Shown one piece after another: positions 1 through 64,000 of a stretch of DNA of 64,000 nucleotides. The notes under the pieces were generated by a model that had not been told where the DNA came from, ran no database searches, and saw only the letters and a list, made by a program, of their open reading frames with translations. How positions within the stretch are numbered: position 1 is the stretch's first letter; each line of letters starts with the position of its first letter. The position numbers were made by a program, and so were the translations under genes. Origin of the DNA: Myxococcota bacterium (GTDB lineage Bacteria > Myxococcota_A > UBA796 > GCA-2862545); contig JBCCQY010000022.1 in NCBI GenBank assembly GCA_039208735.1, forward strand, positions 1 to 64,000. Direction: 5' to 3'.

Positions 1-178
1 CCTTTTGACCGGTGAGAAGGAATTCGAATCGGGTGGACCGATCTGTGCGGAGTAGCTACTTCATGCGGACGTAGGGCGAAACCTGGTCGGAAAGGGTGCC
101 CAATCTTTCCCGCCGTGGTGTCACGATGTCGTCCTCAAGCGTTACACCCGCTCCCTTGCGCAGGGAGGAGGAACCCCA

Positions 179-1198
179 ATGGACCGACAGCAGGAACGCA
201 GAACCGGCGCGGCCCTGGTTCGGGCGTCCAAGACCTACTCGGAAGAGGACATCGGCCTCACTTGGCGCCTGTTCGCAGTTACCGTCGTGGTTTTTGGAAC
301 CGCCGTAGCCACCGCCATGCTCGCCCCATGGTGGCCGGTGCGCCTTTTCGGCTCGGTGATCGCCGGACTAACCGTCGTTCGATTGTTCATCTTCTACCAT
401 GATTATCTTCACGGCGCCATCTTCCGGAATTCCGTCGCGGGGCGTTGGGCCATGGTTGCCGTGGGATGGGGGGTCCTCGCCCCGCCCAAAGTGTGGCGTC
501 AAACCCACGATTACCACCACCAAAACAACGCGAAGATGGTCGGTGCATCGATCGGTTCGTTCCCCACCGTCTCGACGCAGATGTGGCGCCGCATGCGGCC
601 CCGCGAGCGGTTCTGGTACAAGGTCGCGCGCAACCCCCTGACCATCGTGTTCGGCTACTTCACGGTGTTCGTTGGTGGCATGTGTTTTTCGGCGTTCAGC
701 CGGGATCCGAAAGAGCATTGGGAAGGCCCTGCCGCACTCGCCACACACATCGCCCTCATCGTACTTGCCGAGCTGTTTGTCGCTCCCTGGGCCGGGTTCT
801 TCGGCGTCGCGTTGCCGCTGTTCATCGCCTGCGCCATGGGCACGTACCTCTTCTACGCGCAGCACAACTTCCCCGATGCCGAGCTTCGTAGCCGGGATCA
901 GTGGGTGTACCACCACGCTGCGCTCAAGGCCTCGAGCATGTTCGATATGCCTGCGTGGATGCACTGGTTCACCGGGAACATCGGCTACCACCATGTCCAC
1001 CACTTGAACCACCAGATCCCGTTCTATCGGCTGCCTGAGGCGATGGAAGCGATGCCAGAATTGCAGTCGCCCGGACGCACCTCGTGGCATCCGCGTGACG
1101 TGATGGCCGCGTTGAACCTCAAGCTCTGGGATGCCGAAACCAACCAGTTCGTCGGCTGGGAAGGCGCAGACAAGGCCAAGGAAACCGTCGCTGCGTAA
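179..1198 (+). CDS. Membrane fatty acid desaturase (Bacillus Des-like)
   Basis: Three His boxes (HDYLH, HDYHHQN, HHVHH), hydrophobic segments, strong RBS GGAGGAGG before the ATG. Confidence 0.9.
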   Translation: MDRQQERRTGAALVRASKTYSEEDIGLTWRLFAVTVVVFGTAVATAMLAPWWPVRLFGSVIAGLTVVRLFIFYHDYLHGAIFRNSVAGRWAMVAVGWGVLAPPKVWRQTHDYHHQNNAKMVGASIGSFPTVSTQMWRRMRPRERFWYKVARNPLTIVFGYFTVFVGGMCFSAFSRDPKEHWEGPAALATHIALIVLAELFVAPWAGFFGVALPLFIACAMGTYLFYAQHNFPDAELRSRDQWVYHHAALKASSMFDMPAWMHWFTGNIGYHHVHHLNHQIPFYRLPEAMEAMPELQSPGRTSWHPRDVMAALNLKLWDAETNQFVGWEGADKAKETVAA

Positions 1199-1226
1199 TA
1201 TATTACGCACAAACGGTAGGTAACCC

Positions 1227-1258
1227 AAAAGGGACTCACCACCTGGTGAGTCCCTTTT
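1227..1258. terminator. Bidirectional intrinsic terminator
   Basis: Perfect 14-bp stem AAAAGGGACTCACC / GGTGAGTCCCTTTT with 4-nt loop, A and T tracts on each side, between convergent genes. Confidence 0.9.
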
Positions 1259-1337
1259 TCGTCTTGATTGTGTCCTTCTTGAAACTCCGACCCGCCAGTC
1301 GAATCTGACACAAACTCCGACCCGCGGGTCAGATCGT

Positions 1338-2192
1338 TCAGATGCGGCGGAGCTTCATCTGGACGTCGCCCGACCAGTGGTTGTCCATGGCCCGCACGCA
1401 AGTCGACAGGTAGCGGTCGTAGTCGTCGTAGACCTGGTCACCCCAGGTGGCGCGAATGTGGGCCTCATGCTCTTGCATGCGGCGATACCACTCTGCCGTG
1501 GTCTTGCGGTAGCTGGTGCGACGCATGATGAGGCGTTCGAGTTCCCACGACGGGCTGATGGCGAGCACCAGCTCTTCGATGCGGGGATTCAGGCCACCGG
1601 GAAAGATGATGTCGGCGGTGAACTTGAGGTCCTCGAGGTCCTTCTTGTTGCGGGGCACGCGATTGCGAAGAATCGCTTGGAACCCAAAGCATGAGCCCGG
1701 CTCGACCCACTCGGCGAGCTTGTCGAAGTATTGGCGATAGAGATCGACGGCCTTGCCTTCGCGAGCCTGGGCCGGCGAACAAAGGTGGTCGATCATCTCG
1801 ATGGAGACGAGCCCACCGTACTTCATGGGCGGGTTGAACAGCGCATAGTCCTGAAGCCAGAACTTCGCTTTGTCGGCCGGCAGGCCTCGCTCTTCGCAGT
1901 ACTTCAGCTGCTCGGTCGACAACGTGATGCCGTGGGCCTCTTTGACGCCGAAACGCACCATGCAATCGATGGCCGAGCCCCAACCGCACCCGATGTCGAG
2001 CACCGTCTTGGTATCGTCCATCTCGGCGAAGTCATAGAGGATACGCGCCTTCTCTTCTTGGGCACGCTCGAGCGACCAGGACGGGTCGTCCCAGGCTGCA
2101 CTGGTGTAGTGCATGTTCTCGTCGAGCCAAAGCTTGAAGAAGTCGTTCGACACCGAGTAACTGGTGTCAATCTCTTCTTGCGTCGAAGTCAC
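1338..2192 (-). CDS. SAM-dependent lipid methyltransferase, cyclopropane fatty acid/mycolic acid synthase (Cfa/CmaA) family
   Basis: Motifs MHYTSA, VLDIGCGWG, GITLSTEQ, VSIEMIDH, IFPGG. Start set at GTG 2192 (RBS GAGGTG), 8 nt after the PKS stop; the longer ORF call overlaps the PKS. Confidence 0.85.
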   Translation of the reverse strand: MTSTQEEIDTSYSVSNDFFKLWLDENMHYTSAAWDDPSWSLERAQEEKARILYDFAEMDDTKTVLDIGCGWGSAIDCMVRFGVKEAHGITLSTEQLKYCEERGLPADKAKFWLQDYALFNPPMKYGGLVSIEMIDHLCSPAQAREGKAVDLYRQYFDKLAEWVEPGSCFGFQAILRNRVPRNKKDLEDLKFTADIIFPGGLNPRIEELVLAISPSWELERLIMRRTSYRKTTAEWYRRMQEHEAHIRATWGDQVYDDYDRYLSTCVRAMDNHWSGDVQMKLRRI

Positions 2193-2200
2193 GGAGCACC

Positions 2201-5200
2201 TCAGAGATGAGCAGATGAGCCGGACGACGCCGGCGTGGGGTTCGACGGAGCTGCGGGGAACTCCGCGCGGATGTCGGCGAGGTTTTTCGCCACGCGCTCC
2301 GCGGTCCACCGCAGTTGCTCGTGGGAGTGGGTCGACGACAGGAAGAAGCGGAGTCGCGCCGCATCGTCGGCCACCGCCGGGTAGACGATGGGCTGAACGT
2401 TGATGCCTTGCTCTTTGAGCCGTTGCGAAAGGAACAGCGCGTGCATGGAATGCCCAGTGACGGCGGGCACCACACCCGAGCCTCCCAAGGCGGGCCCTGT
2501 GTCCACGCCATGTTCGACGAGGGCATCGTGAAAGACCTTGGCGTTGCTCTGGAGCTTCTCGACCCGCCACCGCTCTTCGCGCATCAGCCGCAAGCTCGCG
2601 AGGGCGGCAACGGCGTTCGCGGGGGTGATGCCCGCGCTGTAGACGAACCCCGGCGCGGTGTAGCGCAGGTACCGGATCATTTCTTTTGAACCGGCAATCC
2701 AGCCCCCACAGCTCGCGAGGCTCTTCGAGAGCGTGCCCATCCACAAGTCCGCGTCGCGAGGCGTCACTTGGCCGGCGAAATGCTCACCTACGCCGCATCC
2801 CGTCGAACCACACACCCCGAACGAGTGGGCTTCGTCGACCATGAGTAGACACCCGTGCTTGCGCTTGAGTTCGACAAACGCGGGGTAGTTCGTGATGTCG
2901 CCGTCCATCGAGTAGACGCCTTCCACGATGATGAGGCACTTCTCGTGGTGCGGCCGCAGCTCGGTGAGCAGCTGGTCGAGGTGCTCAGGATCTTCATGCC
3001 GGAATGCCCGACGCCCCGCGCCCGACAGCTTGATGCCCTGCAACGCGGAGTCATGGATGAGCTCGTCGTGCAGGATGAGGTCGGTCGGCTTCATGAGGTG
3101 GCCAATGACGTTCACGTTCGTCATGTGGCCAGCCGTGAACACGAGGGCATCGTCGAGCCCCTGGGCTTCGGCGAGTTCGCGCTCGAGTTCTTGGTGGAAG
3201 GGCCGTTCCCCCGATGCCACACGAGAGGCAGATACCGAGGTCCCGTACTTGCGCACCGCCTCGTTGACCTCCTCGATGACGCGTTCGTCACCGGACAACC
3301 CGAGGTAGTTGTACGAGCTGAAGTTGACCAGCTCTCGTCCCTCGACGAGCGTGGTGTCGCGAGCGGTGCCCTGATGCACGTGGAAGTAGGGATTTTCGAG
3401 CCCTACCGCGGATGCCATCTCGAGGCGCTGCTCGAGGTCTCGAATCTCGGCCCACTTCGAAGGATCGACCCATTCGTCCTTGACGACAAAGTCGGGCACG
3501 GGTGCCGCGGGCGCCTCTTCGGCGTTGGGGTCGCGCTGCATCTCGGCGACCGTGCCTTCGATGACGGTGACGAGGCTGCCCAGGTCATCCCGCAGCCAGA
3601 ACGAGGCCACGAATCGGTCGCCCTCGGCCTCATCGAAGCGCGCTTCGACGGTCAGGGGGCCGGGAGCCGCCGGTGCGACCTGGACCAGTCGGCGCACCGC
3701 GACGGGCGTTCCGGCGCGCCCGTACCGGTCCCACACCACCAATGCCCCTAGCTGGAACGCCGAGTCCACAGCCAGTGGATCAACGGCCCACGCCGGGCGG
3801 TCCGTGCCAGGAATCCAATCCTTAGGCGAACGACTTTGCACCACACCACGGGCGAAGTTGTCCGAGACGCCGTCGACCTGCGTAATGCCCTGCAACAAGG
3901 GCCCGTGGAAGGTCACGTCCCCGTAGAAGGTGGCCAAATCGGTGGCCGGCGGTGCGCCCCCCGAGAGTCGGGAGGGGTTTTCTGGATAGGCCGCCGGACG
4001 CACGCGGGCCTGGTAAGCAAGGCGTCGCTGGGGTCCGATGCGAAGCTCGGCTTTTTCGCCGTCGATGCTCGCCGTGACGGTGACCGGCTCGGCCACTGTG
4101 ATGCCGTTGAACAGCTCCACGTCGACCACTTCGAAGGGCGCAGGAACGCCCGCGATCTGCGCCAGGAGGTCCGTGGCCGAGGCCAGCGGAAGAATCGGCA
4201 CCCCTTCAATGGCATGGTCGAGCAAGTAGGGATGGGTCTCGGTCGAGAGGTGATGCTCGACCGTGCGCCGCCGCATCCAGTAGGGCAAAGCACGGCCCTT
4301 GGTGAGCGCGCCGCGACCGTGGTGCAGGTCGGCGAGCAGGGCGTTCATGCCGGCTTCGTCCCCGACAAAGTCGATGCCTTCGGCGCGCATCGTCGCCTGG
4401 ATGGCGGCGGGAATCGTCGATGCCATCTCGGAGGTGGCCCAAGGCCCGTACTCCCCGGTCACAATTCGCAAGGCGGTGCCCGGCCAGTGCTGGGACAGGC
4501 CCGCCAACGTCGCGTTCGCCGCTGCGTAATGGGCCTGATGCCGGTTTCCAAAGCGACCCGCCCATGACCCGAGGGCCATGGCGACGGTGACTTCCGTGCC
4601 TGCCGCCGCCAGGGCATTGAGCAGGCCCGCCACCTTGATGCGCCGAGCCATGGCGCCGTGTTCGGCTTCCACAGTCCCCAACGCTCCATCGGCCAACACA
4701 CCGGCCGAATGGACCACCGCGGTGAACGGACGGTGCGGAGCCACGGCCGCGACCAGGGCTTGGCGATCGGTGACGTCCGCCGCGACGGCGGTGATGCGCT
4801 CCCCAAGCGACGCTTCGGGGGCCTTTCGCCCCACCACGACGACCTCGGCGCCTTCCGCCGCCAAGCGTTCGGCGAGGGCTCGACCGATGCCCCGCGTACC
4901 CCCCGTGATGAGGACCCGGTCTGCAGCACCTGGAGTCCAGCCTTCGGTCGGTGCTTCGACCGGCTCGAATCCGATGACGAATCGACCCTGGGGACCGAAG
5001 TGGACGTCGGGGCTGTGGTCATCGTGTTGGAGGGTCCGCACGAGCGATGCAGCCCGTTCGGCGGCCCCCAAACCGGCAAACCACAACGTCTGGGACGGAC
5101 GGCCTGACCATTCTTGATTCGCGGTTCGGGCCACGCCTGCCAAGCCGCTTGCCCACGGATCGTCGGTCCGCGCGAGCACGATCACCCCGGGCTGTTGGCC

Positions 5201-8200
5201 CTTCTTCGCGTGGGCATCGAGCAACGCGATGAGCGGTCCCGCCGGGTCCGGCAGGACCGCTTCTCCGGCCGCCACCGCAGCGGGCGACACCGGATCCTCG
5301 AAGTCTGCGACCCAGACTACGACGTCGACGGGTTCGGTGGGATCGTCCACCACCGTGGCGCTCGCAATGCGCAACGCCGCGGCGTAGGGCTCGCTCGGGC
5401 CGACCACGGCCACCCGAAGCCCGTCGAGCGACCGCATGGGTCCTTCGAGGGCCGCCGGACGCCAATGCAGCGCATACGACGTCAGCGGCGCGTCGTCATC
5501 GACGTCGTCGGCATCGCGGTTCCGATGAATGTGTTCCGCGAGGGCCTGAACCGTGGGTCGGTTCATCAACAGCTCTCGGGGCAAACCACCGAGACCAGGG
5601 AACACCCTCGACAACCCGGTCGCGAGGTCGGACACCATCAACGAGTCGAACCCAAGGTCGTCGAACAACGACAGGTCGGCTCGCACCGCTGCACGCGGGT
5701 AGGAGCTGACCTCTGCCACGACATCCGCGACCTTCTCGAAGACATCGTCGAGGGTGAGTTCGCCGTCGGCCGGTGTTTCCACAGCAACATGGCCTGCGCC
5801 GTTCGTCGTCACCCCATTCGTGACGCCATTGGTCGTGAGATCGGGCTCGTCCGTAACTGCGGATCGATGGGCTGCATTGAGGTTCAGGCGTCGCTGGGCC
5901 ACGTCGCTGATGGGCCAGTACGGCTCACGCGGCCATTCCTGTGCGGGCAAGCTGCGCACCTGGACGTCACGGGTCAACGACGTCGTGTCGAGGTCCACCC
6001 CTTCGACCCACAGTCGGCCAAGGGCTTCGAGCACGGCGCGCCCACCGTCGTCATCCTCGCGGCCTGACAGCGACAAGACCGCCTGTGCATCACGACCGAC
6101 CACCTTGCGGGCGAACGAGGCCAACGGACCTCCGGCTCCGACCTGGAGGTAGATCGTCGATCCCGCATCGGCGAGCTGGTGCAAGGCGCGCTGGAAGTGA
6201 ACGGGGCTTCGCTGGTGCCGGGCAAACACCGCATGGGCATCCGCCGCCGAGGCGTACGGCGACGCGGCAATCCCCGAAGCGACGACAACGTCGGGGCTCG
6301 GGTCTTGAAGCGAGACCTGCGCCACCAACGCTTCCCCATCGACCTGTTCGAAGATCGGCGAGTGGAAGGCGTGACTGACGGTCAGGGGCTTCGCATCGAC
6401 GCCCGCGGCCGTCGCACGTTCGACGACCTGGGCGACCGCCTCGGTGTAGCCCGAGACCACGACCTGCTTGGGATGGTTGTCGTTGGCGACGACCGCTCCC
6501 TCAACAAGGAACTCAACCGCCCGCTCGCCCGAGCAGCGCAACGCCGCCATGCTTCCAGGGTCGCCCTCAACCGCATTCATGGCTTGGCCACGGTAAGCGG
6601 CGAACCGCACGGCATCGCGCTTCGACAACACCCCGCCCACCGCCGCGGCCGCGAACTCACCGAGCGAGTGCCCAGCTGCGGCCACAGGCTTCACCCCGAC
6701 CTCTTCGAGGATGCGATGCAGGGCAAGGCCCGCCGCCACCAGTGCGGGCTGGCAGTTCTCGGTCTGCGTCAGTTCAGCCTCGGCCGCCTCGGCATCGATC
6801 GGCTCGGACCGCTTCTCGGGGTAGAGCAGGTGGGTCAGCGGACGCGCAACGATGTCCGACAGGTCTTCTTCGAACCCCTGAAGCGCTTCGTCGACCACGG
6901 GAAAGCGCTCGATGACCGAACGCAGCATGCCGACGCGTTGCGCTCCTTGACCGGCAAACAACAGCGCGACCTTTGGAGCCTTGCGCGGCACCTCACCGAT
7001 GTTCGCCCCCTTCGGGAACTCGCCCCTCGACACTTCGTCGAGCAGTCCCAAAAGCTCATCGCGCGTGCCTGCGACCAAAGCACAACGGTGCTCCACGGCC
7101 TGCCGCACGTTCCAGGTGCGCGCCACTTCGGCCACGGTCAGGTCCGGGTGGGCCCGCAATTCCTCGGCGAGTCGCTCCGCGGTTCGCCGCAATCCGTCTT
7201 CAGTGCCCGCGGAGAAACGCACAATTTCGAGCTGCTCGGGAGCCGAAACGCCATTGACGGCATCGGCGGAAGCACCCACTGTCGGAACGCTCGCAGAAAC
7301 ACCGGTTCGCCGGGCTTCGTACCCACGCAACACCAGGTGTCCGTTGGTGCCGCCAAATCCAAACGACGACAGCGCGGCCAATCGGGGCCCCTCCCACGGA
7401 CGGGCCGCCGTAGGGATGACAAAGTCGCCGCGTTCGAGTTCGATGGCCTCTTTCGGGTTCTCGAAGCCCGCCATTGGGGGAATCACGCCGTGATGAACCG
7501 CCAGCACGGTCCGCGCGAGTCCTGCCGCCGCCGCAGCCGACATCGTATGGCCCACGTTGGCCTTCGAAGACCCCAGCGCGACGTTGTGGATTGCGCCATT
7601 GAACGCATCGCGCATCGCCCCGATTTCCGAGACGTCGCCGACCGAGGTGCCTGTGCCGTGGGTTTCGATGTAGCGAAGCTCGGCCGGATCGGCGCCCGCG
7701 TCCTTCCAGGCGTCCATCATGACGGCGGCCTGGCCCGCCCGAACGGGAGCCATGGGACCGTCCCCATGCCCGTCATTGTTGAGCGCCACGCCTTCGATCA
7801 CCGCATAAATGCGGTCTCCGTCACGCTCCGCGTCTTCGAGGCGCTTGAGCAAAAAGCTTCCCGCCCCATCACCCTGGACAAACCCATCCGCCCGCGTGTC
7901 GAAGGGCAAGCAACGCCCTTGCTCGCTCATCGCCCCAATCCGGGCGAATGCGATGTAGTGTTCGGGGGTCATCTGCAGGTAGGAGCCCCCGGCGAGGGCT
8001 GCGTCGATGGTCCCCGTCCGAAGCTGCATGACGGCGTCGTGCACCGCGACCAATGCCGATGCACAGGCGGCGTCAACCGTGTATGCAGGACCCTGAAGGT
8101 CGAGTTCTTGAGCCACTGCTGCGGAGGGCATGTTGGCTAGCACGCCGGGCGCCGTGAAGGGTCGCACCTGAACGATGCGTTCCACGGCATCCGCGAGCGC

Positions 8201-8656
8201 TTCAGCGTCCTCCGGGGCTCGTCCAAACTGCCCCGTGGCCATCATCGTGGCCATGACCCGGGTTCCCATCATCATCCGGAATTCGTTCGCCGTGATGCCG
8301 ACGAACACCCCGGTGCGGCGGGGAAGCTGCGACGGCAGGTAGCCGCCGTCCGCGATGGCCTGAAGGGCGACCTCGATGGACAGCCGCTGTTGCGGATCCA
8401 TCACCTCGACCCGGCGCGGCGGAATGCCGAGCATCAGGGCGGGGAACGAGCGGATGTCGTCCATGAACGCACCCGCTTTCGCGTAGGTCTTGTCGGCGGC
8501 CCGGCGGTTCGCGTCGTAAAACGCGGCCTCCGGCCATCGGTCGGCGGGCACGGGCCCAAAGGCATCCCGGCCGTCGGTGGTCAGCTTCCAGTAGTCGTGG
8601 AGATCGGACGCACCGGCGTACCGGCAGCCCATCCCGACGATGGCAATGGCGCTCAC
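2201..8656 (-). CDS. Type I PKS/FAS-like enzyme KS-AT-ACP-KR-DH fused to a C-terminal PLP alpha-oxoamine synthase (SPT/BioF family)
   Basis: KS: DAACAS, HGTGT, KANVGH. AT: GHSLGE, HAFH (malonyl type). ACP: LGFDSL. KR: GGTRGIG, HSAGVLAD, YAAAN. DH: HAIEGVPILP, DSAFQ. AOS: SYNYLGL, EGVYSMDGD, DEAHS, GTLSKS. Confidence 0.93.
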   Translation of the reverse strand: MSAIAIVGMGCRYAGASDLHDYWKLTTDGRDAFGPVPADRWPEAAFYDANRRAADKTYAKAGAFMDDIRSFPALMLGIPPRRVEVMDPQQRLSIEVALQAIADGGYLPSQLPRRTGVFVGITANEFRMMMGTRVMATMMATGQFGRAPEDAEALADAVERIVQVRPFTAPGVLANMPSAAVAQELDLQGPAYTVDAACASALVAVHDAVMQLRTGTIDAALAGGSYLQMTPEHYIAFARIGAMSEQGRCLPFDTRADGFVQGDGAGSFLLKRLEDAERDGDRIYAVIEGVALNNDGHGDGPMAPVRAGQAAVMMDAWKDAGADPAELRYIETHGTGTSVGDVSEIGAMRDAFNGAIHNVALGSSKANVGHTMSAAAAAGLARTVLAVHHGVIPPMAGFENPKEAIELERGDFVIPTAARPWEGPRLAALSSFGFGGTNGHLVLRGYEARRTGVSASVPTVGASADAVNGVSAPEQLEIVRFSAGTEDGLRRTAERLAEELRAHPDLTVAEVARTWNVRQAVEHRCALVAGTRDELLGLLDEVSRGEFPKGANIGEVPRKAPKVALLFAGQGAQRVGMLRSVIERFPVVDEALQGFEEDLSDIVARPLTHLLYPEKRSEPIDAEAAEAELTQTENCQPALVAAGLALHRILEEVGVKPVAAAGHSLGEFAAAAVGGVLSKRDAVRFAAYRGQAMNAVEGDPGSMAALRCSGERAVEFLVEGAVVANDNHPKQVVVSGYTEAVAQVVERATAAGVDAKPLTVSHAFHSPIFEQVDGEALVAQVSLQDPSPDVVVASGIAASPYASAADAHAVFARHQRSPVHFQRALHQLADAGSTIYLQVGAGGPLASFARKVVGRDAQAVLSLSGREDDDGGRAVLEALGRLWVEGVDLDTTSLTRDVQVRSLPAQEWPREPYWPISDVAQRRLNLNAAHRSAVTDEPDLTTNGVTNGVTTNGAGHVAVETPADGELTLDDVFEKVADVVAEVSSYPRAAVRADLSLFDDLGFDSLMVSDLATGLSRVFPGLGGLPRELLMNRPTVQALAEHIHRNRDADDVDDDAPLTSYALHWRPAALEGPMRSLDGLRVAVVGPSEPYAAALRIASATVVDDPTEPVDVVVWVADFEDPVSPAAVAAGEAVLPDPAGPLIALLDAHAKKGQQPGVIVLARTDDPWASGLAGVARTANQEWSGRPSQTLWFAGLGAAERAASLVRTLQHDDHSPDVHFGPQGRFVIGFEPVEAPTEGWTPGAADRVLITGGTRGIGRALAERLAAEGAEVVVVGRKAPEASLGERITAVAADVTDRQALVAAVAPHRPFTAVVHSAGVLADGALGTVEAEHGAMARRIKVAGLLNALAAAGTEVTVAMALGSWAGRFGNRHQAHYAAANATLAGLSQHWPGTALRIVTGEYGPWATSEMASTIPAAIQATMRAEGIDFVGDEAGMNALLADLHHGRGALTKGRALPYWMRRRTVEHHLSTETHPYLLDHAIEGVPILPLASATDLLAQIAGVPAPFEVVDVELFNGITVAEPVTVTASIDGEKAELRIGPQRRLAYQARVRPAAYPENPSRLSGGAPPATDLATFYGDVTFHGPLLQGITQVDGVSDNFARGVVQSRSPKDWIPGTDRPAWAVDPLAVDSAFQLGALVVWDRYGRAGTPVAVRRLVQVAPAAPGPLTVEARFDEAEGDRFVASFWLRDDLGSLVTVIEGTVAEMQRDPNAEEAPAAPVPDFVVKDEWVDPSKWAEIRDLEQRLEMASAVGLENPYFHVHQGTARDTTLVEGRELVNFSSYNYLGLSGDERVIEEVNEAVRKYGTSVSASRVASGERPFHQELERELAEAQGLDDALVFTAGHMTNVNVIGHLMKPTDLILHDELIHDSALQGIKLSGAGRRAFRHEDPEHLDQLLTELRPHHEKCLIIVEGVYSMDGDITNYPAFVELKRKHGCLLMVDEAHSFGVCGSTGCGVGEHFAGQVTPRDADLWMGTLSKSLASCGGWIAGSKEMIRYLRYTAPGFVYSAGITPANAVAALASLRLMREERWRVEKLQSNAKVFHDALVEHGVDTGPALGGSGVVPAVTGHSMHALFLSQRLKEQGINVQPIVYPAVADDAARLRFFLSSTHSHEQLRWTAERVAKNLADIRAEFPAAPSNPTPASSGSSAHL

Positions 8657-8740
8657 AGAGACCTCAAGTGCGGAGAACCGCTCGGGAACTCGACGCTCGG
8701 GAACGGCGCCGAGCCCATCAGGCTCGATGGTGGATGTGGA

Positions 8741-8989
8741 TCAGACCTTGCCAGTCTTGATGAGACCAGCCAGGTCCCCGATCTTCTGGACCTTGTGCAG
8801 CTCGTTGTCGGGGAACGTCTTGTCGATCTTCTCTTCAATGAAGTTCACCATCTCCATGATGGCGATGGAATCGAGGCCGAGGGCTGCGATCTCTTGATCG
8901 ACTGTGATGTCGGCGAACTCGTCCTTGCGCTTGGGATCGACCTGGCCGAGCGCTTCCTTGATGAGCGCGATGACGTCTTCGTCAGACAT
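8741..8989 (-). CDS. Stand-alone acyl carrier protein
   Basis: 82 aa, acidic, LGLDSI phosphopantetheine motif, GGAG RBS before ATG 8989. Confidence 0.9.
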   Translation of the reverse strand: MSDEDVIALIKEALGQVDPKRKDEFADITVDQEIAALGLDSIAIMEMVNFIEEKIDKTFPDNELHKVQKIGDLAGLIKTGKV

Positions 8990-9056
8990 GAAGGACTCCG
9001 ATGGGCAATGGTGAAGGAGCGAGCCTCGCACAGGAAAGGTCCGAGGTAGGTCGCAC

Positions 9057-10802
9057 CTACGCAGAAGGCTGCTTGTCAGCGCCGGACGAGCCAGCGACGT
9101 GGGCGCCAGTGGCACGGGTGTCGGTGCCAAGATCTCCCCGCAGGTACATGTCGCGGGCCTTGCGGCGCTGGAGCTTACCTGAAGAGGTCTTCGGGAGGGT
9201 GCCCGGGGGCAGGCAGCGCACTTCGCTCACGCGCAGCGACAGTTCACGCTGCACAATGCTGCGGACCTGCGGGACGAGGGCCTGCGGATCGGCGGCCCGC
9301 GTTTCGAGCGTGACGATGAGTTCCTCGCCGGTGGTTCCGGGGACCGAAAACGCGATCACGTTGCCCTTGCGCACGCCTTCGATCTCAGCGACGGCCCACT
9401 CGACCGCCTGCGGATGCACGTTGCGCCCGTTGACGATGATGAGGTCCTTGATGCGCCCCGTCACGTACGTCTGGCCGTCCAGCATGAAGCCAAGGTCGCC
9501 CGTGCGAATCCAACCGTCGCGAAACGCCTTGGCCGTCGCCTCAGGGTTGCCGAAGTAGCCCTTCGTGACCGAAGGGCCGCGGAAGCACAGCTCACCTTCG
9601 GTGCCGTCGGGGAGGGGGCGCATGTCGTCGTCGAGCACGGCAATCTCATGCTCGGGGAAGGTGACGCCACAGGAGACGTGCTCCACCGCCTCACCCTCGG
9701 CCGCGGTGGCCCCATCGATCTGCTCGACCTCACCCGCCTCCGCGAGCTTGGACGCCGAGATGGTGAGGGTGCGTAGCGGCTCATCCACCGGCTTGAAGGT
9801 CATCGCCAATGTGGCTTCGGCCATGCCGTACGCGGGCAGGATCGCCGTGTTGGAGAGGCCCGCAGGCGCGAAGGTCTCGTGGAATTCGCGCATCGTCTTG
9901 GGCTGGATGGGCTCGGCACCGCACCCCAACACCTTCACCCGGGACAGGTCCCACCGTGCGATGTCGGAGGCCTTGGCGCGACGCGCCGCGAGGGCGTAGG
10001 CGAAGTTCGGCGCGAACGAGACCGTCGCCTGATGACGGTGCATGGTCTCCAGCCAGACGTTCGGCTGCTTGATGAAGCGCATGGTCGGAATGAAGACGAC
10101 CGGAATGCCATGGTAGACCGGCGAAATCACGAAGCCGATGAGGCCCATGTCGTGGTAGAGCGGCAACCAAGACACGCCCTTGTCGCCAGCTTCGGGCGCA
10201 ATCTTCGCGCCGTGCACCATGATGGCATGGGCGTTCGCAATCAACGACCCGTGGGTGACCATCACGCCCTTCGGATCCGACGTCGAACCCGAGGTGTACT
10301 GGAGGAAGGCCAAGTCATCGGGGGTGATCGTGGGGTAGTCCGGAGCGTCGCCTGGCTCGGAGAGTTCGGCCGCGTTGATGACGTGCTCAAGCGGCTCCAC
10401 AAACGCCTTCAAGCCCTGCAGAAGGTCGAAGAGCAGCGGCGACGTGACCAGCACGTGGGCCCCCGCATTCGTGAGGATGCGCGCCGTCCGCTCGACGTAG
10501 GCCTTGAGGTTGCCGAACGACATCGGCGGGTAGAGCGGAACCGGGACGACGCCCACGCGGAGTGCGGCGAGGAAGGACAGGACGAAATCCTCGGGTTCGA
10601 TCACGATGAGACCGACGCGATCGCCCTTCTTCAGACCAAGACGTTGCAAGGCGGCCGCACGCTTTGCGGTCTCGCCCTCCATTTGCGGGAACGTGTACGC
10701 CGTTTCGGCTCCCTTGGCGTCCTGGAACGTGAAGCCGAGATCCGGGTAGAGGTTTCCGACTTCCGCCACGGCCTGGGCGATCGTCTCGAAGCGTGGGGAC
10801 AT
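9057..10802 (-). CDS. Fatty acyl-AMP ligase (FAAL)
   Basis: LQYTSGSTSDPKG, SWLPLYHDMGLIG, YGMAEATL, RTGDLG, LPKTSSGKLQR; insertion after the YG-AE motif; adjacent ACP. Confidence 0.9.
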   Translation of the reverse strand: MSPRFETIAQAVAEVGNLYPDLGFTFQDAKGAETAYTFPQMEGETAKRAAALQRLGLKKGDRVGLIVIEPEDFVLSFLAALRVGVVPVPLYPPMSFGNLKAYVERTARILTNAGAHVLVTSPLLFDLLQGLKAFVEPLEHVINAAELSEPGDAPDYPTITPDDLAFLQYTSGSTSDPKGVMVTHGSLIANAHAIMVHGAKIAPEAGDKGVSWLPLYHDMGLIGFVISPVYHGIPVVFIPTMRFIKQPNVWLETMHRHQATVSFAPNFAYALAARRAKASDIARWDLSRVKVLGCGAEPIQPKTMREFHETFAPAGLSNTAILPAYGMAEATLAMTFKPVDEPLRTLTISASKLAEAGEVEQIDGATAAEGEAVEHVSCGVTFPEHEIAVLDDDMRPLPDGTEGELCFRGPSVTKGYFGNPEATAKAFRDGWIRTGDLGFMLDGQTYVTGRIKDLIIVNGRNVHPQAVEWAVAEIEGVRKGNVIAFSVPGTTGEELIVTLETRAADPQALVPQVRSIVQRELSLRVSEVRCLPPGTLPKTSSGKLQRRKARDMYLRGDLGTDTRATGAHVAGSSGADKQPSA

Positions 10803-10939
10803 GGTTGGACTCCTTCGCAGGCGGCCTGGACCACCGGGACATGACGCTTACGGTCCCGTGCAACGCTCTGCAAACAATTGGCTTCTCCGAGGGGTCGTAT
10901 CCGGACAATGACGGACGCCAGACGCCGATAATCAACCGT

Positions 10940-10995
10940 AAACCGACGAGTCAGTCAAAACGACTCTCGGCCTTCAACCGACCGAGCGGTCGGAA
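10940..10995. promoter_or_regulatory. Two tandem candidate operator sites upstream of the FAAL-ACP-PKS-MT unit
   Basis: AAACCGACGAGTCAGTCAAAA (10940-10960) and CAACCGACCGAGCGGTCGGAA (10975-10995, containing the perfect inverted repeat CCGACCG-AG-CGGTCGG). The first overlaps a minus-strand TTGACT. Confidence 0.5.
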
Positions 10996-11124
10996 CTGTA
11001 GGGAATTGAGGAAAACCACAGAAAAAGCATTCCCATTCGAGAGCCGAAGCTCACGATGAGGTAGCGCATTCATTACGAACCCGACGGAAATGTGCCAGAC
11101 CGGCCACACACCGGTGACGAAGGG

Positions 11125-11979
11125 TCAGCTCGCCTCGTCCGCCGCGACCTTCTTGAGGGCGGTCCGCCACTCCTGATCGGCGAGGTACCGAGAAAGACCA
11201 GGGAAGTGCTTGTACATGAACCAAATGAACCAAACGTCGGAACCCGGGAAGTTCTCGAACCGGCCTCGCTCGATCGCGCGAAGCATGGACTTGGCGACAT
11301 CGTCGGGCGCATGGGTCTTGCTGAAGGCCGAGTCGGCCTCCATTTTCCAAACCGCCTTAGGCTTGGTCTCGTTTTCGTTCTGCAGCCCTGGAGTATCGGT
11401 GGTGCCCGGGTAGAACAGCGTCACCTTGATACCCTGGGTCCCCACCTCCATGCGGAGGCTTTCGGCAAAACCAGCGATCGCAAATTTGGATGCCGAGTAT
11501 GCGCTGTAGCCAGGCATCGACATGAAGCCGAGAGCCGAACTGACCAAGCAAATGTCCGCCCGTCCACCGTCTTCGCGACGCAGTTCTGGCACAAATGCAC
11601 GCACGACGTTGACGTGGCCAGTGTAGTTCACGGCCATCATCGCATCGAAATCGTCGTCGGAAAGGTCGGTGAGGTAGCCCGGGCGCGCCGATCCGACGTT
11701 CGTGATGAGCACGTCAACCCCACCCCCGAGCTGCTGTTTCACGGGCTCGACCGCATCTCGAACCGCGGCGCGATCCGTGACATCGAGCGAGCAAAACCCT
11801 AGTGCCTGGCCATCCTTGGCCACGGCACGCATCGCGGCGACCGTCTCCTCGAGCGGAGGCACCCGACGCGCCGCGACGACCACATGGGCCCCCTGTCGGG
11901 CCAACGCCACCGCCGCGGAGCGACCGATCCCTTCGCTTCCGCCGACCAAGAAGACACGTTTGCCCGAAAAGTAGCTCAT
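11125..11979 (-). CDS. SDR oxidoreductase, 3-ketodihydrosphingosine reductase (KDSR/Tsc10)-like
   Basis: GGSEGIG, YSASK, and the segment YPGTTDTPGLQNENETKP resembling the KDSR signature. Confidence 0.85.
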   Translation of the reverse strand: MSYFSGKRVFLVGGSEGIGRSAAVALARQGAHVVVAARRVPPLEETVAAMRAVAKDGQALGFCSLDVTDRAAVRDAVEPVKQQLGGGVDVLITNVGSARPGYLTDLSDDDFDAMMAVNYTGHVNVVRAFVPELRREDGGRADICLVSSALGFMSMPGYSAYSASKFAIAGFAESLRMEVGTQGIKVTLFYPGTTDTPGLQNENETKPKAVWKMEADSAFSKTHAPDDVAKSMLRAIERGRFENFPGSDVWFIWFMYKHFPGLSRYLADQEWRTALKKVAADEAS

Positions 11980-12623
11980 TTGGCGTCGACCTCTTCCCGC
12001 ACCTCATAGGTGCCGAAGACATGGTCCCAAATGGTGGTGGAGACCCCGAATTTGAGGTCTTTGTACTTGGGATTGTGGTGGTGCTTGTTGTGATGGGCCC
12101 GCAACGCACGACCAATCCAGGTGAGCGGCTTGTGATGGTGGATGTAGTAGTGCGTGAGGTCGTACACCATGTAGCCAAAGGCGATGCCCGCAAACACGCC
12201 CATGGGCCAGGTCGGCGCCACCATAGGCTCCAAGGCGTAGGCCACGCCAAAGAGAATGATATTGACGACCAGCGCCACGGCCAAGCTCGCGGCAGGCGGC
12301 ATCACGAGGCGCAGCTTGTCTTTGAACCACTTGTGATGGACGCCGTGCAGGTAGAAGTGAAAATCTTCGCCCCATGACGTGTTCGGCTTCCAGTGGAACA
12401 ATGTACGGTGGAGCCAGTACTCGAGGAGCGTCCAGATCACGTACCCGAGCACAAACTGTCCGAAGAGTACGCCGGCCGACACCCCCACCTGAGTACCCCA
12501 GGTAAGGTAGGCGAGGACCATCGGAACGTAGATCAGCGGCACCACCCAGAACGGGATGCGCGAGAAGAAGTCTAGGACGTCGTTTTCGAACATCCGCGGG
12601 GATTCGGGCGTCGCTCGAAACAC
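11976..12623 (-). CDS. Fatty acid/sphingolipid 2-hydroxylase (FA2H/Scs7-like, no cytochrome b5 domain)
   Basis: EYWLHRTLFH, HGVHH, DKLRLVMPP, YDLTHYYIHH, HNKHHH, FGVSTTIWD. GTG 12623 with RBS GGAGGG; 4-nt overlap with the SDR. Confidence 0.87.
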   Translation of the reverse strand: MFRATPESPRMFENDVLDFFSRIPFWVVPLIYVPMVLAYLTWGTQVGVSAGVLFGQFVLGYVIWTLLEYWLHRTLFHWKPNTSWGEDFHFYLHGVHHKWFKDKLRLVMPPAASLAVALVVNIILFGVAYALEPMVAPTWPMGVFAGIAFGYMVYDLTHYYIHHHKPLTWIGRALRAHHNKHHHNPKYKDLKFGVSTTIWDHVFGTYEVREEVDAK

Positions 12624-12678
12624 GGAAACCCTCCTGCGGCGGCACGAGCCAGTCCGCCATTCGGAGCCTGGCGTACCA

Positions 12679-12729
12679 TGACAAAAGCCTGTTGTCAGGC
12701 GGCTCGTATTTCGACCGGACCGTCGGTTT
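12679..12729. promoter_or_regulatory. Candidate operator sites upstream of the hydroxylase-SDR unit
   Basis: TGACAA-N7-TTGTCA palindrome (12679-12697). Minus-strand AAACCGACGGTCCGGTCGAAA (12709-12729) is 16/21 identical to the 10940 site. Confidence 0.45.
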
Positions 12730-12810
12730 AACCGAAACCCTCCCAATGCGGTCTCGGTAGGACCGTCGCGGTTCGTTGCAGGATCCTGTTCGTTCGAGGC
12801 GGCCCGGTTT

Positions 12811-13602
12811 TCAGGTGGCGCGCGGCGTCAGCACGGCTCGGGCCATCACCGCATTGGGGTCCGCGCTGCGCGCCAGGACGAATGCCACACAGTCGTTGCT
12901 CACCGGCCACTGCCACATCGTGAGTTCGTCGTGGGCTACCGCCTGCCCGCGGTAGTCAATGGTCGCCTCTCGGGCGGGCGCGCCAAGCGCATCCTCAAAC
13001 AACCGCAGGTAGTTCGCGTTGTTCACGTGGTCGTGCACATCGCAGTCGCTGGGTCGCACCCGAACGAGCGAGGTGACGGCATCGCCCGGAACATCTCGAA
13101 ACACGGTGTCGTCAAGCGTAGGTTCGAAACGCTGTTCGGGAGGTGAGAGGAACGATCCCGGCCGCCCGGCGTCGGCCGGAACGTCGGTGCGCGAAGGCAA
13201 CGGCGCGTCGGTCGTGGCCTCACGAACGTGGTTGGGGACCCGCGCCATGCGGCCCGACGGAGCGATCCAAATCGCATTGATGAACGCTCGGGCGAGGAGA
13301 ACTCCGTCTTCGCGAAGGAGATCCTGCTCGACGATGCAATTCACCCGGCCCACCTCGCGCAGGATGGCGCGGACGACAAGCTTGGTTCCGATGCCAAACG
13401 TCCGCACCACCCCCAGCGTGGCTCGGTGGACGACGAAGAAGTGCCCTTCGTGCAAGGGTTCCACGAGTCCAAAGCGTGGCTCGAGGATCCATTCCCATCG
13501 ACAATGCTCACACAGGGAGAGGATCTGCGGCAGGCCGACAACCGCACCCTGGGTGCACTCGTAGCCGCGAATGGTCACGGGGACCGAGAATACATCGTCC
13601 AT
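12811..13602 (-). CDS. Double hot-dog acyl-ACP/acyl-CoA thioesterase
   Basis: C-terminal domain VRPSDCDVHDHVNNANY (acyl-ACP thioesterase catalytic-type motif); N-terminal hot-dog-like domain (IRGYEC...EHCRWEW). Confidence 0.72.
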   Translation of the reverse strand: MDDVFSVPVTIRGYECTQGAVVGLPQILSLCEHCRWEWILEPRFGLVEPLHEGHFFVVHRATLGVVRTFGIGTKLVVRAILREVGRVNCIVEQDLLREDGVLLARAFINAIWIAPSGRMARVPNHVREATTDAPLPSRTDVPADAGRPGSFLSPPEQRFEPTLDDTVFRDVPGDAVTSLVRVRPSDCDVHDHVNNANYLRLFEDALGAPAREATIDYRGQAVAHDELTMWQWPVSNDCVAFVLARSADPNAVMARAVLTPRAT

Positions 13603-13630
13603 GAGCGCCACCTTAGCGCGGAGGTCGCCT

Positions 13631-15031
13631 TTGACGCCCGAGCACCACGTCACCGCCTTGCTTCCCGAGCCTGGGGAGCCCCCAGAGACCGTCTCCACCT
13701 TGCTGGCCGCCATTCGTAAGGCGGGCCGCACCCGCGACCAGGCGGTGTACGAGGCCGCCTACTACGAGGTGTTCGAACCCCTCGACGTCCTTGATGGTCG
13801 GCTGGGGGAAGCTCGCTACCTCGGGGGCACTGCGCCTTCGGCGGAAGACTGGTGGGCGTTCGCCGTACTGATTCGCTTTGACCTCGCTTATTACAACTTC
13901 TACAAGCTCAATCGCCAGCGCCTCGAAGACTTCGACAACCTCGGACCCTGGCTTCGCGACCTCTACCAACGAGACGGCATTGCCGAGACGGTGGACCTGC
14001 GAGCCATCCGAGAACACTACGCGGCGGAGGACGAAGGCACGAACCCCAAGGGACTCACTCCCGTGGGCCTCGGCCCAGACTTGCGCACCCCCCATGATCG
14101 CTTCCGCTTTGATGCGGCGGTCGACACCGAGCGTGGTGTGCAAGAAGACCCCTCCCGACCTCGGCGTCCGGGGGAGTGGGTCCGACCGGCAAGTGGCCAT
14201 CGCGACTTCATCAGCGTGGAAGGCTCCACCGGGTTCCCTGCCGAGGCCGGCCGATACCACCTCTACATCGCGAACAACTGCCCCTGGTCACACCGGACGG
14301 CCTTGGCCCGGTCGATCCTGGGACTCACCGACGTCATCACCATGGACGTGCTCTACTGGCGTCGAGATCCCGAGCACGGCTGGCAGTTTCGACCCGAGGC
14401 GCCCGATTGCACGCCAGACACGTTGTTTGGGTCGCACTACCTGCGCGAGATCTACCGCCGGGTGGGGTCGGACGAAAAATCGGTACCCGTGCTGTTCGAC
14501 CGCGTGACGAACACCATCGTCAACAACGAATCCGCCGAAATCGTTCGCATGCTCAACGGCGCCTTCGCCACCCTTGGGAACGGGCACCACGACCTCTACC
14601 CGCAAGCGCATCGCGCCGAGATTGACCACCTCAATGGCTATGTCTACCAGTACGTCAACAACGGAGCCTACAAGGCAGGGTTTACCTCCTCGCAAGCGGT
14701 GCATGACACCTGGTCTCGCTACGTCTTTCGGGCCCTCGATTGGCTGGACCGTCGGCTTGCGGACCGTCAGTGGCTCGTAGGCGATGCCCTAACCGAGGCC
14801 GACCTGCGGTTGTTCCCCACCATTTACCGCTTCGATCCCGTGTATGTGATCCGGTTCCGTCTCGACCAGCGGCGCATCGCGACCTACCCAAACCTCACGC
14901 GGTGGCTCTCGCAGATGTTGGACGTCCCCGGCGTGCGTGAGGCGTCGAACCTGCAGCACTGCAAGAACGGATACTTCGGGCGAACGGGCAACGAACTTGT
15001 GCCCGTGGGCCCTGCCGATCCGCTCGCGTAA
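13631..15031 (+). CDS. Glutathionyl-hydroquinone reductase (YqjG/Xi-class GST) with an extra N-terminal GST C-domain copy
   Basis: GRYHLY..NNCPWSHRT, SVPVLFD, IVNNESAEI, NNGAYKAGF, RFDPVY. TTG 13631 follows GGAGG; ATG 13601 is an alternative start. Confidence 0.85.
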   Translation: MTPEHHVTALLPEPGEPPETVSTLLAAIRKAGRTRDQAVYEAAYYEVFEPLDVLDGRLGEARYLGGTAPSAEDWWAFAVLIRFDLAYYNFYKLNRQRLEDFDNLGPWLRDLYQRDGIAETVDLRAIREHYAAEDEGTNPKGLTPVGLGPDLRTPHDRFRFDAAVDTERGVQEDPSRPRRPGEWVRPASGHRDFISVEGSTGFPAEAGRYHLYIANNCPWSHRTALARSILGLTDVITMDVLYWRRDPEHGWQFRPEAPDCTPDTLFGSHYLREIYRRVGSDEKSVPVLFDRVTNTIVNNESAEIVRMLNGAFATLGNGHHDLYPQAHRAEIDHLNGYVYQYVNNGAYKAGFTSSQAVHDTWSRYVFRALDWLDRRLADRQWLVGDALTEADLRLFPTIYRFDPVYVIRFRLDQRRIATYPNLTRWLSQMLDVPGVREASNLQHCKNGYFGRTGNELVPVGPADPLA

Positions 15032-15183
15032 CGTCCCGCTCTCCCCGCGCTCGAATCCTTGGAGGTTCGAATGACCCGCGATGCTTTGGTCACGTGCCCG
15101 TTTTGCGCTGCACCTCAGCCGACCACGACCGGTGGCTTCCCGAATCGCGCGACATCGTTCGTTACCTTCGGGAACGCTTCGGC

Positions 15184-16557
15184 TCACGCTGAGCGCGAAA
15201 GCTTGGTTGGCGCCAACGTATCGAGAATGAACGGCATGAGTTCGCCAATCGTGGGATGGATGAACATCGCCGTGCGGTACTCCTTGCATGGACGACCCGC
15301 GACCATGAACGCCGTGAACATGTTGACGATTTCGTCTGCGCCGGCGCCTAAAATCGCCGCCCCCAGAATCCGATCGGTGTCGTCGTCAACGATCAGCTTC
15401 ACGAACCCGTCGGTTTCGCTCATCTCGCGGGCTCGGTTGATCGTGGCCATCTCTCGAGTGGCCACCGTGACGTGGTAGCCGGCGTCCACCGCTTCTTGCT
15501 CGGTGAGGCCCACCCGTCCAAGCGCGGGGTCGACAAATAGCGCGTAGGTGGGAATGCGCTCCGAGAGGGTACGGTGGGCGCCCCCTCGCATGGTGTCGAG
15601 CACGATCTCGGCGTCGTTGACGGCAGTGTGGGTAAACGCCCCCTTCCGGTTCACATCGCCGACCGCGAATACGTGCGGCACCGTGGTTTGGCAATGGTCG
15701 TCCACGACGATGTAGCCGCGATCGTCGGTCTGAATTCCCGTGTGCTCGAGGCCCAAGTCTTCGGTGTTCGGCAATCGGCCAATGCCCACCAACAGGTGTG
15801 ACCCTTCCACGACCTGATCGCCAAGGTGAACGGCCACGCCCTGGGGGGTCTTGGCGACCCGATCCGGACGCGCACCTGTCACAAACCGAATGCTCTCTTT
15901 TTCGAGGATCGACCTCACCCCTTGGGAGAATTCCACGTCCTCTCGATGCAAGATGCGGTCGCCCGCTTCGAGGACGGTCACGTCCGACCCAAAGCGACGG
16001 AAGATCTGGCCGAACTCGAGCCCCACGTAGCTGCCACCAAGCACGACGAGATGCGTCGGCACCTCGGTAAGTTCGAGAATCCGAATGTGATTGAGCCAGG
16101 GAACCTCATCCAGGCCATCCAACTTCGGAATGCGGCTTCGGGTGCCCACATTGATGTAGATGTGCTTGGCCTCAATGCGCTCGCCATTCACCTCGACGAC
16201 ATGGTCGGACACAAACCGCCCCTGACCGCGAAACAAGGTCACGTGCGACAGGCTCTCGATCCATTCCGTGAACGAATCCCGATTGCCCGTGCGCAGATCG
16301 TTCATTCGCTTCATGGCGACCGGAAAGTTGATGCCCACCGGCCCTGTGGTGACACCGTACTCCGCCGCGCGGCGGCACAGGTGGGCTACCCGGGCTGACG
16401 CGACGAGCGTCTTGGTGGGGGTGCAGCCGGTATTTACGCAGGTTCCGCCTACGTCACCGCGCTCGATGACCGCCACCGTCTCGGTGAAGGGAAGGTTGCC
16501 AAGCAACGTTCCCGTGGCCTGGCCAGTGCCCAAGATCAGGTGGTCGACGGACTTCAT
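15184..16557 (-). CDS. Class I pyridine nucleotide-disulfide oxidoreductase (MerA/RclA/Lpd-like)
   Basis: GTGQA FAD loop, GGTCVNTGCTP redox disulfide, GGSYVGLE, HPTIGE; no MerA C-terminal Cys pair. Confidence 0.88.
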   Translation of the reverse strand: MKSVDHLILGTGQATGTLLGNLPFTETVAVIERGDVGGTCVNTGCTPTKTLVASARVAHLCRRAAEYGVTTGPVGINFPVAMKRMNDLRTGNRDSFTEWIESLSHVTLFRGQGRFVSDHVVEVNGERIEAKHIYINVGTRSRIPKLDGLDEVPWLNHIRILELTEVPTHLVVLGGSYVGLEFGQIFRRFGSDVTVLEAGDRILHREDVEFSQGVRSILEKESIRFVTGARPDRVAKTPQGVAVHLGDQVVEGSHLLVGIGRLPNTEDLGLEHTGIQTDDRGYIVVDDHCQTTVPHVFAVGDVNRKGAFTHTAVNDAEIVLDTMRGGAHRTLSERIPTYALFVDPALGRVGLTEQEAVDAGYHVTVATREMATINRAREMSETDGFVKLIVDDDTDRILGAAILGAGADEIVNMFTAFMVAGRPCKEYRTAMFIHPTIGELMPFILDTLAPTKLSRSA

Positions 16558-16573
16558 GCGATCTCCATGGCGT

Positions 16574-17413
16574 TTAGCGCTGGATCGACGGCACCCAGGC
16601 GGTGGTTCGGCCACCGATCTCAACGAACGCAATGGGCTCGCCATCGACCGTGGTGGCTTCTGGATTCTTGCCCCACCGCCGATGGAAGAGCCAGCCCTTC
16701 GGAAACGCCTCCTTCCGTGCGTCCGCCTTCACCGCGGTGAGCACGACATGGCGGATCTTCTTGCGCAATTGCTCCACCTCGGCTGCGGTGAGCGTACCCG
16801 CACGCCGCCGGGGATCGATCTGAGCCTGGTACAGCACCTCATCAGCAATCCAGTTGCCCACCCCCGCCGAAAAGCCCTGGTCGAGGAGCAGGGCTTTGAG
16901 GACGGCCCGGGAACGACGTGCGATGCGGGTGGCGAACGCCTTGGGACCTGGCATGTCGGTCAGTGGATCGAACCCCAACTTCGCCATCGGTGGATCGCGA
17001 GGCGGGTCCGCCCGAAAGAAGATTCGACCTAAACGTCGAGCGTTCGTGTAGGCAATTTCGTTGCCGTCCGACAGCTCGAGCCGAAGCTTGGTGAAGCGAG
17101 GCGGCCAGCTGCGATCCACCTGCTTCGGACTGGATTTCAGCTGCAAGGGCTCGTCGTCCTTGGTGCGCACGGTTCCCGTCATGCCCAAATGGATCACGGG
17201 ATGCGGTGGCTCCGACAGCTCGAGCCAAAGGTACTTGCCGCGACGATGGGCCGCCGCGACCTCTCGACCGATCAGCCACTCCTCCGCTTGGGCGACGGGC
17301 ACCTTGTCGAAAACAATAGGATCGTCCGCTACATCAGCGTGGATGATGCGACGGCCGACCATGGTTCGGTTCAAAATTCCACGGGTGTGTTCCGCTTCAG
17401 GCAACTCGGGCAC
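16574..17413 (-). CDS. mutM: Fpg/Nei family DNA glycosylase, zincless type
   Basis: N-terminal PELPE (GTG 17413, GGAG RBS), RRGKY, HLGMTG, H2TH GVGNWIADE; no Cys zinc finger, ends GGRTTAWVPSIQR. Confidence 0.88.
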   Translation of the reverse strand: MPELPEAEHTRGILNRTMVGRRIIHADVADDPIVFDKVPVAQAEEWLIGREVAAAHRRGKYLWLELSEPPHPVIHLGMTGTVRTKDDEPLQLKSSPKQVDRSWPPRFTKLRLELSDGNEIAYTNARRLGRIFFRADPPRDPPMAKLGFDPLTDMPGPKAFATRIARRSRAVLKALLLDQGFSAGVGNWIADEVLYQAQIDPRRRAGTLTAAEVEQLRKKIRHVVLTAVKADARKEAFPKGWLFHRRWGKNPEATTVDGEPIAFVEIGGRTTAWVPSIQR

Positions 17414-17585
17414 AGCACTCTCCAAGCCTTGAGCCGTATCGCAAACCTCGCCCCGTTTCGCAGCTGGGCGATCCCCGGGCCGTGGCTTGGGCATCGTGAC
17501 CTGCCGACCCCGGGCATGCCGAGCGGACCCCCTAGGCGCCGATTGCCCAGGTGGCATCCTGATGGGACAACCCAGGAGTCGACCC

Positions 17586-18392
17586 ATGCGTTTCGCTTCT
17601 CTCCTCGTTGTTCTTGCCGCCTGCGGCACCCCCGATGGCCTCGGTTTGGAGGTGGATGACGGCACCGCCTTGCGCGGCCAGTTCACTCATGATGGCGTCA
17701 CCGTGTCCTTCGATGTGATGGCCGAAGGCGCCCTCGCCACTGTCGATCTGGCGGTGAACGAAACCACCTACGTCCTGACCATGGACCACGACCAGCGCGA
17801 ACTGACGTCGAATGGCTTTGGCGCCATCTTCGCGCCTACGGAACGTGAAGCCTTCAAGGCCCTCGGACCTGCCCTGATGAACCACCATGGCCCGGCCCGG
17901 GTCGACGAGCTGCCCGCAAGGGCCCTGGAGCGCACCACCAGCTACCTCGCCGCATCGCCTACGGGCTACGCCCATGACCTTCGCCAAATCCAACCCGACC
18001 AACCCACGGGCGACCTTCAACCGGTCGCCCTGGGCGATGACGGCGTCAGCTGCCGTGACAACGACACGGGCCAAGTGGTCCGGGCGTACTGGGACGACAA
18101 CGGAGGGTCGTGGTTTGCCGACCTGACGATGGGTCAGTGCTTGGGCACCTTACCCGCCAACGGGGGCGACTACGACTGCATCGGCCGGTGCGGCCCCGCC
18201 TGCGGGTCGTGGTGGGCGGCGAGCGCATGGACGCAAGACTGCTACGAGCACGACGTCTGCAGCTACTACAACGCGGCTTCAGGCGGCAGCTCCGACCCAA
18301 ATTGCGGAGATGAATTCAACGAGGCCCAGGATGACTGGCTCTGGGGCATCTGGTCGGGGTGCAGCGGCTCCCGAAACCCGCTGGGTTGCTAA
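17586..18392 (+). CDS. Lipoprotein with Cys-rich C-terminal domain
   Basis: Lipobox LAAC, AGGAG RBS, C-terminal domain with about 10 Cys including CIGRCGPAC and DCYEHDVC. Confidence 0.75.
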   Translation: MRFASLLVVLAACGTPDGLGLEVDDGTALRGQFTHDGVTVSFDVMAEGALATVDLAVNETTYVLTMDHDQRELTSNGFGAIFAPTEREAFKALGPALMNHHGPARVDELPARALERTTSYLAASPTGYAHDLRQIQPDQPTGDLQPVALGDDGVSCRDNDTGQVVRAYWDDNGGSWFADLTMGQCLGTLPANGGDYDCIGRCGPACGSWWAASAWTQDCYEHDVCSYYNAASGGSSDPNCGDEFNEAQDDWLWGIWSGCSGSRNPLGC

Positions 18393-18437
18393 GCTCCCTT
18401 CGAACTCGCGCGCCAACGCGCGAGCGTCGGGGGAAAC

Positions 18438-20567
18438 GTGCGAATCGGAGTGATGACGAGCGGTGGAGATGCCCAGGGCATGAACGCTGCGGTCCGCGGA
18501 GTGGTGCGACGCGCACTCGCCGCGGGCCTTGAAGTAGTCGCAGTCTACGAGGGCTATGCGGGTCTCGTGGCAGGCCGGATGGGCCCTTGCACCTCAACCA
18601 CCGTCTCCCGCATCCTCCATCTGGGAGGAACCCACTTTGGCACGGCGCGGTGCCCCGAGTTTCGGACGACGGAAGGACGACGAACGGCCGTCGCCAACCT
18701 CGTGGACGCCGGGATTCATCACCTCGCCATCATCGGCGGCGATGGTTCGCTCACCGGAGCCATGGTGCTTCGGACCGAATGGACGGATCATCTGCAGGCG
18801 CTCGTCGCGGAGGGCCGCCTTACTGCGGAACAGGCCGAGGGCCATCCCTCGCTCGCCATCGTGGGAATGGTCGGCTCGATCGACAACGATCTATGGGGCA
18901 CGGACCGTACGATCGGTTGTGACAGTGCCTTGCATCGCATCGTGCACGCGATCGACACGCTGACCGCCACCGCTCGGAGCCACCAACGCTCCTTCGTCGT
19001 CGAGGTCATGGGTCGACACTGCGGCTTCCTCGCGCTCGCCGCGGCCGTGTGCACCGGCGCAGACCACCTGCTCATTCCCGAGGCTCCGAGCGACGACTGG
19101 AAGCGTGATGTCGTGGCTGCAGTGCGCCGGGGACGAGCCCAAGGCAAGCGCAAGGCCATCGTCATCGTGGCCGAGGGAGCCTGTGACAAGGACGGAGTCG
19201 ACATCGAAGCCGCCGATGTGCGCAAGGTGCTCGAAGCGGAACTCGACGCCGAGACTCGAGTGACCGTGCTCGGCCACGTGCAGCGCGGCGGCGCCCCCTC
19301 CGCCTACGACCGCATCACGTCGTCGATGCTCGGGGCCCGCGGGGCGGAAACGCTGATCGGCATGACCGGAGCGGACGAACCGATGGTCATGACCACCCAA
19401 GGCCTCGCCATCGAACCTCGGCCGCTCGCGGAGTGCCTCCGGCAAACCCAGGCGCTGGCGGCCGCGCTCAAGGAACGGAACTACACCGCAGCCGTCGAAG
19501 CCCGAGGCCCCGAGTTTGGCGAGCTGCTCTCCTTGCACCATCGCCTCACCAAGGCCCCCGACGAAGCTCCACAGGGGCCTCGCATCCTCCTCACCCATGT
19601 GGGGGCTCCGGCCCCGGGGATGAACCCCGCCATCCGAGCCTTCGTCCGTCTCGCGCGCGGCCGAGGCGCGGTGCCCCTGCTCGTGCAAGACGGGCTACGC
19701 GGGCTGGCGACCAACCAGATCCACGAGGCGACTTGGAACGAGGTGAGCGGCATCGCGTCGTTGGGCGCCACGGTGCTGGGCACGCGTCGGGCTCCCGCCG
19801 ATTCTGCGGTGCTTGCCGCCCTCGACGAACACGCGATCCACGGTGCGGTGATCGTGGGCGGGTTTGAGGCCTTGCCCACGGCTGCCGCCATCGCCGCCAC
19901 CGGACGTCCGGTCGCGGTCGTGCCCGCCACCATCTCCAACAACGTGCCGGGGACCGATTCGAGCGTCGGTTGTGACACCGCGCTCAACGTCATCGTCGAC
20001 GCCGTCGACCGGCTCAAGCAATCCGCGGTGGGCTCCCGGGACCGCGTGTTCGTGGTCGAAGTCATGGGCCGTCGCTGCGGCTACCTCGCGGTGGCGGGCG
20101 GGCTGGGGGCCGGCGCTGAGATCGTCTACCAGCATAAACCTGGAATCACCCTGTCCGGCCTCAAGGAGGACGTCACCAAGCTCGCGGAAGCCTACGACCG
20201 CGGGCGGCAGGTGGGCATCGTGCTCATGGCGGACGGCGCCTCCGAGGCGTTCAGCGCGAATACCCTCGCGCGGGTGTTTCAATCGGAATCTGGCGGACGG
20301 TTCGACACGCGCGTCTGCGTGCTGGGTCACCTCCAACAGGGGGACCGGCCATCCCCTGCCGACCGGTTGCTCGCGACCCGCCTGGTCGATCGGGCCGTTC
20401 ACCACGCAGCCGACGGCGAAGGTGCGGTTGTGGTCGGCGTCGAAAGAGGCCTCGTGATCCAGGCTTCGGTGGCCAGCCGCATCGAAGAAGCAGACCTTTC
20501 GCATCGGCGTCGCAAGACCCCCGTGCACAGCGATTGGGATGAGGTCGCAACCCTTCTTCGAGGCTAA
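18438..20567 (+). CDS. pfkA: 6-phosphofructokinase, tandem two-domain (eukaryote-type)
   Basis: N-half: TSGGDAQGMN, GGDGSLTGA, GSIDND, EVMGRHCG, LGHVQRGG. C-half: VGAPAPGMN, PATISNNVPG, EVMGRRCG, LGHLQQG. Confidence 0.92.
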   Translation: MRIGVMTSGGDAQGMNAAVRGVVRRALAAGLEVVAVYEGYAGLVAGRMGPCTSTTVSRILHLGGTHFGTARCPEFRTTEGRRTAVANLVDAGIHHLAIIGGDGSLTGAMVLRTEWTDHLQALVAEGRLTAEQAEGHPSLAIVGMVGSIDNDLWGTDRTIGCDSALHRIVHAIDTLTATARSHQRSFVVEVMGRHCGFLALAAAVCTGADHLLIPEAPSDDWKRDVVAAVRRGRAQGKRKAIVIVAEGACDKDGVDIEAADVRKVLEAELDAETRVTVLGHVQRGGAPSAYDRITSSMLGARGAETLIGMTGADEPMVMTTQGLAIEPRPLAECLRQTQALAAALKERNYTAAVEARGPEFGELLSLHHRLTKAPDEAPQGPRILLTHVGAPAPGMNPAIRAFVRLARGRGAVPLLVQDGLRGLATNQIHEATWNEVSGIASLGATVLGTRRAPADSAVLAALDEHAIHGAVIVGGFEALPTAAAIAATGRPVAVVPATISNNVPGTDSSVGCDTALNVIVDAVDRLKQSAVGSRDRVFVVEVMGRRCGYLAVAGGLGAGAEIVYQHKPGITLSGLKEDVTKLAEAYDRGRQVGIVLMADGASEAFSANTLARVFQSESGGRFDTRVCVLGHLQQGDRPSPADRLLATRLVDRAVHHAADGEGAVVVGVERGLVIQASVASRIEEADLSHRRRKTPVHSDWDEVATLLRG

Positions 20568-21355
20568 GGCACTCGCGTCGATAGCGACCACGCCAGCGCT
20601 TGCAGCACCAACAAGGCCAGAATCACAAGGGCGGCCCGAATCCAAATGCCCCAGGACCGAGGCGGTACTTCGGGCGCCTCGCGCGGCATCGGCAGAGCGC
20701 CGGCGCCAGAGACCTCGGGCCACTGCCACGGTTGGTCAGCCGGTTCGATCCCTTCGGCCACCACCTGCGACAACGTCTCTTCAGACCGGCACCATTGGGT
20801 AAACAGCACGGCGAGGCTCTCGGCGTCCGCCAGTGCCTCGTGGCCCGATGGCGTCAGTCCGTAGAGTTCCTGAAGTCCTGCCAAGCTGTGCGCCCCCTTG
20901 CCCGTTCGTTCAGGGTGAAGGCGACGGGCCACCTTGAGGGTGCACAACATCCGAGCCCCAAATCTGCCCCCGAGCCGTTCGAGTTCGCGACCCAGGTTGG
21001 ACCGTTCAAAGTCGGCCTTATGGGCAATGATCAGGGTGTCCTTGAACCATGGAACGAGCCTTGGCCACAGCGCGGCGAAGGTCGGTGCCCCCTCAAGGTC
21101 CGCCGGCTCGAGTCCATGGACAAAGGTCGTGGTGATGGGCCCTTCAGGGTCAATGAGGCTGCTGATTCGTTCGATTTCGCCTGTGGTTCGGACTCGGACC
21201 GCACCAAACTCGATCACTCGGGTGACCTCGTTGGTTCCCCCCGAGGTCTCGAGATCCACGAACACCACATCCGAACCCAGCGCAGACCACGGAAACACTT
21301 CAGGGTCGATCGAAGGGTCGGTCGGGGCAAGCGGTTCGGCAACGGCTGTCGTCAT
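20564..21355 (-). CDS. DEDDh 3'-5' exonuclease (DnaQ-like) with C-terminal transmembrane helix
   Basis: FVDLETSG, AHKADFE, HEALADA; hydrophobic tail IWIRAALVILALLVLQALAW. Confidence 0.82.
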   Translation of the reverse strand: MTTAVAEPLAPTDPSIDPEVFPWSALGSDVVFVDLETSGGTNEVTRVIEFGAVRVRTTGEIERISSLIDPEGPITTTFVHGLEPADLEGAPTFAALWPRLVPWFKDTLIIAHKADFERSNLGRELERLGGRFGARMLCTLKVARRLHPERTGKGAHSLAGLQELYGLTPSGHEALADAESLAVLFTQWCRSEETLSQVVAEGIEPADQPWQWPEVSGAGALPMPREAPEVPPRSWGIWIRAALVILALLVLQALAWSLSTRVP

Positions 21356-21385
21356 GGGCAGTGTGACCTCGCGGACGCAGCATAC

Positions 21386-21844
21386 CTACTCCAGCATTCG
21401 CAAATACGCGGCGCGCTGTACGGGGAAGCGTAGGGCCTCATCCGGCAGGGCCCGGATCGCCGCTGCGTCGAAGAACTTCGCGTCGCGCGTCTCCTCTCCG
21501 TCCGGACGAGGCTTCGGATCGCCCACGACCTTGCACCGGTGAGCCACGAACTGCGTGCGAACCGCTGCACACGCAGGGGCTCCGGCACTGACGACCACTC
21601 CGGCTTCTTCCATGGTCTCCCGCATTGCCGCCGCCGAGCTGCTCTCGCCCGGATCGACGTAGCCCCCGGGGATGGACCAACGGCCATCGGAGGCCTGCAC
21701 CATCAACAACTTCTTGTCGAGCACGGTGAGGCATCCCGCCGCTCGCGGATTGGAGACCTGCGTGCCGGGGGCGTCGCACGACGTCGACGACGAAGACCCA
21801 CACGCCAACAACGCAATCCATGCCAATGGCAACCAACCGTACAT
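21386..21844 (-). CDS. NUDIX hydrolase, predicted lipoprotein
   Basis: Nudix box GGYVDPGESSSAAAMRETMEEAG; lipobox LLAC after ATG 21844 (RBS GGAGGG). Confidence 0.82.
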   Translation of the reverse strand: MYGWLPLAWIALLACGSSSSTSCDAPGTQVSNPRAAGCLTVLDKKLLMVQASDGRWSIPGGYVDPGESSSAAAMRETMEEAGVVVSAGAPACAAVRTQFVAHRCKVVGDPKPRPDGEETRDAKFFDAAAIRALPDEALRFPVQRAAYLRMLE

Positions 21845-21925
21845 CGTTCCCTCCCGCGCCGTTCTATCGACCTCGAAGCGCGACCACGCGTTCGGCGTGG
21901 TAGCGTCGCTCATTGCGGAGGACTC

Positions 21926-22567
21926 ATGACGTTGGTCGCTTGTCTATTTGGACTCTGGCTCGGGTTCGCGGACGCAGAAGCCGGTAAGTACCAGTGGGAA
22001 GAGATCTACACCTCGAAGGAAGTCGTCGTCTCAAAGGCGGAAATCGAGGGCAGTAAGTTCGTCGCGTTCAAGGGCGAAGTGATCTACGAGGCGCCGATCG
22101 GAAAGGTGCTAGGCGTCATCTTGGACAATGACCATCGCCTCGAATGGGTGGGGCGACTTCAAGTCAACCGCGTGCTCGAACAAACCACCCCCTTCGACTA
22201 CGTCGTCTACCAAGCCTTCGGGTTGCCCCCGTTGTTCAGCGACCGGGACTACGTGTACCGGGGGGTGGCAACCCAGCGTGCCAATGGCATCGTTGAGTTG
22301 GCCATGTCCTCGGTCGAGCACACCAAGGCGCCTGAAACGGTGGGCGTTCGTGCCGATCTCGTGGACAGTCGCTACGAACTTGAGGCCCTCGGCCCCAACC
22401 AGACCCGTTGCGCAGTCGAAATTGTCACGGATCCCCGGGGATCCATGCCGGCTTGGATCGTAAATCTCATCCAACGCACCTGGCCTCGCGACACGCTCGT
22501 GGGCATCCGCGAACAACTGCCGAAGGCCTGGGTCACGGCGCACCCTCTGCCTCCGGTGAGTCCCTGA
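21926..22567 (+). CDS. Secreted START-domain lipid-binding protein
   Basis: Signal peptide, PPLFSDRDYV, DPRGSMPAWIVN; GGAGG RBS. Confidence 0.8.
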   Translation: MTLVACLFGLWLGFADAEAGKYQWEEIYTSKEVVVSKAEIEGSKFVAFKGEVIYEAPIGKVLGVILDNDHRLEWVGRLQVNRVLEQTTPFDYVVYQAFGLPPLFSDRDYVYRGVATQRANGIVELAMSSVEHTKAPETVGVRADLVDSRYELEALGPNQTRCAVEIVTDPRGSMPAWIVNLIQRTWPRDTLVGIREQLPKAWVTAHPLPPVSP

Positions 22568-23141
22568 GCACCTCGGCGCTCAGGACCGCCCCCGTGACGT
22601 CATCGAGGATGCGGCTGCGGGCGAAGTCCGCCAAGAGTCTGCGATGGGCATCGGGCTGCAGGAGAATTTCGGTCACCAGTCGTACGTCTTCTCGGCCGAC
22701 GATCAGGCGGAGCGGGCCCGCCGGGACATTGTTGAACTTCGCAATGCCCCCGGCCAGTTCGATGCGATGCTCCGCAACTTCGACCTCGCAGTGGGCCGGA
22801 ATGCAGCGCACGTCGATGGCTCCAGTTTCCGCCTCCAGCCGAACCAATCGGGTCGACACCTCGACACGGGCCGACACCTGCGGAGCAAGGGTTTCGACCA
22901 CGACTTCTTTGACCGCCCGATGCGTCCGAAAGCGTACGATCTCGGCGCGGTCGCGAAAGCCTCGTTTGCGAAAGGTGACCACGTGGGACCCTGTGGCCAA
23001 TTCGGTCAAGTACAAGCCATCCTGCTCGGCTTGGCTGACGCCACGAAACTCACCGTCCACGTAAATCCGGATGCCCGGGTCGCAGGTGATTTGAAGGTCA
23101 GCCCCCTGCGACACGGCCGCAATCCAAACCGCCAGCACCAT
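22533..23141 (-). CDS. Secreted PEGA-domain-like protein
   Basis: Signal peptide; PGIRIYVDGEFRG...L.TGSHVVTFRKRGF pattern, plus a second degenerate repeat. Confidence 0.6.
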   Translation of the reverse strand: MVLAVWIAAVSQGADLQITCDPGIRIYVDGEFRGVSQAEQDGLYLTELATGSHVVTFRKRGFRDRAEIVRFRTHRAVKEVVVETLAPQVSARVEVSTRLVRLEAETGAIDVRCIPAHCEVEVAEHRIELAGGIAKFNNVPAGPLRLIVGREDVRLVTEILLQPDAHRRLLADFARSRILDDVTGAVLSAEVLRDSPEAEGAP

Positions 23142-23171
23142 GAGCCCCCCTTGGCTGGGTGCCTGGTAACG

Positions 23172-23651
23172 CTACTCGCCTGCTTCCGGCCGGTCGATGA
23201 GCGCCTCGATGGCCTTTTCGACGTCGGCCAGTGCGGCCTGGGTGACCGCCAAGTCGTCGGTGACCTGAATGTCGATGCCCGCGACACGAGCCGCGAGTTC
23301 TGCGTCGCCTCCTGCCTCGAGATGGCGAGACGCGGCTTCGCTACGCGACCGCGCCGTGCCGAAATTGCCCTGAGTCAGTTCGGCGCGCGCCCCGGCCACG
23401 TCGAGGAATGCGTGCAACCGGCTGTTGTTGGTGCGGGCGACATCGCGCTCGGCGGCCACCTCGGCCACGCGTTCGTCGCACACCGAGTCGGACCGTTCGA
23501 GTTCAGTTTCGAGCTGCCCCACCTTGGTAGATTGGCCATACCAGACGTAGCCTGCCGCAATTGCGGCAACGACCAGCGCAATGCCGGTGGTGACAAAGAA
23601 CTGGCGAACACGGTCTGCAACGCTGCGAGACGGAGGATTGGGCTCGGCCAT
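23172..23651 (-). CDS. Hypothetical membrane-anchored helical protein
   Basis: One N-terminal TM helix followed by coiled-coil-like sequence; AGGAG RBS. Confidence 0.65.
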   Translation of the reverse strand: MAEPNPPSRSVADRVRQFFVTTGIALVVAAIAAGYVWYGQSTKVGQLETELERSDSVCDERVAEVAAERDVARTNNSRLHAFLDVAGARAELTQGNFGTARSRSEAASRHLEAGGDAELAARVAGIDIQVTDDLAVTQAALADVEKAIEALIDRPEAGE

Positions 23652-23840
23652 GGCAAATGCTCCTAAAGGATCGCTGTCCGGTTGCCGCACACTACGATCC
23701 GGCCTCGTCCTTATTCCGCCATCTCAGTTTGTCGCGGGGGACGACAGTGTATCACCCGCAGAATCTGCAGTAGACACCTCGGACAAGCGCCATCTACCGT
23801 CGGAAGGTTCGCCAACGCGTGAACTGGAGGAACACAACCC

Positions 23841-24371
23841 ATGCGATGGACCTTGATGCTTGGTCTGGCGGCTCTGCCCGGCCTGATGGCGTGCACCGGA
23901 GATGACAAGTCGGACTCCGCTTCCGACCCCGATGCCGATGCTGACACGGATGCCGATTCAGACAGCGATTCCGATGCAGATTCCGACTCCGACACGGATG
24001 CGGATTCCGACGCCGACACGGATGCGGATTCCGACGCCGATACGGATGCGGATTCCGACGCCGACACGGATAGTGACACCGACGCCGATACCGATACCGA
24101 CCCGCAAACCTGCGCCCAGACCGCACCTGCGAACTGCATGGGCCCAGACTGCGTGTTGATCGAATCGTTCGGTGCAGGCACCGACGGGAATGGCGACCTC
24201 TGTGTGGACTACACGCAGGCCAACATTCCGCAGGGATGTCAGGATGCCAAAACCGCGTGCGGCGACGCCATCACGGGCGGTTCTCCCCCAGGGAGCACCG
24301 ACTGCTACGCGTTCCCCGACACGTGCATTCCCGCCGGCTGGACGAAGTGCAACTACAGCATCTGTCCGTAA
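23841..24371 (+). CDS. Lipoprotein with Asp-Ala-Asp-Ser/Thr repeat stalk and Cys-rich tip
   Basis: Lipobox LMAC, about 60 aa D-X repeat, C-terminal domain with 10 Cys; GGAGG RBS. Confidence 0.8.
23991..24071 (+). repeat. 24-bp coding tandem repeat (DTDADSDA)
   Basis: GACACGGATGCGGATTCCGACGCC at 23991, 24015 and 24039 (one mismatch), plus a partial copy, inside a longer degenerate tract (~23914-24101). Confidence 0.85.
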
Positions 24372-24451
24372 GGTCGCCGGGCATCGACGCGAGGCGGCTC
24401 TCGCGCTGAAGCCACGCCCTCTGCGGTCCGAGAAGAGGACAGGAGGGCAGC

Positions 24452-25204
24452 ATGTCGGGTCCGATGACACAGCGTGCTGCGGCCAGCCAGGCCAAGCAGT
24501 TCGTGCACGACAGCATCGATCGCCTTGGGCTTCCATCGGACGTGGTGCTGTCGGTTCTGTCGGCGACCGAGGAGGGTTCAGGAGGTCGTGACCTGGCCTC
24601 CCTTGTCGAGCAAGACCCCGTGCTGGCGGGTCGCATCTTGAGAATGGCACGGTCCCCATTCTTTTCGGGCACAAGACCCGTGACCACCGTCCTCGAAGCC
24701 GTCAATCGACTTGGGGCCAGACCCATCCGAAACCTGGTGATCGCAAGCGAGCTTCGGGACCGATCCTCCGAGGCTCCCGACTACTACGCTCCGGGCGGCT
24801 TCATGACCCATTCCCTGACGTCGGGCACCTTGTGCCGGGCGGTCGCCGCCGAGAGCCGCCAGTTCGAACGCGACCTTGCCTACCTGGCCGGCCTAATGCA
24901 CGACGTGGGGGAACTCTGTCCCGTGGACGGCCTCGATCACACCGTGGTGGGCGCGATGATTTCGGCGCGATGGCGGCTGCCCGACGCCATTCGTGACGCG
25001 ATCGCGCTTCACCACGAATCCAATGTCGAAAGCGGCACGCTCGCGGGTCTCGTATGCGCCTGTGACTTTGTTTGTCGGGCCTCGGGCGTGGGGCTCCGGG
25101 AGCCCATGGCGGTCCCGACGCCTCCTGCGACGCTTCGGGTGTGGGTCGACTCCTGCAAGACCCATCTCGAAGAAGCCATGGAGACTGCGCGTGCCATTGG
25201 TTGA
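24452..25204 (+). CDS. HDOD-domain protein
   Basis: DPVLAGRILRMARSPFF, AVNRLG, AYLAGLMHDVG, WRLP...AIALHH. Confidence 0.85.
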   Translation: MSGPMTQRAAASQAKQFVHDSIDRLGLPSDVVLSVLSATEEGSGGRDLASLVEQDPVLAGRILRMARSPFFSGTRPVTTVLEAVNRLGARPIRNLVIASELRDRSSEAPDYYAPGGFMTHSLTSGTLCRAVAAESRQFERDLAYLAGLMHDVGELCPVDGLDHTVVGAMISARWRLPDAIRDAIALHHESNVESGTLAGLVCACDFVCRASGVGLREPMAVPTPPATLRVWVDSCKTHLEEAMETARAIG

Positions 25205-26693
25205 TGTCCCTGACGTGGACTGGGTCGATGCGCTCGCCCAGGCCACCTCGACGGACGAACTCCAGGCCGCCACCCGGCGGACCCTGCAGCAACTCCTGGG
25301 TGGGCCATTTCGCGTCAGCGTAGGTCTGCACTCTTGGATCGAACATGAGGCGTCCAAACTCGGCCCCCAGTCACATACGTTCGACATCAAGCGTGAACAA
25401 GCCTGCCTCGTCACCGCGAACGAACCTCCGTTAACCGCCCGGTTTACGGTCAATCTTGCCGTGGCGCTGCTGGGATTGCTCGAGTCGAACGAATGCCTTG
25501 AACACGGTATGCAAGTCGCACGGTGTCAGCTCCATGCCGCTGAACGCACCCAAAGCTTCCTGTCCGAGGTTGATGAGGACCGACTTTTGGTCGGGATTCT
25601 CAACACCGGTATGGACCTGCTCGCCGCCCAGCTTGGGGTCCTGGCGTCCCAAGACAAAGACGGGTGGTCGGTGCGAATGAGCTTTGGTCTGCCCCTCGAG
25701 GCCATTCCCTGTCATCTGCTCGATCAGGCCATCGTGGCCCACGAGCCCATGTTCAAGCGCATCGTGGTGAGGGAAGACTTCGAAACCGACATCCTCATCG
25801 TGCCCATCACCGCCCGCGACGAGGCCATCTGCTTTGTCGTGACGGACTACGAGGCAGACGAGGCCTCGGCCACGGCCATGTCGACCGTGTTGAGCGGCCT
25901 GGCTGCCATCGCACTGTCCAATGCGTCGCTGGTCGCCGAGGCTCTCGATCGTCAGGCGTTGAAGGCGGAACTCTCCGTCGCCGCCACGACCCAGCAAGGC
26001 CTCCTTCCGGATGCCCCACCGACCATCGCAGGTCTGATGATCAGCAGTCACTGCGAGCCATCGGGGGATTGTGGGGGCGACTACTTCGACTTCTTTGAAC
26101 TCGACGATGGCAGCTTCATGTTCTGTGTGGCCGACGTCTCGGGACACGGAGTGGGCCCTGCCCTGCTCATGGCCACCTTGCGGGGCTACCTTCGGTGTCT
26201 GTTGCGGTGGGTCGCGGACGTCGGCGAGATCGCAGCCCTGCTGAACGAAATGCTCGCCGATGACCTCAGTCCGAATCAATTCATCACTTGCTTTCTGGGC
26301 CACATCGACGCCAATGCGACCACGCTGCAGTTCTGCAGCGCGGGCCACGAGACCGGGTTGCTCGTGATGGACGGCGAACTGTTTGAACTGGCCGCAGATG
26401 CGCCCCCCCTTGGCGTCATGGTGGGCATGAACCCTGGGGTACAGGAAATCGATCTGCGCCCTGGCGCGTTCATGGCCGTCGTGACGGACGGACTTGCAGA
26501 GTCCGAAGACGCCGATGGGACACCCTACAGTCGCAGCCGATTGGCCGACAAAGTCAAAGAGGTCTCCCATTGGGAAAGTGTGGATGACGCCTTGGCCAAC
26601 ATCCTCGCCGATGTCACCCAACACCGGGGTCGGGCCCCTAAGGTCGACGACGAGACGATCGTGATCGTCCGTGCCACGGAGCGTGCATCGTGA
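25191..26693 (+). CDS. PP2C/SpoIIE (RsbU-like) phosphatase with GAF-like sensor region
   Basis: GGDYFD, VADVSGHGVGPAL, SAGH, TDGL, DDET; GTG 25191 with GGAG RBS. Confidence 0.87.
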   Translation: MPLVDVPDVDWVDALAQATSTDELQAATRRTLQQLLGGPFRVSVGLHSWIEHEASKLGPQSHTFDIKREQACLVTANEPPLTARFTVNLAVALLGLLESNECLEHGMQVARCQLHAAERTQSFLSEVDEDRLLVGILNTGMDLLAAQLGVLASQDKDGWSVRMSFGLPLEAIPCHLLDQAIVAHEPMFKRIVVREDFETDILIVPITARDEAICFVVTDYEADEASATAMSTVLSGLAAIALSNASLVAEALDRQALKAELSVAATTQQGLLPDAPPTIAGLMISSHCEPSGDCGGDYFDFFELDDGSFMFCVADVSGHGVGPALLMATLRGYLRCLLRWVADVGEIAALLNEMLADDLSPNQFITCFLGHIDANATTLQFCSAGHETGLLVMDGELFELAADAPPLGVMVGMNPGVQEIDLRPGAFMAVVTDGLAESEDADGTPYSRSRLADKVKEVSHWESVDDALANILADVTQHRGRAPKVDDETIVIVRATERAS

Positions 26694-27166
26694 GCATCAA
26701 AAAACGAAGCGCAGCCCGTATCGAACTCGACGAACTCATCGGTTTTTCGATCGACGGGGGACCTCGGGTGGTCGCGAGATGCCTCGATCTCACCACGGGC
26801 GGCATGTTCATCGCGTCGACCGCGTCCCCCGCCTACGGCGCGACCATCATCATCGACATCGACCTTCCGGGACTCACCCTGCCGAGCATTGAGGCCGTGG
26901 TGCGATGGTCCCGCCAGGGCGGGTTCGGCGTTCAGTTTGGCAAGCTTTCGCCTGACGACACCAAAGCGATTGCCGCGTTCCTCGCATCGTACGGCCCCGC
27001 CCCCAAGCAGCAGGTCCGAGCGGCCAATCCCGTTCGCACCCTGGTCGCGAACTTGGGCCCGGCAACGTTTGTCGCCAAGCTCAAGGAGCTGGTTGGCGAC
27101 GGCGCGTTCGACGAAGCCAAGCTGTGTGAGGCGTTAAGCCAAGCGACCAAAGCCACCACAGCCTAA
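26690..27166 (+). CDS. PilZ-domain protein
   Basis: RSAAR (RxxxR), DLTTGG (D/NxSxxG-like), AVVRW, GFGVQF. Confidence 0.8.
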   Translation: MSIKKRSAARIELDELIGFSIDGGPRVVARCLDLTTGGMFIASTASPAYGATIIIDIDLPGLTLPSIEAVVRWSRQGGFGVQFGKLSPDDTKAIAAFLASYGPAPKQQVRAANPVRTLVANLGPATFVAKLKELVGDGAFDEAKLCEALSQATKATTA

Positions 27167-27216
27167 ACCTGTGGCGGTCAGCGATGACCGTACGACTTCA
27201 CGTCGGTCCTCCTGCA

Positions 27217-27666
27217 TTAAGGACAGGCGGCCACCGGAAGCGGCACCGAAGCGTTCAATTCGTTGCCGCCCGACGCACAGGCGACCCACGAGAGGCACTC
27301 GAAGACCGAAGTAGCAATGAACAGCCCCATTCCACCTTCGGCCAACGACGACACGTCATCGGGGTCGACCTCGGGCAGGGACACGCCATCGAGCAAGCCG
27401 TGAGGCACCGGTCGTCCGTCGTCCTTGACCCGCAACACCATGCGGTCGTCTTGAACGTGCAGCGTGATGGCGATGCGATGGCCCGGTTCCTCGCGGTAGG
27501 CGTGTTCCACCACGTTGTTGAGCAGTTCGGCCGTCGCGACCGCGAGCATCTGTGCTTCCTCTTCAGGAAAGCCAAGTCGAACGGCAAACCCCTCGACGGC
27601 CTCGGTCCCGAGGCAGATATCCTCATACCGGCTCGAAAGCTCGATTTTCACAGGCTCGAAGGCCAT
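27217..27666 (-). CDS. Anti-sigma factor/Ser kinase (RsbW-like HATPase)
   Basis: AELLNNVVEHAY, VKDDG, EGGMGLFI. Confidence 0.85.
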   Translation of the reverse strand: MAFEPVKIELSSRYEDICLGTEAVEGFAVRLGFPEEEAQMLAVATAELLNNVVEHAYREEPGHRIAITLHVQDDRMVLRVKDDGRPVPHGLLDGVSLPEVDPDDVSSLAEGGMGLFIATSVFECLSWVACASGGNELNASVPLPVAACP

Positions 27667-27688
27667 CCGGTCACCGTTCCTGAAGGGG

Positions 27689-28024
27689 TTAGGCGGCGGG
27701 CAGAGGCTCCGCGAGGGCGGCCTCCACAGTTGCGAATGGAGGAAACACGCGGTCGAGACGGGTAAGCTCAATGATCTTTCGGACCGGCGTCGTGCAGTGA
27801 GCCAGACGGAGTTCGCAGCCCTTGGGCATGACCTTCAGCACGCCGACAATGGCCCCGAGGCCCGCCGAATCCACGTACTGAACCTTGCTCATGTCGAGAA
27901 CCACCAGGCAATGCCCATCGACCGCAGCGGCCAACCCGGTTCGAAACTCCGTGGCCCGCGCCGCGTCGAGGCGCGAATGGGGCAACCTCACCACCAGTCC
28001 GTCCTTGACTTTTTCGACTTCCAC
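27689..28024 (-). CDS. STAS anti-sigma factor antagonist (RsbV-like)
   Basis: RLDA, LDMSKVQYVDSAGLGA with the phosphoacceptor Ser, ELTRLDRVF. Confidence 0.88.
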   Translation of the reverse strand: MEVEKVKDGLVVRLPHSRLDAARATEFRTGLAAAVDGHCLVVLDMSKVQYVDSAGLGAIVGVLKVMPKGCELRLAHCTTPVRKIIELTRLDRVFPPFATVEAALAEPLPAA

Positions 28025-28135
28025 CGCCGCAGCTCCCGCCCTTCTTCGTTCACTTCACTGTCGGTTCCGCTGACACGGACTGTAGGCTGACCTCAGAGGC
28101 CCAAGGCATCGTCCGATGAAGCGCGAGGAGGAACC

Positions 28136-29854
28136 ATGATGTTGATGATGTGGGCTTTAGATGCCGTGGCGAATCCCAGTGTTCCCCCTCGCCATCCCGC
28201 CCCGGTGCCTCCGGGGCCGCGCGTCCATCATCTGGGCTACTTCTCCGACCAACCCATTCGCATCCAATGGACCGCCGGTCCGAGCCTCCCCCCACCACGC
28301 CGTGGGTCGCTTCGCGATGCCAGGGGACGGATCGTCGCCAGAGCGAAGTTCGGTCCCCCGCGCTTGGATCCGCGCGCCCGTGTGGCGGTGAGCGAAGTCC
28401 AGTTCGACGGCGTAAAGCCTGGGACCTACACGGTGCGAATCGGCAAGGTGCGGCAGGCCTTGATCGTCTCGAACGCGCCTTACGCATCCACCGTGACCAC
28501 CATGTTGCGGAGCTACTACCTGCAACGCTGTGGCGTCGAAATCGATGATGCAGTCACGGGATTGGCCCATGCACCCTGCCATGTCAACGACGGTGTCGTC
28601 GAAGACTCGACGATCCAAACGGGGACCCAGGTTGCGAGCCATGGGGGTTGGCACGATGCAGGCGACTTCGGCAAGTACGTCGCTCCGCTGGCCCACACGT
28701 TAGCTCGCCTTCTGACGCTCCACGAGCGGAACCCCACGCTCGCAGGCGATGGAACCCTGCGCATTCCCGAGTCCGACAATGGCCGTTCGGATCTCGTCGA
28801 CGAGGTGTGGGTAGGCCTCGACTGGCTCATGACGGCCCAGCGCGAAGATGGCGCTGTCTACCGAAAGCTTTCAGGCCAGCAGTGGCCCGGTATGGCGTCT
28901 CCGGACACCGACACCCAACCTCGCTACCTGTTTGGCGTAAGCACCCCCGAAACCGCCAAGTTCGCCGGAGTTCTCGCCCTTGCTGCGAGGGTGCTTGGCC
29001 CGAGCGACCCCAAGCGAGCGACGCGCTGCCTGAACGCCGCACAGCGAGCGTGGCAGTGGCTGGACGCCCAACCCGACCAGACGATCGACCGAGGCCCGCA
29101 CGACGACAAGGGGTCGGGAGGGTACCTGGCGAGCGACATCGATCGCGAAGCGGCGTTGCGCACCGATCAGGACGACCGGCTCTACGCGGCCATCCAGCTT
29201 GCATTGGCCTCAGGCCGATCGGACTGGGACGAAGCGATTCGGCAACGCCTCCCCACCGACGGCTCATTGCGCGTCACGTTGGCCGAATGGAAGGATCTTT
29301 CCTCACTTGCGCTGGTCGACCTTGTGCGGCACGCGCCGGAACGGCTTCAAGACGTGGTGCCGAGCGTTCGACAGGCGTTGATCGCTCGCGCCCGCGAGGC
29401 GTTGGCCCGCGCCGAGGCCTCCCCGCACCATCTCGCGAATCATCGCTTGGTTTGGGGTTCCAACAAGATGACGGCCGAGGAAGGCCATCTCCTTCTCATG
29501 GGACACGAACTCACCCAAGATGCGCGCTTCCTCGAAGCGGCGCGTTGGCAGGCGGACTGGGCGTTTGGCCTAAACCCGCTCGACCGAACCTTTGTGACGG
29601 GCATCGGACCCCGTTCGGTCGCCCATGTCAGCCACCATTGGGCACGCACCTTGCCCGATGGCACGACCATCCCTGGGTTGGTCGTGGGGGGGCCCAACGA
29701 AGGCGCCCAGGCCAACGTGGCGGCCGAAAACTGGGGAGTCCGGTCCTACGCCGATGTCGCCCAGTCGTACGCGACGAATGAAAACGCGATTGACTACAAC
29801 GCAGCGCTCATCGCATTGGTGGTCGAATTGTCGCGTGCGCTGGGCCCCTCGTAG
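28136..29854 (+). CDS. Glycoside hydrolase family 9
   Basis: YLQRCG, GGWHDAGDFGKY, FGLNP..TFVTGIG, ATNENAIDYNAAL; N-terminal Ig-like region. Confidence 0.87.
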   Translation: MMLMMWALDAVANPSVPPRHPAPVPPGPRVHHLGYFSDQPIRIQWTAGPSLPPPRRGSLRDARGRIVARAKFGPPRLDPRARVAVSEVQFDGVKPGTYTVRIGKVRQALIVSNAPYASTVTTMLRSYYLQRCGVEIDDAVTGLAHAPCHVNDGVVEDSTIQTGTQVASHGGWHDAGDFGKYVAPLAHTLARLLTLHERNPTLAGDGTLRIPESDNGRSDLVDEVWVGLDWLMTAQREDGAVYRKLSGQQWPGMASPDTDTQPRYLFGVSTPETAKFAGVLALAARVLGPSDPKRATRCLNAAQRAWQWLDAQPDQTIDRGPHDDKGSGGYLASDIDREAALRTDQDDRLYAAIQLALASGRSDWDEAIRQRLPTDGSLRVTLAEWKDLSSLALVDLVRHAPERLQDVVPSVRQALIARAREALARAEASPHHLANHRLVWGSNKMTAEEGHLLLMGHELTQDARFLEAARWQADWAFGLNPLDRTFVTGIGPRSVAHVSHHWARTLPDGTTIPGLVVGGPNEGAQANVAAENWGVRSYADVAQSYATNENAIDYNAALIALVVELSRALGPS

Positions 29855-29857
29855 CCC

Positions 29858-30466
29858 TCAGTGCGTGCGCAGCTCGACTTCGCCCGCCCCCACGCACACC
29901 TCGATCGTGTAGGGCGCGTTCGGATCGTCCACGATGGCGTTGTCGATCACGCCTACCAGGGCACCCACTTCGAGGCGGTAGGGCCCCGGCGGAACGTCGA
30001 TGGCCACCCGTCCCGCTCCCGCGCACGCAAACACGTTCGTCGGCGCATCGAGGTAAACGTCGATGCTGCCACGGTCCACCAAAAGGCCGAGGTCGGTATC
30101 GTCGGGCGTCTCAATCTCGAGGGTGCCGCCGCCGGCCAGCCCGTTCGCATCGATCACCACCGTTCCATCGACGAGTTCAGCCACGTCGGGGCTCGCGTTG
30201 TTGCCCAGACCCCCGCCTTCCCATCGGGCAAACAAGCGATCGCTCCGGCTCGTCGAAACGCGGATATCGCCATTGCCGACGCTGGCTTCCAACGTTTCCG
30301 GTGCGTCGAACGTCCACTGGGACTCGCCACCGCCCACCTCAACGATGCAGCCAACGGCCATCGCGGCCACGATTGTCGCCCCGAAAAGGCGCCCCATTGC
30401 TCCGGTCATCCCTTCCTCCGAGTCTGTGTCGAGGATTGGGACACCGACCATCCAACCAAAGGTCAC
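29858..30466 (-). CDS. Hypothetical lipoprotein (DUF4097/adhesin-like beta repeats)
   Basis: Lipobox AVGC; repeated G-x-I/V-x-V/I motifs. True start may be a downstream Met. Confidence 0.55.
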   Translation of the reverse strand: MTFGWMVGVPILDTDSEEGMTGAMGRLFGATIVAAMAVGCIVEVGGGESQWTFDAPETLEASVGNGDIRVSTSRSDRLFARWEGGGLGNNASPDVAELVDGTVVIDANGLAGGGTLEIETPDDTDLGLLVDRGSIDVYLDAPTNVFACAGAGRVAIDVPPGPYRLEVGALVGVIDNAIVDDPNAPYTIEVCVGAGEVELRTH

Positions 30467-30478
30467 CCGAGCCGATAA

Positions 30479-33400
30479 CTACGCGAGATTGTCGGGTGAA
30501 TCAGGTGGATCCAATGTTGCCAGCATACTTGCGGCTCCGGGATGGCCAAGGTCAGCACTGCGCTGCAACACGGGTCGGGCCTCTGCAATGCGATCCATCG
30601 CCCGCAACGTGGCCCCCAACAGGAAGTGGCCGGCGGGATGTTCGGGTTCGCGGTCGATGGCGGACCGCGCGGCCGGTTCGGCATCGGCCGCCCGGTTCAG
30701 CTCGAGCCGAACCTGGGCGAGGTTTCGCCAGCTTGCCGCGTGACCGGGATCCAGCTCGGTCGCCCGTCGCAAGCTCCACTCGGCTTGCTCGAAACGCCCT
30801 CGACGGGCGTGATGGACCCCGAGGTTGCTCCAGTGCGACGCGTCATCGGGCTTGAGTTTGACCGTCCGTTCGCGCGCTACCAAGGCCTTTTGCGGCTCGC
30901 CAACCGCCTCGAGAATCGACGCATAGTGGTGCCAGGCCATGTCGTCGTCTCGCGCCACGGCAAGCCACCGCTCGGCGGCTTGCTGAGCCTTGGGCCACTT
31001 GCGCGCTTGCCGGTAGAGGTGGACAAGGTCGCGCCACACCGCGCCATCTCCTGGGAATTGCCTGCCCAATTCCGACAGCTCTTCGATGGCACTTGCGGTC
31101 TGACCGCCCTTGAGGAGGAGCCGCGACAGGGCGTACCGGGCCGCGCCATCGGCAGGCTCCAAGGTAGCGGCCTCCCGGTAGGCACGGACTGCGTCGGGAT
31201 ACTGGGTAAGCCGCTCCAGGCACTGACCACGTTGAAAGTGCGCCTCTGCGAGGCGCCGATCGTTGCCGATCGCCCGATCGAAGGCTTGAAGCGCCTGTTC
31301 GGGGTTGCCCAGGTGCTGATACAAACGCCCCGCCACCACCTCGGCCGCGGCGAGGTCGGAAGGGGCGATCATCACGGACGGTGAATGGCCTGACGCCGCC
31401 TCGGGCATCGCGCCGTCTCCGACGCAACGGAAGGCCCCCCAAGCGCGAGGCTCAAGCCGGGTCGACAGATCGATCTGGGCCGTCCGCACCGCCTTGGCCG
31501 GAGGCTCCCCCGCGGACAGAGCTTGATGAAAAGCCTGACCAAACGCCACCATTCCCGTGTCAGAAACCCGCCCTAGCGCCACGACGATCGCTCGCGCCCC
31601 TGCCGTACGGCCCGCTTGGGCCAGCGCGACGGCCACCGGCACTTCGTCGCCTTCAGGCAAGGCACACGCCGATAGATCGATGACCTCGGTGCCGGAGAAG
31701 TCTGCCCTCGACAAGGCCTCGCTCGAAAGCCAACCCAACCCGCGCTCGGAGGGCTCAGGCGAGGCCAATGACACCAATGCGCCAGCTCCGACCAACCCTT
31801 CGGCCACGCCCTCAGCCCCTTCGGGGAGGCGGTAGGCGTGGGTGGCGACCACCAGGACCCGTGGCGACGCGGCGCCGAGGATGGCCTCGGTATTGGCTTG
31901 GTCGCCCGTCCAGGCCGCGACCCCCAGTTGTGCGGCGGCCCGCTCGGCCGCGGCATGCAACCCCGGCCGATGCGGAAAGTGCATCGGAGGGGCTTCACCG
32001 TTGGCGGCTTCCAGCGTGGGCGCACCAACCACGCGAGGTCCGGACGGCGAGCCCACCGCATGGGCCCCCGCCGTTCCCAGCGAGCCCACATCAAAGAGGG
32101 TGACCAACTCGTGGTGAACGACCCACGGTCCGCCAGCACCGGACGGCGATGGCAACGCGCTGAAGGGGACCGCCGCCCAGGCTCCGGTGGGAATCAGATA
32201 CAGCCGGTCGCCCGGCCGCAGACCCGCGAGGCTGCGCAATGGCGCGAGCAGTCGACCCGCGAGCCGACGTCCCGCCTCGGCCGAAGCTTCGCCCTCGAGG
32301 GGCGCGAAATCCCGAATCCAGGCATCGACCTCGACCGCATCGCCAAGCGACGTGAGGTAGACGGCTCCGGTGTTGCCGGCGACCGCGAATGCGACGTCTC
32401 GCTCCACGCCTGCAACGAGGTGCCGAAACCGGTGCGTCTGCAGCAGCCAGGCGCCGATCCCGAGTCGTTTCGCCAGCCCATGGGCCGTCATGTCGCGGGA
32501 TGGCGCGACGCCCGCGACCCGGTCGAGGTCGTGGTCAAGTACGCGCGACGACATGGTCGCGGTGGAGGCCCCGTCGAGAGGGGTGTCGGCGAGTCGCAAA
32601 GCGACCTCGGCCCGTCCCCGCAACTCGATGGCCCGGTCGACCGCTTCACGGAGCCCGACGAGCGCCGGCGCACGTTGCAAGACTGCCCGCTGGCGCGCCA
32701 TCTGGGGCCCCGGCATCTCGGGAGCCATCCGGAGCAGCCACTCGTAGGCCTGAGCCGCCACGTCGACGCCCGTGCCCGCGAGATCCACAGCGGAGGTCAG
32801 CAGCGCGTCGGACCACGCTTTGACGTCGCGCTCGGCCACCCCGACCTGGGCCAAGGCCGTCGTCAGCAAGGTGAACGCGGCTCCTGGATCCCCAGCCGTA
32901 AGGTGAGCCTCGGTGAGGGCGCGCACGAGACCCGGCGGTTCGCAGAGCGGTCCGTCCACCGCTTCCGCCGCGTTGAGGAAGGCTCGTCCGGTCTCATCGC
33001 TGCCCGTGGCCGCGTGCGCCATCCAGGCCACCCCGAGGGCAGCCCGCGCGGCCGAGCGCGCATCGCCTCGGTTGAGGGCACCACTGTGGGCCGTTTCAAA
33101 CGCCGCTCGCGCCGCCTCGCGATCGCCAGCTTCCGCCGCGGTGACCGCAAGGGCCTCAATGGCCGAAATCATCTCGGCGCTCTCGCGGCCATGTCGCGCG
33201 GCCGCCATTGCACCGTAGGCATCGAGGTGGCGGCGCGCACCCGCGAAGTCGGCCTGGCGGGTGCACCACTTGGCGAGCCGCTCGAGGTCCTCGGCCTGTT
33301 CACGCCGAGCGTGCGCGGTACGTGGGGTGCCTCGGAGCGTCACCGCTGCTTCCAGGCGATCGATCGCCTCGTCGAGCTGACCCACCTGCTCGCACAGTCG

Positions 33401-34093
33401 AGCCCGTGCGGACAGCGATGCCGCGCGAAGGGGATGGTTGGCAGCCCGGGTTCGATCCACGATCCGTTCAGCCTGCGTCAATCGCACATCCGCCGCACTG
33501 GCCCGGCCCATGCGCCGCTCGACATCGGCCAATGCGATGAGCAGTCCATCGCCATCGGAAGGGGCATCACGCGGGACGTGCCGCAAGGCGGTAAGCCACA
33601 GGTCCCTTGCGGTTTCGAGCGGACCAATTGCGGCATAGACCTCAGCCAGGCCCGTCGCAAAGCGCTTGACCTGCTCGGGCGCCGACCGTTCCAGTTCGCG
33701 AAGTCCGTCGCGAGCGTCGTCGGCGATGGTGCGAGCATCGTCTTCGTGGCCCGAACGCACGAGGGCCCGAGCAAGATCACCCGCCGCGACGACCACACGA
33801 ACCCGGCCCTGCACGGGGGCGTGGTCCTGCCAATAGTCGAGCACCGAGCGGAACCACACCGCCGCAGTCGCCGAATCTTCGAGATCCACCAGGATTCGAC
33901 CCAGATCCTGGATCCGAGCCAGTCGATCCACGATGGGGAGATCACTGCCCTCGATCTCGGTGTACAACGCCGAAACCTGTTCACGTATGCCCTCGGTCTC
34001 GCCCCGCTGGACGGCCGTGGCGATGGATCGAATGCGCGAATGAACGGACGGGTCGGGCATGCCGCCGTTTATGGGCTCGCGCTCGTTCGTCAA
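30479..34093 (-). CDS. TPR-CHAT-TPR protein (caspase-like protease domain)
   Basis: CHAT motifs LYLIPTG..A.VPFSAL, VATHA (His), DLSAC (Cys), AGARAIV, WGAF; TPR-like helices on both sides. Confidence 0.8.
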   Translation of the reverse strand: MTNEREPINGGMPDPSVHSRIRSIATAVQRGETEGIREQVSALYTEIEGSDLPIVDRLARIQDLGRILVDLEDSATAAVWFRSVLDYWQDHAPVQGRVRVVVAAGDLARALVRSGHEDDARTIADDARDGLRELERSAPEQVKRFATGLAEVYAAIGPLETARDLWLTALRHVPRDAPSDGDGLLIALADVERRMGRASAADVRLTQAERIVDRTRAANHPLRAASLSARARLCEQVGQLDEAIDRLEAAVTLRGTPRTAHARREQAEDLERLAKWCTRQADFAGARRHLDAYGAMAAARHGRESAEMISAIEALAVTAAEAGDREAARAAFETAHSGALNRGDARSAARAALGVAWMAHAATGSDETGRAFLNAAEAVDGPLCEPPGLVRALTEAHLTAGDPGAAFTLLTTALAQVGVAERDVKAWSDALLTSAVDLAGTGVDVAAQAYEWLLRMAPEMPGPQMARQRAVLQRAPALVGLREAVDRAIELRGRAEVALRLADTPLDGASTATMSSRVLDHDLDRVAGVAPSRDMTAHGLAKRLGIGAWLLQTHRFRHLVAGVERDVAFAVAGNTGAVYLTSLGDAVEVDAWIRDFAPLEGEASAEAGRRLAGRLLAPLRSLAGLRPGDRLYLIPTGAWAAVPFSALPSPSGAGGPWVVHHELVTLFDVGSLGTAGAHAVGSPSGPRVVGAPTLEAANGEAPPMHFPHRPGLHAAAERAAAQLGVAAWTGDQANTEAILGAASPRVLVVATHAYRLPEGAEGVAEGLVGAGALVSLASPEPSERGLGWLSSEALSRADFSGTEVIDLSACALPEGDEVPVAVALAQAGRTAGARAIVVALGRVSDTGMVAFGQAFHQALSAGEPPAKAVRTAQIDLSTRLEPRAWGAFRCVGDGAMPEAASGHSPSVMIAPSDLAAAEVVAGRLYQHLGNPEQALQAFDRAIGNDRRLAEAHFQRGQCLERLTQYPDAVRAYREAATLEPADGAARYALSRLLLKGGQTASAIEELSELGRQFPGDGAVWRDLVHLYRQARKWPKAQQAAERWLAVARDDDMAWHHYASILEAVGEPQKALVARERTVKLKPDDASHWSNLGVHHARRGRFEQAEWSLRRATELDPGHAASWRNLAQVRLELNRAADAEPAARSAIDREPEHPAGHFLLGATLRAMDRIAEARPVLQRSADLGHPGAASMLATLDPPDSPDNLA

Positions 34094-35244
34094 TGGTCCG
34101 GCCCGACGTAGCGCGCCCGGGGCCTCAGGATCCCAGGCGTCGTGCGCTGTTCAAGGACGTGGGCCAACCACCCGGCCACTCGGCCGACCGCAAACACCGT
34201 CACCGCAAAGGCCGGAGGCGCTCCTAAGGCATTCGCCAACGCGAGCAGTGCCATGTCCAGGGCCGGAGGCGGAGCCCCAAGACGCTTGGCCACTTCCATA
34301 TGGGCCCACGTGGCGTCAAGCTGCGGCCCCGATCGACCCACGATCCAACCCAACAAGGCTTCCGCCCTTGGATCTCCGTCCGGGTAGAGCGGGTGTCCGT
34401 AGCCTCGCAGGCGCCCCTCGGCGATCTGAGCCTGCACCACGATGTCCGGCGCGTTTGAACCGATTTCGCCCACCCCCGCCGCCACGTCGAAGACCTGCAA
34501 CCCGTGGCGCGGGCCAAGGAACGTTCCCAAGGCCGCGATCACGGCCGCCCCCAAGGAAGCGCCCGTGCTGGCGGCGATTCGAGCGGCGAACGTGCTGGCA
34601 TTCAGCTCGTGATCCGCGCACAGGACCAAACCTCGCTGCACGAGCTCCGCATCCGCAGGGTCCAGGCCGTACATCTCGACCAACCGATCCGCAACCGGGC
34701 CCCGCGAAGAGGGTCGAAGGCCGACCACGTGGCCCAAGCTCGTCACAAACCGATCGAGGAGCGCCTCTGGTTTGGTGACCGAGGACTCCGCCAGAGCCAC
34801 CGCAAGCAGCCAAGCGGAAGGGGCATCCTTAGGCTCCGCACGCTCGAGGATCGACGTCCACCCCTCGTCCGCACCGTCGCACAGCGGAGCCGCGTGGGCG
34901 TGTTCAAAGCCCGTCCAAAGGCCTCGCGCCACCACTTCAAACGGGGTGTCACGCTCCGCGAGAGACCAGGCGGAACGGCCGCGGTAGCTTGGGCCGTCGC
35001 GATCGACCGCACTGATCGCGGTGGACAGCACGGGCGCACCCCAGTCCAAGGCGATCGATGCGGCAGCCGCATGGCCCTTGGCCGCGGCAGCCCGTCGCTT
35101 GAGCGCCCAGATGTCGGTCGCGAGGTAGCGCTTGCCTCGCCCGGGCCCGTCGACGGTTCGCACGAGCCCTCGCGTGACGTAGCTGTACAGCGTCGCCCGC
35201 TTCACCCCAAGGCAAGCCGCGGCCTCTGCACTCGTCATGGTCAT
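34090..35244 (-). CDS. HTH-fused citrate synthase-like protein
   Basis: N-terminal excisionase/MerR-like HTH (AEAAACLGVKRATLYSYVTRG); CS motifs DHELNAS, GPRHG, GYGHPLY. Start 35244 or 35238 (ORF extends to 35268). Confidence 0.85.
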   Translation of the reverse strand: MTMTSAEAAACLGVKRATLYSYVTRGLVRTVDGPGRGKRYLATDIWALKRRAAAAKGHAAAASIALDWGAPVLSTAISAVDRDGPSYRGRSAWSLAERDTPFEVVARGLWTGFEHAHAAPLCDGADEGWTSILERAEPKDAPSAWLLAVALAESSVTKPEALLDRFVTSLGHVVGLRPSSRGPVADRLVEMYGLDPADAELVQRGLVLCADHELNASTFAARIAASTGASLGAAVIAALGTFLGPRHGLQVFDVAAGVGEIGSNAPDIVVQAQIAEGRLRGYGHPLYPDGDPRAEALLGWIVGRSGPQLDATWAHMEVAKRLGAPPPALDMALLALANALGAPPAFAVTVFAVGRVAGWLAHVLEQRTTPGILRPRARYVGPDH

Positions 35245-35271
35245 GGGAAGGTCGATTGGTCGATCCACGTC

Positions 35272-35285
35272 GCGTCACGTGACGC
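35272..35285. promoter_or_regulatory. Perfect palindrome between the divergent citrate synthase-like genes
   Basis: GCGTCACGTGACGC, next to GTCGAT direct repeats at 35251 and 35259. Confidence 0.4.
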
Positions 35286-35309
35286 CTTCAGCAGAACACG
35301 GGAGGAGCC

Positions 35310-36365
35310 ATGGTCAATGGCGGATTGGAAGGCGTCGTGGTCGCGGAGACCACCACCTCGTACGTCGATGGGGCGAAGGGTGAGCTGTGGATTCGCGGCG
35401 TTCCCATCGAACGGGTCGCCGCCTCAGGGCGCTACGAAACCGCGGCCGCACTGATTCTTGAAATCCCAGAACCCGATCTCGGACCCGCCCGCGTCGCAGC
35501 CTTTGGCGCCACCGCCGAGGCGCCGATGTTGCCCGATGCGATGGCCACGCTCCGCGCCGCGGTGGCAACCCTCGACGACGAAGCGGACGAACCCACGTTG
35601 ATGGCGACCGTGGCGGTGGCCGGGGCTCGATGGTGTCGTCATCACGTTGGCGAAGCCCCGCTGCGCCCTGACCCGACGCTCGACCACGCCACAGACATCC
35701 TGCGCATGGCCACGGGCACCGCCGATGCGACAGGCGGCCGGGCGCTCAGCCGGTACCTTGCCACCGTCGTGGACCACGGCTTGAACGCGTCGACGTTTGC
35801 CGCCCGAGTGGTCGCGAGCACTGGATCGGACCGGACCTCAGCCGTTGTGGCCGCCCTAGGGGCCCTCAAAGGCCCGTTGCACGGAGGCGCGCCGGGACCC
35901 GTTCTCGACCTCCTCGAGGCCATCGGAACCCCCGAACGGGCCGAAGCAGTGTTGAACGCCGAGCTGCAGGCCGGCCGACGCCTCATGGGGTTTGGCCACC
36001 GAGTGTACCGGGTCCGGGATCCCCGAGCGGCCGTTCTGGAAGGGGCCATCTCCGAACTCGAAGGGTCCCGGTGGCATTCACCCCGCCTCGAACTGGCTCG
36101 CGCCGTCGAGCCAGCCGCGACGAGGCTGCTGGCCGCGCACAAGCCTGAGCGTCCGCTGCGGGCCAACGTCGAGTTCTACACCGCCGTGGTCCTCGATGCC
36201 CTCGGGTTCCCCCGGACGATGTTCACGCCTCTGTTCGCGATGGGAAGGACCGCAGGATGGCTCGCCCACATCACCGAGCAACGCGCCAACGGACGCCTCA
36301 TCCGACCAAAGGCCACCTACGTCGGTCCACGACCCGGCGACCCATCGATGGCATCGGCCACGTGA
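35310..36365 (+). CDS. Citrate synthase / 2-methylcitrate synthase family
   Basis: GLEGVV, DHGLNAS, GPLHGGA, MGFGHRVY, DPRA, NVEFY. Confidence 0.88.
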   Translation: MVNGGLEGVVVAETTTSYVDGAKGELWIRGVPIERVAASGRYETAAALILEIPEPDLGPARVAAFGATAEAPMLPDAMATLRAAVATLDDEADEPTLMATVAVAGARWCRHHVGEAPLRPDPTLDHATDILRMATGTADATGGRALSRYLATVVDHGLNASTFAARVVASTGSDRTSAVVAALGALKGPLHGGAPGPVLDLLEAIGTPERAEAVLNAELQAGRRLMGFGHRVYRVRDPRAAVLEGAISELEGSRWHSPRLELARAVEPAATRLLAAHKPERPLRANVEFYTAVVLDALGFPRTMFTPLFAMGRTAGWLAHITEQRANGRLIRPKATYVGPRPGDPSMASAT

Positions 36366-36375
36366 CGACGACCGG

Positions 36376-39300
36376 TCACCGGTCTCCACCTCCGACGAGG
36401 CACCGAAACGACTCGATCGAAAGCTCATCGTTGAAGGTTTGCCCCCAACAGGCTTCCACGCAGCCTCGCCACCTCGCGAGCGCGGTTTCAACATCTTCTT
36501 CGAGGAAGTGAACCCGCTCGCCGGGCGTCAAGCAGGGCTCAACATCGGCGAGCAGCGCGCCCCGCAGTTCATCCACACTGGCCGGCCACACCGCCACCGC
36601 GCCGTCTTCGCTGGTCGTGAGCAACTCCGAACCATCGGCTGAAAACGCGACCTGCGCCACCGGAGCCCCATCGCCCGACAGTCGCATCGCCTGCCCGCGC
36701 GGATTCCAAAGCTCCGCGGGACCGTTGCGACACGCCACGACGACCCGAGGCGACGTCGAAAGGAGCGATGCTTGGATGGCCGAGCAGTCCTCTTGGCTGG
36801 TTCGCAGCGGAGCATCGGGCGACTCGAGTCGCCACAGTCGCGCCACCCGGTCGTCGGCCAGGGTGAGCAGGAACACGCCATTGGCGTTGAGCGACACGTT
36901 CCGAACCGTGCCCTGGTGCCCTTCGAGGATCAGCGCGAACTCTGGGTCGGCGACCGACCACACGCGCACCACCCGTTCGACGCCACCCGCCGCAACCTTG
37001 TCGTCGCCGGACATCGACACCGCTTCGACAGAACTCGTGAGGCCTTCGAACGTCTTGATCGGAAAATCCCCTAGGATCGTCCACACTTGAACCGAGCCAT
37101 TCGATCCGCCAGTCACGATGCGGCTGCCATCGGGGTCGAAGCCGAAGGCCGTCACGCTTTCGCGACGCAAGCGCAGGCTGCGGACCTCCGACCCTCCATC
37201 GGCCTTGTACAAGCGCAGCACACCGTCTTCGCCAAGGGCTGCGATGATGGACCCATCGGGGCTGTAGGCCACCTGCGCAACCGGACCATCGGCACGTCCA
37301 ACCGTGCGGGGCCCGGTTTGGCCATCCAAGGGCCAGACCTTGGCCACCCCTTGGTCAAGGGTGATGACCTGTGATCCCCCAGGCCGCACCCCGCCTTTGC
37401 CCAGCACGCCGTCGATCACCACGTCGGTAAGCGCGTCGGTGCTCCGGTCGTACACCCGGACCCCACCGTCTTGCAGCGTGGTGAAAATCCGCGAGTCGCC
37501 TGCATCGCCAAACCATGCCGACGCCAACGCGGCCTCAGGCTCCACCATCTCGGGCACGAGGCGCTGGTCGAGGCTCCAAATGCGAGCCACGCCATCGGCC
37601 GTTCCGGTGATCATCTCACGGGCATCCGCACGGAAAACGATGTCGCGGACTTCGGTACGGCCCGATCCATAGACGGCCCGAATGTCGGGGTCGCCCGGAC
37701 GCCATTGCCACACCTGACCGCCTTCCACCGCCACCATGATCACGCCGGAGGGCGCAAACACGGCAAGTCGCGGCAACGTGCTGTCGAGTTCGAGCACTTC
37801 GGGTCGGGAGGCTTCGAGGAACGACCAGGCCTTGACCGTACGGTCGCGACCCGTCGACACCACCCACTCGCTGGTCGCGTCGAACCGTGCCGAGAGCAGG
37901 CCGCCCTCATGTCGCCCCAGGATCTCGGAAACCGGGCCTTCCTCGGCCGACCAATCCCACACCCGTAAATCGTTGCCCGACCCCGTGAGCACCCGCATGC
38001 CATCGGGCGAGAAGTGGGCCGGCTGTACGAAGCCTCCGGGATGTTGAAGCACCACCGCCTCGGTGGGAGGGGGGCGGTCTCGCCCGGGTTGGAGTTCCCA
38101 CACCCGCGCCGTGCCGTCCTGACCTGCCGTGAGGACGTGTCGGCCGTCCTCGCTCATCTCCACGCTGGACACCCAGCCCTGGTGGCCCTCCAACGCCCCT
38201 TCAAGCGTGCCATCCCTTCGCCACAACCGCACCGTGCCGTCGTGGGAAGAGGTGAGCACCCGCCGGCCTCGCGGCCCAATGTCGACCATCGTGAGGGGCC
38301 CACCGTGCCCCTGCAAGACGATGGGCTCAGCCGACCCGTCGAGCGTGAAAATCTTGGCCGTACGGTCGTGAGAAGCGCTGGCCAGCCACTTGCCATCCGG
38401 ACTGATGTCGATGGAACGAACTGCGGCTTCATGCGCCTTGAGCTGGGTAATCGCGGCCGGTTCATCGACGTTCCACCACAAGACAGCGCCATCGGCACAG
38501 CCTGCGGCGAGCATCTGCCCATCGTCGGAAAGCGCAAGATCCAAGATCTCAGCCCCGTGCCCCACCAAGGCGCGCTTCACCGCAGGCCGTTCGAGCGCTT
38601 CGACCACCGCATCGGGCCAACGGGGCTGCTGTTCGGGAGCGCGCACGCCCGAAAGCAGGATGCGTGCTGCATGGGGAGCCACCTCCGCCGTGGCGATGCG
38701 AACCGCCTGCATGCGGCTGTCGTCGGCGAGCTGGCGCTGGTTGCGCACCACCCACACCCCGGCCACGACAAGGGCGACGACCGCGACCGCAACCAGCGCC
38801 ACCACGCCCCGGGGAATCCGCCCGGACCGCGTCGGTAACGGGCGACGACGTTGCAGCTCTTCGATGAACGACCGCGAATCCGCATCGAGCGACCGCAGGT
38901 ACCGGACCTTGGTGTTGTCGTCCAGATCCTCACCCGCAAGGCGCACCACCAGGGGCTCTTGCAGAGGGCCGTCCGCAAAGGGGTCCGCCTTTGCTTCGAG
39001 CAGCAGAAGTTCGTCGCGCCGTTCGAGGAACTCGCGAGCTTCCTCAAGCCAAAAGGCAAGGATGCGCCAGTCGGTGAGCAGCACATCATGCCGCAGGTCG
39101 AGGCTCTCGGTATCGCCCGAGGTCCCGATCATCTCGATGACACGGAAGGGTTCAAGGCCCGACGGCCGGCGGTTCTCGGTCGGCCCAGCCAGCTTTTCAA
39201 GCACGTGGCGGGCCTGTTCGGGCTTGAGATGGTCAGTGCCGTGGTACACCTCGCCGCGGGGCCGCATGCAGCGCATGTCGTTGCCCACCCGTCCCGGACG

Positions 39301-40749
39301 CACGACGTGGATCATCATGTCGCGGGCTGCCTCAAGCTCCGGCTGCGACAGGCCGTCGAGGGATTGGTCCATCACCCGGGAAAACACGTTGCGAAGGCCT
39401 TCGTAAGGCTCCTCAAGCCCATCTGAAGGGCGGGCTTGGGTGGCCCGCAGCGGCTCGAGGTCGGACAACATCATCTTGGGCCGCATGGGGTCCCGAGTCA
39501 CCGCATCTCGCCACAATGCTCGCAAGACCACCGCTACCTTGGGCAGTCGAACCGGCTCCTCCTCGGCCAGGCGAATGAGTTCTTCGACCAACGCATCATC
39601 GACGGTCGCTCCCAAAAGATGGACCGGATCTACGATGGCCGCTCGTAGGTCGTCGTCGCGGAGCGGTGGCAGGTGAAAGCGGGCCGTCGTGGGCAGATTG
39701 AGCTGACCTTCGAGCTGCGGCATCGTGCGAAAGCCGTTGAGCCGGTCGCTGCGCACCGTGGTCACAAGCCGCAGATTTGCGTTGCTGATGATCGACCGTG
39801 CAATCAGTTTGTCGAAGGGCTCAAAGCGTTCGGGGTTGAGGGGCTGTTGCGTAAAGCCATCGTCAAGTTGATCGAGGATGAGCAACAACCCGCGATGCCC
39901 GAGCTGTGGAAGATCCTCCTCGACGAACTTCACCAACGCTCGCTCGTCTTCGTGTAGGCGATGGGCGAGTTCGGCAGGTGGCAACTGGGCCGGATCGATC
40001 TCGAGCGCTTTGTGGAGCGCCAGCGCGAGGTCGTTGATGGGGTCGACCCCAGGCCGCACCACGCAGTGACGCCACGACGGGCCGAAGGGCGCGCGATCGC
40101 CGACCTGTAAGGCTACGAGCAGCCCTGCTCGCACGAGCGAGGTCTTGCCCACCCCGCTCGCGCCCTCGACCTGCAGCCAACGCGCCCCATCGTCGATGCG
40201 TTGAAGGCATTGGCGAATCGCCTCATCGCGGCCCATAAACAAGGTTGCGCGAGCTTCGTTGAAAGCTCGCAACCCCGGAAAGGGTCCGCTTGCCATCACG
40301 CGTTGAACGGCCTCTGCATCGAGCGGCGTCGGCTGCACATACCGATCGAGGGCGGCACTGAGCTGGGCGATGGCCGCGTTGCGATCTCTACCGTCGGGAA
40401 GCGTGGCTCCCGTCCACTGCTTCAGCGACGCATGCTCGTCGCCCAAGGTGCGGCCTCCGCTGAGGACGGGAAGCACCGAAAACGGCCGTCCATCCCGGTC
40501 CGCCCAGGCATGTTGGGCCAACGAAAGGCTCTGGTGCGTGCGAAGCCACTCGCTCGGGGTTCGGGGCGACGCGTAGAGCAGAAGCAACGGCGCGCGCAAC
40601 CCGCGGTCGCCCACCGCCCTTAACCAAGCCCGTTCCGGCACGATCGACCCGTCGTCGACGATGACCTGATGCCCATCGGCCTGTAGATCTTGGGCGAGTC
40701 GTTGGGCCTCGTCGACGTCGACCCCGTGGTAATCCAAGAAGACGTCCAT
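36376..40749 (-). CDS. TIR-like + STAND (nSTAND1-type) NTPase + TM + WD40 repeat protein
   Basis: DVFLDY TIR-like start, PFPGLRAF, Walker A GASGVGKT, Walker B LLILDQ, one TM helix, more than 12 GH...WD-like repeats. Confidence 0.85.
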   Translation of the reverse strand: MDVFLDYHGVDVDEAQRLAQDLQADGHQVIVDDGSIVPERAWLRAVGDRGLRAPLLLLYASPRTPSEWLRTHQSLSLAQHAWADRDGRPFSVLPVLSGGRTLGDEHASLKQWTGATLPDGRDRNAAIAQLSAALDRYVQPTPLDAEAVQRVMASGPFPGLRAFNEARATLFMGRDEAIRQCLQRIDDGARWLQVEGASGVGKTSLVRAGLLVALQVGDRAPFGPSWRHCVVRPGVDPINDLALALHKALEIDPAQLPPAELAHRLHEDERALVKFVEEDLPQLGHRGLLLILDQLDDGFTQQPLNPERFEPFDKLIARSIISNANLRLVTTVRSDRLNGFRTMPQLEGQLNLPTTARFHLPPLRDDDLRAAIVDPVHLLGATVDDALVEELIRLAEEEPVRLPKVAVVLRALWRDAVTRDPMRPKMMLSDLEPLRATQARPSDGLEEPYEGLRNVFSRVMDQSLDGLSQPELEAARDMMIHVVRPGRVGNDMRCMRPRGEVYHGTDHLKPEQARHVLEKLAGPTENRRPSGLEPFRVIEMIGTSGDTESLDLRHDVLLTDWRILAFWLEEAREFLERRDELLLLEAKADPFADGPLQEPLVVRLAGEDLDDNTKVRYLRSLDADSRSFIEELQRRRPLPTRSGRIPRGVVALVAVAVVALVVAGVWVVRNQRQLADDSRMQAVRIATAEVAPHAARILLSGVRAPEQQPRWPDAVVEALERPAVKRALVGHGAEILDLALSDDGQMLAAGCADGAVLWWNVDEPAAITQLKAHEAAVRSIDISPDGKWLASASHDRTAKIFTLDGSAEPIVLQGHGGPLTMVDIGPRGRRVLTSSHDGTVRLWRRDGTLEGALEGHQGWVSSVEMSEDGRHVLTAGQDGTARVWELQPGRDRPPPTEAVVLQHPGGFVQPAHFSPDGMRVLTGSGNDLRVWDWSAEEGPVSEILGRHEGGLLSARFDATSEWVVSTGRDRTVKAWSFLEASRPEVLELDSTLPRLAVFAPSGVIMVAVEGGQVWQWRPGDPDIRAVYGSGRTEVRDIVFRADAREMITGTADGVARIWSLDQRLVPEMVEPEAALASAWFGDAGDSRIFTTLQDGGVRVYDRSTDALTDVVIDGVLGKGGVRPGGSQVITLDQGVAKVWPLDGQTGPRTVGRADGPVAQVAYSPDGSIIAALGEDGVLRLYKADGGSEVRSLRLRRESVTAFGFDPDGSRIVTGGSNGSVQVWTILGDFPIKTFEGLTSSVEAVSMSGDDKVAAGGVERVVRVWSVADPEFALILEGHQGTVRNVSLNANGVFLLTLADDRVARLWRLESPDAPLRTSQEDCSAIQASLLSTSPRVVVACRNGPAELWNPRGQAMRLSGDGAPVAQVAFSADGSELLTTSEDGAVAVWPASVDELRGALLADVEPCLTPGERVHFLEEDVETALARWRGCVEACWGQTFNDELSIESFRCLVGGGDR

Positions 40750-40907
40750 CGCTCCTCCGGCGCAGTCCGTTTAAAGCGCGTGGCAGCCTCTGCCCACAGC
40801 CGGTTCCCGACCGTCCTGAACGTGGTCAAGCGGCGTGGCCCGTGACGCGACGGTGCAACACGGATACCGCCGACAAGGCGCCGTTTCCGGCGTCGTGGAG
40901 CCCATCC

Positions 40908-42077
40908 ATGAAGCTCGCCGACACGGCGCGTCAGGTCCTCGCGCCGACGTATCGCCAGCCCGACCCCATCCTCACGCGTGGCGAAGGGTGCTGGGTGTGG
41001 GACGAAGACGACAACGCCTACCTCGACATGACCACGGGCATCGCAGTCACCTCCCTCGGCCATGGTGCCCCCGTGGTCCGGGAAGCCCTGATCGAGGCCG
41101 CTAATGGCCTCACCCACACCTCGAACCTCTACTTCACGCGACCCGCCATCGAACTGGCCACGGCCCTCGTCGAGCACTCGTTTGCCGACCGGGTGTTCTT
41201 CTGCAATTCCGGCACGGAGTCGGTCGAAGGAGCCATCAAGTTCGCACGCTTGGCGGCCGGGGATCGGCGCGACATTGTCTATTTCGACGGGGCGTTCCAC
41301 GGGCGAACGTTTGGCGCATTGGCGGCCACCGACCGAGAAGCCTCCCGACGGCCCTTCGAGCCCCTTCCGGGCGGGTTCCGCCGGGCTCCATTCGATGACG
41401 ACATCGCCCTGACCATGATCGACGAATCCGTGGCGGCCGTCATGGTCGAACCGTTGCAGGGCGAAGGTGGGGTGCGGGTGCCCCGGCCGGAGTGGCTGCG
41501 TGCGCTACGGACTCGCTGCGACGAGGTCGGTGCCTTGCTCATCGCCGATGAGATCCAGTGCGGGCTTAGCCGAACGGGTCGGTTGTGGGCCCACGAGCAT
41601 GCCGACATCCAGCCCGACATCATGACGCTGGCCAAACCCTTGGCGGGGGGGCTGCCCATGGGCGCCATCCTGTTGGGGCCACGGGTGGTCGATGCCATCT
41701 CGCCCGGCGTGCATGGGTCGACGTTCGGGGGCGGCCCCCTCGTCGCGAAGGTCGCGCTGGCCGTGTTTCATGCCCTGCGCGACCCCGAGCTGTTGGCCGG
41801 CGTGCAGCCCCGCGCGGATCTGTTGCGCAAAGCCTTGCTCGAAGCATTAGGCAATGACCTCATCGAGGTTCGTGGGGTGGGCCTCCTGATGGGAGTAGCG
41901 TTGCGCCTCGACCATCCCGGGAGGGCCATGGCGCGGGCCGCGTTCGAAGAGGGCTTGCTGTTGGCCGCCGCGTCGGGCAACGTTTTGCGAATCCTCCCCC
42001 CTCTCAATGCCCCCGAAGCGGACCTTCTCGAAGCAGTCGATCGACTCGCCCGAACGGTCCGCCGGCTCAAGGGCTGA
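40908..42077 (+). CDS. argD: Acetyl/succinyl-ornithine aminotransferase
   Basis: HTSNLY, FFCNSGTE, FHGRT, EPLQGEGG, DEIQCG, TLAKPL, HGSTFGG. Confidence 0.85.
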   Translation: MKLADTARQVLAPTYRQPDPILTRGEGCWVWDEDDNAYLDMTTGIAVTSLGHGAPVVREALIEAANGLTHTSNLYFTRPAIELATALVEHSFADRVFFCNSGTESVEGAIKFARLAAGDRRDIVYFDGAFHGRTFGALAATDREASRRPFEPLPGGFRRAPFDDDIALTMIDESVAAVMVEPLQGEGGVRVPRPEWLRALRTRCDEVGALLIADEIQCGLSRTGRLWAHEHADIQPDIMTLAKPLAGGLPMGAILLGPRVVDAISPGVHGSTFGGGPLVAKVALAVFHALRDPELLAGVQPRADLLRKALLEALGNDLIEVRGVGLLMGVALRLDHPGRAMARAAFEEGLLLAAASGNVLRILPPLNAPEADLLEAVDRLARTVRRLKG

Positions 42078-42119
42078 TGCGCTGGTTACAGCGGTCAGCC
42101 GAGTTCGAAGGAGACTCCC

Positions 42120-43097
42120 TTGGCTGACGTACGCCACGACTGGACCCGCGAAGAGGTCCGCGCGCTGTTTGACCTTCCCTTCGCGGAGGTAGCCTTCCGC
42201 GCTCAGGTCGCTCACCGGGCGCACCACGACCCCAGCAAGGTCCAGCTCGCCACGCTGTCCAACATCAAGCGCGGGGGATGTCCCGAGGATTGCGCCTATT
42301 GCCCACAAGCCGCTCGCTACAACACCGGCGTGGAAAGCGAAGGCCTCCTCCCCCTCGACGAGGTCATCGATCAGGCGAAACGCGCCAAGGCAAATGGCGC
42401 GTCGCGGTTCTGCATGGGGGCCGCCTGGCGTGAAGTGCACGACGGACGCGCGTTCGATCGGGTCGTGAAGATGGTCGAAGCCGTCAATGACTTGGGCCTC
42501 GAAGTGTGCGCCACCTTGGGCATGATCGATGAAGCGAAGGCCCGTCGCCTCGCGGATGCTGGGTTGTATGCCTACAACCACAATCTCGACACCTCGCCCG
42601 AACACTACGCCGAGATCATCAGCACCCGCACCTACCAGGACCGCCTCGATACGCTTGGCAACGTGCGTCGGGCCGGCCTCACGGTGTGCTGTGGAGGCAT
42701 CGTCGGCATGGGCGAAACGCGCGAAGATCGCATCGGGCTCCTCGTCACCATCGCCGGTCTGAACCCGCACCCCGAATCGGTGCCCATCAACCAGCTGGTT
42801 CCTGCGCCGGGAACGCCGCTCGCCGAAGAAAAGGGCGTCGACATCTTTGAGTACCTGCGCACGATCGCGATCGCCCGCATCCTTCTTCCAACGTCGATGA
42901 TCCGGCTTGCCGCCGGCCGCACCGCGCTGTCTCGAGAAGGTCAGGCGTTCGCGTTTTTGTGTGGAGCCAACAGCATTTTCTATGGCCCCGCCCTGCTCAC
43001 CACCGAGAACCCACCGATCGACCAAGACCATGCCCTGCTCAACACCCTCGGCATGGGTCCGCTCGAGCCCCAGGTGGCAGCTCGCTCCGCCAAGTAG
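42120..43097 (+). CDS. bioB: Biotin synthase
   Basis: CPEDCAYC radical-SAM motif, RFCMGAAWR, YNHNLDTS, PESVPIN. Confidence 0.96.
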   Translation: MADVRHDWTREEVRALFDLPFAEVAFRAQVAHRAHHDPSKVQLATLSNIKRGGCPEDCAYCPQAARYNTGVESEGLLPLDEVIDQAKRAKANGASRFCMGAAWREVHDGRAFDRVVKMVEAVNDLGLEVCATLGMIDEAKARRLADAGLYAYNHNLDTSPEHYAEIISTRTYQDRLDTLGNVRRAGLTVCCGGIVGMGETREDRIGLLVTIAGLNPHPESVPINQLVPAPGTPLAEEKGVDIFEYLRTIAIARILLPTSMIRLAAGRTALSREGQAFAFLCGANSIFYGPALLTTENPPIDQDHALLNTLGMGPLEPQVAARSAK

Positions 43098-43099
43098 CC

Positions 43100-44257
43100 A
43101 TGGCCTCCCGCATCGAGGCCCGGTTTGCGGGCCGACTCGACGCCATCGATCGTCACGGACTGCGCCGACACCTGGCCCTTCCCGAGGGCCGTTCCGTCAC
43201 CAGCAACGACTACCTGGCGCTGACGCGCGATGACGAGGTGCAAAAAGCGTTGCGGAACGCCTTCGAAGCGGGCCTACCCACGGGTTCGACCGGTTCTCGG
43301 CTGTTATCGGGGCATCATGAAGCCGTGGCCCGGTTGGAGGCCACCGTGGCGCGCTGGCAAGCCGCCGATGCCGCGTTGCTCTATCCAAGTGGGTTTCAGG
43401 CGAATCAAGGGCTCTTAGGCACCGTCCTCGAGCCCGGCGACGTCGTGGTGTCGGATGCGCTGAACCACGCCAGCCTCATCGATGCGATGCGCCTCACCAA
43501 AGCTGAACGTCGGATCGTGCCTCACAACGATGTCGACGCCATCGTGAAGGCCATCGATCCCGAACGGCCCACGGTCGTCGTGGTGGAATCGGTGTACTCG
43601 ATGGATGGCGACTCCGCCCCGCTGGCCGACCTTGCGACCGCCTGCGCGGAACGCCGCGCCGCTTTGATCGTGGATGAAGCCCACGCCACCGGGATGTACG
43701 GACCGGAAGGTGCAGGGCGCGTAGCTGAAGTGGGCGTGCGTGAGGCCGTCTTGGCGACGGTGCACCCTGCAGGAAAGGCGCTCGCGGCTGCGGGGGCGTT
43801 CGTGGTGGGGTCGGAGGCGCTCCGCGATCTGCAGTTGCAGCGAGCACGCAGCTTCATCTACAGCACGGCGCCCCCTCCGTTGCTCGTCGCCACTCTCGAA
43901 GCCGTGATCGAACGCATCCGCGGCGATGCCCCGTTGCGTGCGCGGCCCCGGCAGCTTGGAGCAAGGCTTCGGTCCCGCCTGCGTCCTGTCGTTGAGGCAG
44001 CGGGGGGCACCATTCCCGGTGACGACAGCCCCATCGTGCCGGTGGTCGTGGGGTCGGTGGACGCCGCGGAAGCGCTTGCGCAGGGCTTGCGGCGACGGGG
44101 TTGGGCAGCCCGACCGATCCGCCCCCCCACCGTGCCGGAGGGCACCTGCCGGGTGCGCCTGGTCGTCCGCGCCGACCTCACCGAAGCCGACATCGACCAG
44201 CTCGCGAACGATGTAGCCGCGGCGCTTCGGACGAGCCCCTCCTCGTGCGGAGGTTAG
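43100..44257 (+). CDS. bioF: 8-amino-7-oxononanoate synthase
   Basis: SNDYLAL, GSTGSRLLSG, LNHAS, ESVYSMDGD, DEAHA, GKA, IRPPTVP. Confidence 0.9.
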   Translation: MASRIEARFAGRLDAIDRHGLRRHLALPEGRSVTSNDYLALTRDDEVQKALRNAFEAGLPTGSTGSRLLSGHHEAVARLEATVARWQAADAALLYPSGFQANQGLLGTVLEPGDVVVSDALNHASLIDAMRLTKAERRIVPHNDVDAIVKAIDPERPTVVVVESVYSMDGDSAPLADLATACAERRAALIVDEAHATGMYGPEGAGRVAEVGVREAVLATVHPAGKALAAAGAFVVGSEALRDLQLQRARSFIYSTAPPPLLVATLEAVIERIRGDAPLRARPRQLGARLRSRLRPVVEAAGGTIPGDDSPIVPVVVGSVDAAEALAQGLRRRGWAARPIRPPTVPEGTCRVRLVVRADLTEADIDQLANDVAAALRTSPSSCGG

Positions 44258-44286
44258 GACGCCGGTTCTTGTCAGGAGCCTCTCGC

Positions 44287-46179
44287 GTGTTGCCCGATCC
44301 CATCTACGTCACCGGCACGGACACCGACGTCGGCAAGACCGTGGTCTCAGCCCTGTTGGCCCAAGTTCTCGACCGGGCCTACTGGAAACCCGTACAGGCG
44401 GGACGTCCCACCGATCGCGACACGGTCGCCGCGCTGACCGGGGTACCCACCCATCCCGAAGCGTTGGTCCTCGAACGCCCCGCCTCTCCACACGCCGCCC
44501 TTCAAACCGAAGGGCGAACCTTGGACCTCGAGGCGCTCACCCTGCCCGCGGGGCCCCTGATCGTGGAGGGAGCGGGCGGCTGGATGGTGCCGTATTCGAT
44601 GACCGACGATCACGTCGTGTGGCAGGCCGACGTCGTGCGGCATCTGCGGCTGCCCGTGATCGTGGTCGCCCGAAGCGGGCTTGGCACCCTCAACCACACC
44701 CTGTCGACGCTTCGAGCCATCCGCGCCGACGGGATCGTCCCGGTTGGCCTCATCTTGGTGGGCCCAGCGCATCCCGAAAACGAACGCGACCTGCCCCGGC
44801 TGGGAGGGGTGCCCGTGCTCGCCCGACTCGATCGAGCAACCCTGCCCGACGACGCGCCGAAGCTCGCGGCCTCGCTCCGGCAGCAGCTCGACCAAGCCAG
44901 CCCCGGTCCGGTTCGCAGCCCCGGAAGAGAGGCGGAAGGCCTCTGGCATCCATTTACACAGTTGAAAGGCTTCGTACCGCGGGGGAATGTGGTGCGCGCA
45001 GAAGGCGCATGGCTCACCCTCGGCAACGGACGCCGCGTGCTCGACGGCATCTCGTCTTGGTGGGTGACCCTGCATGGGCACAGCCATCCGGCCGTCATGG
45101 CCGCCATCGCCGAGCAGGCCCATACCTTTGACCAGGTCATTCTGGCCGACTTCGCCCACGGTCCGGCCGTCGAGTTGTCCGCCCAACTCGCGCAGGTGCT
45201 CCCTGGCGACGTCGACCACGTCTTCTACTCGGATGACGGCTCCACCTCGGTCGAAGTGGCGCTCAAAATGGCCCTGCAGGGTCACCGGCAGCTCGGGGCA
45301 AACCGTACGCGGTTTGTGGCGTTTGACGGCGCGTACCATGGTGACACGGCGGGGGCGATGAGCGTGGGCGAGCGTGGTCCGTTCACCGACGCCTTCGAAC
45401 CCATGATGTTCGACGTCACCCACTTGCCCTACGACGACGCGGATGCCCTCGACGCCTGGCTCGACGCCCATGGTCACGAGGTCGCAGGGGTGATTCTCGA
45501 GCCGATGGTGCAGGGCGCCGCGGGCATGCGGTTTTGCTCGGCCGAGTTCCTCGTTCGGGTCCGAGCCGCCTGCGATCGGGTGGGCGCTTGGATGATCACC
45601 GACGAAGTGTTCACCGGCTTCGGCCGCACGGGACGCATGTGGGCGAGCGACCACGCCAACCTCGTGCCCGACATCATGTGCCTGTCGAAGGGCCTGACCG
45701 GCGGCTCGATCGCGATGGGGGCCACCGCTTGTCGCACCCACATCTTTGAAGCGTTTCTCGACGACGACCACGCTCGGGCCTTCCTCCACGGCCATAGCTA
45801 CACCGGCAGCCCCATCGCTTGTGCGGCCTCGTTGGCCTCGCTGGCGCTGTTTGAGACCGAGGGCACCCTCGCGCGGGTCGCCGCGATCGAAGCGGCGTAT
45901 ACGCAGGCTTCAGCGCCTCTACGTGACCTCGAAGGCGTCGAGAACCTCCGCATCCGAGGCGACATCCTGGCCTACGAAGTGAAGGGAGGACCCGGGGGGT
46001 ACTTTGATCCCGTGGGACGCCGTATCTGCGACCGTGCCTTCGCCGAAGACCTCTACGTGCGACCCTTGGGCAACACGCTGTACATGGTGCCGCCGTTGTG
46101 CACGACGCCCGCGGAAATCGCCTGGGCGGTCGACATCCTCATCCGAGCGACCCGCGCAGAACTCGGCCGAGGCGCGTAA
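44287..46179 (+). CDS. bioDA: Fused dethiobiotin synthetase / DAPA aminotransferase
   Basis: BioD: TGTDTDVGKT, WKPVQ, EGAGG, LGTLNH. BioA: WHPFTQ, SSWW, YHGDT, DEVFTGFGRTG, SKGLTGG, HGHSY. One open frame. Confidence 0.9.
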   Translation: MLPDPIYVTGTDTDVGKTVVSALLAQVLDRAYWKPVQAGRPTDRDTVAALTGVPTHPEALVLERPASPHAALQTEGRTLDLEALTLPAGPLIVEGAGGWMVPYSMTDDHVVWQADVVRHLRLPVIVVARSGLGTLNHTLSTLRAIRADGIVPVGLILVGPAHPENERDLPRLGGVPVLARLDRATLPDDAPKLAASLRQQLDQASPGPVRSPGREAEGLWHPFTQLKGFVPRGNVVRAEGAWLTLGNGRRVLDGISSWWVTLHGHSHPAVMAAIAEQAHTFDQVILADFAHGPAVELSAQLAQVLPGDVDHVFYSDDGSTSVEVALKMALQGHRQLGANRTRFVAFDGAYHGDTAGAMSVGERGPFTDAFEPMMFDVTHLPYDDADALDAWLDAHGHEVAGVILEPMVQGAAGMRFCSAEFLVRVRAACDRVGAWMITDEVFTGFGRTGRMWASDHANLVPDIMCLSKGLTGGSIAMGATACRTHIFEAFLDDDHARAFLHGHSYTGSPIACAASLASLALFETEGTLARVAAIEAAYTQASAPLRDLEGVENLRIRGDILAYEVKGGPGGYFDPVGRRICDRAFAEDLYVRPLGNTLYMVPPLCTTPAEIAWAVDILIRATRAELGRGA

Positions 46180-46214
46180 GGGCCGGGGTTATCCTGGCCG
46201 AAGAGAGGCGGTTC

Positions 46215-47204
46215 GTGCACGACGACCTCGACATCGCGGTCATCATCCCCTGCTACAACGAAGCCGAGACCATTGGGCGAGTGGTCGACGGATTTCGCGT
46301 CGCGTTGCCCACAGCCCGAGTGTTCGTCTACGACAACAACAGCACCGACGGCACCTCTGCCATCGCCGGAAATGCGGGGGCGAGGGTTCGCAAATGCGCC
46401 CTACAGGGCAAGGGCAACGTCGTCCGGCGCATGTTCGCCGACGTCGAGGCCGACGTCTACGTGATGATCGACGGCGACGACCAGCTCGACGCAGCCGATG
46501 CCCCTACGATGGTCGACCGCCTCGTCACCGAGCACCTCGACATGGTCACGGGCATTCGCGCCGACCACGATGCCCATCGATCGGGCCATGCGTTTGGGAA
46601 TCGCGTGATGACCGGGCTGGTGGGCGAGTTGTTCGGGCACCGGCTTTCGGATGTGTTGTCCGGCTACCGCGTGTTCAGCCGACGCTTCGTGAAATCCTTT
46701 CCCGCCCTCGCCGAGGGCTTTGAGATCGAAACCGAGCTGACGGTCCACGCCCTCGAACTCAAGATGCCCGTTGCCGACAGCCCGGTCCGCTTCCGCTCCC
46801 GGCCGGAGGGCAACCCCAGCAAACTCAACGCGATTCGCGATGGACTGCGCATCCTGTTCACCATCGCTCGGCTCGTCCAGCGCGAGCGGCCCCTGCCGTT
46901 TTACGGCGTCATTGGGCTCGAACTCGCCGCGTTGTCGATCGGACTTGCGATTCCGCTGTTCATCACGTTTTTCGAGACGAGCGAAGTGCCTCGATTCCCC
47001 ACCGCCATCCTTTGTTCGGCCATCATGCTCGTCGCGTTCCTCTCGTTCACGGCGGGTGTGGTGCTCGACACGGTGACCCATCACCGCCGTGAAACCCGCA
47101 TGCTCGCCTACCTCCGCGAACCTTCCCTCGCGAGCCGGACCGAAGGCATGCAGCATGAGGCGCCGCCGGTTCGAAGCGTCGCAACGGCCAAGCCCCAAAC
47201 ATGA
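46215..47204 (+). CDS. GT2 glycosyltransferase (polyprenol-phosphate/DPM-like) with C-terminal TM helices
   Basis: IPCYNE, DNNSTDGT, GKG, IDGD, DVLSGYR, FEIETE. Confidence 0.88.
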   Translation: MHDDLDIAVIIPCYNEAETIGRVVDGFRVALPTARVFVYDNNSTDGTSAIAGNAGARVRKCALQGKGNVVRRMFADVEADVYVMIDGDDQLDAADAPTMVDRLVTEHLDMVTGIRADHDAHRSGHAFGNRVMTGLVGELFGHRLSDVLSGYRVFSRRFVKSFPALAEGFEIETELTVHALELKMPVADSPVRFRSRPEGNPSKLNAIRDGLRILFTIARLVQRERPLPFYGVIGLELAALSIGLAIPLFITFFETSEVPRFPTAILCSAIMLVAFLSFTAGVVLDTVTHHRRETRMLAYLREPSLASRTEGMQHEAPPVRSVATAKPQT

Positions 47205-47287
47205 GGCTCACTCACTTTTTAGGTTGACGCGGCCCGCGGGGCACGCGATGCTCTCAATGTGAGAATCGCTCACGTTTGGAGGCGAGG

Positions 47288-48778
47288 GTGGAGGACTACG
47301 AGGAGCACGATGCGGTCGGGCTCGCCGACTTGGTGGCGCGAGGAGAGGTGTCGCCGGCTGAGCTGGTCCGCGAAGCGCAACGCCGCATCGAGGACCACGA
47401 CCCCACCTACGGTTTCATCGCGCACCGGTTCGACGCAGAGGTCGCGCTTACCGCCCTCCCGTCATCGGGGCCGTTTCGGGGGGTGCCCTTCCTGTTGAAA
47501 GACCAGCTCGAGGTCGCTGGCCAGCCCATGACACTGGGTTCGCGGCTGCTCAAGGATTGGACGCCTCCGCACACCCATCCGCTCGCCTCACGGTTCGTCG
47601 AAACGGGCCTCGTCCCTCTCGGTCGCACCACGATGAGCGAACTCGGTCTATTGCCGACCTCGGAGTCTGCGGCCTTCGGCGTCACCCATAATCCCTGGGC
47701 CAAGGGCTACTCTCCCGGAGGATCGAGTGGTGGCGCGGCGGTGGCCGTGACCGCCGGAGTCGTCCCGATCGCCCACGCGGTGGATGGAGGTGGCTCGATT
47801 CGGATTCCGGCGTCGGCCTGCGGGCTCATTGGCCTCAAACCCAGTCGAGGGCGACATCCTGGGTGGGCCGACGATCCGCCACAGGGGTTTGTCAGCCACT
47901 TTGCGGTGACCCGAACCGTACGTGACACGGCCGCACTGCTCGACGCCACCTACGTGTCCGCCGGCCGCTTTCGATTGCCGGCCCCCGAAGTTCCCTACGC
48001 CTCGGTCATCGAACGTGACCCCGCTCCGCTGCGAATCGGCCTCACGCCCACGGGCCTGTTTGGCGAGGCCCCGCATCCTGAAGTCCTCGCCTCCCTGACG
48101 TCGACCGTCGAGCAGCTCGTAGCGCTTGGACACACCGTGGAAGAGGTCCGCCCGCCTCTCGAGGTGGACCGCTTCGTCGCCGCGTTTCGGGTGCTGTGGG
48201 CCACCGCCGCGGGCATCTTCCTCGCCATCGCCCAACGAGATGCGCCGTTGCCTTCGTGGCTACGGCCATTGACGAGACCGCCCACCGTGTTTCGGCTGCT
48301 CACCGCACTCTCGGGTGGCGTGGAGCCGTTTACCCGCCGACTGGCCCGCCTCCAGCAGGCCTTGGCCCCGACCGACTTGTGGCTCGCCGAGATGGACCTC
48401 GAAGCAGCCGCGGCCTCGTTGCAGATCTACTTCGAAACCTACGACCTTTGGCTCACCCCTACGCTGTTGCAGCCCCCTCCGAAACACGGGTTCTTCGACC
48501 TCGGACTGAGCGATGAGGCGCTCGGCCGGCAGATCTTTGGCCTTATCGGCTTTACCGCCATCGCGAACGGCACGGGAATTCCTGCGATTTCGCTGCCCGC
48601 CGGATTGGCCGCAGGGCTTCCCGTTGGCGTTCAGTTCATGGCACCCATGGGCCGTGAGGACCGCCTACTCGCCCTCGCGGGCCAGCTGGAACGCGCCTCA
48701 TCACCCGATGATCCACTTGCGTGGCCGGTTCACTGGAAACGCTTTAACGAAGCCGCCACCTCGGGATGGTCTTCGTAA
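47288..48778 (+). CDS. Amidase signature family protein
   Basis: [31 protein letters not shown]. Start GTG 47288 or TTG 47276. Confidence 0.88.
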
Positions 48779-50451
48779 GCTGAAGCCGCTTCGAAGAGCG
48801 CCTCTGCCCTCGCCTGTTCACCACAGGTCGCCAGAAAGCCTGCGAACCGGATCTGCTGCTGGGCATGCAGAATCGGATGTTCTGGAAGCCAGTCCGCAAG
48901 GTCAACGTCGGCCACGGACGTCGCAAAGCGAGCCCGGTATTCCGCCGTGGCGGGAAGGGGCGGCACCACCACCATCACGATGCTGTCCAGGTACACCAGG
49001 GCCCAACCGCGTTCGAGGAGGGTCTCGATGCGCTCATGGTGATCGGGCAGTCGCATTTCGCCGACGACAAAACCCGGCATCCAGGTCTCGATGAGTTCAT
49101 CGAGCACGGCTTGATCGCTTTGGGCTTCGATGCTCTGCAGAAGGAAGTCCTTCGGATAGGCCTCCCAGCGCCCATCGACGAACACGTCTTTCACAGGATG
49201 AACGTCGTAGGTGAGGTAGTTGCCGGCTCCCCACCCTAGATTGAGCATCTGGCCTGGAGGAGGGTGCTCGCGCAGGAATGCCGTCGCCGACTCCGCCCAC
49301 TCGCCCACCGACTTGCCGAGGCCCTGCTGACGTCGCAGGTATGCATGGTCGCGAGGCTTCACCTGGCCACCCAAAATGAGCCCGGCCAGGAACACCACGC
49401 ACGCGGCCAACGCGGCGCGAAAAAGGGGAACCGACTCGAGCAATGGCGTTTTGGCCTTCTCGTCCCACCGCGTCACCACACTCGCTGCAGCGAGGGCAAA
49501 GAACGGGATGCCTCGCAACGCTGCGACGACCAAGGCGGTGCCCATCGCAAGGACACCGAGTTCGATCACCGACCAGCGCCCTCGGGCTCGGACCGCGGCC
49601 ACTCCAACGACCACCGCGAAGACGGCCACGATAGGCCCGCCAAGGGGGTCCGTCCAGATCGGTTCCAGTTCAGCACTGCGCGCTCCGGTCGTTCCATCGC
49701 TTCCCAGCGTGAGCACCGTCGAGACCAGCGCCCACGGGGCGATCCACGCGCGCGGACCCAGCGGACTGATCGCCATGACCGCGACGCTTGCGCCAAAGGT
49801 CGCCAACAGTGGCGTCAGCGGCAGATCCGCATCGGATTCGTCGAGCCACCCCCGCCCTCGCAAGGCCCGCGTGACCGCGATGTGCACCGCAAAGCCCGCG
49901 ATCAGCACCACCCCGATGAGGTACATCTGGTGTGTGTTCACCATGAACCAGAGTGTGAGCACCATGGCGATGAGGGGCGCTCGGGTCTCGGGGCGGGCTC
50001 GCCAGCGTTCGAAGGCCACGAGCAAAAGCCCCAGCCCCAAAACGGTAAAGACCTCCGGCCGTGGCACCAGATGGCGCTGGACCCCCAGGACGGCGAGAAA
50101 CCAGACAAACGAGGTCTTGGCAAGCCGATCGGGCCCCCCTGCCCACCCCCCCCAAGCCCCTACCGCACAGAGCCAGCTCACACAGCAGAAGACCGAAAGC
50201 GTCCAAAATCCAAGGGTTTCGGACAGCACGTACACGGCCAGCTGATAGAACGTGTACTGCTGATCGTTTGGATGATCCGGGAAGGTCCAGGAAAATGTAT
50301 TGGTCAGCAGGGGAGCGCCGGTGTCCCAAATGTGGCGCCCAATCGCGATGTGCTCGGGGACGTCGATGGGCGAGATGCGGAAGACCCCAAACACCACGAG
50401 CAGGGCCACCACGACGGCCAGGGCGGTGCGCTGAAGGGCCGATGCGGGGAT
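48730..50451 (-). CDS. Multi-pass membrane protein, possible GT-C-fold transferase
   Basis: About 11 hydrophobic segments, first-loop acidic motif IDVPEH, RPEVF, soluble C-domain with FVDGRWEAY. Start is ATC 50451 (proposed) or GTG 50412. Confidence 0.65.
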   Translation of the reverse strand: MPASALQRTALAVVVALLVVFGVFRISPIDVPEHIAIGRHIWDTGAPLLTNTFSWTFPDHPNDQQYTFYQLAVYVLSETLGFWTLSVFCCVSWLCAVGAWGGWAGGPDRLAKTSFVWFLAVLGVQRHLVPRPEVFTVLGLGLLLVAFERWRARPETRAPLIAMVLTLWFMVNTHQMYLIGVVLIAGFAVHIAVTRALRGRGWLDESDADLPLTPLLATFGASVAVMAISPLGPRAWIAPWALVSTVLTLGSDGTTGARSAELEPIWTDPLGGPIVAVFAVVVGVAAVRARGRWSVIELGVLAMGTALVVAALRGIPFFALAAASVVTRWDEKAKTPLLESVPLFRAALAACVVFLAGLILGGQVKPRDHAYLRRQQGLGKSVGEWAESATAFLREHPPPGQMLNLGWGAGNYLTYDVHPVKDVFVDGRWEAYPKDFLLQSIEAQSDQAVLDELIETWMPGFVVGEMRLPDHHERIETLLERGWALVYLDSIVMVVVPPLPATAEYRARFATSVADVDLADWLPEHPILHAQQQIRFAGFLATCGEQARAEALFEAASAYEDHPEVAASLKRFQ

Positions 50452-50472
50452 GGATCACCTCCTGCGGAGACC

Positions 50473-51492
50473 TTACCTGCCGTGGCGTTCAAAGAACGCC
50501 CAGGCCTCCGTCGTGGTCGAGATGGCATCGGTCGTCGTGCCCCCGCACTGTTCAGGATTGCCGTAGATCGGCGAGCCCGCCCAGGGATGCCCCAGCTCTT
50601 CGACGGTGACGAGCGCGATCTCGATGTCCTGGGGGCAGGTCCAGGTGCGCGTCCGGACAACGCCCTCGGTTTCGTCGGTCGGCTCATCAGGGCAGGAAGC
50701 CGCGGTCCGAAACACCTCGACGGCGGCTTCTACGCCAAGCCGATCCTGACCGTTGGACGCCACCGCGCCATCGTAGGGCACGCAGAGGTCCTCAAGACCG
50801 TGGACATGCAGCAGAGGAACGGGTCGAGACGGCGTGCATTCAAAGGCGACCAACGGCGGATCGACGCTCTCCTCCACCGTGGCCAGGGTGCCCGCACTAA
50901 TCGCGACCGCCGCGATGCGATCGCTTGCCTCGCACGCCAGGCGGTAGGACATCATTCCGCCGTTCGAATGCCCCGTTGCAAAAATGCGATCCGCGTCGAG
51001 GCAAGCGCCTTTGGTCTGCGCATCGTCGATCATCGCGATCATGGAGGCCACATGATCGGGCAGCAGTGCGGGGGGACCACAACAGCTGCCCGCGTTCCAG
51101 ACCTGCGGACCGCCCTTGCCCACCGCGAAACCCTCGGGCGTCAATGTGGCGAACCCTTCCTGATCTCCCAATGCCGAAAGGCCGGTTACCGTCTCGATCG
51201 CCGCCCCGTCGCTTCCCCCACCATGGAGCTGGAGGATCGCGGCCCGAGGTTCGGCCCCCGTCGGTGGGACGTGGAGCCGGTAGCGGAACGGCCGCCCGTC
51301 CACCTCGATGGTCTCGTCGTAGTCGCCCGCCGCCCGGCAAACCGGCCCCGGATCCTGCGTATCTGCAGTAGGTCCGCCGGTCGTCGCGGTCGTCGCGGTC
51401 GGTTCGGGAACCTCGGGCGTTCCCGTGGCCGCGGTCGGCGTAGCGGGTTCTGGTGAAGACGAACAGGCAACCAACCAACCCACGACGAACAT
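50473..51492 (-). CDS. Alpha/beta-hydrolase lipoprotein (PHB depolymerase/LpqP-like esterase)
   Basis: Lipobox LVAC, Thr-rich linker, LHGG, WNAGSCCG, GHSNGG, HG..D, GHPW. Confidence 0.85.
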   Translation of the reverse strand: MFVVGWLVACSSSPEPATPTAATGTPEVPEPTATTATTGGPTADTQDPGPVCRAAGDYDETIEVDGRPFRYRLHVPPTGAEPRAAILQLHGGGSDGAAIETVTGLSALGDQEGFATLTPEGFAVGKGGPQVWNAGSCCGPPALLPDHVASMIAMIDDAQTKGACLDADRIFATGHSNGGMMSYRLACEASDRIAAVAISAGTLATVEESVDPPLVAFECTPSRPVPLLHVHGLEDLCVPYDGAVASNGQDRLGVEAAVEVFRTAASCPDEPTDETEGVVRTRTWTCPQDIEIALVTVEELGHPWAGSPIYGNPEQCGGTTTDAISTTTEAWAFFERHGR

Positions 51493-51581
51493 CGGACCTC
51501 CTTCCTACGGATGGTCACGAAAACGAAACCCCCAAGGGAATATTGGTTGGCCCCCTCCGCGCCCTCATAGTATGCGCTCGT

Positions 51582-51983
51582 ATGTCATGGCGTAGTCATC
51601 TTCCGACGCTGCTTCAGGAGCGCCGCTTTCGCACCCAGGCGGCGCTTGCGCAGGCGTTGGCCGACGCGGGGCACCCCGTTGACCAGGCGGCGATCTCGCG
51701 GGAGCTGAAGGTGTTGGGTGCGGTCAAGGTGGATGGCACCTACCAACTCGTCCAAGAACAGGACGGGTTGCCGGTGTTTGGAGCCTCCGTGACGGCGGGC
51801 GGGTGCCTCGTGGTCCTGCGGACGGCGCCGGCCTGGGCCAACGTCATGGCGCAGCGCATCGACGAGGCTTCCCTGGTGGGGATCCTTGGCACGATCGCAG
51901 GCGATGACACCGTGTTCGTGGCGACCTCTGGAGCCGAGGCCACAGACGCACTTCAACATTGGCTCGGCCTTCCGGGAACGTGA
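51582..51983 (+). CDS. argR: Arginine repressor
   Basis: TQAALA..L...G..VDQAAISRELK, LRTAP, GTIAGDDT. Confidence 0.9.
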   Translation: MSWRSHLPTLLQERRFRTQAALAQALADAGHPVDQAAISRELKVLGAVKVDGTYQLVQEQDGLPVFGASVTAGGCLVVLRTAPAWANVMAQRIDEASLVGILGTIAGDDTVFVATSGAEATDALQHWLGLPGT

Positions 51984-53056
51984 CCCCCATGCGCATTCGA
52001 TTGGACAAGATTGCTTCGAGCACCGTGCACCTCGGCCTTTCCCGCCAGGTGGTGGTCGCGCCCGAAGTCCAAGCCGAGGCAGGCGCCGTGGTCGCCGTGC
52101 GCCTCCTCGACGGCGGACTCGACACCACGATTGAAAACCCCCAAGGCCGCATGATGAAGTGCCGTGAGGGGGATGTGATCGCGGGGGTTCTCGGGCGTCG
52201 GGAGGCGTTGCGAGGCTTCTTCGGAGACATTCCTGCGTCGGTGGCCGCGGGCGACGTGTTGCACCTGCTCAATCGTGGGGGCGTCATTGGGTTATGCCCC
52301 GACGGCCATCCCGAGCTGGGAACGCCGCCCCGCGTGCAGGTCCTGGGCAGCGTGGTCCGATTTTCGGACCTCGAACGTCAACATGGCGAACCGGCCAACA
52401 TCTTCCCCGGCCCGGTAGCCCTCGCCGATCCCGGCCAGAACCTTGGCGTACCCGTGGTATTCGTCGTGGGCACCACCATGCATGCGGGCAAGACGGCCGC
52501 GGCCTGTGCGATCGTCCGAGGCGCCACGGTTCGGGGCATGGCGGTCGTAGCGGCCAAAGTCACCGGCGTGGCGCTCCGTCGCGACACGCTCGAGATGCAG
52601 GACTACGGTGCGGTTTCGGCGGTTTCGTTTGCCGATGTGGGCTTTCCGTCCACGATCAACGTCGATGTGGTGCGTGGCGCGTGGGGCTGCCTTGTCGCGG
52701 CCGCGTCCCGTAAGCCCGACTTGCTCGTCGTGGAGCTTGGGGACGGGCTGATGGGACAGTACGGCGTTCGCGAGGTGCTTTCCTCGCCGGGCATCGCCAA
52801 GGTGACCCGCGCTGTGGTGCTCTCGGCCAACGATCCTGTGGGGGCGTGGGGCGGTCAGCAGATCCTTGCGGAGATTGGCCTGCCAACGACCGTGATCACC
52901 GGACCAGCGACCGACAACGACGCAGGATGCACCTCCATTGCTTCGCGCACCGCGGTACCGGCCATCAATGCGCGTCGACAGCGTGATGCGTTCGTGGAGA
53001 CGGTCCTCGATGCGATCCACCGGCCTCAGCTCAAGGCCGCCGGAGATGCGTCATGA
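51980..53056 (+). CDS. Uncharacterised P-loop protein, DUF1611-like
   Basis: VGTTMHAGKT, AAKVTGVALRRD, FADVGFPST, VELGDGL; overlaps argR (GTGA) and argC (ATGA). ATG 51989 is an alternative start. Confidence 0.7.
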   Translation: MTPMRIRLDKIASSTVHLGLSRQVVVAPEVQAEAGAVVAVRLLDGGLDTTIENPQGRMMKCREGDVIAGVLGRREALRGFFGDIPASVAAGDVLHLLNRGGVIGLCPDGHPELGTPPRVQVLGSVVRFSDLERQHGEPANIFPGPVALADPGQNLGVPVVFVVGTTMHAGKTAAACAIVRGATVRGMAVVAAKVTGVALRRDTLEMQDYGAVSAVSFADVGFPSTINVDVVRGAWGCLVAAASRKPDLLVVELGDGLMGQYGVREVLSSPGIAKVTRAVVLSANDPVGAWGGQQILAEIGLPTTVITGPATDNDAGCTSIASRTAVPAINARRQRDAFVETVLDAIHRPQLKAAGDAS

Positions 53057-54000
53057 ACGTTGGCGTGGTGGGGGTGTCGGGCTACGCCGGCTCCGAGCTG
53101 TGCCGTTGGCTCCTCGACCATCCCCAGTTCGAACTCGCGCTTGCCGTGGGGCGATCGTCAGCGGGTCAGCGCCTGGATGCGGTTCATCCAGGTCTGGCTG
53201 GACTCACCGAATTGACGGTGACGCCTTGGGAACCCGAGCGGTTGTCCAGCTGTGAGGTGGTGTGTCTCGCGGTTCCTCACGGACAGGCTCGCGGACTGGT
53301 CGAACAGATCCCGCACGGGGTTCGCATCCTCGACCTCTCCCGCGACCACCGTCACGTCGAAGGGTGGCGGTACGGGCTGGTGGACTGGACCGATGCCGAC
53401 TTCACCACCCTCGATCGCGTGGCCGTGCCCGGGTGCTTTGCGACGTGCATCGCACTCATGCTGGCCCCCTTTGCCGCTCAACACGCCATTCGCGGCCCGG
53501 TCGCGGTCTCGGGGTGCACCGGCTCGACGGGCGCGGGCGCATCCCCCGGGCGCGGGACCCATCATCCCGAGCGAGCCGTGAACCTGCGGGCCTACAAGAT
53601 GCTCACCCACCAGCACACGCCCGAGATCGAGGCCACCCTCGCGGCGGTGGGGCAACCTGCAAATCTCCTGTTCGTTCCTTTGTCAGCCCCTCTCGACCGG
53701 GGCATCCTCGCCACCGCCTTCGTGCCCATCGACGCCGATCTCGATCCACAGGCGGTCGTTCGAGAGGCCTACGCCCAAGCGCCTCTCGTGCGGCTCCGCA
53801 CCGAGTCGCCCCACCTTCGCCACGTGCGCGGGACGGCCTTCGCCGACCTTTGGGTGGGGGCACAACATGGACAGGCGGTGGTGATCGGAGCCATTGACAA
53901 CCTTGGGAAGGGTGCGGCCACCCAAGCGGTGCAGTGCCTCAATCGAATGGCGGGACTCCCCGCCCATCTTGGGCTGCGCCGCGCGCCAGCTCTGCCCTGA
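53053..54000 (+). CDS. argC: N-acyl-gamma-glutamyl-phosphate reductase
   Basis: GVSGYAG, LAVPHG, PGCFAT, HQHTPEI, IDNLGKGAA. Confidence 0.92.
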   Translation: MNVGVVGVSGYAGSELCRWLLDHPQFELALAVGRSSAGQRLDAVHPGLAGLTELTVTPWEPERLSSCEVVCLAVPHGQARGLVEQIPHGVRILDLSRDHRHVEGWRYGLVDWTDADFTTLDRVAVPGCFATCIALMLAPFAAQHAIRGPVAVSGCTGSTGAGASPGRGTHHPERAVNLRAYKMLTHQHTPEIEATLAAVGQPANLLFVPLSAPLDRGILATAFVPIDADLDPQAVVREAYAQAPLVRLRTESPHLRHVRGTAFADLWVGAQHGQAVVIGAIDNLGKGAATQAVQCLNRMAGLPAHLGLRRAPALP

Positions 54001-54019
54001 CCCTTTCGAGGACGACGAC

Positions 54020-55042
54020 ATGTCCCTCCGACACTTCATCGATGGCACCGAGCCAGGCCCCGCCGGCGTCGAAGCCATCGCCCGACGCGCCTTGGCGCTC
54101 TCTCGAGGGGCTCCGGCCCTGCGAATGTCTAAGCGACTCATCAGCGTGTTCATGAATGCAAGCCTGCGCACCCGATTGTCGCTGGATGCGGCGTGCCATG
54201 GACTCGGCATCCACCACCAAAGTGTGACGCCGGGCGCCAACGCCTGGGCCCTCGAGATGCGAGATGGCGCGGTGATGATGGATGGCGACAAGGCCGAGCA
54301 CGTCGCCGATGCGGTTCGGGTGCTCGGCCAGTACGGCCATGCGCTGGCCGTGCGCGCGTTCGCGGGCCTCCAGAATCGTGACGAAGATCGTGCCGATCCC
54401 GTGATTTCCGCGTTCGTGAAGCATGCGCCGGGGCCCGTCGTGAACCTGGAGTCAGCCCGCTACCACCCGTTGCAGGGGCTCGCTGATGCCGCGACGTGGT
54501 TCGACCATCTCGGACAGGTCCAAGGCCAGCGCATCGCCTTGGTCTGGGCCCCGCATCCTCGGGCGCTGCCCGCGGCGGTTCCGCAGCAGGTCCTGCTCAC
54601 CGCGAGCCTCCTTGGAGCCCGCATCACGGTGGCGCACCCCGAAGGATTCGATCTCGATCCCGAGATCGTGACCCGTGCTCAGGGTCTTGCCGCGGCCGGC
54701 GGGGGGGAGGTTCAGGTGACGACAGATCGCCGGGCGGCCATCGAGGGCACCCAGGTGATCGTAGCCAAGAGTTGGTCGGGATTCTCGGGCTACGGCCGGC
54801 GCGAAGACGAAGCCCGCCAACGGGAAACCCTGGGAGCCTGGCGCGTGGACCAGCCCGATTTCGCGCTGGCGTCGCCGGGAGCGGGCTTCATGCACTGTCT
54901 CCCGCTGCGCCGCAATGTGGTGGCCACCGATGCAGTTGTGGATGGGCCATCGTCATGGGTCGTGCAAACCGCTGGATTGCGCATGCACACCGCCATGGCT
55001 CTGCTGGAGCAGCTCTTGGGGGGTGATCCATGGACCGCGTGA
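54020..55042 (+). CDS. argF': N-acetyl/N-succinyl-ornithine carbamoyltransferase (ArgF' type)
   Basis: SLRT (not STRT), HPLQ, WAPHPRALP, HCLPLRRN. Confidence 0.88.
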   Translation: MSLRHFIDGTEPGPAGVEAIARRALALSRGAPALRMSKRLISVFMNASLRTRLSLDAACHGLGIHHQSVTPGANAWALEMRDGAVMMDGDKAEHVADAVRVLGQYGHALAVRAFAGLQNRDEDRADPVISAFVKHAPGPVVNLESARYHPLQGLADAATWFDHLGQVQGQRIALVWAPHPRALPAAVPQQVLLTASLLGARITVAHPEGFDLDPEIVTRAQGLAAAGGGEVQVTTDRRAAIEGTQVIVAKSWSGFSGYGRREDEARQRETLGAWRVDQPDFALASPGAGFMHCLPLRRNVVATDAVVDGPSSWVVQTAGLRMHTAMALLEQLLGGDPWTA

Positions 55043-55935
55043 TCACGCTGACCGACGCCGTACCCTACCTGCGTGCTTATGCAGGTCAGACCTTTGTCAT
55101 CAAGGTGGGCGGCGCGATCGTGGCCGAAGAAGAGTGGCGCCGCGCCGTGGTGCACCAATGCGCCGTGCTCCATCGCGTGGGCATGGGCGTGGTGCTCGTG
55201 CACGGGGGCGGGCCGCAGCTCAAGGCCGTGGCCGCATCGCGGGGGATCGCCGCCCCTCAGGTCGCTGGGCGCCGCATCACCTCCGATGCCTTGCTCGAGG
55301 TTGCGATCGAACAGTGGCGGGGCCGATTGTCGACCCAACTCGTGGATGCCTTCCGCCAGGGTGGAGAAACCGCGGTGGGCCTCTGCGGGGCGGATGGCGA
55401 TCTGGTGACTGCGGCCAGGCGCCCTCCCGTCTCAATCGTGGATGATGCAGGTGCAACCAGACTCGTCGACTTTGGCCGGGTAGGAGATCTGCAGTCCGTC
55501 GACGTCACGTTGCTCCACGCGATCCTTGCGAACCGGATGATCCCTGTGGTGAGTCCACTCGCCGCAAGTTCCCAAGGTTTGCTGAACGTCAATGCCGACA
55601 GCATCGCCGCCGCATTGGCGATCGCCCTGCCCGCCGCCAAGTTGATCCTCGTGGGGCAAACCCCCGGTATTCTCGAAAATCCCACCGATGAGACCTCCGC
55701 CCTACCCGTCGCTGACCTCGCGACACTCGATCGCCTCGAGAGCAAAGGCAGCGTACAGGGCGGCATGCGGCCCAAGGTGGAGGCCATTCGCACGGCCCTA
55801 CGTGGAGGCGTACCTCGGGTACACCTCGTCGACGGCCGTGACGAAGACGGTCTACTCGCCGAGATCTTCACCCACGACGGGTCAGGGACGCTCGTCGTGG
55901 CCGAGGGCAAGGGTGAGGGGGTTGCTCCTGCTTAG
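55030..55935 (+). CDS. argB: N-acylglutamate kinase
   Basis: VIKVGG, VHGGGPQ, GRRIT, LNVNAD, GGMRPK. Confidence 0.92.
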   Translation: MDRVITLTDAVPYLRAYAGQTFVIKVGGAIVAEEEWRRAVVHQCAVLHRVGMGVVLVHGGGPQLKAVAASRGIAAPQVAGRRITSDALLEVAIEQWRGRLSTQLVDAFRQGGETAVGLCGADGDLVTAARRPPVSIVDDAGATRLVDFGRVGDLQSVDVTLLHAILANRMIPVVSPLAASSQGLLNVNADSIAAALAIALPAAKLILVGQTPGILENPTDETSALPVADLATLDRLESKGSVQGGMRPKVEAIRTALRGGVPRVHLVDGRDEDGLLAEIFTHDGSGTLVVAEGKGEGVAPA

Positions 55936-56276
55936 GTTTTCCGCTTCGCCCACCGGACCCGGAGTGCAAGCACACCCTTGTCCTTTTCGGCGTTGGCGTC
56001 CCACTCGGAGGACTCGCGGATGGTGGACGCGGCCTTTGCGGCGTCATCCGCCTCGGGAACCACGTTCTGGAAGCCCTCCGCCTCGAGCAATGCATCGACG
56101 GACTCGTACTTACGTACGGTTCCAATCGAGATGCTGCCCAGGTCTTCGAACTCGATGCGGTCTCCCGAGGAGATCACCGAGAACTCCGGGCTCCACGGCA
56201 CGACGAACACCGTCTTGACGCCACCCTCCATGTGGGCGAACGCAAGTGGATGTGTCGTCGCCTCGAACGTTGCCAT
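55932..56276 (-). CDS. ASCH/PUA-like domain protein
   Basis: GVKT, GDRIEF, VRKYES..ALL..EG...VVP, GVLALRV; GGAGG RBS. Confidence 0.7.
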   Translation of the reverse strand: MATFEATTHPLAFAHMEGGVKTVFVVPWSPEFSVISSGDRIEFEDLGSISIGTVRKYESVDALLEAEGFQNVVPEADDAAKAASTIRESSEWDANAEKDKGVLALRVRWAKRKT

Positions 56277-56375
56277 GCCGAAACGCCTCCCTGTTCGGTC
56301 ATTCGGTCTTGCGTGCTGGAGGGGTGACCGTAACACGAGGCCCCGCCCTACACGGTCGTTGCTTGCGGGTCGCAC

Positions 56376-56774
<399 letters not shown>

Positions 56775-57032
56775 TCAAGTGCAAGGCACACGATCGCATC
56801 GGCGATCGCCCCAGGGGCCTAATCGCACGGATCGCCGAGGGGCGAGTCCCTCGGCTGGCGCGTTTGCCGAGGCGCTCCGCAAGGGCCCAACGAAGGCCAA
56901 AGCGGATCGGAAGCCGGCGCAATTCAACTTCGGATAACCAAGTCAGATCCAACTCTATACGGCATCATTTCTAAGCGGTTGCTCTTGGGGAGCGGCGAGC
57001 TTAGCCTCCAATCGCCTTTGGAGGTACTTGCG

Positions 57033-57596
57033 ATGCAGAAAATGACACTTGTGATGGGTCTGGTTGCGGCGTTGGCCACTGCTTGCGGTGAGCAGACGGC
57101 CACGACGCCCGAAGTCGATCCTGCGGCAGAAGCAGCGGCCGCCGAGGCCAAGGCGGCCGAGGAAGCGGCCGCGAAGGAAGCAGAGGCGGCTGCCGCCGCT
57201 GCGAAGGCCGCCGCAATGGGCATGTCAATCGCCGATCTCATGACGAACAAGGCCGACCAGCTAGGCAAGACGGTCACCGTCGCCGCGATGTACGCCTCGC
57301 ATGAGATGAAGGACGAGATGGCGCACGTGACGCTCACTGCGTCCGTCGATGAGGGCGCGGCCACGATTCTGTGCGCGATGGCCGATGGTGCAGGACTCGA
57401 AGAAATGGAGGCCAACGCCGACATGCGCGTGACTGGCACCCTCGCCGAAGATGAGGGCGTGGTGATGCTTAAGGACTGCGCCAAGGCCGCGCCGGTCGAG
57501 GCCGAGGGTGGCGAAGCCCCGGCGGATGCTGCGGAAGGCGAAGCTGTGGAAGGCGCGGAAGCGCCCGCGGCCGAAGGCGACGACGCGCACGAGTGA
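57033..57596 (+). CDS. Lipoprotein with Ala/Glu-rich linkers and a probable OB-fold
   Basis: Lipobox ATAC, GKTVTV...VTG...V.L.DC pattern; GGAGG RBS. Confidence 0.7.
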   Translation: MQKMTLVMGLVAALATACGEQTATTPEVDPAAEAAAAEAKAAEEAAAKEAEAAAAAAKAAAMGMSIADLMTNKADQLGKTVTVAAMYASHEMKDEMAHVTLTASVDEGAATILCAMADGAGLEEMEANADMRVTGTLAEDEGVVMLKDCAKAAPVEAEGGEAPADAAEGEAVEGAEAPAAEGDDAHE

Positions 57597-57662
57597 GATC
57601 GTACAGCGCCCTGGCGGGAAGGCCGGGGCGCCGTCGACTCGCTGAGGTGGGCTCCCTTGGCG

Positions 57663-58925
57663 CTAGGCGCGCTTGAAGACGAGCACCGCGTTGATGCCCC
57701 CAAACCCAAAGCCGTTCGACATCACGACCTTGAGCGGAGCCTCACGGGCGGTATTGGGCACGACATCCAAATCACACTCCGGATCGGGGGTGTGATGGTT
57801 CGCGGTTGGAGGCACCACGCCTCGATGCAGGGCGAGGCACGAGAACACGGCCTCTACGCCTCCAGCCGCCCCGAGCATGTGGCCCGTCACACCCTTCGTC
57901 GAACTGACCATGAGGGTGTCGGCATGATCGCCGAACACTCGGCGAATCGCCAACGTCTCATTGGCATCGTTCATCGGCGTCGAGGTGCCGTGCGCGTTCA
58001 AATAGTCGACGTCCTCGGCGTTAAGGCCCGCACTCGCCAGTGCGGCTCGCATGCACCGCTGGGCGCCTTCGTGTTCGGGTGCCGGGGCCGTGATGTGATG
58101 CGCGTCGGTGGTGACTGCGTAGCCTGCCACCTCGGCGTAGATGTGGGCGTCGCGTTTTTGGGCGTGTTCGAGCGACTCGAGCACCACCACGCCGGCTCCC
58201 TCGCCCATCACAAAGCCGTCCCGATCCTTGTCGAACGGGCGGCTTGCGGTCTTGGGATCGTCGTTGCGGCTCGACAGCGCCTTCATGTTCATGAAGCCCG
58301 TGATGCCGAGCGGCATGATTGCAGCTTCGGCGCCGCCTGCGACCACCACGTCAGCTTCGCCATGACGGATCGCGCGGTAGGCCTCGCCGATGCTGTGGTT
58401 ACCGACCGCACAGGCCGTCACCACGACAAGGCTTGGACCTTTCGCGCCGTACCGGATCGCGATCTGCCCCGTGGCCAGGTTGGCTAGGGCAACCGGAATG
58501 AAGAAGGGCGAAACGGCGCGGGGACCGCGTTCGTGAAGATCGATCGCCGCATCGACGATCTCGGGGAAGCCTCCGATCCCAGAGCCCACGAAGACGCCAA
58601 AGCGCTCGGCTTCGGGCCAGTGGCTTGGGGAACCTTCGAGCGCGCCATCAAGATCGAATCCGGCGTCGCGCATTGCCTCGTCGGCGGCCGCGATGCCGAA
58701 CTGCATGAACCGACCGGTCCGGCGGGCAAGCTTCTTCCCCAGAACATCGCTGGGGTCGAACCCATCCACCTCACCGGCGATGCGGGTGCTGTAGCCCGTC
58801 GCGTCGAACCGCGTGAGCGGGCCGATGCCGCTCCGTCCTGCGAGGACGGCCTCCATGGTGGTGGGCACGTCGAGACCTGCGGGGGTGATCGCCCCAAGCC
58901 CCGTGACGACGACACGACGGGACAT
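57663..58925 (-). CDS. fabF: 3-oxoacyl-ACP synthase II
   Basis: [46 protein letters not shown]. Confidence 0.95.
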
Positions 58926-58931
58926 GGTTCG

Positions 58932-59171
58932 CTACCCGTTCTTGGTGATGTAGTTGATCGCGTCCTGAACGGTGCGAATCTTCTCCGCTTCGTCGTCCGG
59001 GATTTCGATGTCGAACTCCTTCTCGATCGTCATGACGAGCTCAACGATGTCCAGAGAATCAGCGTTGAGGTCATCAATGAAGGAAGCCGATGGTACAACC
59101 TCGGCTTTCTTCACACCGAGGCTCTCGGCGATGACGTCCTTGACCTTCTGGATTTGCTCCTCACTCGACAT
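58932..59171 (-). CDS. acpP: Acyl carrier protein
   Basis: [24 protein letters not shown]. Confidence 0.95.
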
Positions 59172-59265
59172 CCTGGGCTCCTTTTGGGGCGGTTGCACCG
59201 CCCTCCCGGCCAATTTCGCCGGGTGGCGTGTTTAGCGTACAGACTCCGCCGCGCGGAATCCCTTG

Positions 59266-60219
59266 TCAAGTTCCCCGTCGACCGTCGACTGTGCGGCGAG
59301 CGAGATGAATGGCTTGTCGCACCGATTCGGGGTTTGCACGCCCGTGACCGACAACGACCGTACCTCGACAACCGAGCAGCACGCCTCCGCCTTGCGCTTC
59401 CCAGTCGACTTGGCGACGGAGCCGACGAGCGGCTGCTTTCAGCAAGAACGCACCAATGCGGGCGATCGGATCCCTTCGGATCTCATGCCGCAGAAGACGC
59501 CCAAGCAATTGAACTGTTCCTTCACCGGCTTTCAGCAGCACATTGCCGACAAAGCCATCGGTCACGAGTACGTCACAACGGCCTTCAAGGGCCGCGTGGG
59601 GTTCGACGAAGCCCACGTGGGGAATCCCCTGGGTATCGAGCAGCTCGACCGTTTCGCGAAGTTGCGCGTTCCCTTTGGTGGCTTCGGCGCCGTTGGCGAG
59701 CAGTCCCACTCGAGGATGGCGGACCCCGAGGGTGCGTGCGTACTGTGCGCCAAGGCGAGCAAACACCGCGAGGTGGGAGGCTCGCACGTCCACGTGGGCT
59801 CCCGTGTCGAGCAGGACCAATGGCAGGCCGTCAGCGCGGGGGAGCAACGTGGCGATCGGGGGTCGCCTCACCTCTTGTTGCAGACCCAGATCGAGCATCG
59901 CAGCCACGACAATCGCGCCCGTGTTGCCGCAAGACACAAAGGCGCTTGCGCGACCCTCGGCGACTTCGAGCAGTCCTCGTCGGATCGAGGTGTCGGGCGA
60001 TCGACGCACGGCTCCGACCGCCGCTTCGTCCATCCCAATTTGGTCGGGAGCATCGAGCACGGGAAGGTGAGTTCGCAGCTGCTTCGTCGGGCCTACGAGG
60101 CGCACGAGTGCACCATCGGCGGCGGCCGCTTCCGCGCCGTCGATCACGACGTCAGGGGCGTCGTCGCCGCCCATCGCGTCCACGGCGATGGGGAGCGGGC
60201 CCCCGGACGGGGTCCGCAA
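59266..60219 (-). CDS. plsX: Phosphate acyltransferase
   Basis: IAVDAMGGD, SCGNTGA, DGFVGNVLLK, GHGR. TTG start inferred just after rpmF. Confidence 0.88.
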   Translation of the reverse strand: MRTPSGGPLPIAVDAMGGDDAPDVVIDGAEAAAADGALVRLVGPTKQLRTHLPVLDAPDQIGMDEAAVGAVRRSPDTSIRRGLLEVAEGRASAFVSCGNTGAIVVAAMLDLGLQQEVRRPPIATLLPRADGLPLVLLDTGAHVDVRASHLAVFARLGAQYARTLGVRHPRVGLLANGAEATKGNAQLRETVELLDTQGIPHVGFVEPHAALEGRCDVLVTDGFVGNVLLKAGEGTVQLLGRLLRHEIRRDPIARIGAFLLKAAARRLRRQVDWEAQGGGVLLGCRGTVVVGHGRANPESVRQAIHLARRTVDGRRGT

Positions 60220-60227
60220 GGCCGGGA

Positions 60228-60416
60228 CTACTCTGCGGTGCTGGTCGGCAGCACGTTGTGGGTGCGGTAGGTGCCGCACGCGTCGCAGGCCCGGTGGCGC
60301 AGCTTCAGCTCGCCACAAGCCGGGCAGGACTCGACCGCCGCCGTCACCTTGAGCGCGTCGTGCGCTCGCCGCATGTCACGCCGCCGGCGCGACGTCCGCT
60401 TCTTAGGTACCGCCAT
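60228..60416 (-). CDS. rpmF: 50S ribosomal protein L32 (Zn-ribbon type)
   Basis: [19 protein letters not shown]. Confidence 0.96.
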
Positions 60417-60431
60417 GGTAGGAGAACTCCG

Positions 60432-60977
60432 TCAATTCGTTTTGTCTGACCCTGAAGGGTCGAAGTCAGCCAGCACGCCAAACGCGGGGTGCCCGACCCC
60501 GGCCGACTGGGCGGCCAGCAATGCTTGGGTGCGCTTATCGCATTCAACCGTGTCGGTGCACACGATTCGCGAGGGTTGCGCGAGCGTGAGCGCTTCGCGC
60601 AGGACGTCGGTAGCGACGATGTGTCCGTCTGTGTACCAGCCGACGTCGAGGTCATCGGCCTCAAGTTCGATCTCGCCGCCGTCGAACACGTCGCCCCCGG
60701 CTTCTTCGGGGGCGTAGAGCAGGCTCATCGTCTCTTCGAGGTGAAGCAAGCAGGGTTCCGAGCATCGGTCGCATTCTGCTGCCGAGTCAACCTTGAACGT
60801 CGTGTCGACGCGCACGAGTCCCTGTCGCTTGGACGCGATGGTGAGAAGCAGGTGGCCTTCGAGTGCATCGGGTCGTTGCTCGAGCGATTCGGAGGCTGCG
60901 TTTGCGGCCCAATCTTCGCGCAAGCTGAAGTCGACGCGTCTCCCCGCGGCGGGGATGCCCTCGACCGGGATCCTCAC
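60432..60977 (-). CDS. yceD: YceD/DUF177 family protein
   Basis: CDRC motif, acidic loop, position upstream of rpmF. Confidence 0.88.
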   Translation of the reverse strand: MRIPVEGIPAAGRRVDFSLREDWAANAASESLEQRPDALEGHLLLTIASKRQGLVRVDTTFKVDSAAECDRCSEPCLLHLEETMSLLYAPEEAGGDVFDGGEIELEADDLDVGWYTDGHIVATDVLREALTLAQPSRIVCTDTVECDKRTQALLAAQSAGVGHPAFGVLADFDPSGSDKTN

Positions 60978-61136
60978 AACGTCCTCCGTGGTCGCGCGGG
61001 GGCTTGGAGCGGCGAAAACACACGTTTCGCAAGTGGCCCGTGTCCAGCGCGAGCCTGCGTCCTATCGCCAGGCATCCCCGACGGCAAGTGCTCCGTTCGC
61101 GATTGACGAGGGCGGTGATTCCTATATGCTCCCCCC

Positions 61137-61604
61137 ATGACGGCACTTCTCCTGTTGGCGTTCTCTTGCACCACCAACTCGTCTGGTCGTTCCGCCACGA
61201 CCTACGTGGGGCAGTTGCAACCGCTGCTTCATGAGAACAGCTTGTTGGCTGAGCGGGTGTTGTTCCAGGCGGCAGACATCTACAACAACGCCGCCCGGCC
61301 TGACGACGTCGCCAACAAGTGGGAGACCGACATCACGCCGATCGCCGAGCACCTGCACTTCCAGGCCAAGCTCGTCGATGCTCCCGAAGAGTGGAGCGAC
61401 CAGCACTCGGGGCTCGTCGAGATTTGGGGAGACCGCGCCCGGGCGTATCGTGACATCAGCGAAGGCCTACGGCTTGCCGACCGCGAGCGTTGGGACCGAG
61501 GCCGTTCCTCGGCCGAAAAGGTCAAGCTCGAAGAAGAAGCCTGGTTTGGCGAGATCAACGAGAAGTTGGGCTCAATGAATGTCAACCTCGAGCCCTACCC
61601 GTAG
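61137..61604 (+). CDS. Hypothetical helical lipoprotein
   Basis: Lipobox-like AFSC, plausible protein composition, fills the gap before the tRNAs. Confidence 0.65.
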   Translation: MTALLLLAFSCTTNSSGRSATTYVGQLQPLLHENSLLAERVLFQAADIYNNAARPDDVANKWETDITPIAEHLHFQAKLVDAPEEWSDQHSGLVEIWGDRARAYRDISEGLRLADRERWDRGRSSAEKVKLEEEAWFGEINEKLGSMNVNLEPYP

Positions 61605-61632
61605 GGACCGGTTCTGGCTGCCGCATCGCAGC

Positions 61633-61660
61633 TTGACGCCGGCTGCGACAGGGTTACTAC
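61633..61660 (+). promoter_or_regulatory. Sigma70-type promoter of the tRNA pair
   Basis: TTGACG-16 nt-TACTAC, 15 nt upstream of tRNA-Gln. Confidence 0.6.
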
Positions 61661-61675
61661 CAAAGGCGTCGTTGC

Positions 61676-61748
61676 TGACCCGTGGTCGAATTGGCAAGAC
61701 GTCGGATTCTGGCTCCGAAGGCTCCAGGTTCGAGCCCTGGCGGGTCAA
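61676..61748 (+). tRNA. tRNA-Gln(CTG)
   Basis: Acceptor stem TGACCCG/CGGGTCA, anticodon arm TCGGA-TTCTGGC-TCCGA, T-arm CCAGG-TTCGAGC-CCTGG; CCA not encoded. Confidence 0.93.
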
Positions 61749-61755
61749 CTCGAAC

Positions 61756-61827
61756 GCTCCCATCGTCTAGCGGTTAGGACACCGCCCTCTCACGGCGGAG
61801 ACAGGGGTTCGATTCCCCTTGGGAGTA
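61756..61827 (+). tRNA. tRNA-Glu(CTC)
   Basis: Acceptor stem GCTCCCA/TGGGAGT, anticodon arm CCGCC-CTCTCAC-GGCGG, T-arm AGGGG-TTCGATT-CCCCT; CCA not encoded. Confidence 0.95.
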
Positions 61828-61839
61828 CTTCTTTTCGCT

Positions 61840-61867
61840 AAAAACCCACCCCTAAGGTGGTTTTTTT
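61840..61867 (+). terminator. Intrinsic terminator after the tRNAs
   Basis: AAAAAC-CCACC-CCTAA-GGTGG-TTTTTTT. Confidence 0.75.
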
Positions 61868-61961
61868 GCGTTCTGCCCACAATGACTTGTCCACACCGCA
61901 GATGTGCGTGGCAAGTTCGACGTGGGAAGCGTGCGGGTCCCCGCCGGTTCGCCGGTGCCTC

Positions 61962-63119
61962 TCAGCTCCGCAGGACCGCGTCGACCGCCTCGAGCGCCGA
62001 CGCGACGGCCGTGTGCACCGCGCCCCAGTCGTCGAACGACGTGTAGGCGTCACCCGCGAAGAACACCCGTCCGCCCAGCGGCTTGGCGAGCGCACGAGAA
62101 ATCGCGGGAGGAGCCCCATCGGCCAGATAGGCCGCCCCCACGAAGGGTTGCTGCGACCAGTCCCACACGAGGTGCCGAAGGTACGTGCGCGAGGCGATGC
62201 CGCCGAAGATCGTGTCGAGTTCCTTCAGGATGCTGCCCACGAGTGCGTCCTCGCCAAGTGCCGAGGCCCGTTCGGCCGGCGCGCCGACGGTGAACATCCC
62301 CAGTACGAAGTCCTGGGTGTCGTGTCCGTACGACGCGTCGTAGTATAGGCGTTGCCCCGTGCTCTGAAAGCTGTCGGGAAACTCCAAGAACGTCGGAAAG
62401 AAGGGCTCGCGGAACGCCACGAAGGCCTTGAGTCCCGCCCAGACGGGAGCGGAGGCGATGCGCTCGCGGCGAGCCGTGGGGAGCGCAGGGACGAACGCGA
62501 TGTCTCCTCGCTGCAGCACCGACAACGGCACCGTCACGACCACCCGGTCCGCCTCCCACACCTCGCCGCGCGTCCCGGTCACCCGGACCACGTCACCGCT
62601 CCAGTCAATTGCGGCGACCGGGCTGTCGAGGGTCGTCCTGGGGAGCACCTCGGGGACGACGTACCGCTCGAACACGTCGAACCAGCTCGCGTTCACGAAG
62701 CGCAGATCGTCGAACCGTCCGAGTTTCCCGACGTTGAGTTCGCCGTCGAAGAAGCCGTAGGGGTCATCGCGAGCGTAGCCGCGAAGCGCGATGTCGGTCC
62801 GGGCTGAGCGATCGGGGACGACGTCGTCGAGAACGCTCCGGCTGGCCGACAACCACTCCGCACCGAGCGAGATGGGGAAGTCGGCGAAGGTGCAGTCCAC
62901 GGCCATCCGCCCCCCGACCGCGGAACTCGCCTCGACCACTCGAACCTCGACGCCCTGCTCCACGAGCCGCCGCGCCATGGTGAGTCCGGCCGCCCCCGCA
63001 CCGACCACGAGTACGCGCCCATCGAACGACCGCCGCGGTGTGCATCCGAGGAGTCCACCCGCCAGGGCGAGCTTCAAGCTCTCTCGACGGCTCATGTTCC
63101 CGGTTCGCTGTCCCGTCAT
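61962..63119 (-). CDS. Flavin monoamine oxidase family protein, Tat-exported (lipo)protein
   Basis: SRRESLK twin-Arg, LLGC, VGAGAAG, GGR, LGAEW, FFAGD. Confidence 0.85.
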   Translation of the reverse strand: MTGQRTGNMSRRESLKLALAGGLLGCTPRRSFDGRVLVVGAGAAGLTMARRLVEQGVEVRVVEASSAVGGRMAVDCTFADFPISLGAEWLSASRSVLDDVVPDRSARTDIALRGYARDDPYGFFDGELNVGKLGRFDDLRFVNASWFDVFERYVVPEVLPRTTLDSPVAAIDWSGDVVRVTGTRGEVWEADRVVVTVPLSVLQRGDIAFVPALPTARRERIASAPVWAGLKAFVAFREPFFPTFLEFPDSFQSTGQRLYYDASYGHDTQDFVLGMFTVGAPAERASALGEDALVGSILKELDTIFGGIASRTYLRHLVWDWSQQPFVGAAYLADGAPPAISRALAKPLGGRVFFAGDAYTSFDDWGAVHTAVASALEAVDAVLRS

Positions 63120-63304
63120 CTTGCTCCTGGGTCCGTGCTGGTCCTCTTACACCCGCACCTTCGATGACAGAAATACGAACGCGACCGGTGCCTCGGCGTC
63201 GGCAATCGATGAAACGCTGGATTCCCTCGGTGAGCTGCACGGGACGGTCGGTGGCCCACGGATAGCCGATCCCGGGTGGTTCGCCGCCCCTGGAGGAAAT
63301 CCGC

Positions 63305-64000
63305 ATGCCATTGTTGCTCCGCTTCGTCGCCCTGGGGGCGTTCGTGTCGCTATCGGGCTGCTCCCGAGGCGACCGGTCTTCCGAGACCGCCGACACCACC
63401 GAGACCGGCCACACCACGGCCTCCTGCTCGAGCTTCACCGAGACCGAGTCGGCGGGGTTCGTGGTCACGTCACTCGGCGCGGTGCGGGGACAGCGACAGG
63501 ACAACGGGGCTTGGTCGTTCCGCGGGATTCCCTTCGCCGAGCCGCCGACCGGTTCGCGGCGCTGGACCGCCCCCGAGCCCCTGACCTGCTTCCCCGACCA
63601 GCCTCTCGACGCCGACGCGCTCGGCGCCAAGTGCGCCCAGCGAAACCTCTTCGGACAAGAGGAAGGCAGCGAGGACTGTCTCACCCTCAACGTGTGGGCA
63701 CCCGAGAGTTACCGACGCGGCGACGCCCGACCCACCCTGGTCTACATCCACGGCGGAGCCAACACCTCGGGTTCGGCTGGAGATCGGCTCGACGCATCGG
63801 GCGCGCTGCTGTTCGACGGTCGCCATCTCGCAGCCGACCATGGCGCGGTGGTCGTGACCATCCAGTACCGGCTCGGACCGTTCGGGTTCCTCGCCCTTCC
63901 CGAGCTGTCCGAAGAGAATGGAGTGGCGGGGAACTACGCTCTGCTCGACCAGATCGCAGCCCTGCAGTGGGTCCGGGACCACATCGACGGGTTCGGAGGT
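63305..64000 (+). CDS. Type B carboxylesterase lipoprotein (truncated by window end)
   Basis: Absent from the ORF track. Read by hand: MPLLLRF...LSGC, FRGIPFAEPP, SEDCLTLNVW, YIHGG, QYRLGPFGF, GNYALLDQIAALQWV. Confidence 0.9.
   Translation, partial: MPLLLRFVALGAFVSLSGCSRGDRSSETADTTETGHTTASCSSFTETESAGFVVTSLGAVRGQRQDNGAWSFRGIPFAEPPTGSRRWTAPEPLTCFPDQPLDADALGAKCAQRNLFGQEEGSEDCLTLNVWAPESYRRGDARPTLVYIHGGANTSGSAGDRLDASGALLFDGRHLAADHGAVVVTIQYRLGPFGFLALPELSEENGVAGNYALLDQIAALQWVRDHIDGFGG

Follow-up and report, generated by a model that had tools for sequence, protein, structure and literature searches.

Sphingolipid synthesis in an uncultured myxobacteria-like group appears to start on one large assembly-line enzyme

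Can a polyketide synthase (PKS) fused to an oxoamine synthase take the place of the small stand-alone Spt that usually opens bacterial sphingolipid synthesis? The question is raised by a locus in the window, the whole 64,000-nucleotide stretch of a Myxococcota contig analysed here. Judging from sequence comparisons, an uncultured myxobacteria-like group appears to start sphingolipid synthesis with one large assembly-line enzyme instead of the usual small one. The original prediction had listed a fatty acyl-AMP ligase (FAAL), an acyl carrier protein (ACP), a PKS with an alpha-oxoamine synthase (AOS), a Cfa-type methyltransferase, a short-chain reductase (SDR), a hydroxylase, a desaturase and a thioesterase. 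All eight open reading frames were confirmed within 179..13602, with the expected spans and families, as real and intact genes:

179..1198, plus strand: membrane fatty-acid desaturase (PF00487, E 4e-27), convergent on the operon
1338..2192, minus strand: short Cfa/CMAS-family SAM methyltransferase (PF02353, E 7e-53)
2201..8656, minus strand: fused PKS-oxoamine synthase, 2151 aa, KS-AT-ACP-KR-DH-AOS without an ER domain (in aa: KS 2-398, AT 566-839, ACP 974-1043, KR 1248-1407, DH 1464-1702, AOS 1775-2121)
2252..3454, minus strand: its PLP-dependent AOS domain, predicted to act as serine acyltransferase and to release the chain
3527..4279, minus strand: its PKS-type dehydratase (DH) domain, dyad His and Asp conserved
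4337..4924, minus strand: its ketoreductase (KR) domain, LAD-type motif, B-type (PF08659)
8741..8989, minus strand: stand-alone ACP (PF00550), with a putative AcpR-like role in holding the starter acyl chain
9057..10802, minus strand: FAAL with a putative AasR-like role (highest-scoring model PRK09192: 517 bits, cut-off 600)
11125..11979, minus strand: KDSR-like SDR (orthologue profile against the PDB)
11976..12593, minus strand: Scs7/FA2H-like fatty acid hydroxylase (PF04116)
12811..13602, minus strand: double-hotdog thioesterase (PF13279, PF03061)

The Cfa-like gene begins 8 bases past the PKS stop and the hydroxylase gene overlaps the SDR start by 4 bases; a promoter and terminator scan of the locus gave results at chance level.

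Catalytic motifs of KS, AT, ACP, KR, DH and AOS are retained in 30 of 30 aligned orthologues, including the LxD motif and catalytic Ser, Tyr and Asn of the KR, and the DH His, Asp and Gln are invariant in 46 of 46 aligned sequences. B-type KRs, recognized by the LAD motif, precede trans double bonds. The predicted DH structure (pLDDT 94) is that of a PKS-type double-hotdog dehydratase, with AlnB first among the top Foldseek matches, followed by GphF and Cur DH. Frames of at least 2000 codons, consistent with a single-ORF fusion, occur in 53 of the 66 carriers, and the four inspected among the 13 shorter ones end at contig edges. Among plasmid PKSs and the PDB, we found no close characterized relative of the KS, annotated plasmid PKSs reaching at most 43% identity. 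The most telling feature, overlooked in the original prediction, is the absence of an enoyl reductase (ER): no SgaA-type ER was matched in 30 PKS proteins or in 61 loci, and no ER recurs among the neighbours of the core genes.

The AOS domain falls in one clade with SgaB-like and RkpG proteins (support 100; FastTree, 91 rows), at about 50% identity to the SgaB-like protein (encoded at L107, a Pseudomonas locus of similar gene order that stood in for MYb115), 45-47% to RkpG and 32-34% to E. coli B Spt. Its best PDB match is Spt (E 5e-67), among matches that span many substrates. On three NCBIfam Spt models it scores 267, 193 and 292 bits (cut-offs 500, 670 and 640), the last of these being on the CFB model and exceeded by the 339 bits that it reaches on bioF, a pattern that SgaB-like and RkpG proteins share. 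PfSgaB has been shown to be a serine-selective SPT (PMC12134224). Active-site motifs were dropped as a predictor of the amino acid, being non-discriminating and leaving serine unfixed: the Ser-Arg pair is also common to BioF-like proteins, and the motif HDS here compares with HNS in SgaB/RkpG and HAS in Spt. The genome has only two other AOS proteins, Kbl (669 bits, above cut-off) and a BioF-like gene adjoining bioD-bioA; two other genomes (G014 and G036) carry extra, unassigned AOS genes.

A dedicated acyl-ACP ligase and ACP adjoin the AOS, as in the AasR-AcpR-Spt route. Of 61 other loci, 58 have the FAAL next to the core and 51 the ACP, and four of five genomes without an ACP at the locus have it elsewhere. 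When E. coli B AasR is compared with this genome, the window FAAL comes out first (36%); AcpR found no significant match there.

The fused system is present in 21 of 21 same-family genomes, in one copy each. Across a phylum sample of 401 genomes there were 67 AOS-set matches; with G230 removed, which has an ER-bearing PKS and a separate AOS, the fused PKS-AOS remains in 66 genomes from 15 families. A CFB-type stand-alone Spt-like gene occurs in none of these 66 against 94 of the 335 others (21 families), 'Spt-like' being a nearest-model label under which no genome of the 401 scores above cut-off, B. subtilis is a false positive and a Rhodobacteria-type Spt would score under threshold. About 16 genomes with both would be expected, counting kin that are not independent. 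Families f5 and f54 contain both states, in different genomes. The system behaves like core lipid metabolism, and a single copy throughout entire families is more in keeping with a membrane lipid than with a pigment or toxin. The best 120 matches per search include no cultured carrier, the fused KR-DH-AOS proteins all being unclassified or metagenome-assembled.

Whether the tailoring genes belong to the system is a separate matter. Of the single co-conserved cluster originally envisaged, one part stands: the SDR, Cfa-like and desaturase genes recluster with the core in several families. The eight-gene block is no fixed unit, nor does the thioesterase accompany the core. Linkage in the 61 other loci amounts to 11 for the SDR, 11 for the Cfa-like gene, 8 for the desaturase, 2 for the hydroxylase and 1 for the thioesterase. 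The distant locus L145 reads FA2H-Des-SDR-FAAL-Cfa-ACP-PKS, and in several distant families the Cfa gene sits inside the operon between FAAL and ACP, with desaturase and SDR flanking. Given that SDR, Cfa and desaturase reappear next to the core in a number of further families, and given L145, grouping is beyond chance for seven of the eight genes, the thioesterase excepted. Within the window's own family, tailoring genes lie mostly elsewhere in the genome. The thioesterase was rejected as a system member on co-occurrence: it has orthologues in 9 of 24 same-family genomes and lies beside the core only in a same-genus relative. In 7 of 67 loci the FAAL has another kind of hotdog thioesterase, a short one, as its neighbour.

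An SDR profile of 11 orthologues places TSC10 (8jat) second among single-domain matches, with an ENxxKP stretch in common; identity to SgaC-like and RkpH proteins is 30-32%. SDR orthologues occur in 21 of 24 same-family genomes; the locus of the closest relative lacks the gene, and searches of G019 (94% complete) and G021 (99% complete) did not find it. ESM Atlas searches with the SDR and Cfa-like proteins returned generic family names only, a 3-dehydrosphinganine reductase cluster appearing at rank 14. The hydroxylase has yeast Scs7 as its sole PDB match (E 3e-28), and the part of PMC10002949 available ties FA2H-like hydroxylases of myxobacteria to sphingolipids. The desaturase, probably a tailoring enzyme, is nearest to the DesA model (161 bits, cut-off 500) and has orthologues in 18 of 24 same-family genomes. 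The Cfa-like fold resembles mycolic-acid methyltransferases (TM 0.80-0.88 across the top ten matches), and the protein scores below every Cfa model cut-off. Glu, His and Tyr form the bicarbonate site of Cfa, a site that the window protein does not preserve: Gln replaces E. coli Cfa His266 in 11 of 11 aligned sequences, Asp takes the place of the Glu in the window protein and one relative while nine keep Glu, and the Tyr is invariant. Orthologues of this gene occur in 50 of the 67 AOS-set genomes against 27 of 334 others, and in 3 of 94 Spt-like genomes.

A YghO/bCerS-like acyltransferase (32%, E 5e-57) lies unlinked on another contig (C46), with counterparts in 19 of 24 family genomes; five distant carriers with tailoring-rich clusters yielded no convincing bCerS-like gene, and KDSR-like and bCerS-like genes are patchy among carriers. 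A CerR search of this genome reached generic epimerases, at best E 1e-12, rather than a clear orthologue, and no DES1-like delta-4 desaturase was found in it. DES1-like desaturases (PF08557) were set aside as a complement to the PKS, occurring in 17 of 401 genomes, two of them carriers, and so too rare to inform. A Lag1-type ceramide synthase search gave no match in five genomes and is uninformative, as no control rang in it.

The original proposal of an assembly-line route to a sphingoid base gains support from the placement of the AOS with SgaB/RkpG, the exclusion with Spt-like genes, the TSC10-like SDR and the Scs7-like hydroxylase. The locus quite probably makes a serine-derived long-chain base, replacing Spt; that it is the lineage's sphingolipid entry point with a product retaining the 4E bond, through a 3-ketosphingosine route, we regard as evenly balanced. 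In the scheme that we infer from the observed domains, intact active sites, AOS clade, distribution and co-clustering, every substrate, how many times the chain is extended, what product results and in which order the steps run are proposals. The FAAL would adenylate a fatty acid and charge the small ACP, by analogy with AasR/AcpR; the KS would accept the chain and extend it, presumably once, with malonyl on the internal ACP; and KR and DH would yield a trans-2-enoyl-ACP, whose double bond, in the absence of an ER, would be retained. The fused AOS would then condense it with L-serine, losing CO2 and releasing 3-keto-sphing-4E-enine (C18 from a C14 starter), whose ketone the KDSR-like SDR would reduce to give sphingosine, an oxygen-dependent delta-4 desaturase being unneeded. 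Mid-chain unsaturation may come from the desaturase and a methyl branch or ring from the Cfa-like enzyme, the N-acyl chain may be 2-hydroxylated by the Scs7-like enzyme, and the unlinked YghO/bCerS-like protein could carry out N-acylation. The eukaryotic sequence of reactions in the original prediction is overstated and may or may not apply; the YghO/bCerS-like acyltransferase is present in the genome as well.

Four other readings have to be weighed against this scheme. The same pathway could run with the PKS as an SgaA-like elongase, a trans ER (PfaD or housekeeping) saturating each round to give saturated, possibly very long sphinganines. PfaA-type synthases share the KS-AT-ACP-KR-DH order and employ a separate ER. 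The window PKS reaches 494 bits on the PfaA-type model TIGR02813 (cut-off 1010), and a PfaD-type trans-acting ER, through which the enoyl could be reduced in trans, is present in this genome, matched in 23 of 24 same-family genomes and above cut-off in 37 of 41 genomes of the order. The SgaAB product is also saturated, C24-C28 sphinganines (PMC12134224). However, PfaD is equally common in non-carriers and lies here on another contig, adjoining a different PKS gene. None of the loci examined has it next to the core, a search of 10 near-complete carriers from other families failed to find it in 4, and we consider saturation unlikely. Enediyne-type KS-AT-ACP-KR-DH synthases, by comparison, iterate without an ER to conjugated chains, and a PKS behaving in this way would produce a diene or polyene for amino-acid release as a polyene aminolipid or pigment. 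The domain order, the PKS-type DH fold with its AlnB match and the hotdog thioesterases flanking some loci would suit this very unlikely outcome, whereas the KS distance from annotated plasmid PKSs, the inconstant thioesterase and the one-copy presence across whole families argue against it. PfaA-type PUFA synthases carry ACPs in tandem and have pfaBCD linked. The window PKS further departs from both PfaA- and enediyne-type enzymes in its single ACP (by Pfam), its C-terminal AOS, the lack of adjoining pfaBCD and a TIGR02813 score half of the cut-off; the available part of Shulse and Allen 2011 (PMC3098273) describes no aminotransferase-bearing PKS type.

The amino acid itself might be glycine, alanine or cysteate, giving a non-sphingoid aminoketone or amino alcohol lipid such as a signal or surface anchor, which we hold to be quite unlikely. 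The AOS fold serves many substrates in the PDB, the motifs do not point to serine alone, SgaB/RkpG-type genes are located among capsule genes, and bCerS-like genes are absent in several carriers; against this stand the lack of any overlap with Spt-like genes in 66 carriers, the KDSR-like and Scs7-like partners, the serine selectivity of the closest tested relative and the absence of recurring capsule genes at core loci. Separate from the core product is the distinctly unlikely case that only FAAL, ACP and PKS form a system, with the desaturase, Cfa, FA2H and thioesterase merely nearby and modifying ordinary phospholipids. The mostly unlinked tailoring genes of the own family, the presence of Cfa in PKS-less genomes and the near-absence of thioesterase linkage speak for it, but the Cfa gene within the operon of several distant families, its desaturase and SDR neighbours, and its abundance in carriers relative to Spt-like genomes speak for a wider system.

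The core logic is already published, in PfSgaABC (PMC12134224) and AasR-AcpR-Spt (PMC9386255), and what differs here is the ER-less KS-AT-ACP-KR-DH-AOS fusion. The original prediction knew of no characterized cluster with such a composition, but PfSgaABC, from Pseudomonas fluorescens MYb115 (Peters et al. 2025), combines a PKS, an oxoamine synthase and a KDSR-like reductase and makes sphinganines (PMC12134224). The window locus shares with PfSgaABC and RkpA/RkpG/RkpH-type clusters a type I PKS acyl supply, an AOS of the same clade and a clustered KDSR-like SDR. SgaA-like and RkpA proteins, in contrast, are KS-AT-DH-ER-KR-ACP enzymes that have the complete reductive loop and work with an AOS from another gene (KS identity 31-32%), and their loci differ from ours, which has a dedicated FAAL and ACP starter, desaturase, Cfa and FA2H partners and no capsule genes. 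The genus table behind Fig. 3B of PMC12134224 contains no myxobacterial genus and three 'unclassified Deltaproteobacteria'. Compared with Caulobacter, the AOS is of another clade, but the front end is not new: Caulobacter and E. coli B, with their AasR-AcpR-Spt-CerR-bCerS route, already supply the AOS by means of a FAAL-type ligase and its own ACP (PMC9386255, PMC11324152, PMC11087976). The YghO/bCerS-like gene of this genome may be a further likeness. That route differs in having no PKS module between loading and condensation and apparently in using CerR rather than a KDSR-like SDR. The fungal glucosylceramide pathway, as covered in the available part of PMC3887071, includes Sld8, the Smt1 C9-methyltransferase and alpha-hydroxylation; the likeness lies in chemical jobs by enzyme family (mid-chain desaturation, Cfa-related methylation, a 2-hydroxy acyl chain and KDSR reduction), with no orthology of desaturase to Sld8 or Cfa to Smt1 implied. 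Smt1 is absent from the PDB match lists of the Cfa-like protein, and the window genome differs from fungi in the DES1-like step.

Surveys of bacterial sphingolipid producers based on spt would miss these carriers, because databases label the fused protein 8-amino-7-oxononanoate synthase or aminotransferase. In the fullest picture, which we hold doubtful as a whole, about one-sixth of the phylum-sample genomes would have replaced Spt with an ER-less PKS-AOS that introduces the 4E bond through dehydration and needs neither oxygen nor DES1. In this picture the fusion, together with the desaturase, the His-to-Gln Cfa-type methyltransferase and the Scs7-like hydroxylase, would make bacterial lipids resembling the fungal ceramides that have a methyl-branched sphingadienine base and a 2-hydroxy acyl chain. 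Uncultured Myxococcota would have in these lipids a core membrane constituent and a biomarker. If the 4E prediction is true, it would mean an oxygen-free route to the sphingosine double bond typical of animals and fungi, a chemistry distinct from the DES1 step of eukaryotes as well as from the SgaAB route, and a one-polypeptide tool for sphingosine-type bases, and the presence in sediments and mats of sphingoid bases that are unsaturated or methyl-branched would not be a purely eukaryotic signal.

Each of the eight genes that the original prediction had placed in the window is where it was said to be, as established by an ORF and domain check, and the eight-gene locus is real and intact. Seven genes are on the minus strand, ordered thioesterase (TE), Scs7/FA2H-like hydroxylase, SDR, FAAL, ACP, PKS and Cfa, separated by gaps of 217, -4, 322, 67, 84 and 8 bases, while the desaturase (Des) lies on the plus strand, convergent on them. 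The core genes are:

9057-10802, minus strand, FAAL
8741-8989, minus strand, ACP
2201-8656, minus strand, PKS fused to an alpha-oxoamine synthase (AOS)

The PKS is a single 2151-aa frame with the domain order KS-AT-ACP-KR-DH-AOS. Across 30 aligned orthologues all motifs are retained, namely the KS Cys/His/His, the AT Ser with malonyl-type HAFH/HGFH, the ACP Ser, the KR cofactor and catalytic residues with an LAD-type motif, the DH His and Asp, and the AOS PLP Lys, His, Asp and Arg. A DH model based on 46 sequences shows a double-hotdog with high confidence and matches PKS dehydratases. Pfam detects no enoyl reductase (ER) domain in the window PKS, and an SgaA-type ER query has no match in the 30 PKS proteins. 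Among the relatives, record titles and protein names indicate uncultured Myxococcota or Deltaproteobacteria, Kofleriaceae names also occur among the protein matches, and several Enterobacteriaceae or Alphaproteobacteria titles look mislabelled; L001, L002 and L009, titled Enterobacteriaceae or Klebsiella, carry a high-GC locus of myxobacterial type. Elsewhere, the window encodes a 709-aa phosphofructokinase with two PFK stretches on one chain (18438-20567, plus strand), a layout better known from eukaryotes, and, within 28136-40749, a GH9 glycoside hydrolase, a CHAT-TPR protein, a divergent pair of citrate-synthase-like genes (one with an HTH) and an nSTAND1-WD40 protein.

The fused AOS is present in 22 of 24 same-family genomes, in 2/2 of family f7 and in 0/14 of families f2-f6 (40 relatives); the two same-family genomes with no match are 83% and 77% complete. 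In an even phylum sample of 401 genomes with completeness of at least 85%, 67 match at E <= 1e-95, with one copy each. Among these, G230 has a different system, in which the PKS bears an ER and the AOS and SDR are separate. The remaining 66 carriers span 15 families, including 21/21 of the own family besides the window's genome and 11/12 of f7, and the frame is open for at least 2000 codons in 53 of them; of the 13 shorter frames, the four inspected are all cut by a contig end. Single copies throughout whole families are what a core lipid gene would show.

The best PDB match of the AOS domain is a bacterial serine palmitoyltransferase (Spt; E 5e-67). Its closest annotated relatives are encoded on a Pseudomonas plasmid, at a locus arranged as sgaAB...sgaC (50%), and in Sinorhizobium (47%; RkpG-type). 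In a FastTree phylogeny of 91 rows, the fusion AOS, the Pseudomonas and RkpG-type AOS, and cyanobacterial, planctomycete and Streptomyces proteins form one clade (support 100), separate from E. coli B Spt, CFB-like Spt, Kbl and BioF. The sister proteins from Pirellulales are FAAL-ACP-AOS fusions with no PKS, which suggests that a load-and-condense module took up a PKS module in the Myxococcota fusion. These single chains of ~1150 aa (P0244, P0265, P0292 and others) are candidate one-protein SPTs. Other architectures were seen in a Streptomyces plasmid (L109:8320-13158), where a KS-AT-ACP-AOS fusion with no reductive domains, its AOS sister to the Myxococcota fusions, adjoins an MMPL transporter; in a Planktothrix (cyanobacterial) plasmid (L110:5566-13164), with a separate, ER-bearing KS-AT-DH-ER-KR-ACP-AOS fusion, a FAAL and GT39 glycosyltransferases; and in family f4 (L041:5848-13272, L042:3217-8416), where ACP-FAAL-AOS with no PKS precedes a sulfotransferase, in L041 with a CerR-like epimerase as well, a candidate sulfated sphingolipid or aminolipid locus.

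The window's genome has two further AOS genes, a Kbl (TIGR01822, over cut-off) and a BioF-like gene ahead of bioD-bioA; the latter, followed by a BioD-BioA fusion (42959-46179, plus strand), served as an internal control for AOS classification. Among 69 classified non-fused AOS matches from the 40 relatives (one, from the closest relative G001, was left out), six are nearest to the CFB model of stand-alone Spt, at >400 bits, all in fusion-free genomes. Those of the own family are Kbl or BioF-like, bar three unassigned in G014 and one in G024; G036 of f7 has another unassigned. In G014, which also has the fusion, two divergent AOS genes form a second cluster together with an SDR and a KS (L043:7151-16000). 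At E <= 1e-108, 94 genomes of the phylum sample, spread over 21 families, match the CFB Spt model. None of the 94 passes the model cut-off, only four candidates were scored per genome, B. subtilis is a false positive, and Rhodobacteria-type Spt falls short of the threshold: E. coli B, which carries an spt locus, reaches 1e-101. The overlap of the 94 with the 67 is G230 only, against 15.7 expected, a statistic inflated by kin; as G230 has a different system, a stand-alone Spt-like gene occurs in 0/66 carriers. Families f5 and f54 each contain both states, never in one genome. The locus probably makes a serine-derived long-chain base in place of Spt.

In the proposed route, FAAL would charge the small ACP, the KS would perform one malonyl extension, KR and DH would yield a trans-2-enoyl-ACP, and the AOS would condense it with serine and release 3-keto-sphing-4E-enine, because the acyl C2=C3 becomes the sphingoid C4=C5. 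The SDR would reduce this ketone, Des, Cfa and the hydroxylase would act as tailoring enzymes, and bCerS-like proteins, where present, would acylate. We give this 4E version about an even chance. A trans-acting ER would instead give a saturated product, which we consider unlikely: PfaD is present in the window's genome (contig C13) and over cut-off in 37/41 genomes of the order, but a search of ten near-complete distant carriers gave no PfaD in four. Use of another amino acid is slightly less likely still; the AOS motifs do not prove serine, and PfSgaB has been shown to be serine-selective (PMC12134224). A polyene, in place of the product of one extension, is improbable.

Of 67 loci, which extend up to ~20 kb and in some cases stop at a contig end, 61 hold both KS and AOS once G230 and nine duplicates are set aside. 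Beside this core are FAAL (58), ACP (51), SDR (11), Cfa (11), Des (8), hydroxylase (2) and TE (1), with ER and bCerS each in 0/61. Tailoring-linked loci come from f1, f33, f41, f43, f50, f54, f56 and f59; L145 keeps seven of the eight genes together, and Cfa is often intra-operonic, between FAAL and ACP. In the own family the accessory genes are mostly unlinked yet present (SDR 21/24, Cfa 19/24, hydroxylase 23/24, Des 18/24, TE 9/24). A PPTase flanks 8/67 loci, and the window's genome has one elsewhere. In G017, a small ACP gone from the core operon adjoins another desaturase (L191:5734-7119), with an Scs7-like gene ~8 kb off. A Type III PKS lies upstream of FAAL in three loci (L005:3-497, L007:1338-2933, L012:3-824). 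FAAL and ACP may serve additionally as the priming pair for alkylresorcinol-type synthesis.

Cfa occurs in 50/67 AOS-matching genomes, 27/334 others and 3/94 Spt-like genomes. It has a short, mycolic-type fold, and in 11/11 aligned sequences Gln replaces the His of the bicarbonate site, a substitution suggestive of a reaction other than simple cyclopropanation. The sole PDB match of the hydroxylase is Scs7. For the SDR profile, TSC10 is second among single-domain PDB matches, 3 bits below clavaldehyde dehydrogenase, and an ENxxKP stretch is common to SDR and TSC10. An orthologue also occurs in 3/3 genomes of f3, all with a stand-alone Spt-like gene; the SDR is absent at the locus of G001 (L014), whose best profile match elsewhere reaches only E 9e-52, and the profile has no match in G019 or G021. 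DES1-like genes are too rare for a complementarity test. A YghO-like gene lies on another contig (C46) of the window's genome and in 19/24 same-family genomes; in E. coli B, YghO corresponds to the N-acyltransferase of Caulobacter (PMC9386255). Searches of five distant carriers yielded a single weak bCerS-like match with the C46 query and 0/5 with the E. coli query. Separately, C58:22643-23164 (L188) of the window's genome matches glycosyltransferase family 21 (E 3e-38), to which ceramide glucosyltransferases and HpnI belong; this model also matches 12/14 control genomes.

Compared with SgaABC (PMC12134224) and AasR-AcpR (PMC9386255, PMC11324152, PMC11087976), the system would amount to SgaABC with an AasR-AcpR front end added, and on the features tested it belongs to neither. 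The literature searched, which did not cover subscription journals and MIBiG, contained no description of FAAL-ACP with a fused, ER-less PKS-AOS. The pathway logic is already published; what the present system adds is its spread across the phylum, its mutual exclusion with Spt and a well-defined prediction of the chemistry.

Follow-up and report, generated by a model that had tools for sequence, protein, structure and literature searches.

A polyketide synthase-alpha-oxoamine synthase fusion of Myxococcota as a probable sphingoid-base synthase

One gene of a Myxococcota bacterium (GCA_039208735.1, contig JBCCQY010000022.1, of which positions 1 to 64,000 are the window analysed here) encodes a polyketide synthase (PKS) that ends in an alpha-oxoamine synthase (AOS) and has no enoyl reductase (ER), which raises the question of whether it makes a sphingoid base whose 4E double bond is set without a desaturase. 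The order proposed in the earlier note, KS-AT-ACP-KR-DH and then an AOS with GTLSKS (aa 1974-1979), with intact catalytic motifs and no ER, was borne out by Pfam, residue checks and an ER profile (Table 1). The ORF has a GTG start with a GAGG site upstream, and Pfam placed KS at aa 2-397 (with an extension to 524), AT at 565-838, ACP at 973-1042, KR at 1247-1406, DH at 1463-1701 and Aminotran_1_2 at 1774-2120. The DH fold is predicted from Pfam and motifs (PKS_DH_N, 25.5 bits, slightly below the cut-off of 27; PS-DH, 44 bits, above cut-off), and we take the GHS664/HAFH motif of the AT to be malonyl-type and LAD1323 of the KR to be B-type-like. The earlier note had proposed an architecture search; searching proteins with the KR-DH-AOS region gave 1235 matches at E<=1e-3, and the 120 matches listed shared the fusion architecture or were fragments of it, so the domain order is not a product of chance. 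Among these 120, all 107 full-length proteins (2000-2250 aa) kept KS C198, H333 and H370, AT S664 and ACP S1005, and in the relatives listed KR K1341, S1364 and Y1377, DH H1481, P1490 and D1631, and AOS H1868 were present in 240/240, with AOS D1941, K1978 and R2103 each in 239/240. The top match of an atlas search was a cluster of identical architecture, and a genome-collection scan returned one locus, from a MAG. All listed relatives bear MAG labels and no cultured carrier was found; none of 640 plasmid records spanned 80% of the KR-DH-AOS part, and a literature search that most subscription journals lay outside found no description of this fusion.

Table 1. Coordinates of the fusion gene, its domains and neighbouring features in the window
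Feature	Position	Strand	Remarks
Membrane His-box desaturase, 339 aa	179..1198	+	Convergent with methyltransferase; not DEGS-like
Perfect 14-bp hairpin, A/T flanks	1227..1258	.	Between convergent desaturase and methyltransferase; z -4.9, 0/200 shuffles
Short CMAS-family SAM methyltransferase, 284 aa	1338..2192	-	Starts 9 bases past PKS stop
PKS-AOS fusion, KS-AT-ACP-KR-DH-AOS without ER, 2151 aa	2201..8656	-	Pfam and motif checks
AOS domain, SgaB/RkpG clade	2297..3337	-	S1811, H1868, D1941, K1978, R2103; Pfam, tree, residues
DH domain, PKS-type	3554..4270	-	H1481-x8-P1490, D1631-x3-Q1635; Pfam, residues
KR domain	4439..4918	-	K1341, S1364, Y1377; LAD1323; Pfam, residues
Internal ACP, just one	5531..5740	-	GFDS1005L; Pfam, motif
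AT domain	6143..6964	-	GHS664 and HAFH; Pfam, motifs
KS domain	7322..8653	-	C198/H333/H370; Pfam, motifs, KS tree
Stand-alone ACP, 82 aa	8741..8989	-	Putative starter carrier
Fatty acyl-AMP ligase (FAAL), 581 aa	9057..10802	-	Best PRK09192, 517 bits, below 600 cut-off
SDR, candidate 3-ketosphingoid reductase (KDSR-like)	11125..11979	-	
Fatty acid hydroxylase family, 205 aa	11976..12593	-	Stop overlaps SDR start (ATGA)
Hot-dog thioesterase-like gene	12811..13731	-	Upstream; cluster membership uncertain

The proposed relationship to PfaA and enediyne PKSE is real: the KS clade of the fusion was sister to the PfaA/PKSE/PfaC KSs (quick IQ-TREE run with SH-aLRT support only, one partial KS row left out), and the fusion aligned colinearly with the PfaA of the window's genome (aa 4-904 at 32%, 971-1704 at 24%) and with two enediyne PKSEs (about 1-1010 and 1214-1720). 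With PfaA it shares the KS-AT-ACP-KR-DH order and a neighbouring KS clade, but it has one ACP where PfaA has four or more in tandem, scores 494 against the TIGR02813 cut-off of 1010, ends in an AOS and lies in a locus without PfaB, PfaC or PfaD. With the PKSEs it shares an identical ER-free order, but it has a fatty-acid starter module and a terminal AOS, its KS is only 33-35% identical and falls outside the PKSE clade, and the neighbours scanned included no enediyne cassette genes.

In the window the fusion lies among genes for a FAAL, an ACP, a KDSR-like reductase, a hydroxylase, a methyltransferase and a desaturase. Across 42 loci, a FAAL was present in 39, a stand-alone ACP in 34 and a hydroxylase gene in three, and a KDSR-like SDR adjoined the fusion in eight. 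An orthologue of this SDR scoring at least 265 bits was found in 49 of the 63 carrier genomes (six being profile seeds; this count and that for PfaD below cover fusion-carrying genomes only, not SPT controls), and the 14 genomes without one include those of the three loci in which an epimerase gene stands ahead of the FAAL. Against the PDB, the SDR profile ranked fungal TSC10 4th of 108 matches, and the NCBIfam KdsR model was not among the best 25 matches of the SDR. The window's genome also encodes a BcerS-like GNAT (338 bits; of nine candidates for the GNAT alignment, four proved unrelated and were removed), which is missing from 31/63 carriers, among them every one of the 22 genomes in ten outer families. 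The thioesterase-like gene was shared with the nearest relative (L001), and promoter and terminator scans stayed at chance level (1 vs 1.2; 11 vs 10.0).

We propose a pathway in which, judging from the enzyme families, the FAAL would load a fatty acid onto the stand-alone ACP, and in most carriers the desaturase and methyltransferase, given their co-occurrence and gene order, would first set a methyl branch or ring on the acyl chain. The KS would then add one malonyl, the KR reduce and the DH dehydrate, presumably in one cycle and with E geometry, and since the fusion has no ER the chain would stay a 2E-enoyl-ACP. The fused AOS would join it to an amino acid, probably L-serine, and free 3-keto-4E-sphingenine, whose C3 would be reduced by the KDSR-like SDR or, in some lineages, by an epimerase-type reductase; from a C16 starter the base would be C20. 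Candidates for N-acylation of the base and for 2-hydroxylation of its N-acyl chain are, respectively, the GNAT encoded elsewhere in the genome and the hydroxylase. The carbon bookkeeping of the earlier note, by which acyl C2=C3 becomes sphingoid C4=C5, is right. That one extension leads to 4E-sphingenine is plausible, with the case evenly poised, and we give an even chance to the full statement, 4E bond included, in which the fusion is the lineage's core sphingoid-base synthase in place of a stand-alone SPT.

Related PKSs have an ER of about 300 aa, and the longest interdomain gap of the fusion is 205 aa, which leaves no ER in cis; an ER profile built from three related PKSs matched 0/240 relatives and no called gene in the 42 loci. 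A Lipid_DES search and a DEGS-like profile found no DEGS-type desaturase in the window's genome, in support of the reading in the earlier note; Lipid_DES matched in 2/63 carriers, the window's genome not among them. The route had also been suggested to be O2-independent, which holds for the C4 bond only and not for the locus as a whole, because two genes of the latter, for the His-box desaturase and the hydroxylase, belong to families that require O2. Housekeeping enoyl reductases are present in any case, and PfaD, which serves the sister PKS family as an ER in trans, was matched in 43/63 carriers, often in several copies, and is encoded elsewhere in the window's own genome. If PfaD, or housekeeping FabI, FabK or FabV, acted before release, as the sister relationship of the chassis to PfaA (which works with an ER on another protein) might suggest, the products would be sphinganines, like the saturated C24-C28 sphinganines made by SgaAB of Pseudomonas fluorescens MYb115 (PMC12134224). 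We consider this unlikely: PfaD and MDR-type ERs were absent from all 42 loci, 20/63 carriers had no PfaD match, including all five genomes of one family (f58), one of them closed, and a fused cis AOS should outcompete a trans reductase. The literature search found no report of an SPT taking a 2-enoyl thioester.

PfaA and PKSE, whose KSs are sister to that of the fusion, are iterative synthases, and the sequence sets no particular number of cycles; running at least two of them, or omitting the DH step, could yield 4,6-dienes or 5-hydroxy bases. The dedicated FAAL-ACP starter and the one internal ACP instead fit a short extension of a ready-made chain, and the DH is strictly conserved; such iterative or programmed use is similarly improbable.

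The AOS of the fusion fell in one clade with SgaB/RkpG-type enzymes (SH-aLRT 100, branch 1.0), apart from stand-alone SPT, in a quick IQ-TREE run with SH-aLRT support only, where homologues L088, L090 and L092 stood for the SgaB/RkpG side and PfSgaB itself was absent. It is 47-50% identical to three SgaB/RkpG-type plasmid homologues, and the clade includes uncharacterised enzymes of other cluster types (L087, L089, L091). The PLP lysine motif and the catalytic His, Asp and Arg of SPT are present, and all NCBIfam SPT models scored under their cut-offs (CFB 292/640, Beta 267/500 and Alpha 193/670 bits). The AOS, described earlier as SPT-like, belongs to the SgaB/RkpG clade rather than to that of canonical SPT. 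BioF (339/426 bits) and Kbl (269/460 bits) were also under cut-off, and a biotin or Kbl role was ruled out, the two other AOSs of the window's genome being its own Kbl and a BioF encoded next to bioA.

With regard to the amino acid, S1811 (240/240 listed relatives) occupies the site of Ser in SPT and AONS, Val in KBL and Thr in ALAS. If alanine or glycine were taken, a 1-deoxy or 1-deoxymethyl sphingoid would result; the Ser of the specificity loop (V79 position) is also found in alanine-using AONS, and passages in PMC11334938 describe 1-deoxyceramides with C18-C22 bases in marine water columns. There is only a slight chance of this, since the closest characterised enzyme, PfSgaB, is a serine-specific SPT in vitro that uses serine almost exclusively (PMC12134224), its printed sequence, compared by eye, agrees with the fusion AOS in short motifs and has the same loop, GTSVSASR, and the Val of glycine-using KBL is missing in 240/240 listed relatives.

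Among 401 genomes of the phylum, 63 had the fusion, each as one copy, including 20/20 of the window's family and 11/12 of another, and a stand-alone SPT-like gene was present in 95/401. The two were found together in none of the 401, against about 15 expected, an exclusion inflated by lineage sorting, as related genomes are not independent; neither gene was found in 243 at the thresholds used, and a looser AOS-only search matched 1/80 SPT-bearing genomes, as a stand-alone frame. Gene neighbours, SPT exclusion and AOS clade together make a sphingoid product likely, and the fusion is probably a sphingoid-base synthase of some kind, replacing SPT. RedL, of undecylprodigiosin biosynthesis, is FAAL-ACP-KS-AT-ACP-AOS, extends a fatty acid once and releases it onto an amino acid, glycine, and has no KR or DH; compared by domain order, it shares with the fusion the extension-then-AOS logic, with KR-DH inserted here and FAAL and ACP as separate genes. 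A RedL-like line to a secreted product (an aminoketone, pyrroline or signal lipid), for which that logic, a Streptomyces KS-AT-ACP-AOS of the same KS and AOS clades beside an MMPL gene, and one locus (L070) with a thioesterase and an MMPL gene could speak, is very unlikely: the gene is single-copy and SPT-exclusive, is near-universal in whole families and has a KDSR-like reductase as companion, and its scanned neighbours include neither a conserved exporter nor a conserved tailoring cluster.

The desaturase was present in 46/63 and the methyltransferase in 48/63 fusion genomes, and the pair in 1/17 SPT controls; all 46 desaturase genomes also had the methyltransferase, and 17/63 fusion genomes lacked the desaturase. 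The desaturase had no PF08557 match, scored 31.6 bits against a profile made from four DEGS-like proteins, and had as best NCBIfam match a delta5 type, below threshold; its lack of likeness to DEGS, and a distribution that follows the methyltransferase rather than the PKS, make it an unlikely C4 desaturase. In 7/7 aligned members the methyltransferase has Gln at the His site of 5z9o, which we take to be the bicarbonate site of cyclopropane fatty acid synthase, and on sequence grounds it appears to lack that enzyme's conserved His. The hairpin between the two genes is a probable two-way terminator. New here is that desaturase and methyltransferase travel together; they probably methyl-branch the starter. 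An SPT-bearing genome (G230) has FAAL-MT-ACP and then a FabF-like KS, and the methylation module therefore exists without the fusion too.

A route to bacterial sphingolipids that combines a PKS with an AOS has already been described (Peters 2025, PMC12134224); the genus table of that paper has no Myxococc-, Sorangium or Polyangi- names and only three unclassified Deltaproteobacteria. PfSgaA/B/C, RkpA-RkpG and WcbR-WcbT resemble the present locus in combining a type I PKS, an AOS of the same clade and a KDSR-like SDR, which here is a candidate 3-ketosphingoid reductase, but there PKS and AOS are separate genes, whereas the present locus has them fused and adds a FAAL-ACP starter module. Two RkpA-type plasmid homologues scanned were KS-AT-DH-ER-KR-ACP, unlike the ER-free ACP-KR-DH order of the fusion, whose KS lies across a well-supported split in the KS tree. 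In the Spt-BcerS-CerR pathway with AasR/AcpR (PMC9386255), a ligase of FAAL type likewise feeds a PLP-dependent condensation together with a dedicated ACP. The window's genome shares with the canonical ceramide pathway a GNAT whose homologues are found behind stand-alone SPTs, but the AOS clade differs and a PKS cycle is inserted. The fungal C9-methyltransferase is kin to CMAS and fungi modify the finished ceramide, whereas the gene order here points to the acyl-ACP starter as substrate. Set beside it by description, the fungal 9-methyl-4,8-sphingadienine route, in which passages of PMC6920741 place a delta8-desaturase before the C9-methyltransferase, is alike in having desaturase, methyltransferase and fatty acid hydroxylase around a sphingoid base.

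In the widest reading, which we put forward tentatively, this is an independently assembled, lineage-wide and primary sphingosine route, in which a PfaA/PKSE module and an SgaB-type AOS would set the 4E bond by dehydration before serine, on a starter methyl-branched by the desaturase-methyltransferase pair. If the desaturase were delta5 and the starter C16, C5 of the starter would become C9 of a C20 base; a C9-methyl-C20-sphingosine type was reportedly found in Sorangium cellulosum by Keck in 2011. If true, bacteria would reach a fungal-type methylated base in reversed, assembly-line order. This would be a third way of building a sphingoid base and, among those considered here, the first in which the 4E bond needs no desaturase. 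The locus would then offer a genetic hypothesis for bacterial methyl-branched, unsaturated sphingoid bases and a compact gene set for direct sphingosine production in a bacterial host, and surveys of sphingolipid producers keyed to stand-alone SPT may misjudge about one-sixth of the genomes in the phylum sample (63/401).

The PKS–AOS ORF presented Pfam matches in the order KS, AT, a single ACP, KR, DH and class I/II aminotransferase, the last being the α-oxoamine synthase (AOS). The KS, AT and ACP catalytic motifs did not vary in 107 of 107 full-length relatives, while K1341, S1364 and Y1377 of the KR and H1481, P1490 and D1631 of the DH were invariant in the 240 listed relatives, 239 of which kept the AOS lysine. 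An enoyl reductase (ER) profile matched none of the 240, and the interdomain gaps were all too short for an ER. Pfam order, residue conservation and the ER-profile result thus agree with the earlier note, which had described this order with intact motifs and no ER. The third position of the LDD-like motif of the KR was Asp in 238/240 relatives, which we take to denote a B-type KR, a type associated with E double bonds upon dehydration. Several relatives among P0144–P0200 (~1770–2120 aa; e.g. P0145, P0149, P0153, P0162) presented KS, KR, DH and AOS without an AT Pfam match; these are possibly AT-less variants.

PKS–AOS locus and other ORFs of the window
Feature	Position	Orientation
Fatty acid hydroxylase	12593-11976	same strand as PKS
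KDSR-like reductase (SDR)	11979-11125	same strand as PKS
Fatty acyl-AMP ligase (FAAL)	10802-9057	same strand as PKS
ACP, 82 aa	8989-8741	same strand as PKS
PKS–AOS fusion, 2151 aa	8656-2201	minus strand
CMAS-family methyltransferase, 284 aa	2192-1338	same strand as PKS
His-box desaturase	179-1198	convergent with PKS-strand genes
Glutathione S-transferase-family protein, two GST_C stretches	13571-15031	
709-aa ORF, by eye resembling two-repeat eukaryote-type 6-phosphofructokinase	18438-20567	
Biotin genes, including an argD-like aminotransferase	40842-46179	
bioF-like AOS	42959-44257	
bioA-holding frame	44101-46179	

The comparison covered 42 loci: that of the window, L001, and 40 more drawn for family spread from the 62 further genomes that matched. 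FAAL was present in 39 and a stand-alone ACP in 34, followed by the methyltransferase (9), the SDR (8), the desaturase (7, each time with the methyltransferase) and the hydroxylase (3); a PPTase lay immediately downstream in six loci and an epimerase immediately upstream in three. In the window, a strong hairpin separates the desaturase from the convergent methyltransferase. The listed relatives were labelled mostly as Myxococcota or Deltaproteobacteria MAGs, with some labelled Alphaproteobacteria, Proteobacteria or Kiritimatiellia, which makes an uncultured myxobacterium the probable but not the certain host.

The KR–DH–AOS part was found in 63 of 401 phylum genomes, one copy each, in 14 families (E≤1e-150), including 20/20 genomes of the window's family. 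The serine palmitoyltransferase (SPT) model NF047600 matched 95/401 genomes in 23 families (E≤1e-105), all below the model cut-off. No genome carried both, against 14.9 expected among the 401, although kinship of the genomes inflates the strength of this exclusion; the two gene kinds shared a family in a single case, in separate genomes, and 243 genomes had neither at the thresholds used. Of the 95 genomes bearing SPT, 80 were searched with the AOS alone (E≤1e-80), and one of them gave a match, a 461-aa stand-alone frame. Four of 20 stand-alone SPT loci inspected presented the order SPT–GNAT–epimerase, which is the layout of Spt–BcerS–CerR and supports these genes being SPTs. The stand-alone SPTs of one family (f13; L109:5984-7618 and L110:5993-7519) had an N-terminal extension of 110–150 aa with no NCBIfam match. 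The only two other AOSs of the window's genome were Kbl (above cut-off) and BioF, next to bioA.

We built two quick, unrooted trees. In the AOS tree (53 rows), all 22 fused domains fell in one clade with plasmid SgaB/RkpG-type enzymes (SH-aLRT 100), together with Planktothrix PKS-ER-AOS, Streptomyces KS-AT-ACP-AOS and Bacillus ACP-AOS, while the 23 stand-alone SPT rows fell apart from it. In the KS tree (37 rows), the fusion family was sister to PfaA, PKSE and PfaC, and the SgaA/RkpA-type and modular KSs lay across a split with support 100. The likeness to PfaA/PKSE noted previously for the domain order also held for the KS, while the AOS grouped with SgaB/RkpG rather than with stand-alone SPT. 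From these placements we infer that the protein would be a Pfa/PKSE-lineage chassis joined to an SgaB-lineage AOS, not a fused SgaAB. Two plasmid proteins differ from it: that of Planktothrix (NZ_LR882937.1, L089:3593-11191) is KS-AT-DH-ER-KR-ACP-AOS, another type of fusion that includes an ER, and that of Streptomyces anthocyanicus (L087:8371-13209) is KS-AT-ACP-AOS, lacking KR-DH and placed with the fusion family in both the KS and the AOS clade. FAAL and glycosyltransferases lie near the former, and the latter is divergent from an MMPL gene. Outside the window, its genome holds a true PUFA synthase cluster (G000:C13:67765-83755) with PfaD, a PfaBC-like gene and a PfaA above the TIGR02813 cut-off with four ACPs. 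A PKS-plus-AOS route to bacterial sphingolipids is already published, and our literature search found no paper on the fused, ER-less family; related literature comprises PMC9386255, PMC11334938, PMC6920741 and PMC13612406.

PMC11906848 identifies V79 as a position that determines selectivity, occupied by Val in KBL, by Thr in ALAS and by Ser in both SPT and AONS; the equivalent residue was Ser in 240/240 relatives. Peters 2025 (PMC12134224) reports that SgaB of Pseudomonas fluorescens MYb115 condensed acyl-CoAs with serine, hardly using Ala or Gly, and that SgaAB products are saturated C24–C28 sphinganines. By eye, the SgaB sequence printed there and the fused AOS share GTSVSASR, DELIH, GTLSK, PGF-YS and QPI-YPAV. 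Serine is the likely substrate, with alanine still a conceivable one.

Strict DH conservation and the lack of an ER, both in cis and in any of the 42 loci, argue for a 4E double bond in the predicted product. Weighing against a single-cycle 4E product, a trans-acting ER or iterative cycles could act instead: PfaD, the trans-acting ER of PUFA synthases, occurs in 43/63 carriers of the fusion, the window's genome included, and the sister PKS families are iterative. Our literature search found no precedent for an SPT accepting an enoyl thioester, which also weighs against it. In favour of the 4E reading, a DEGS-type gene was not found in the window's genome nor in 61/63 carriers, using a Pfam model only 37 positions long. 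Four bacterial DEGS-like desaturases (L145–L148, in G087, G339, G354 and G272; 40–53% mutual identity) scored above the Lipid_DES cut-off, two of them in genomes also bearing the fusion. The O2-independent route proposed earlier would be limited to the C4 bond.

If the 4E product is formed, the 3-keto-4-ene that is released would, on chemical grounds, be an enone reactive enough to require rapid reduction. An SDR profile gave a single clear orthologue (at least 265 bits; next best 181) in 49/63 carriers, six being seeds, and the three genomes with an epimerase ahead of FAAL all belong to the 14 carriers without this orthologue, suggesting that SDR and epimerase are two interchangeable C3 reductases. 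Against PDB, TSC10 ranked 4 of 108 with this profile, which is only suggestive. A BcerS-like GNAT was present in the window's genome (338 bits) and in 32/63 carriers (26 at ≥300 bits), compared with 12/17 SPT controls (four of those seeds). It was absent from all 22 carrier genomes of ten outer families in this profile search. An expanded cluster (L068:3663-16936, in G250) contains epimerase, FAAL, methyltransferase, ACP, soluble acyl-ACP desaturase, PKS–AOS, an acyltransferase of the 2-oxoacid dehydrogenase type and a diiron oxygenase resembling AurF. This acyltransferase recurs in L072, there along with a PAP2 gene, and the two are candidates for an alternative N-acyl transferase and a head-group enzyme.

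Methyltransferase orthologues were found in 48/63 carriers (seven seeds) and desaturase orthologues in 46/63 (five seeds), compared with the same single genome of the 17 SPT controls. All 46 desaturase-bearing carriers had the methyltransferase; of the two with the methyltransferase only, L068 has the soluble desaturase inside its operon. The order desaturase-FAAL-MT-ACP-PKS recurred, and desaturase-FAAL-MT-ACP lay away from the PKS in two genomes, orders from which the ACP-bound starter would be desaturated and then methylated. The lone SPT genome with the pair (G230, L132:8000-12273) combined this desaturase with a FAAL-MT-ACP-FabF-like KS operon, in which the starter module may be shared but may supply a type II elongation. 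The methyltransferase has Gln where a cyclopropane synthase has His, making a methyl branch as plausible as a ring. With a single extension, starter carbon n would become base carbon n+4, so that a C16 starter would give a C20 base. A Δ5 hit of the desaturase (161 of 500 bits, below cut-off) is the sole hint at Δ5; such a bond would fall at base C9, and a C9-methyl-C20-sphingosine has reportedly been described in Sorangium cellulosum.
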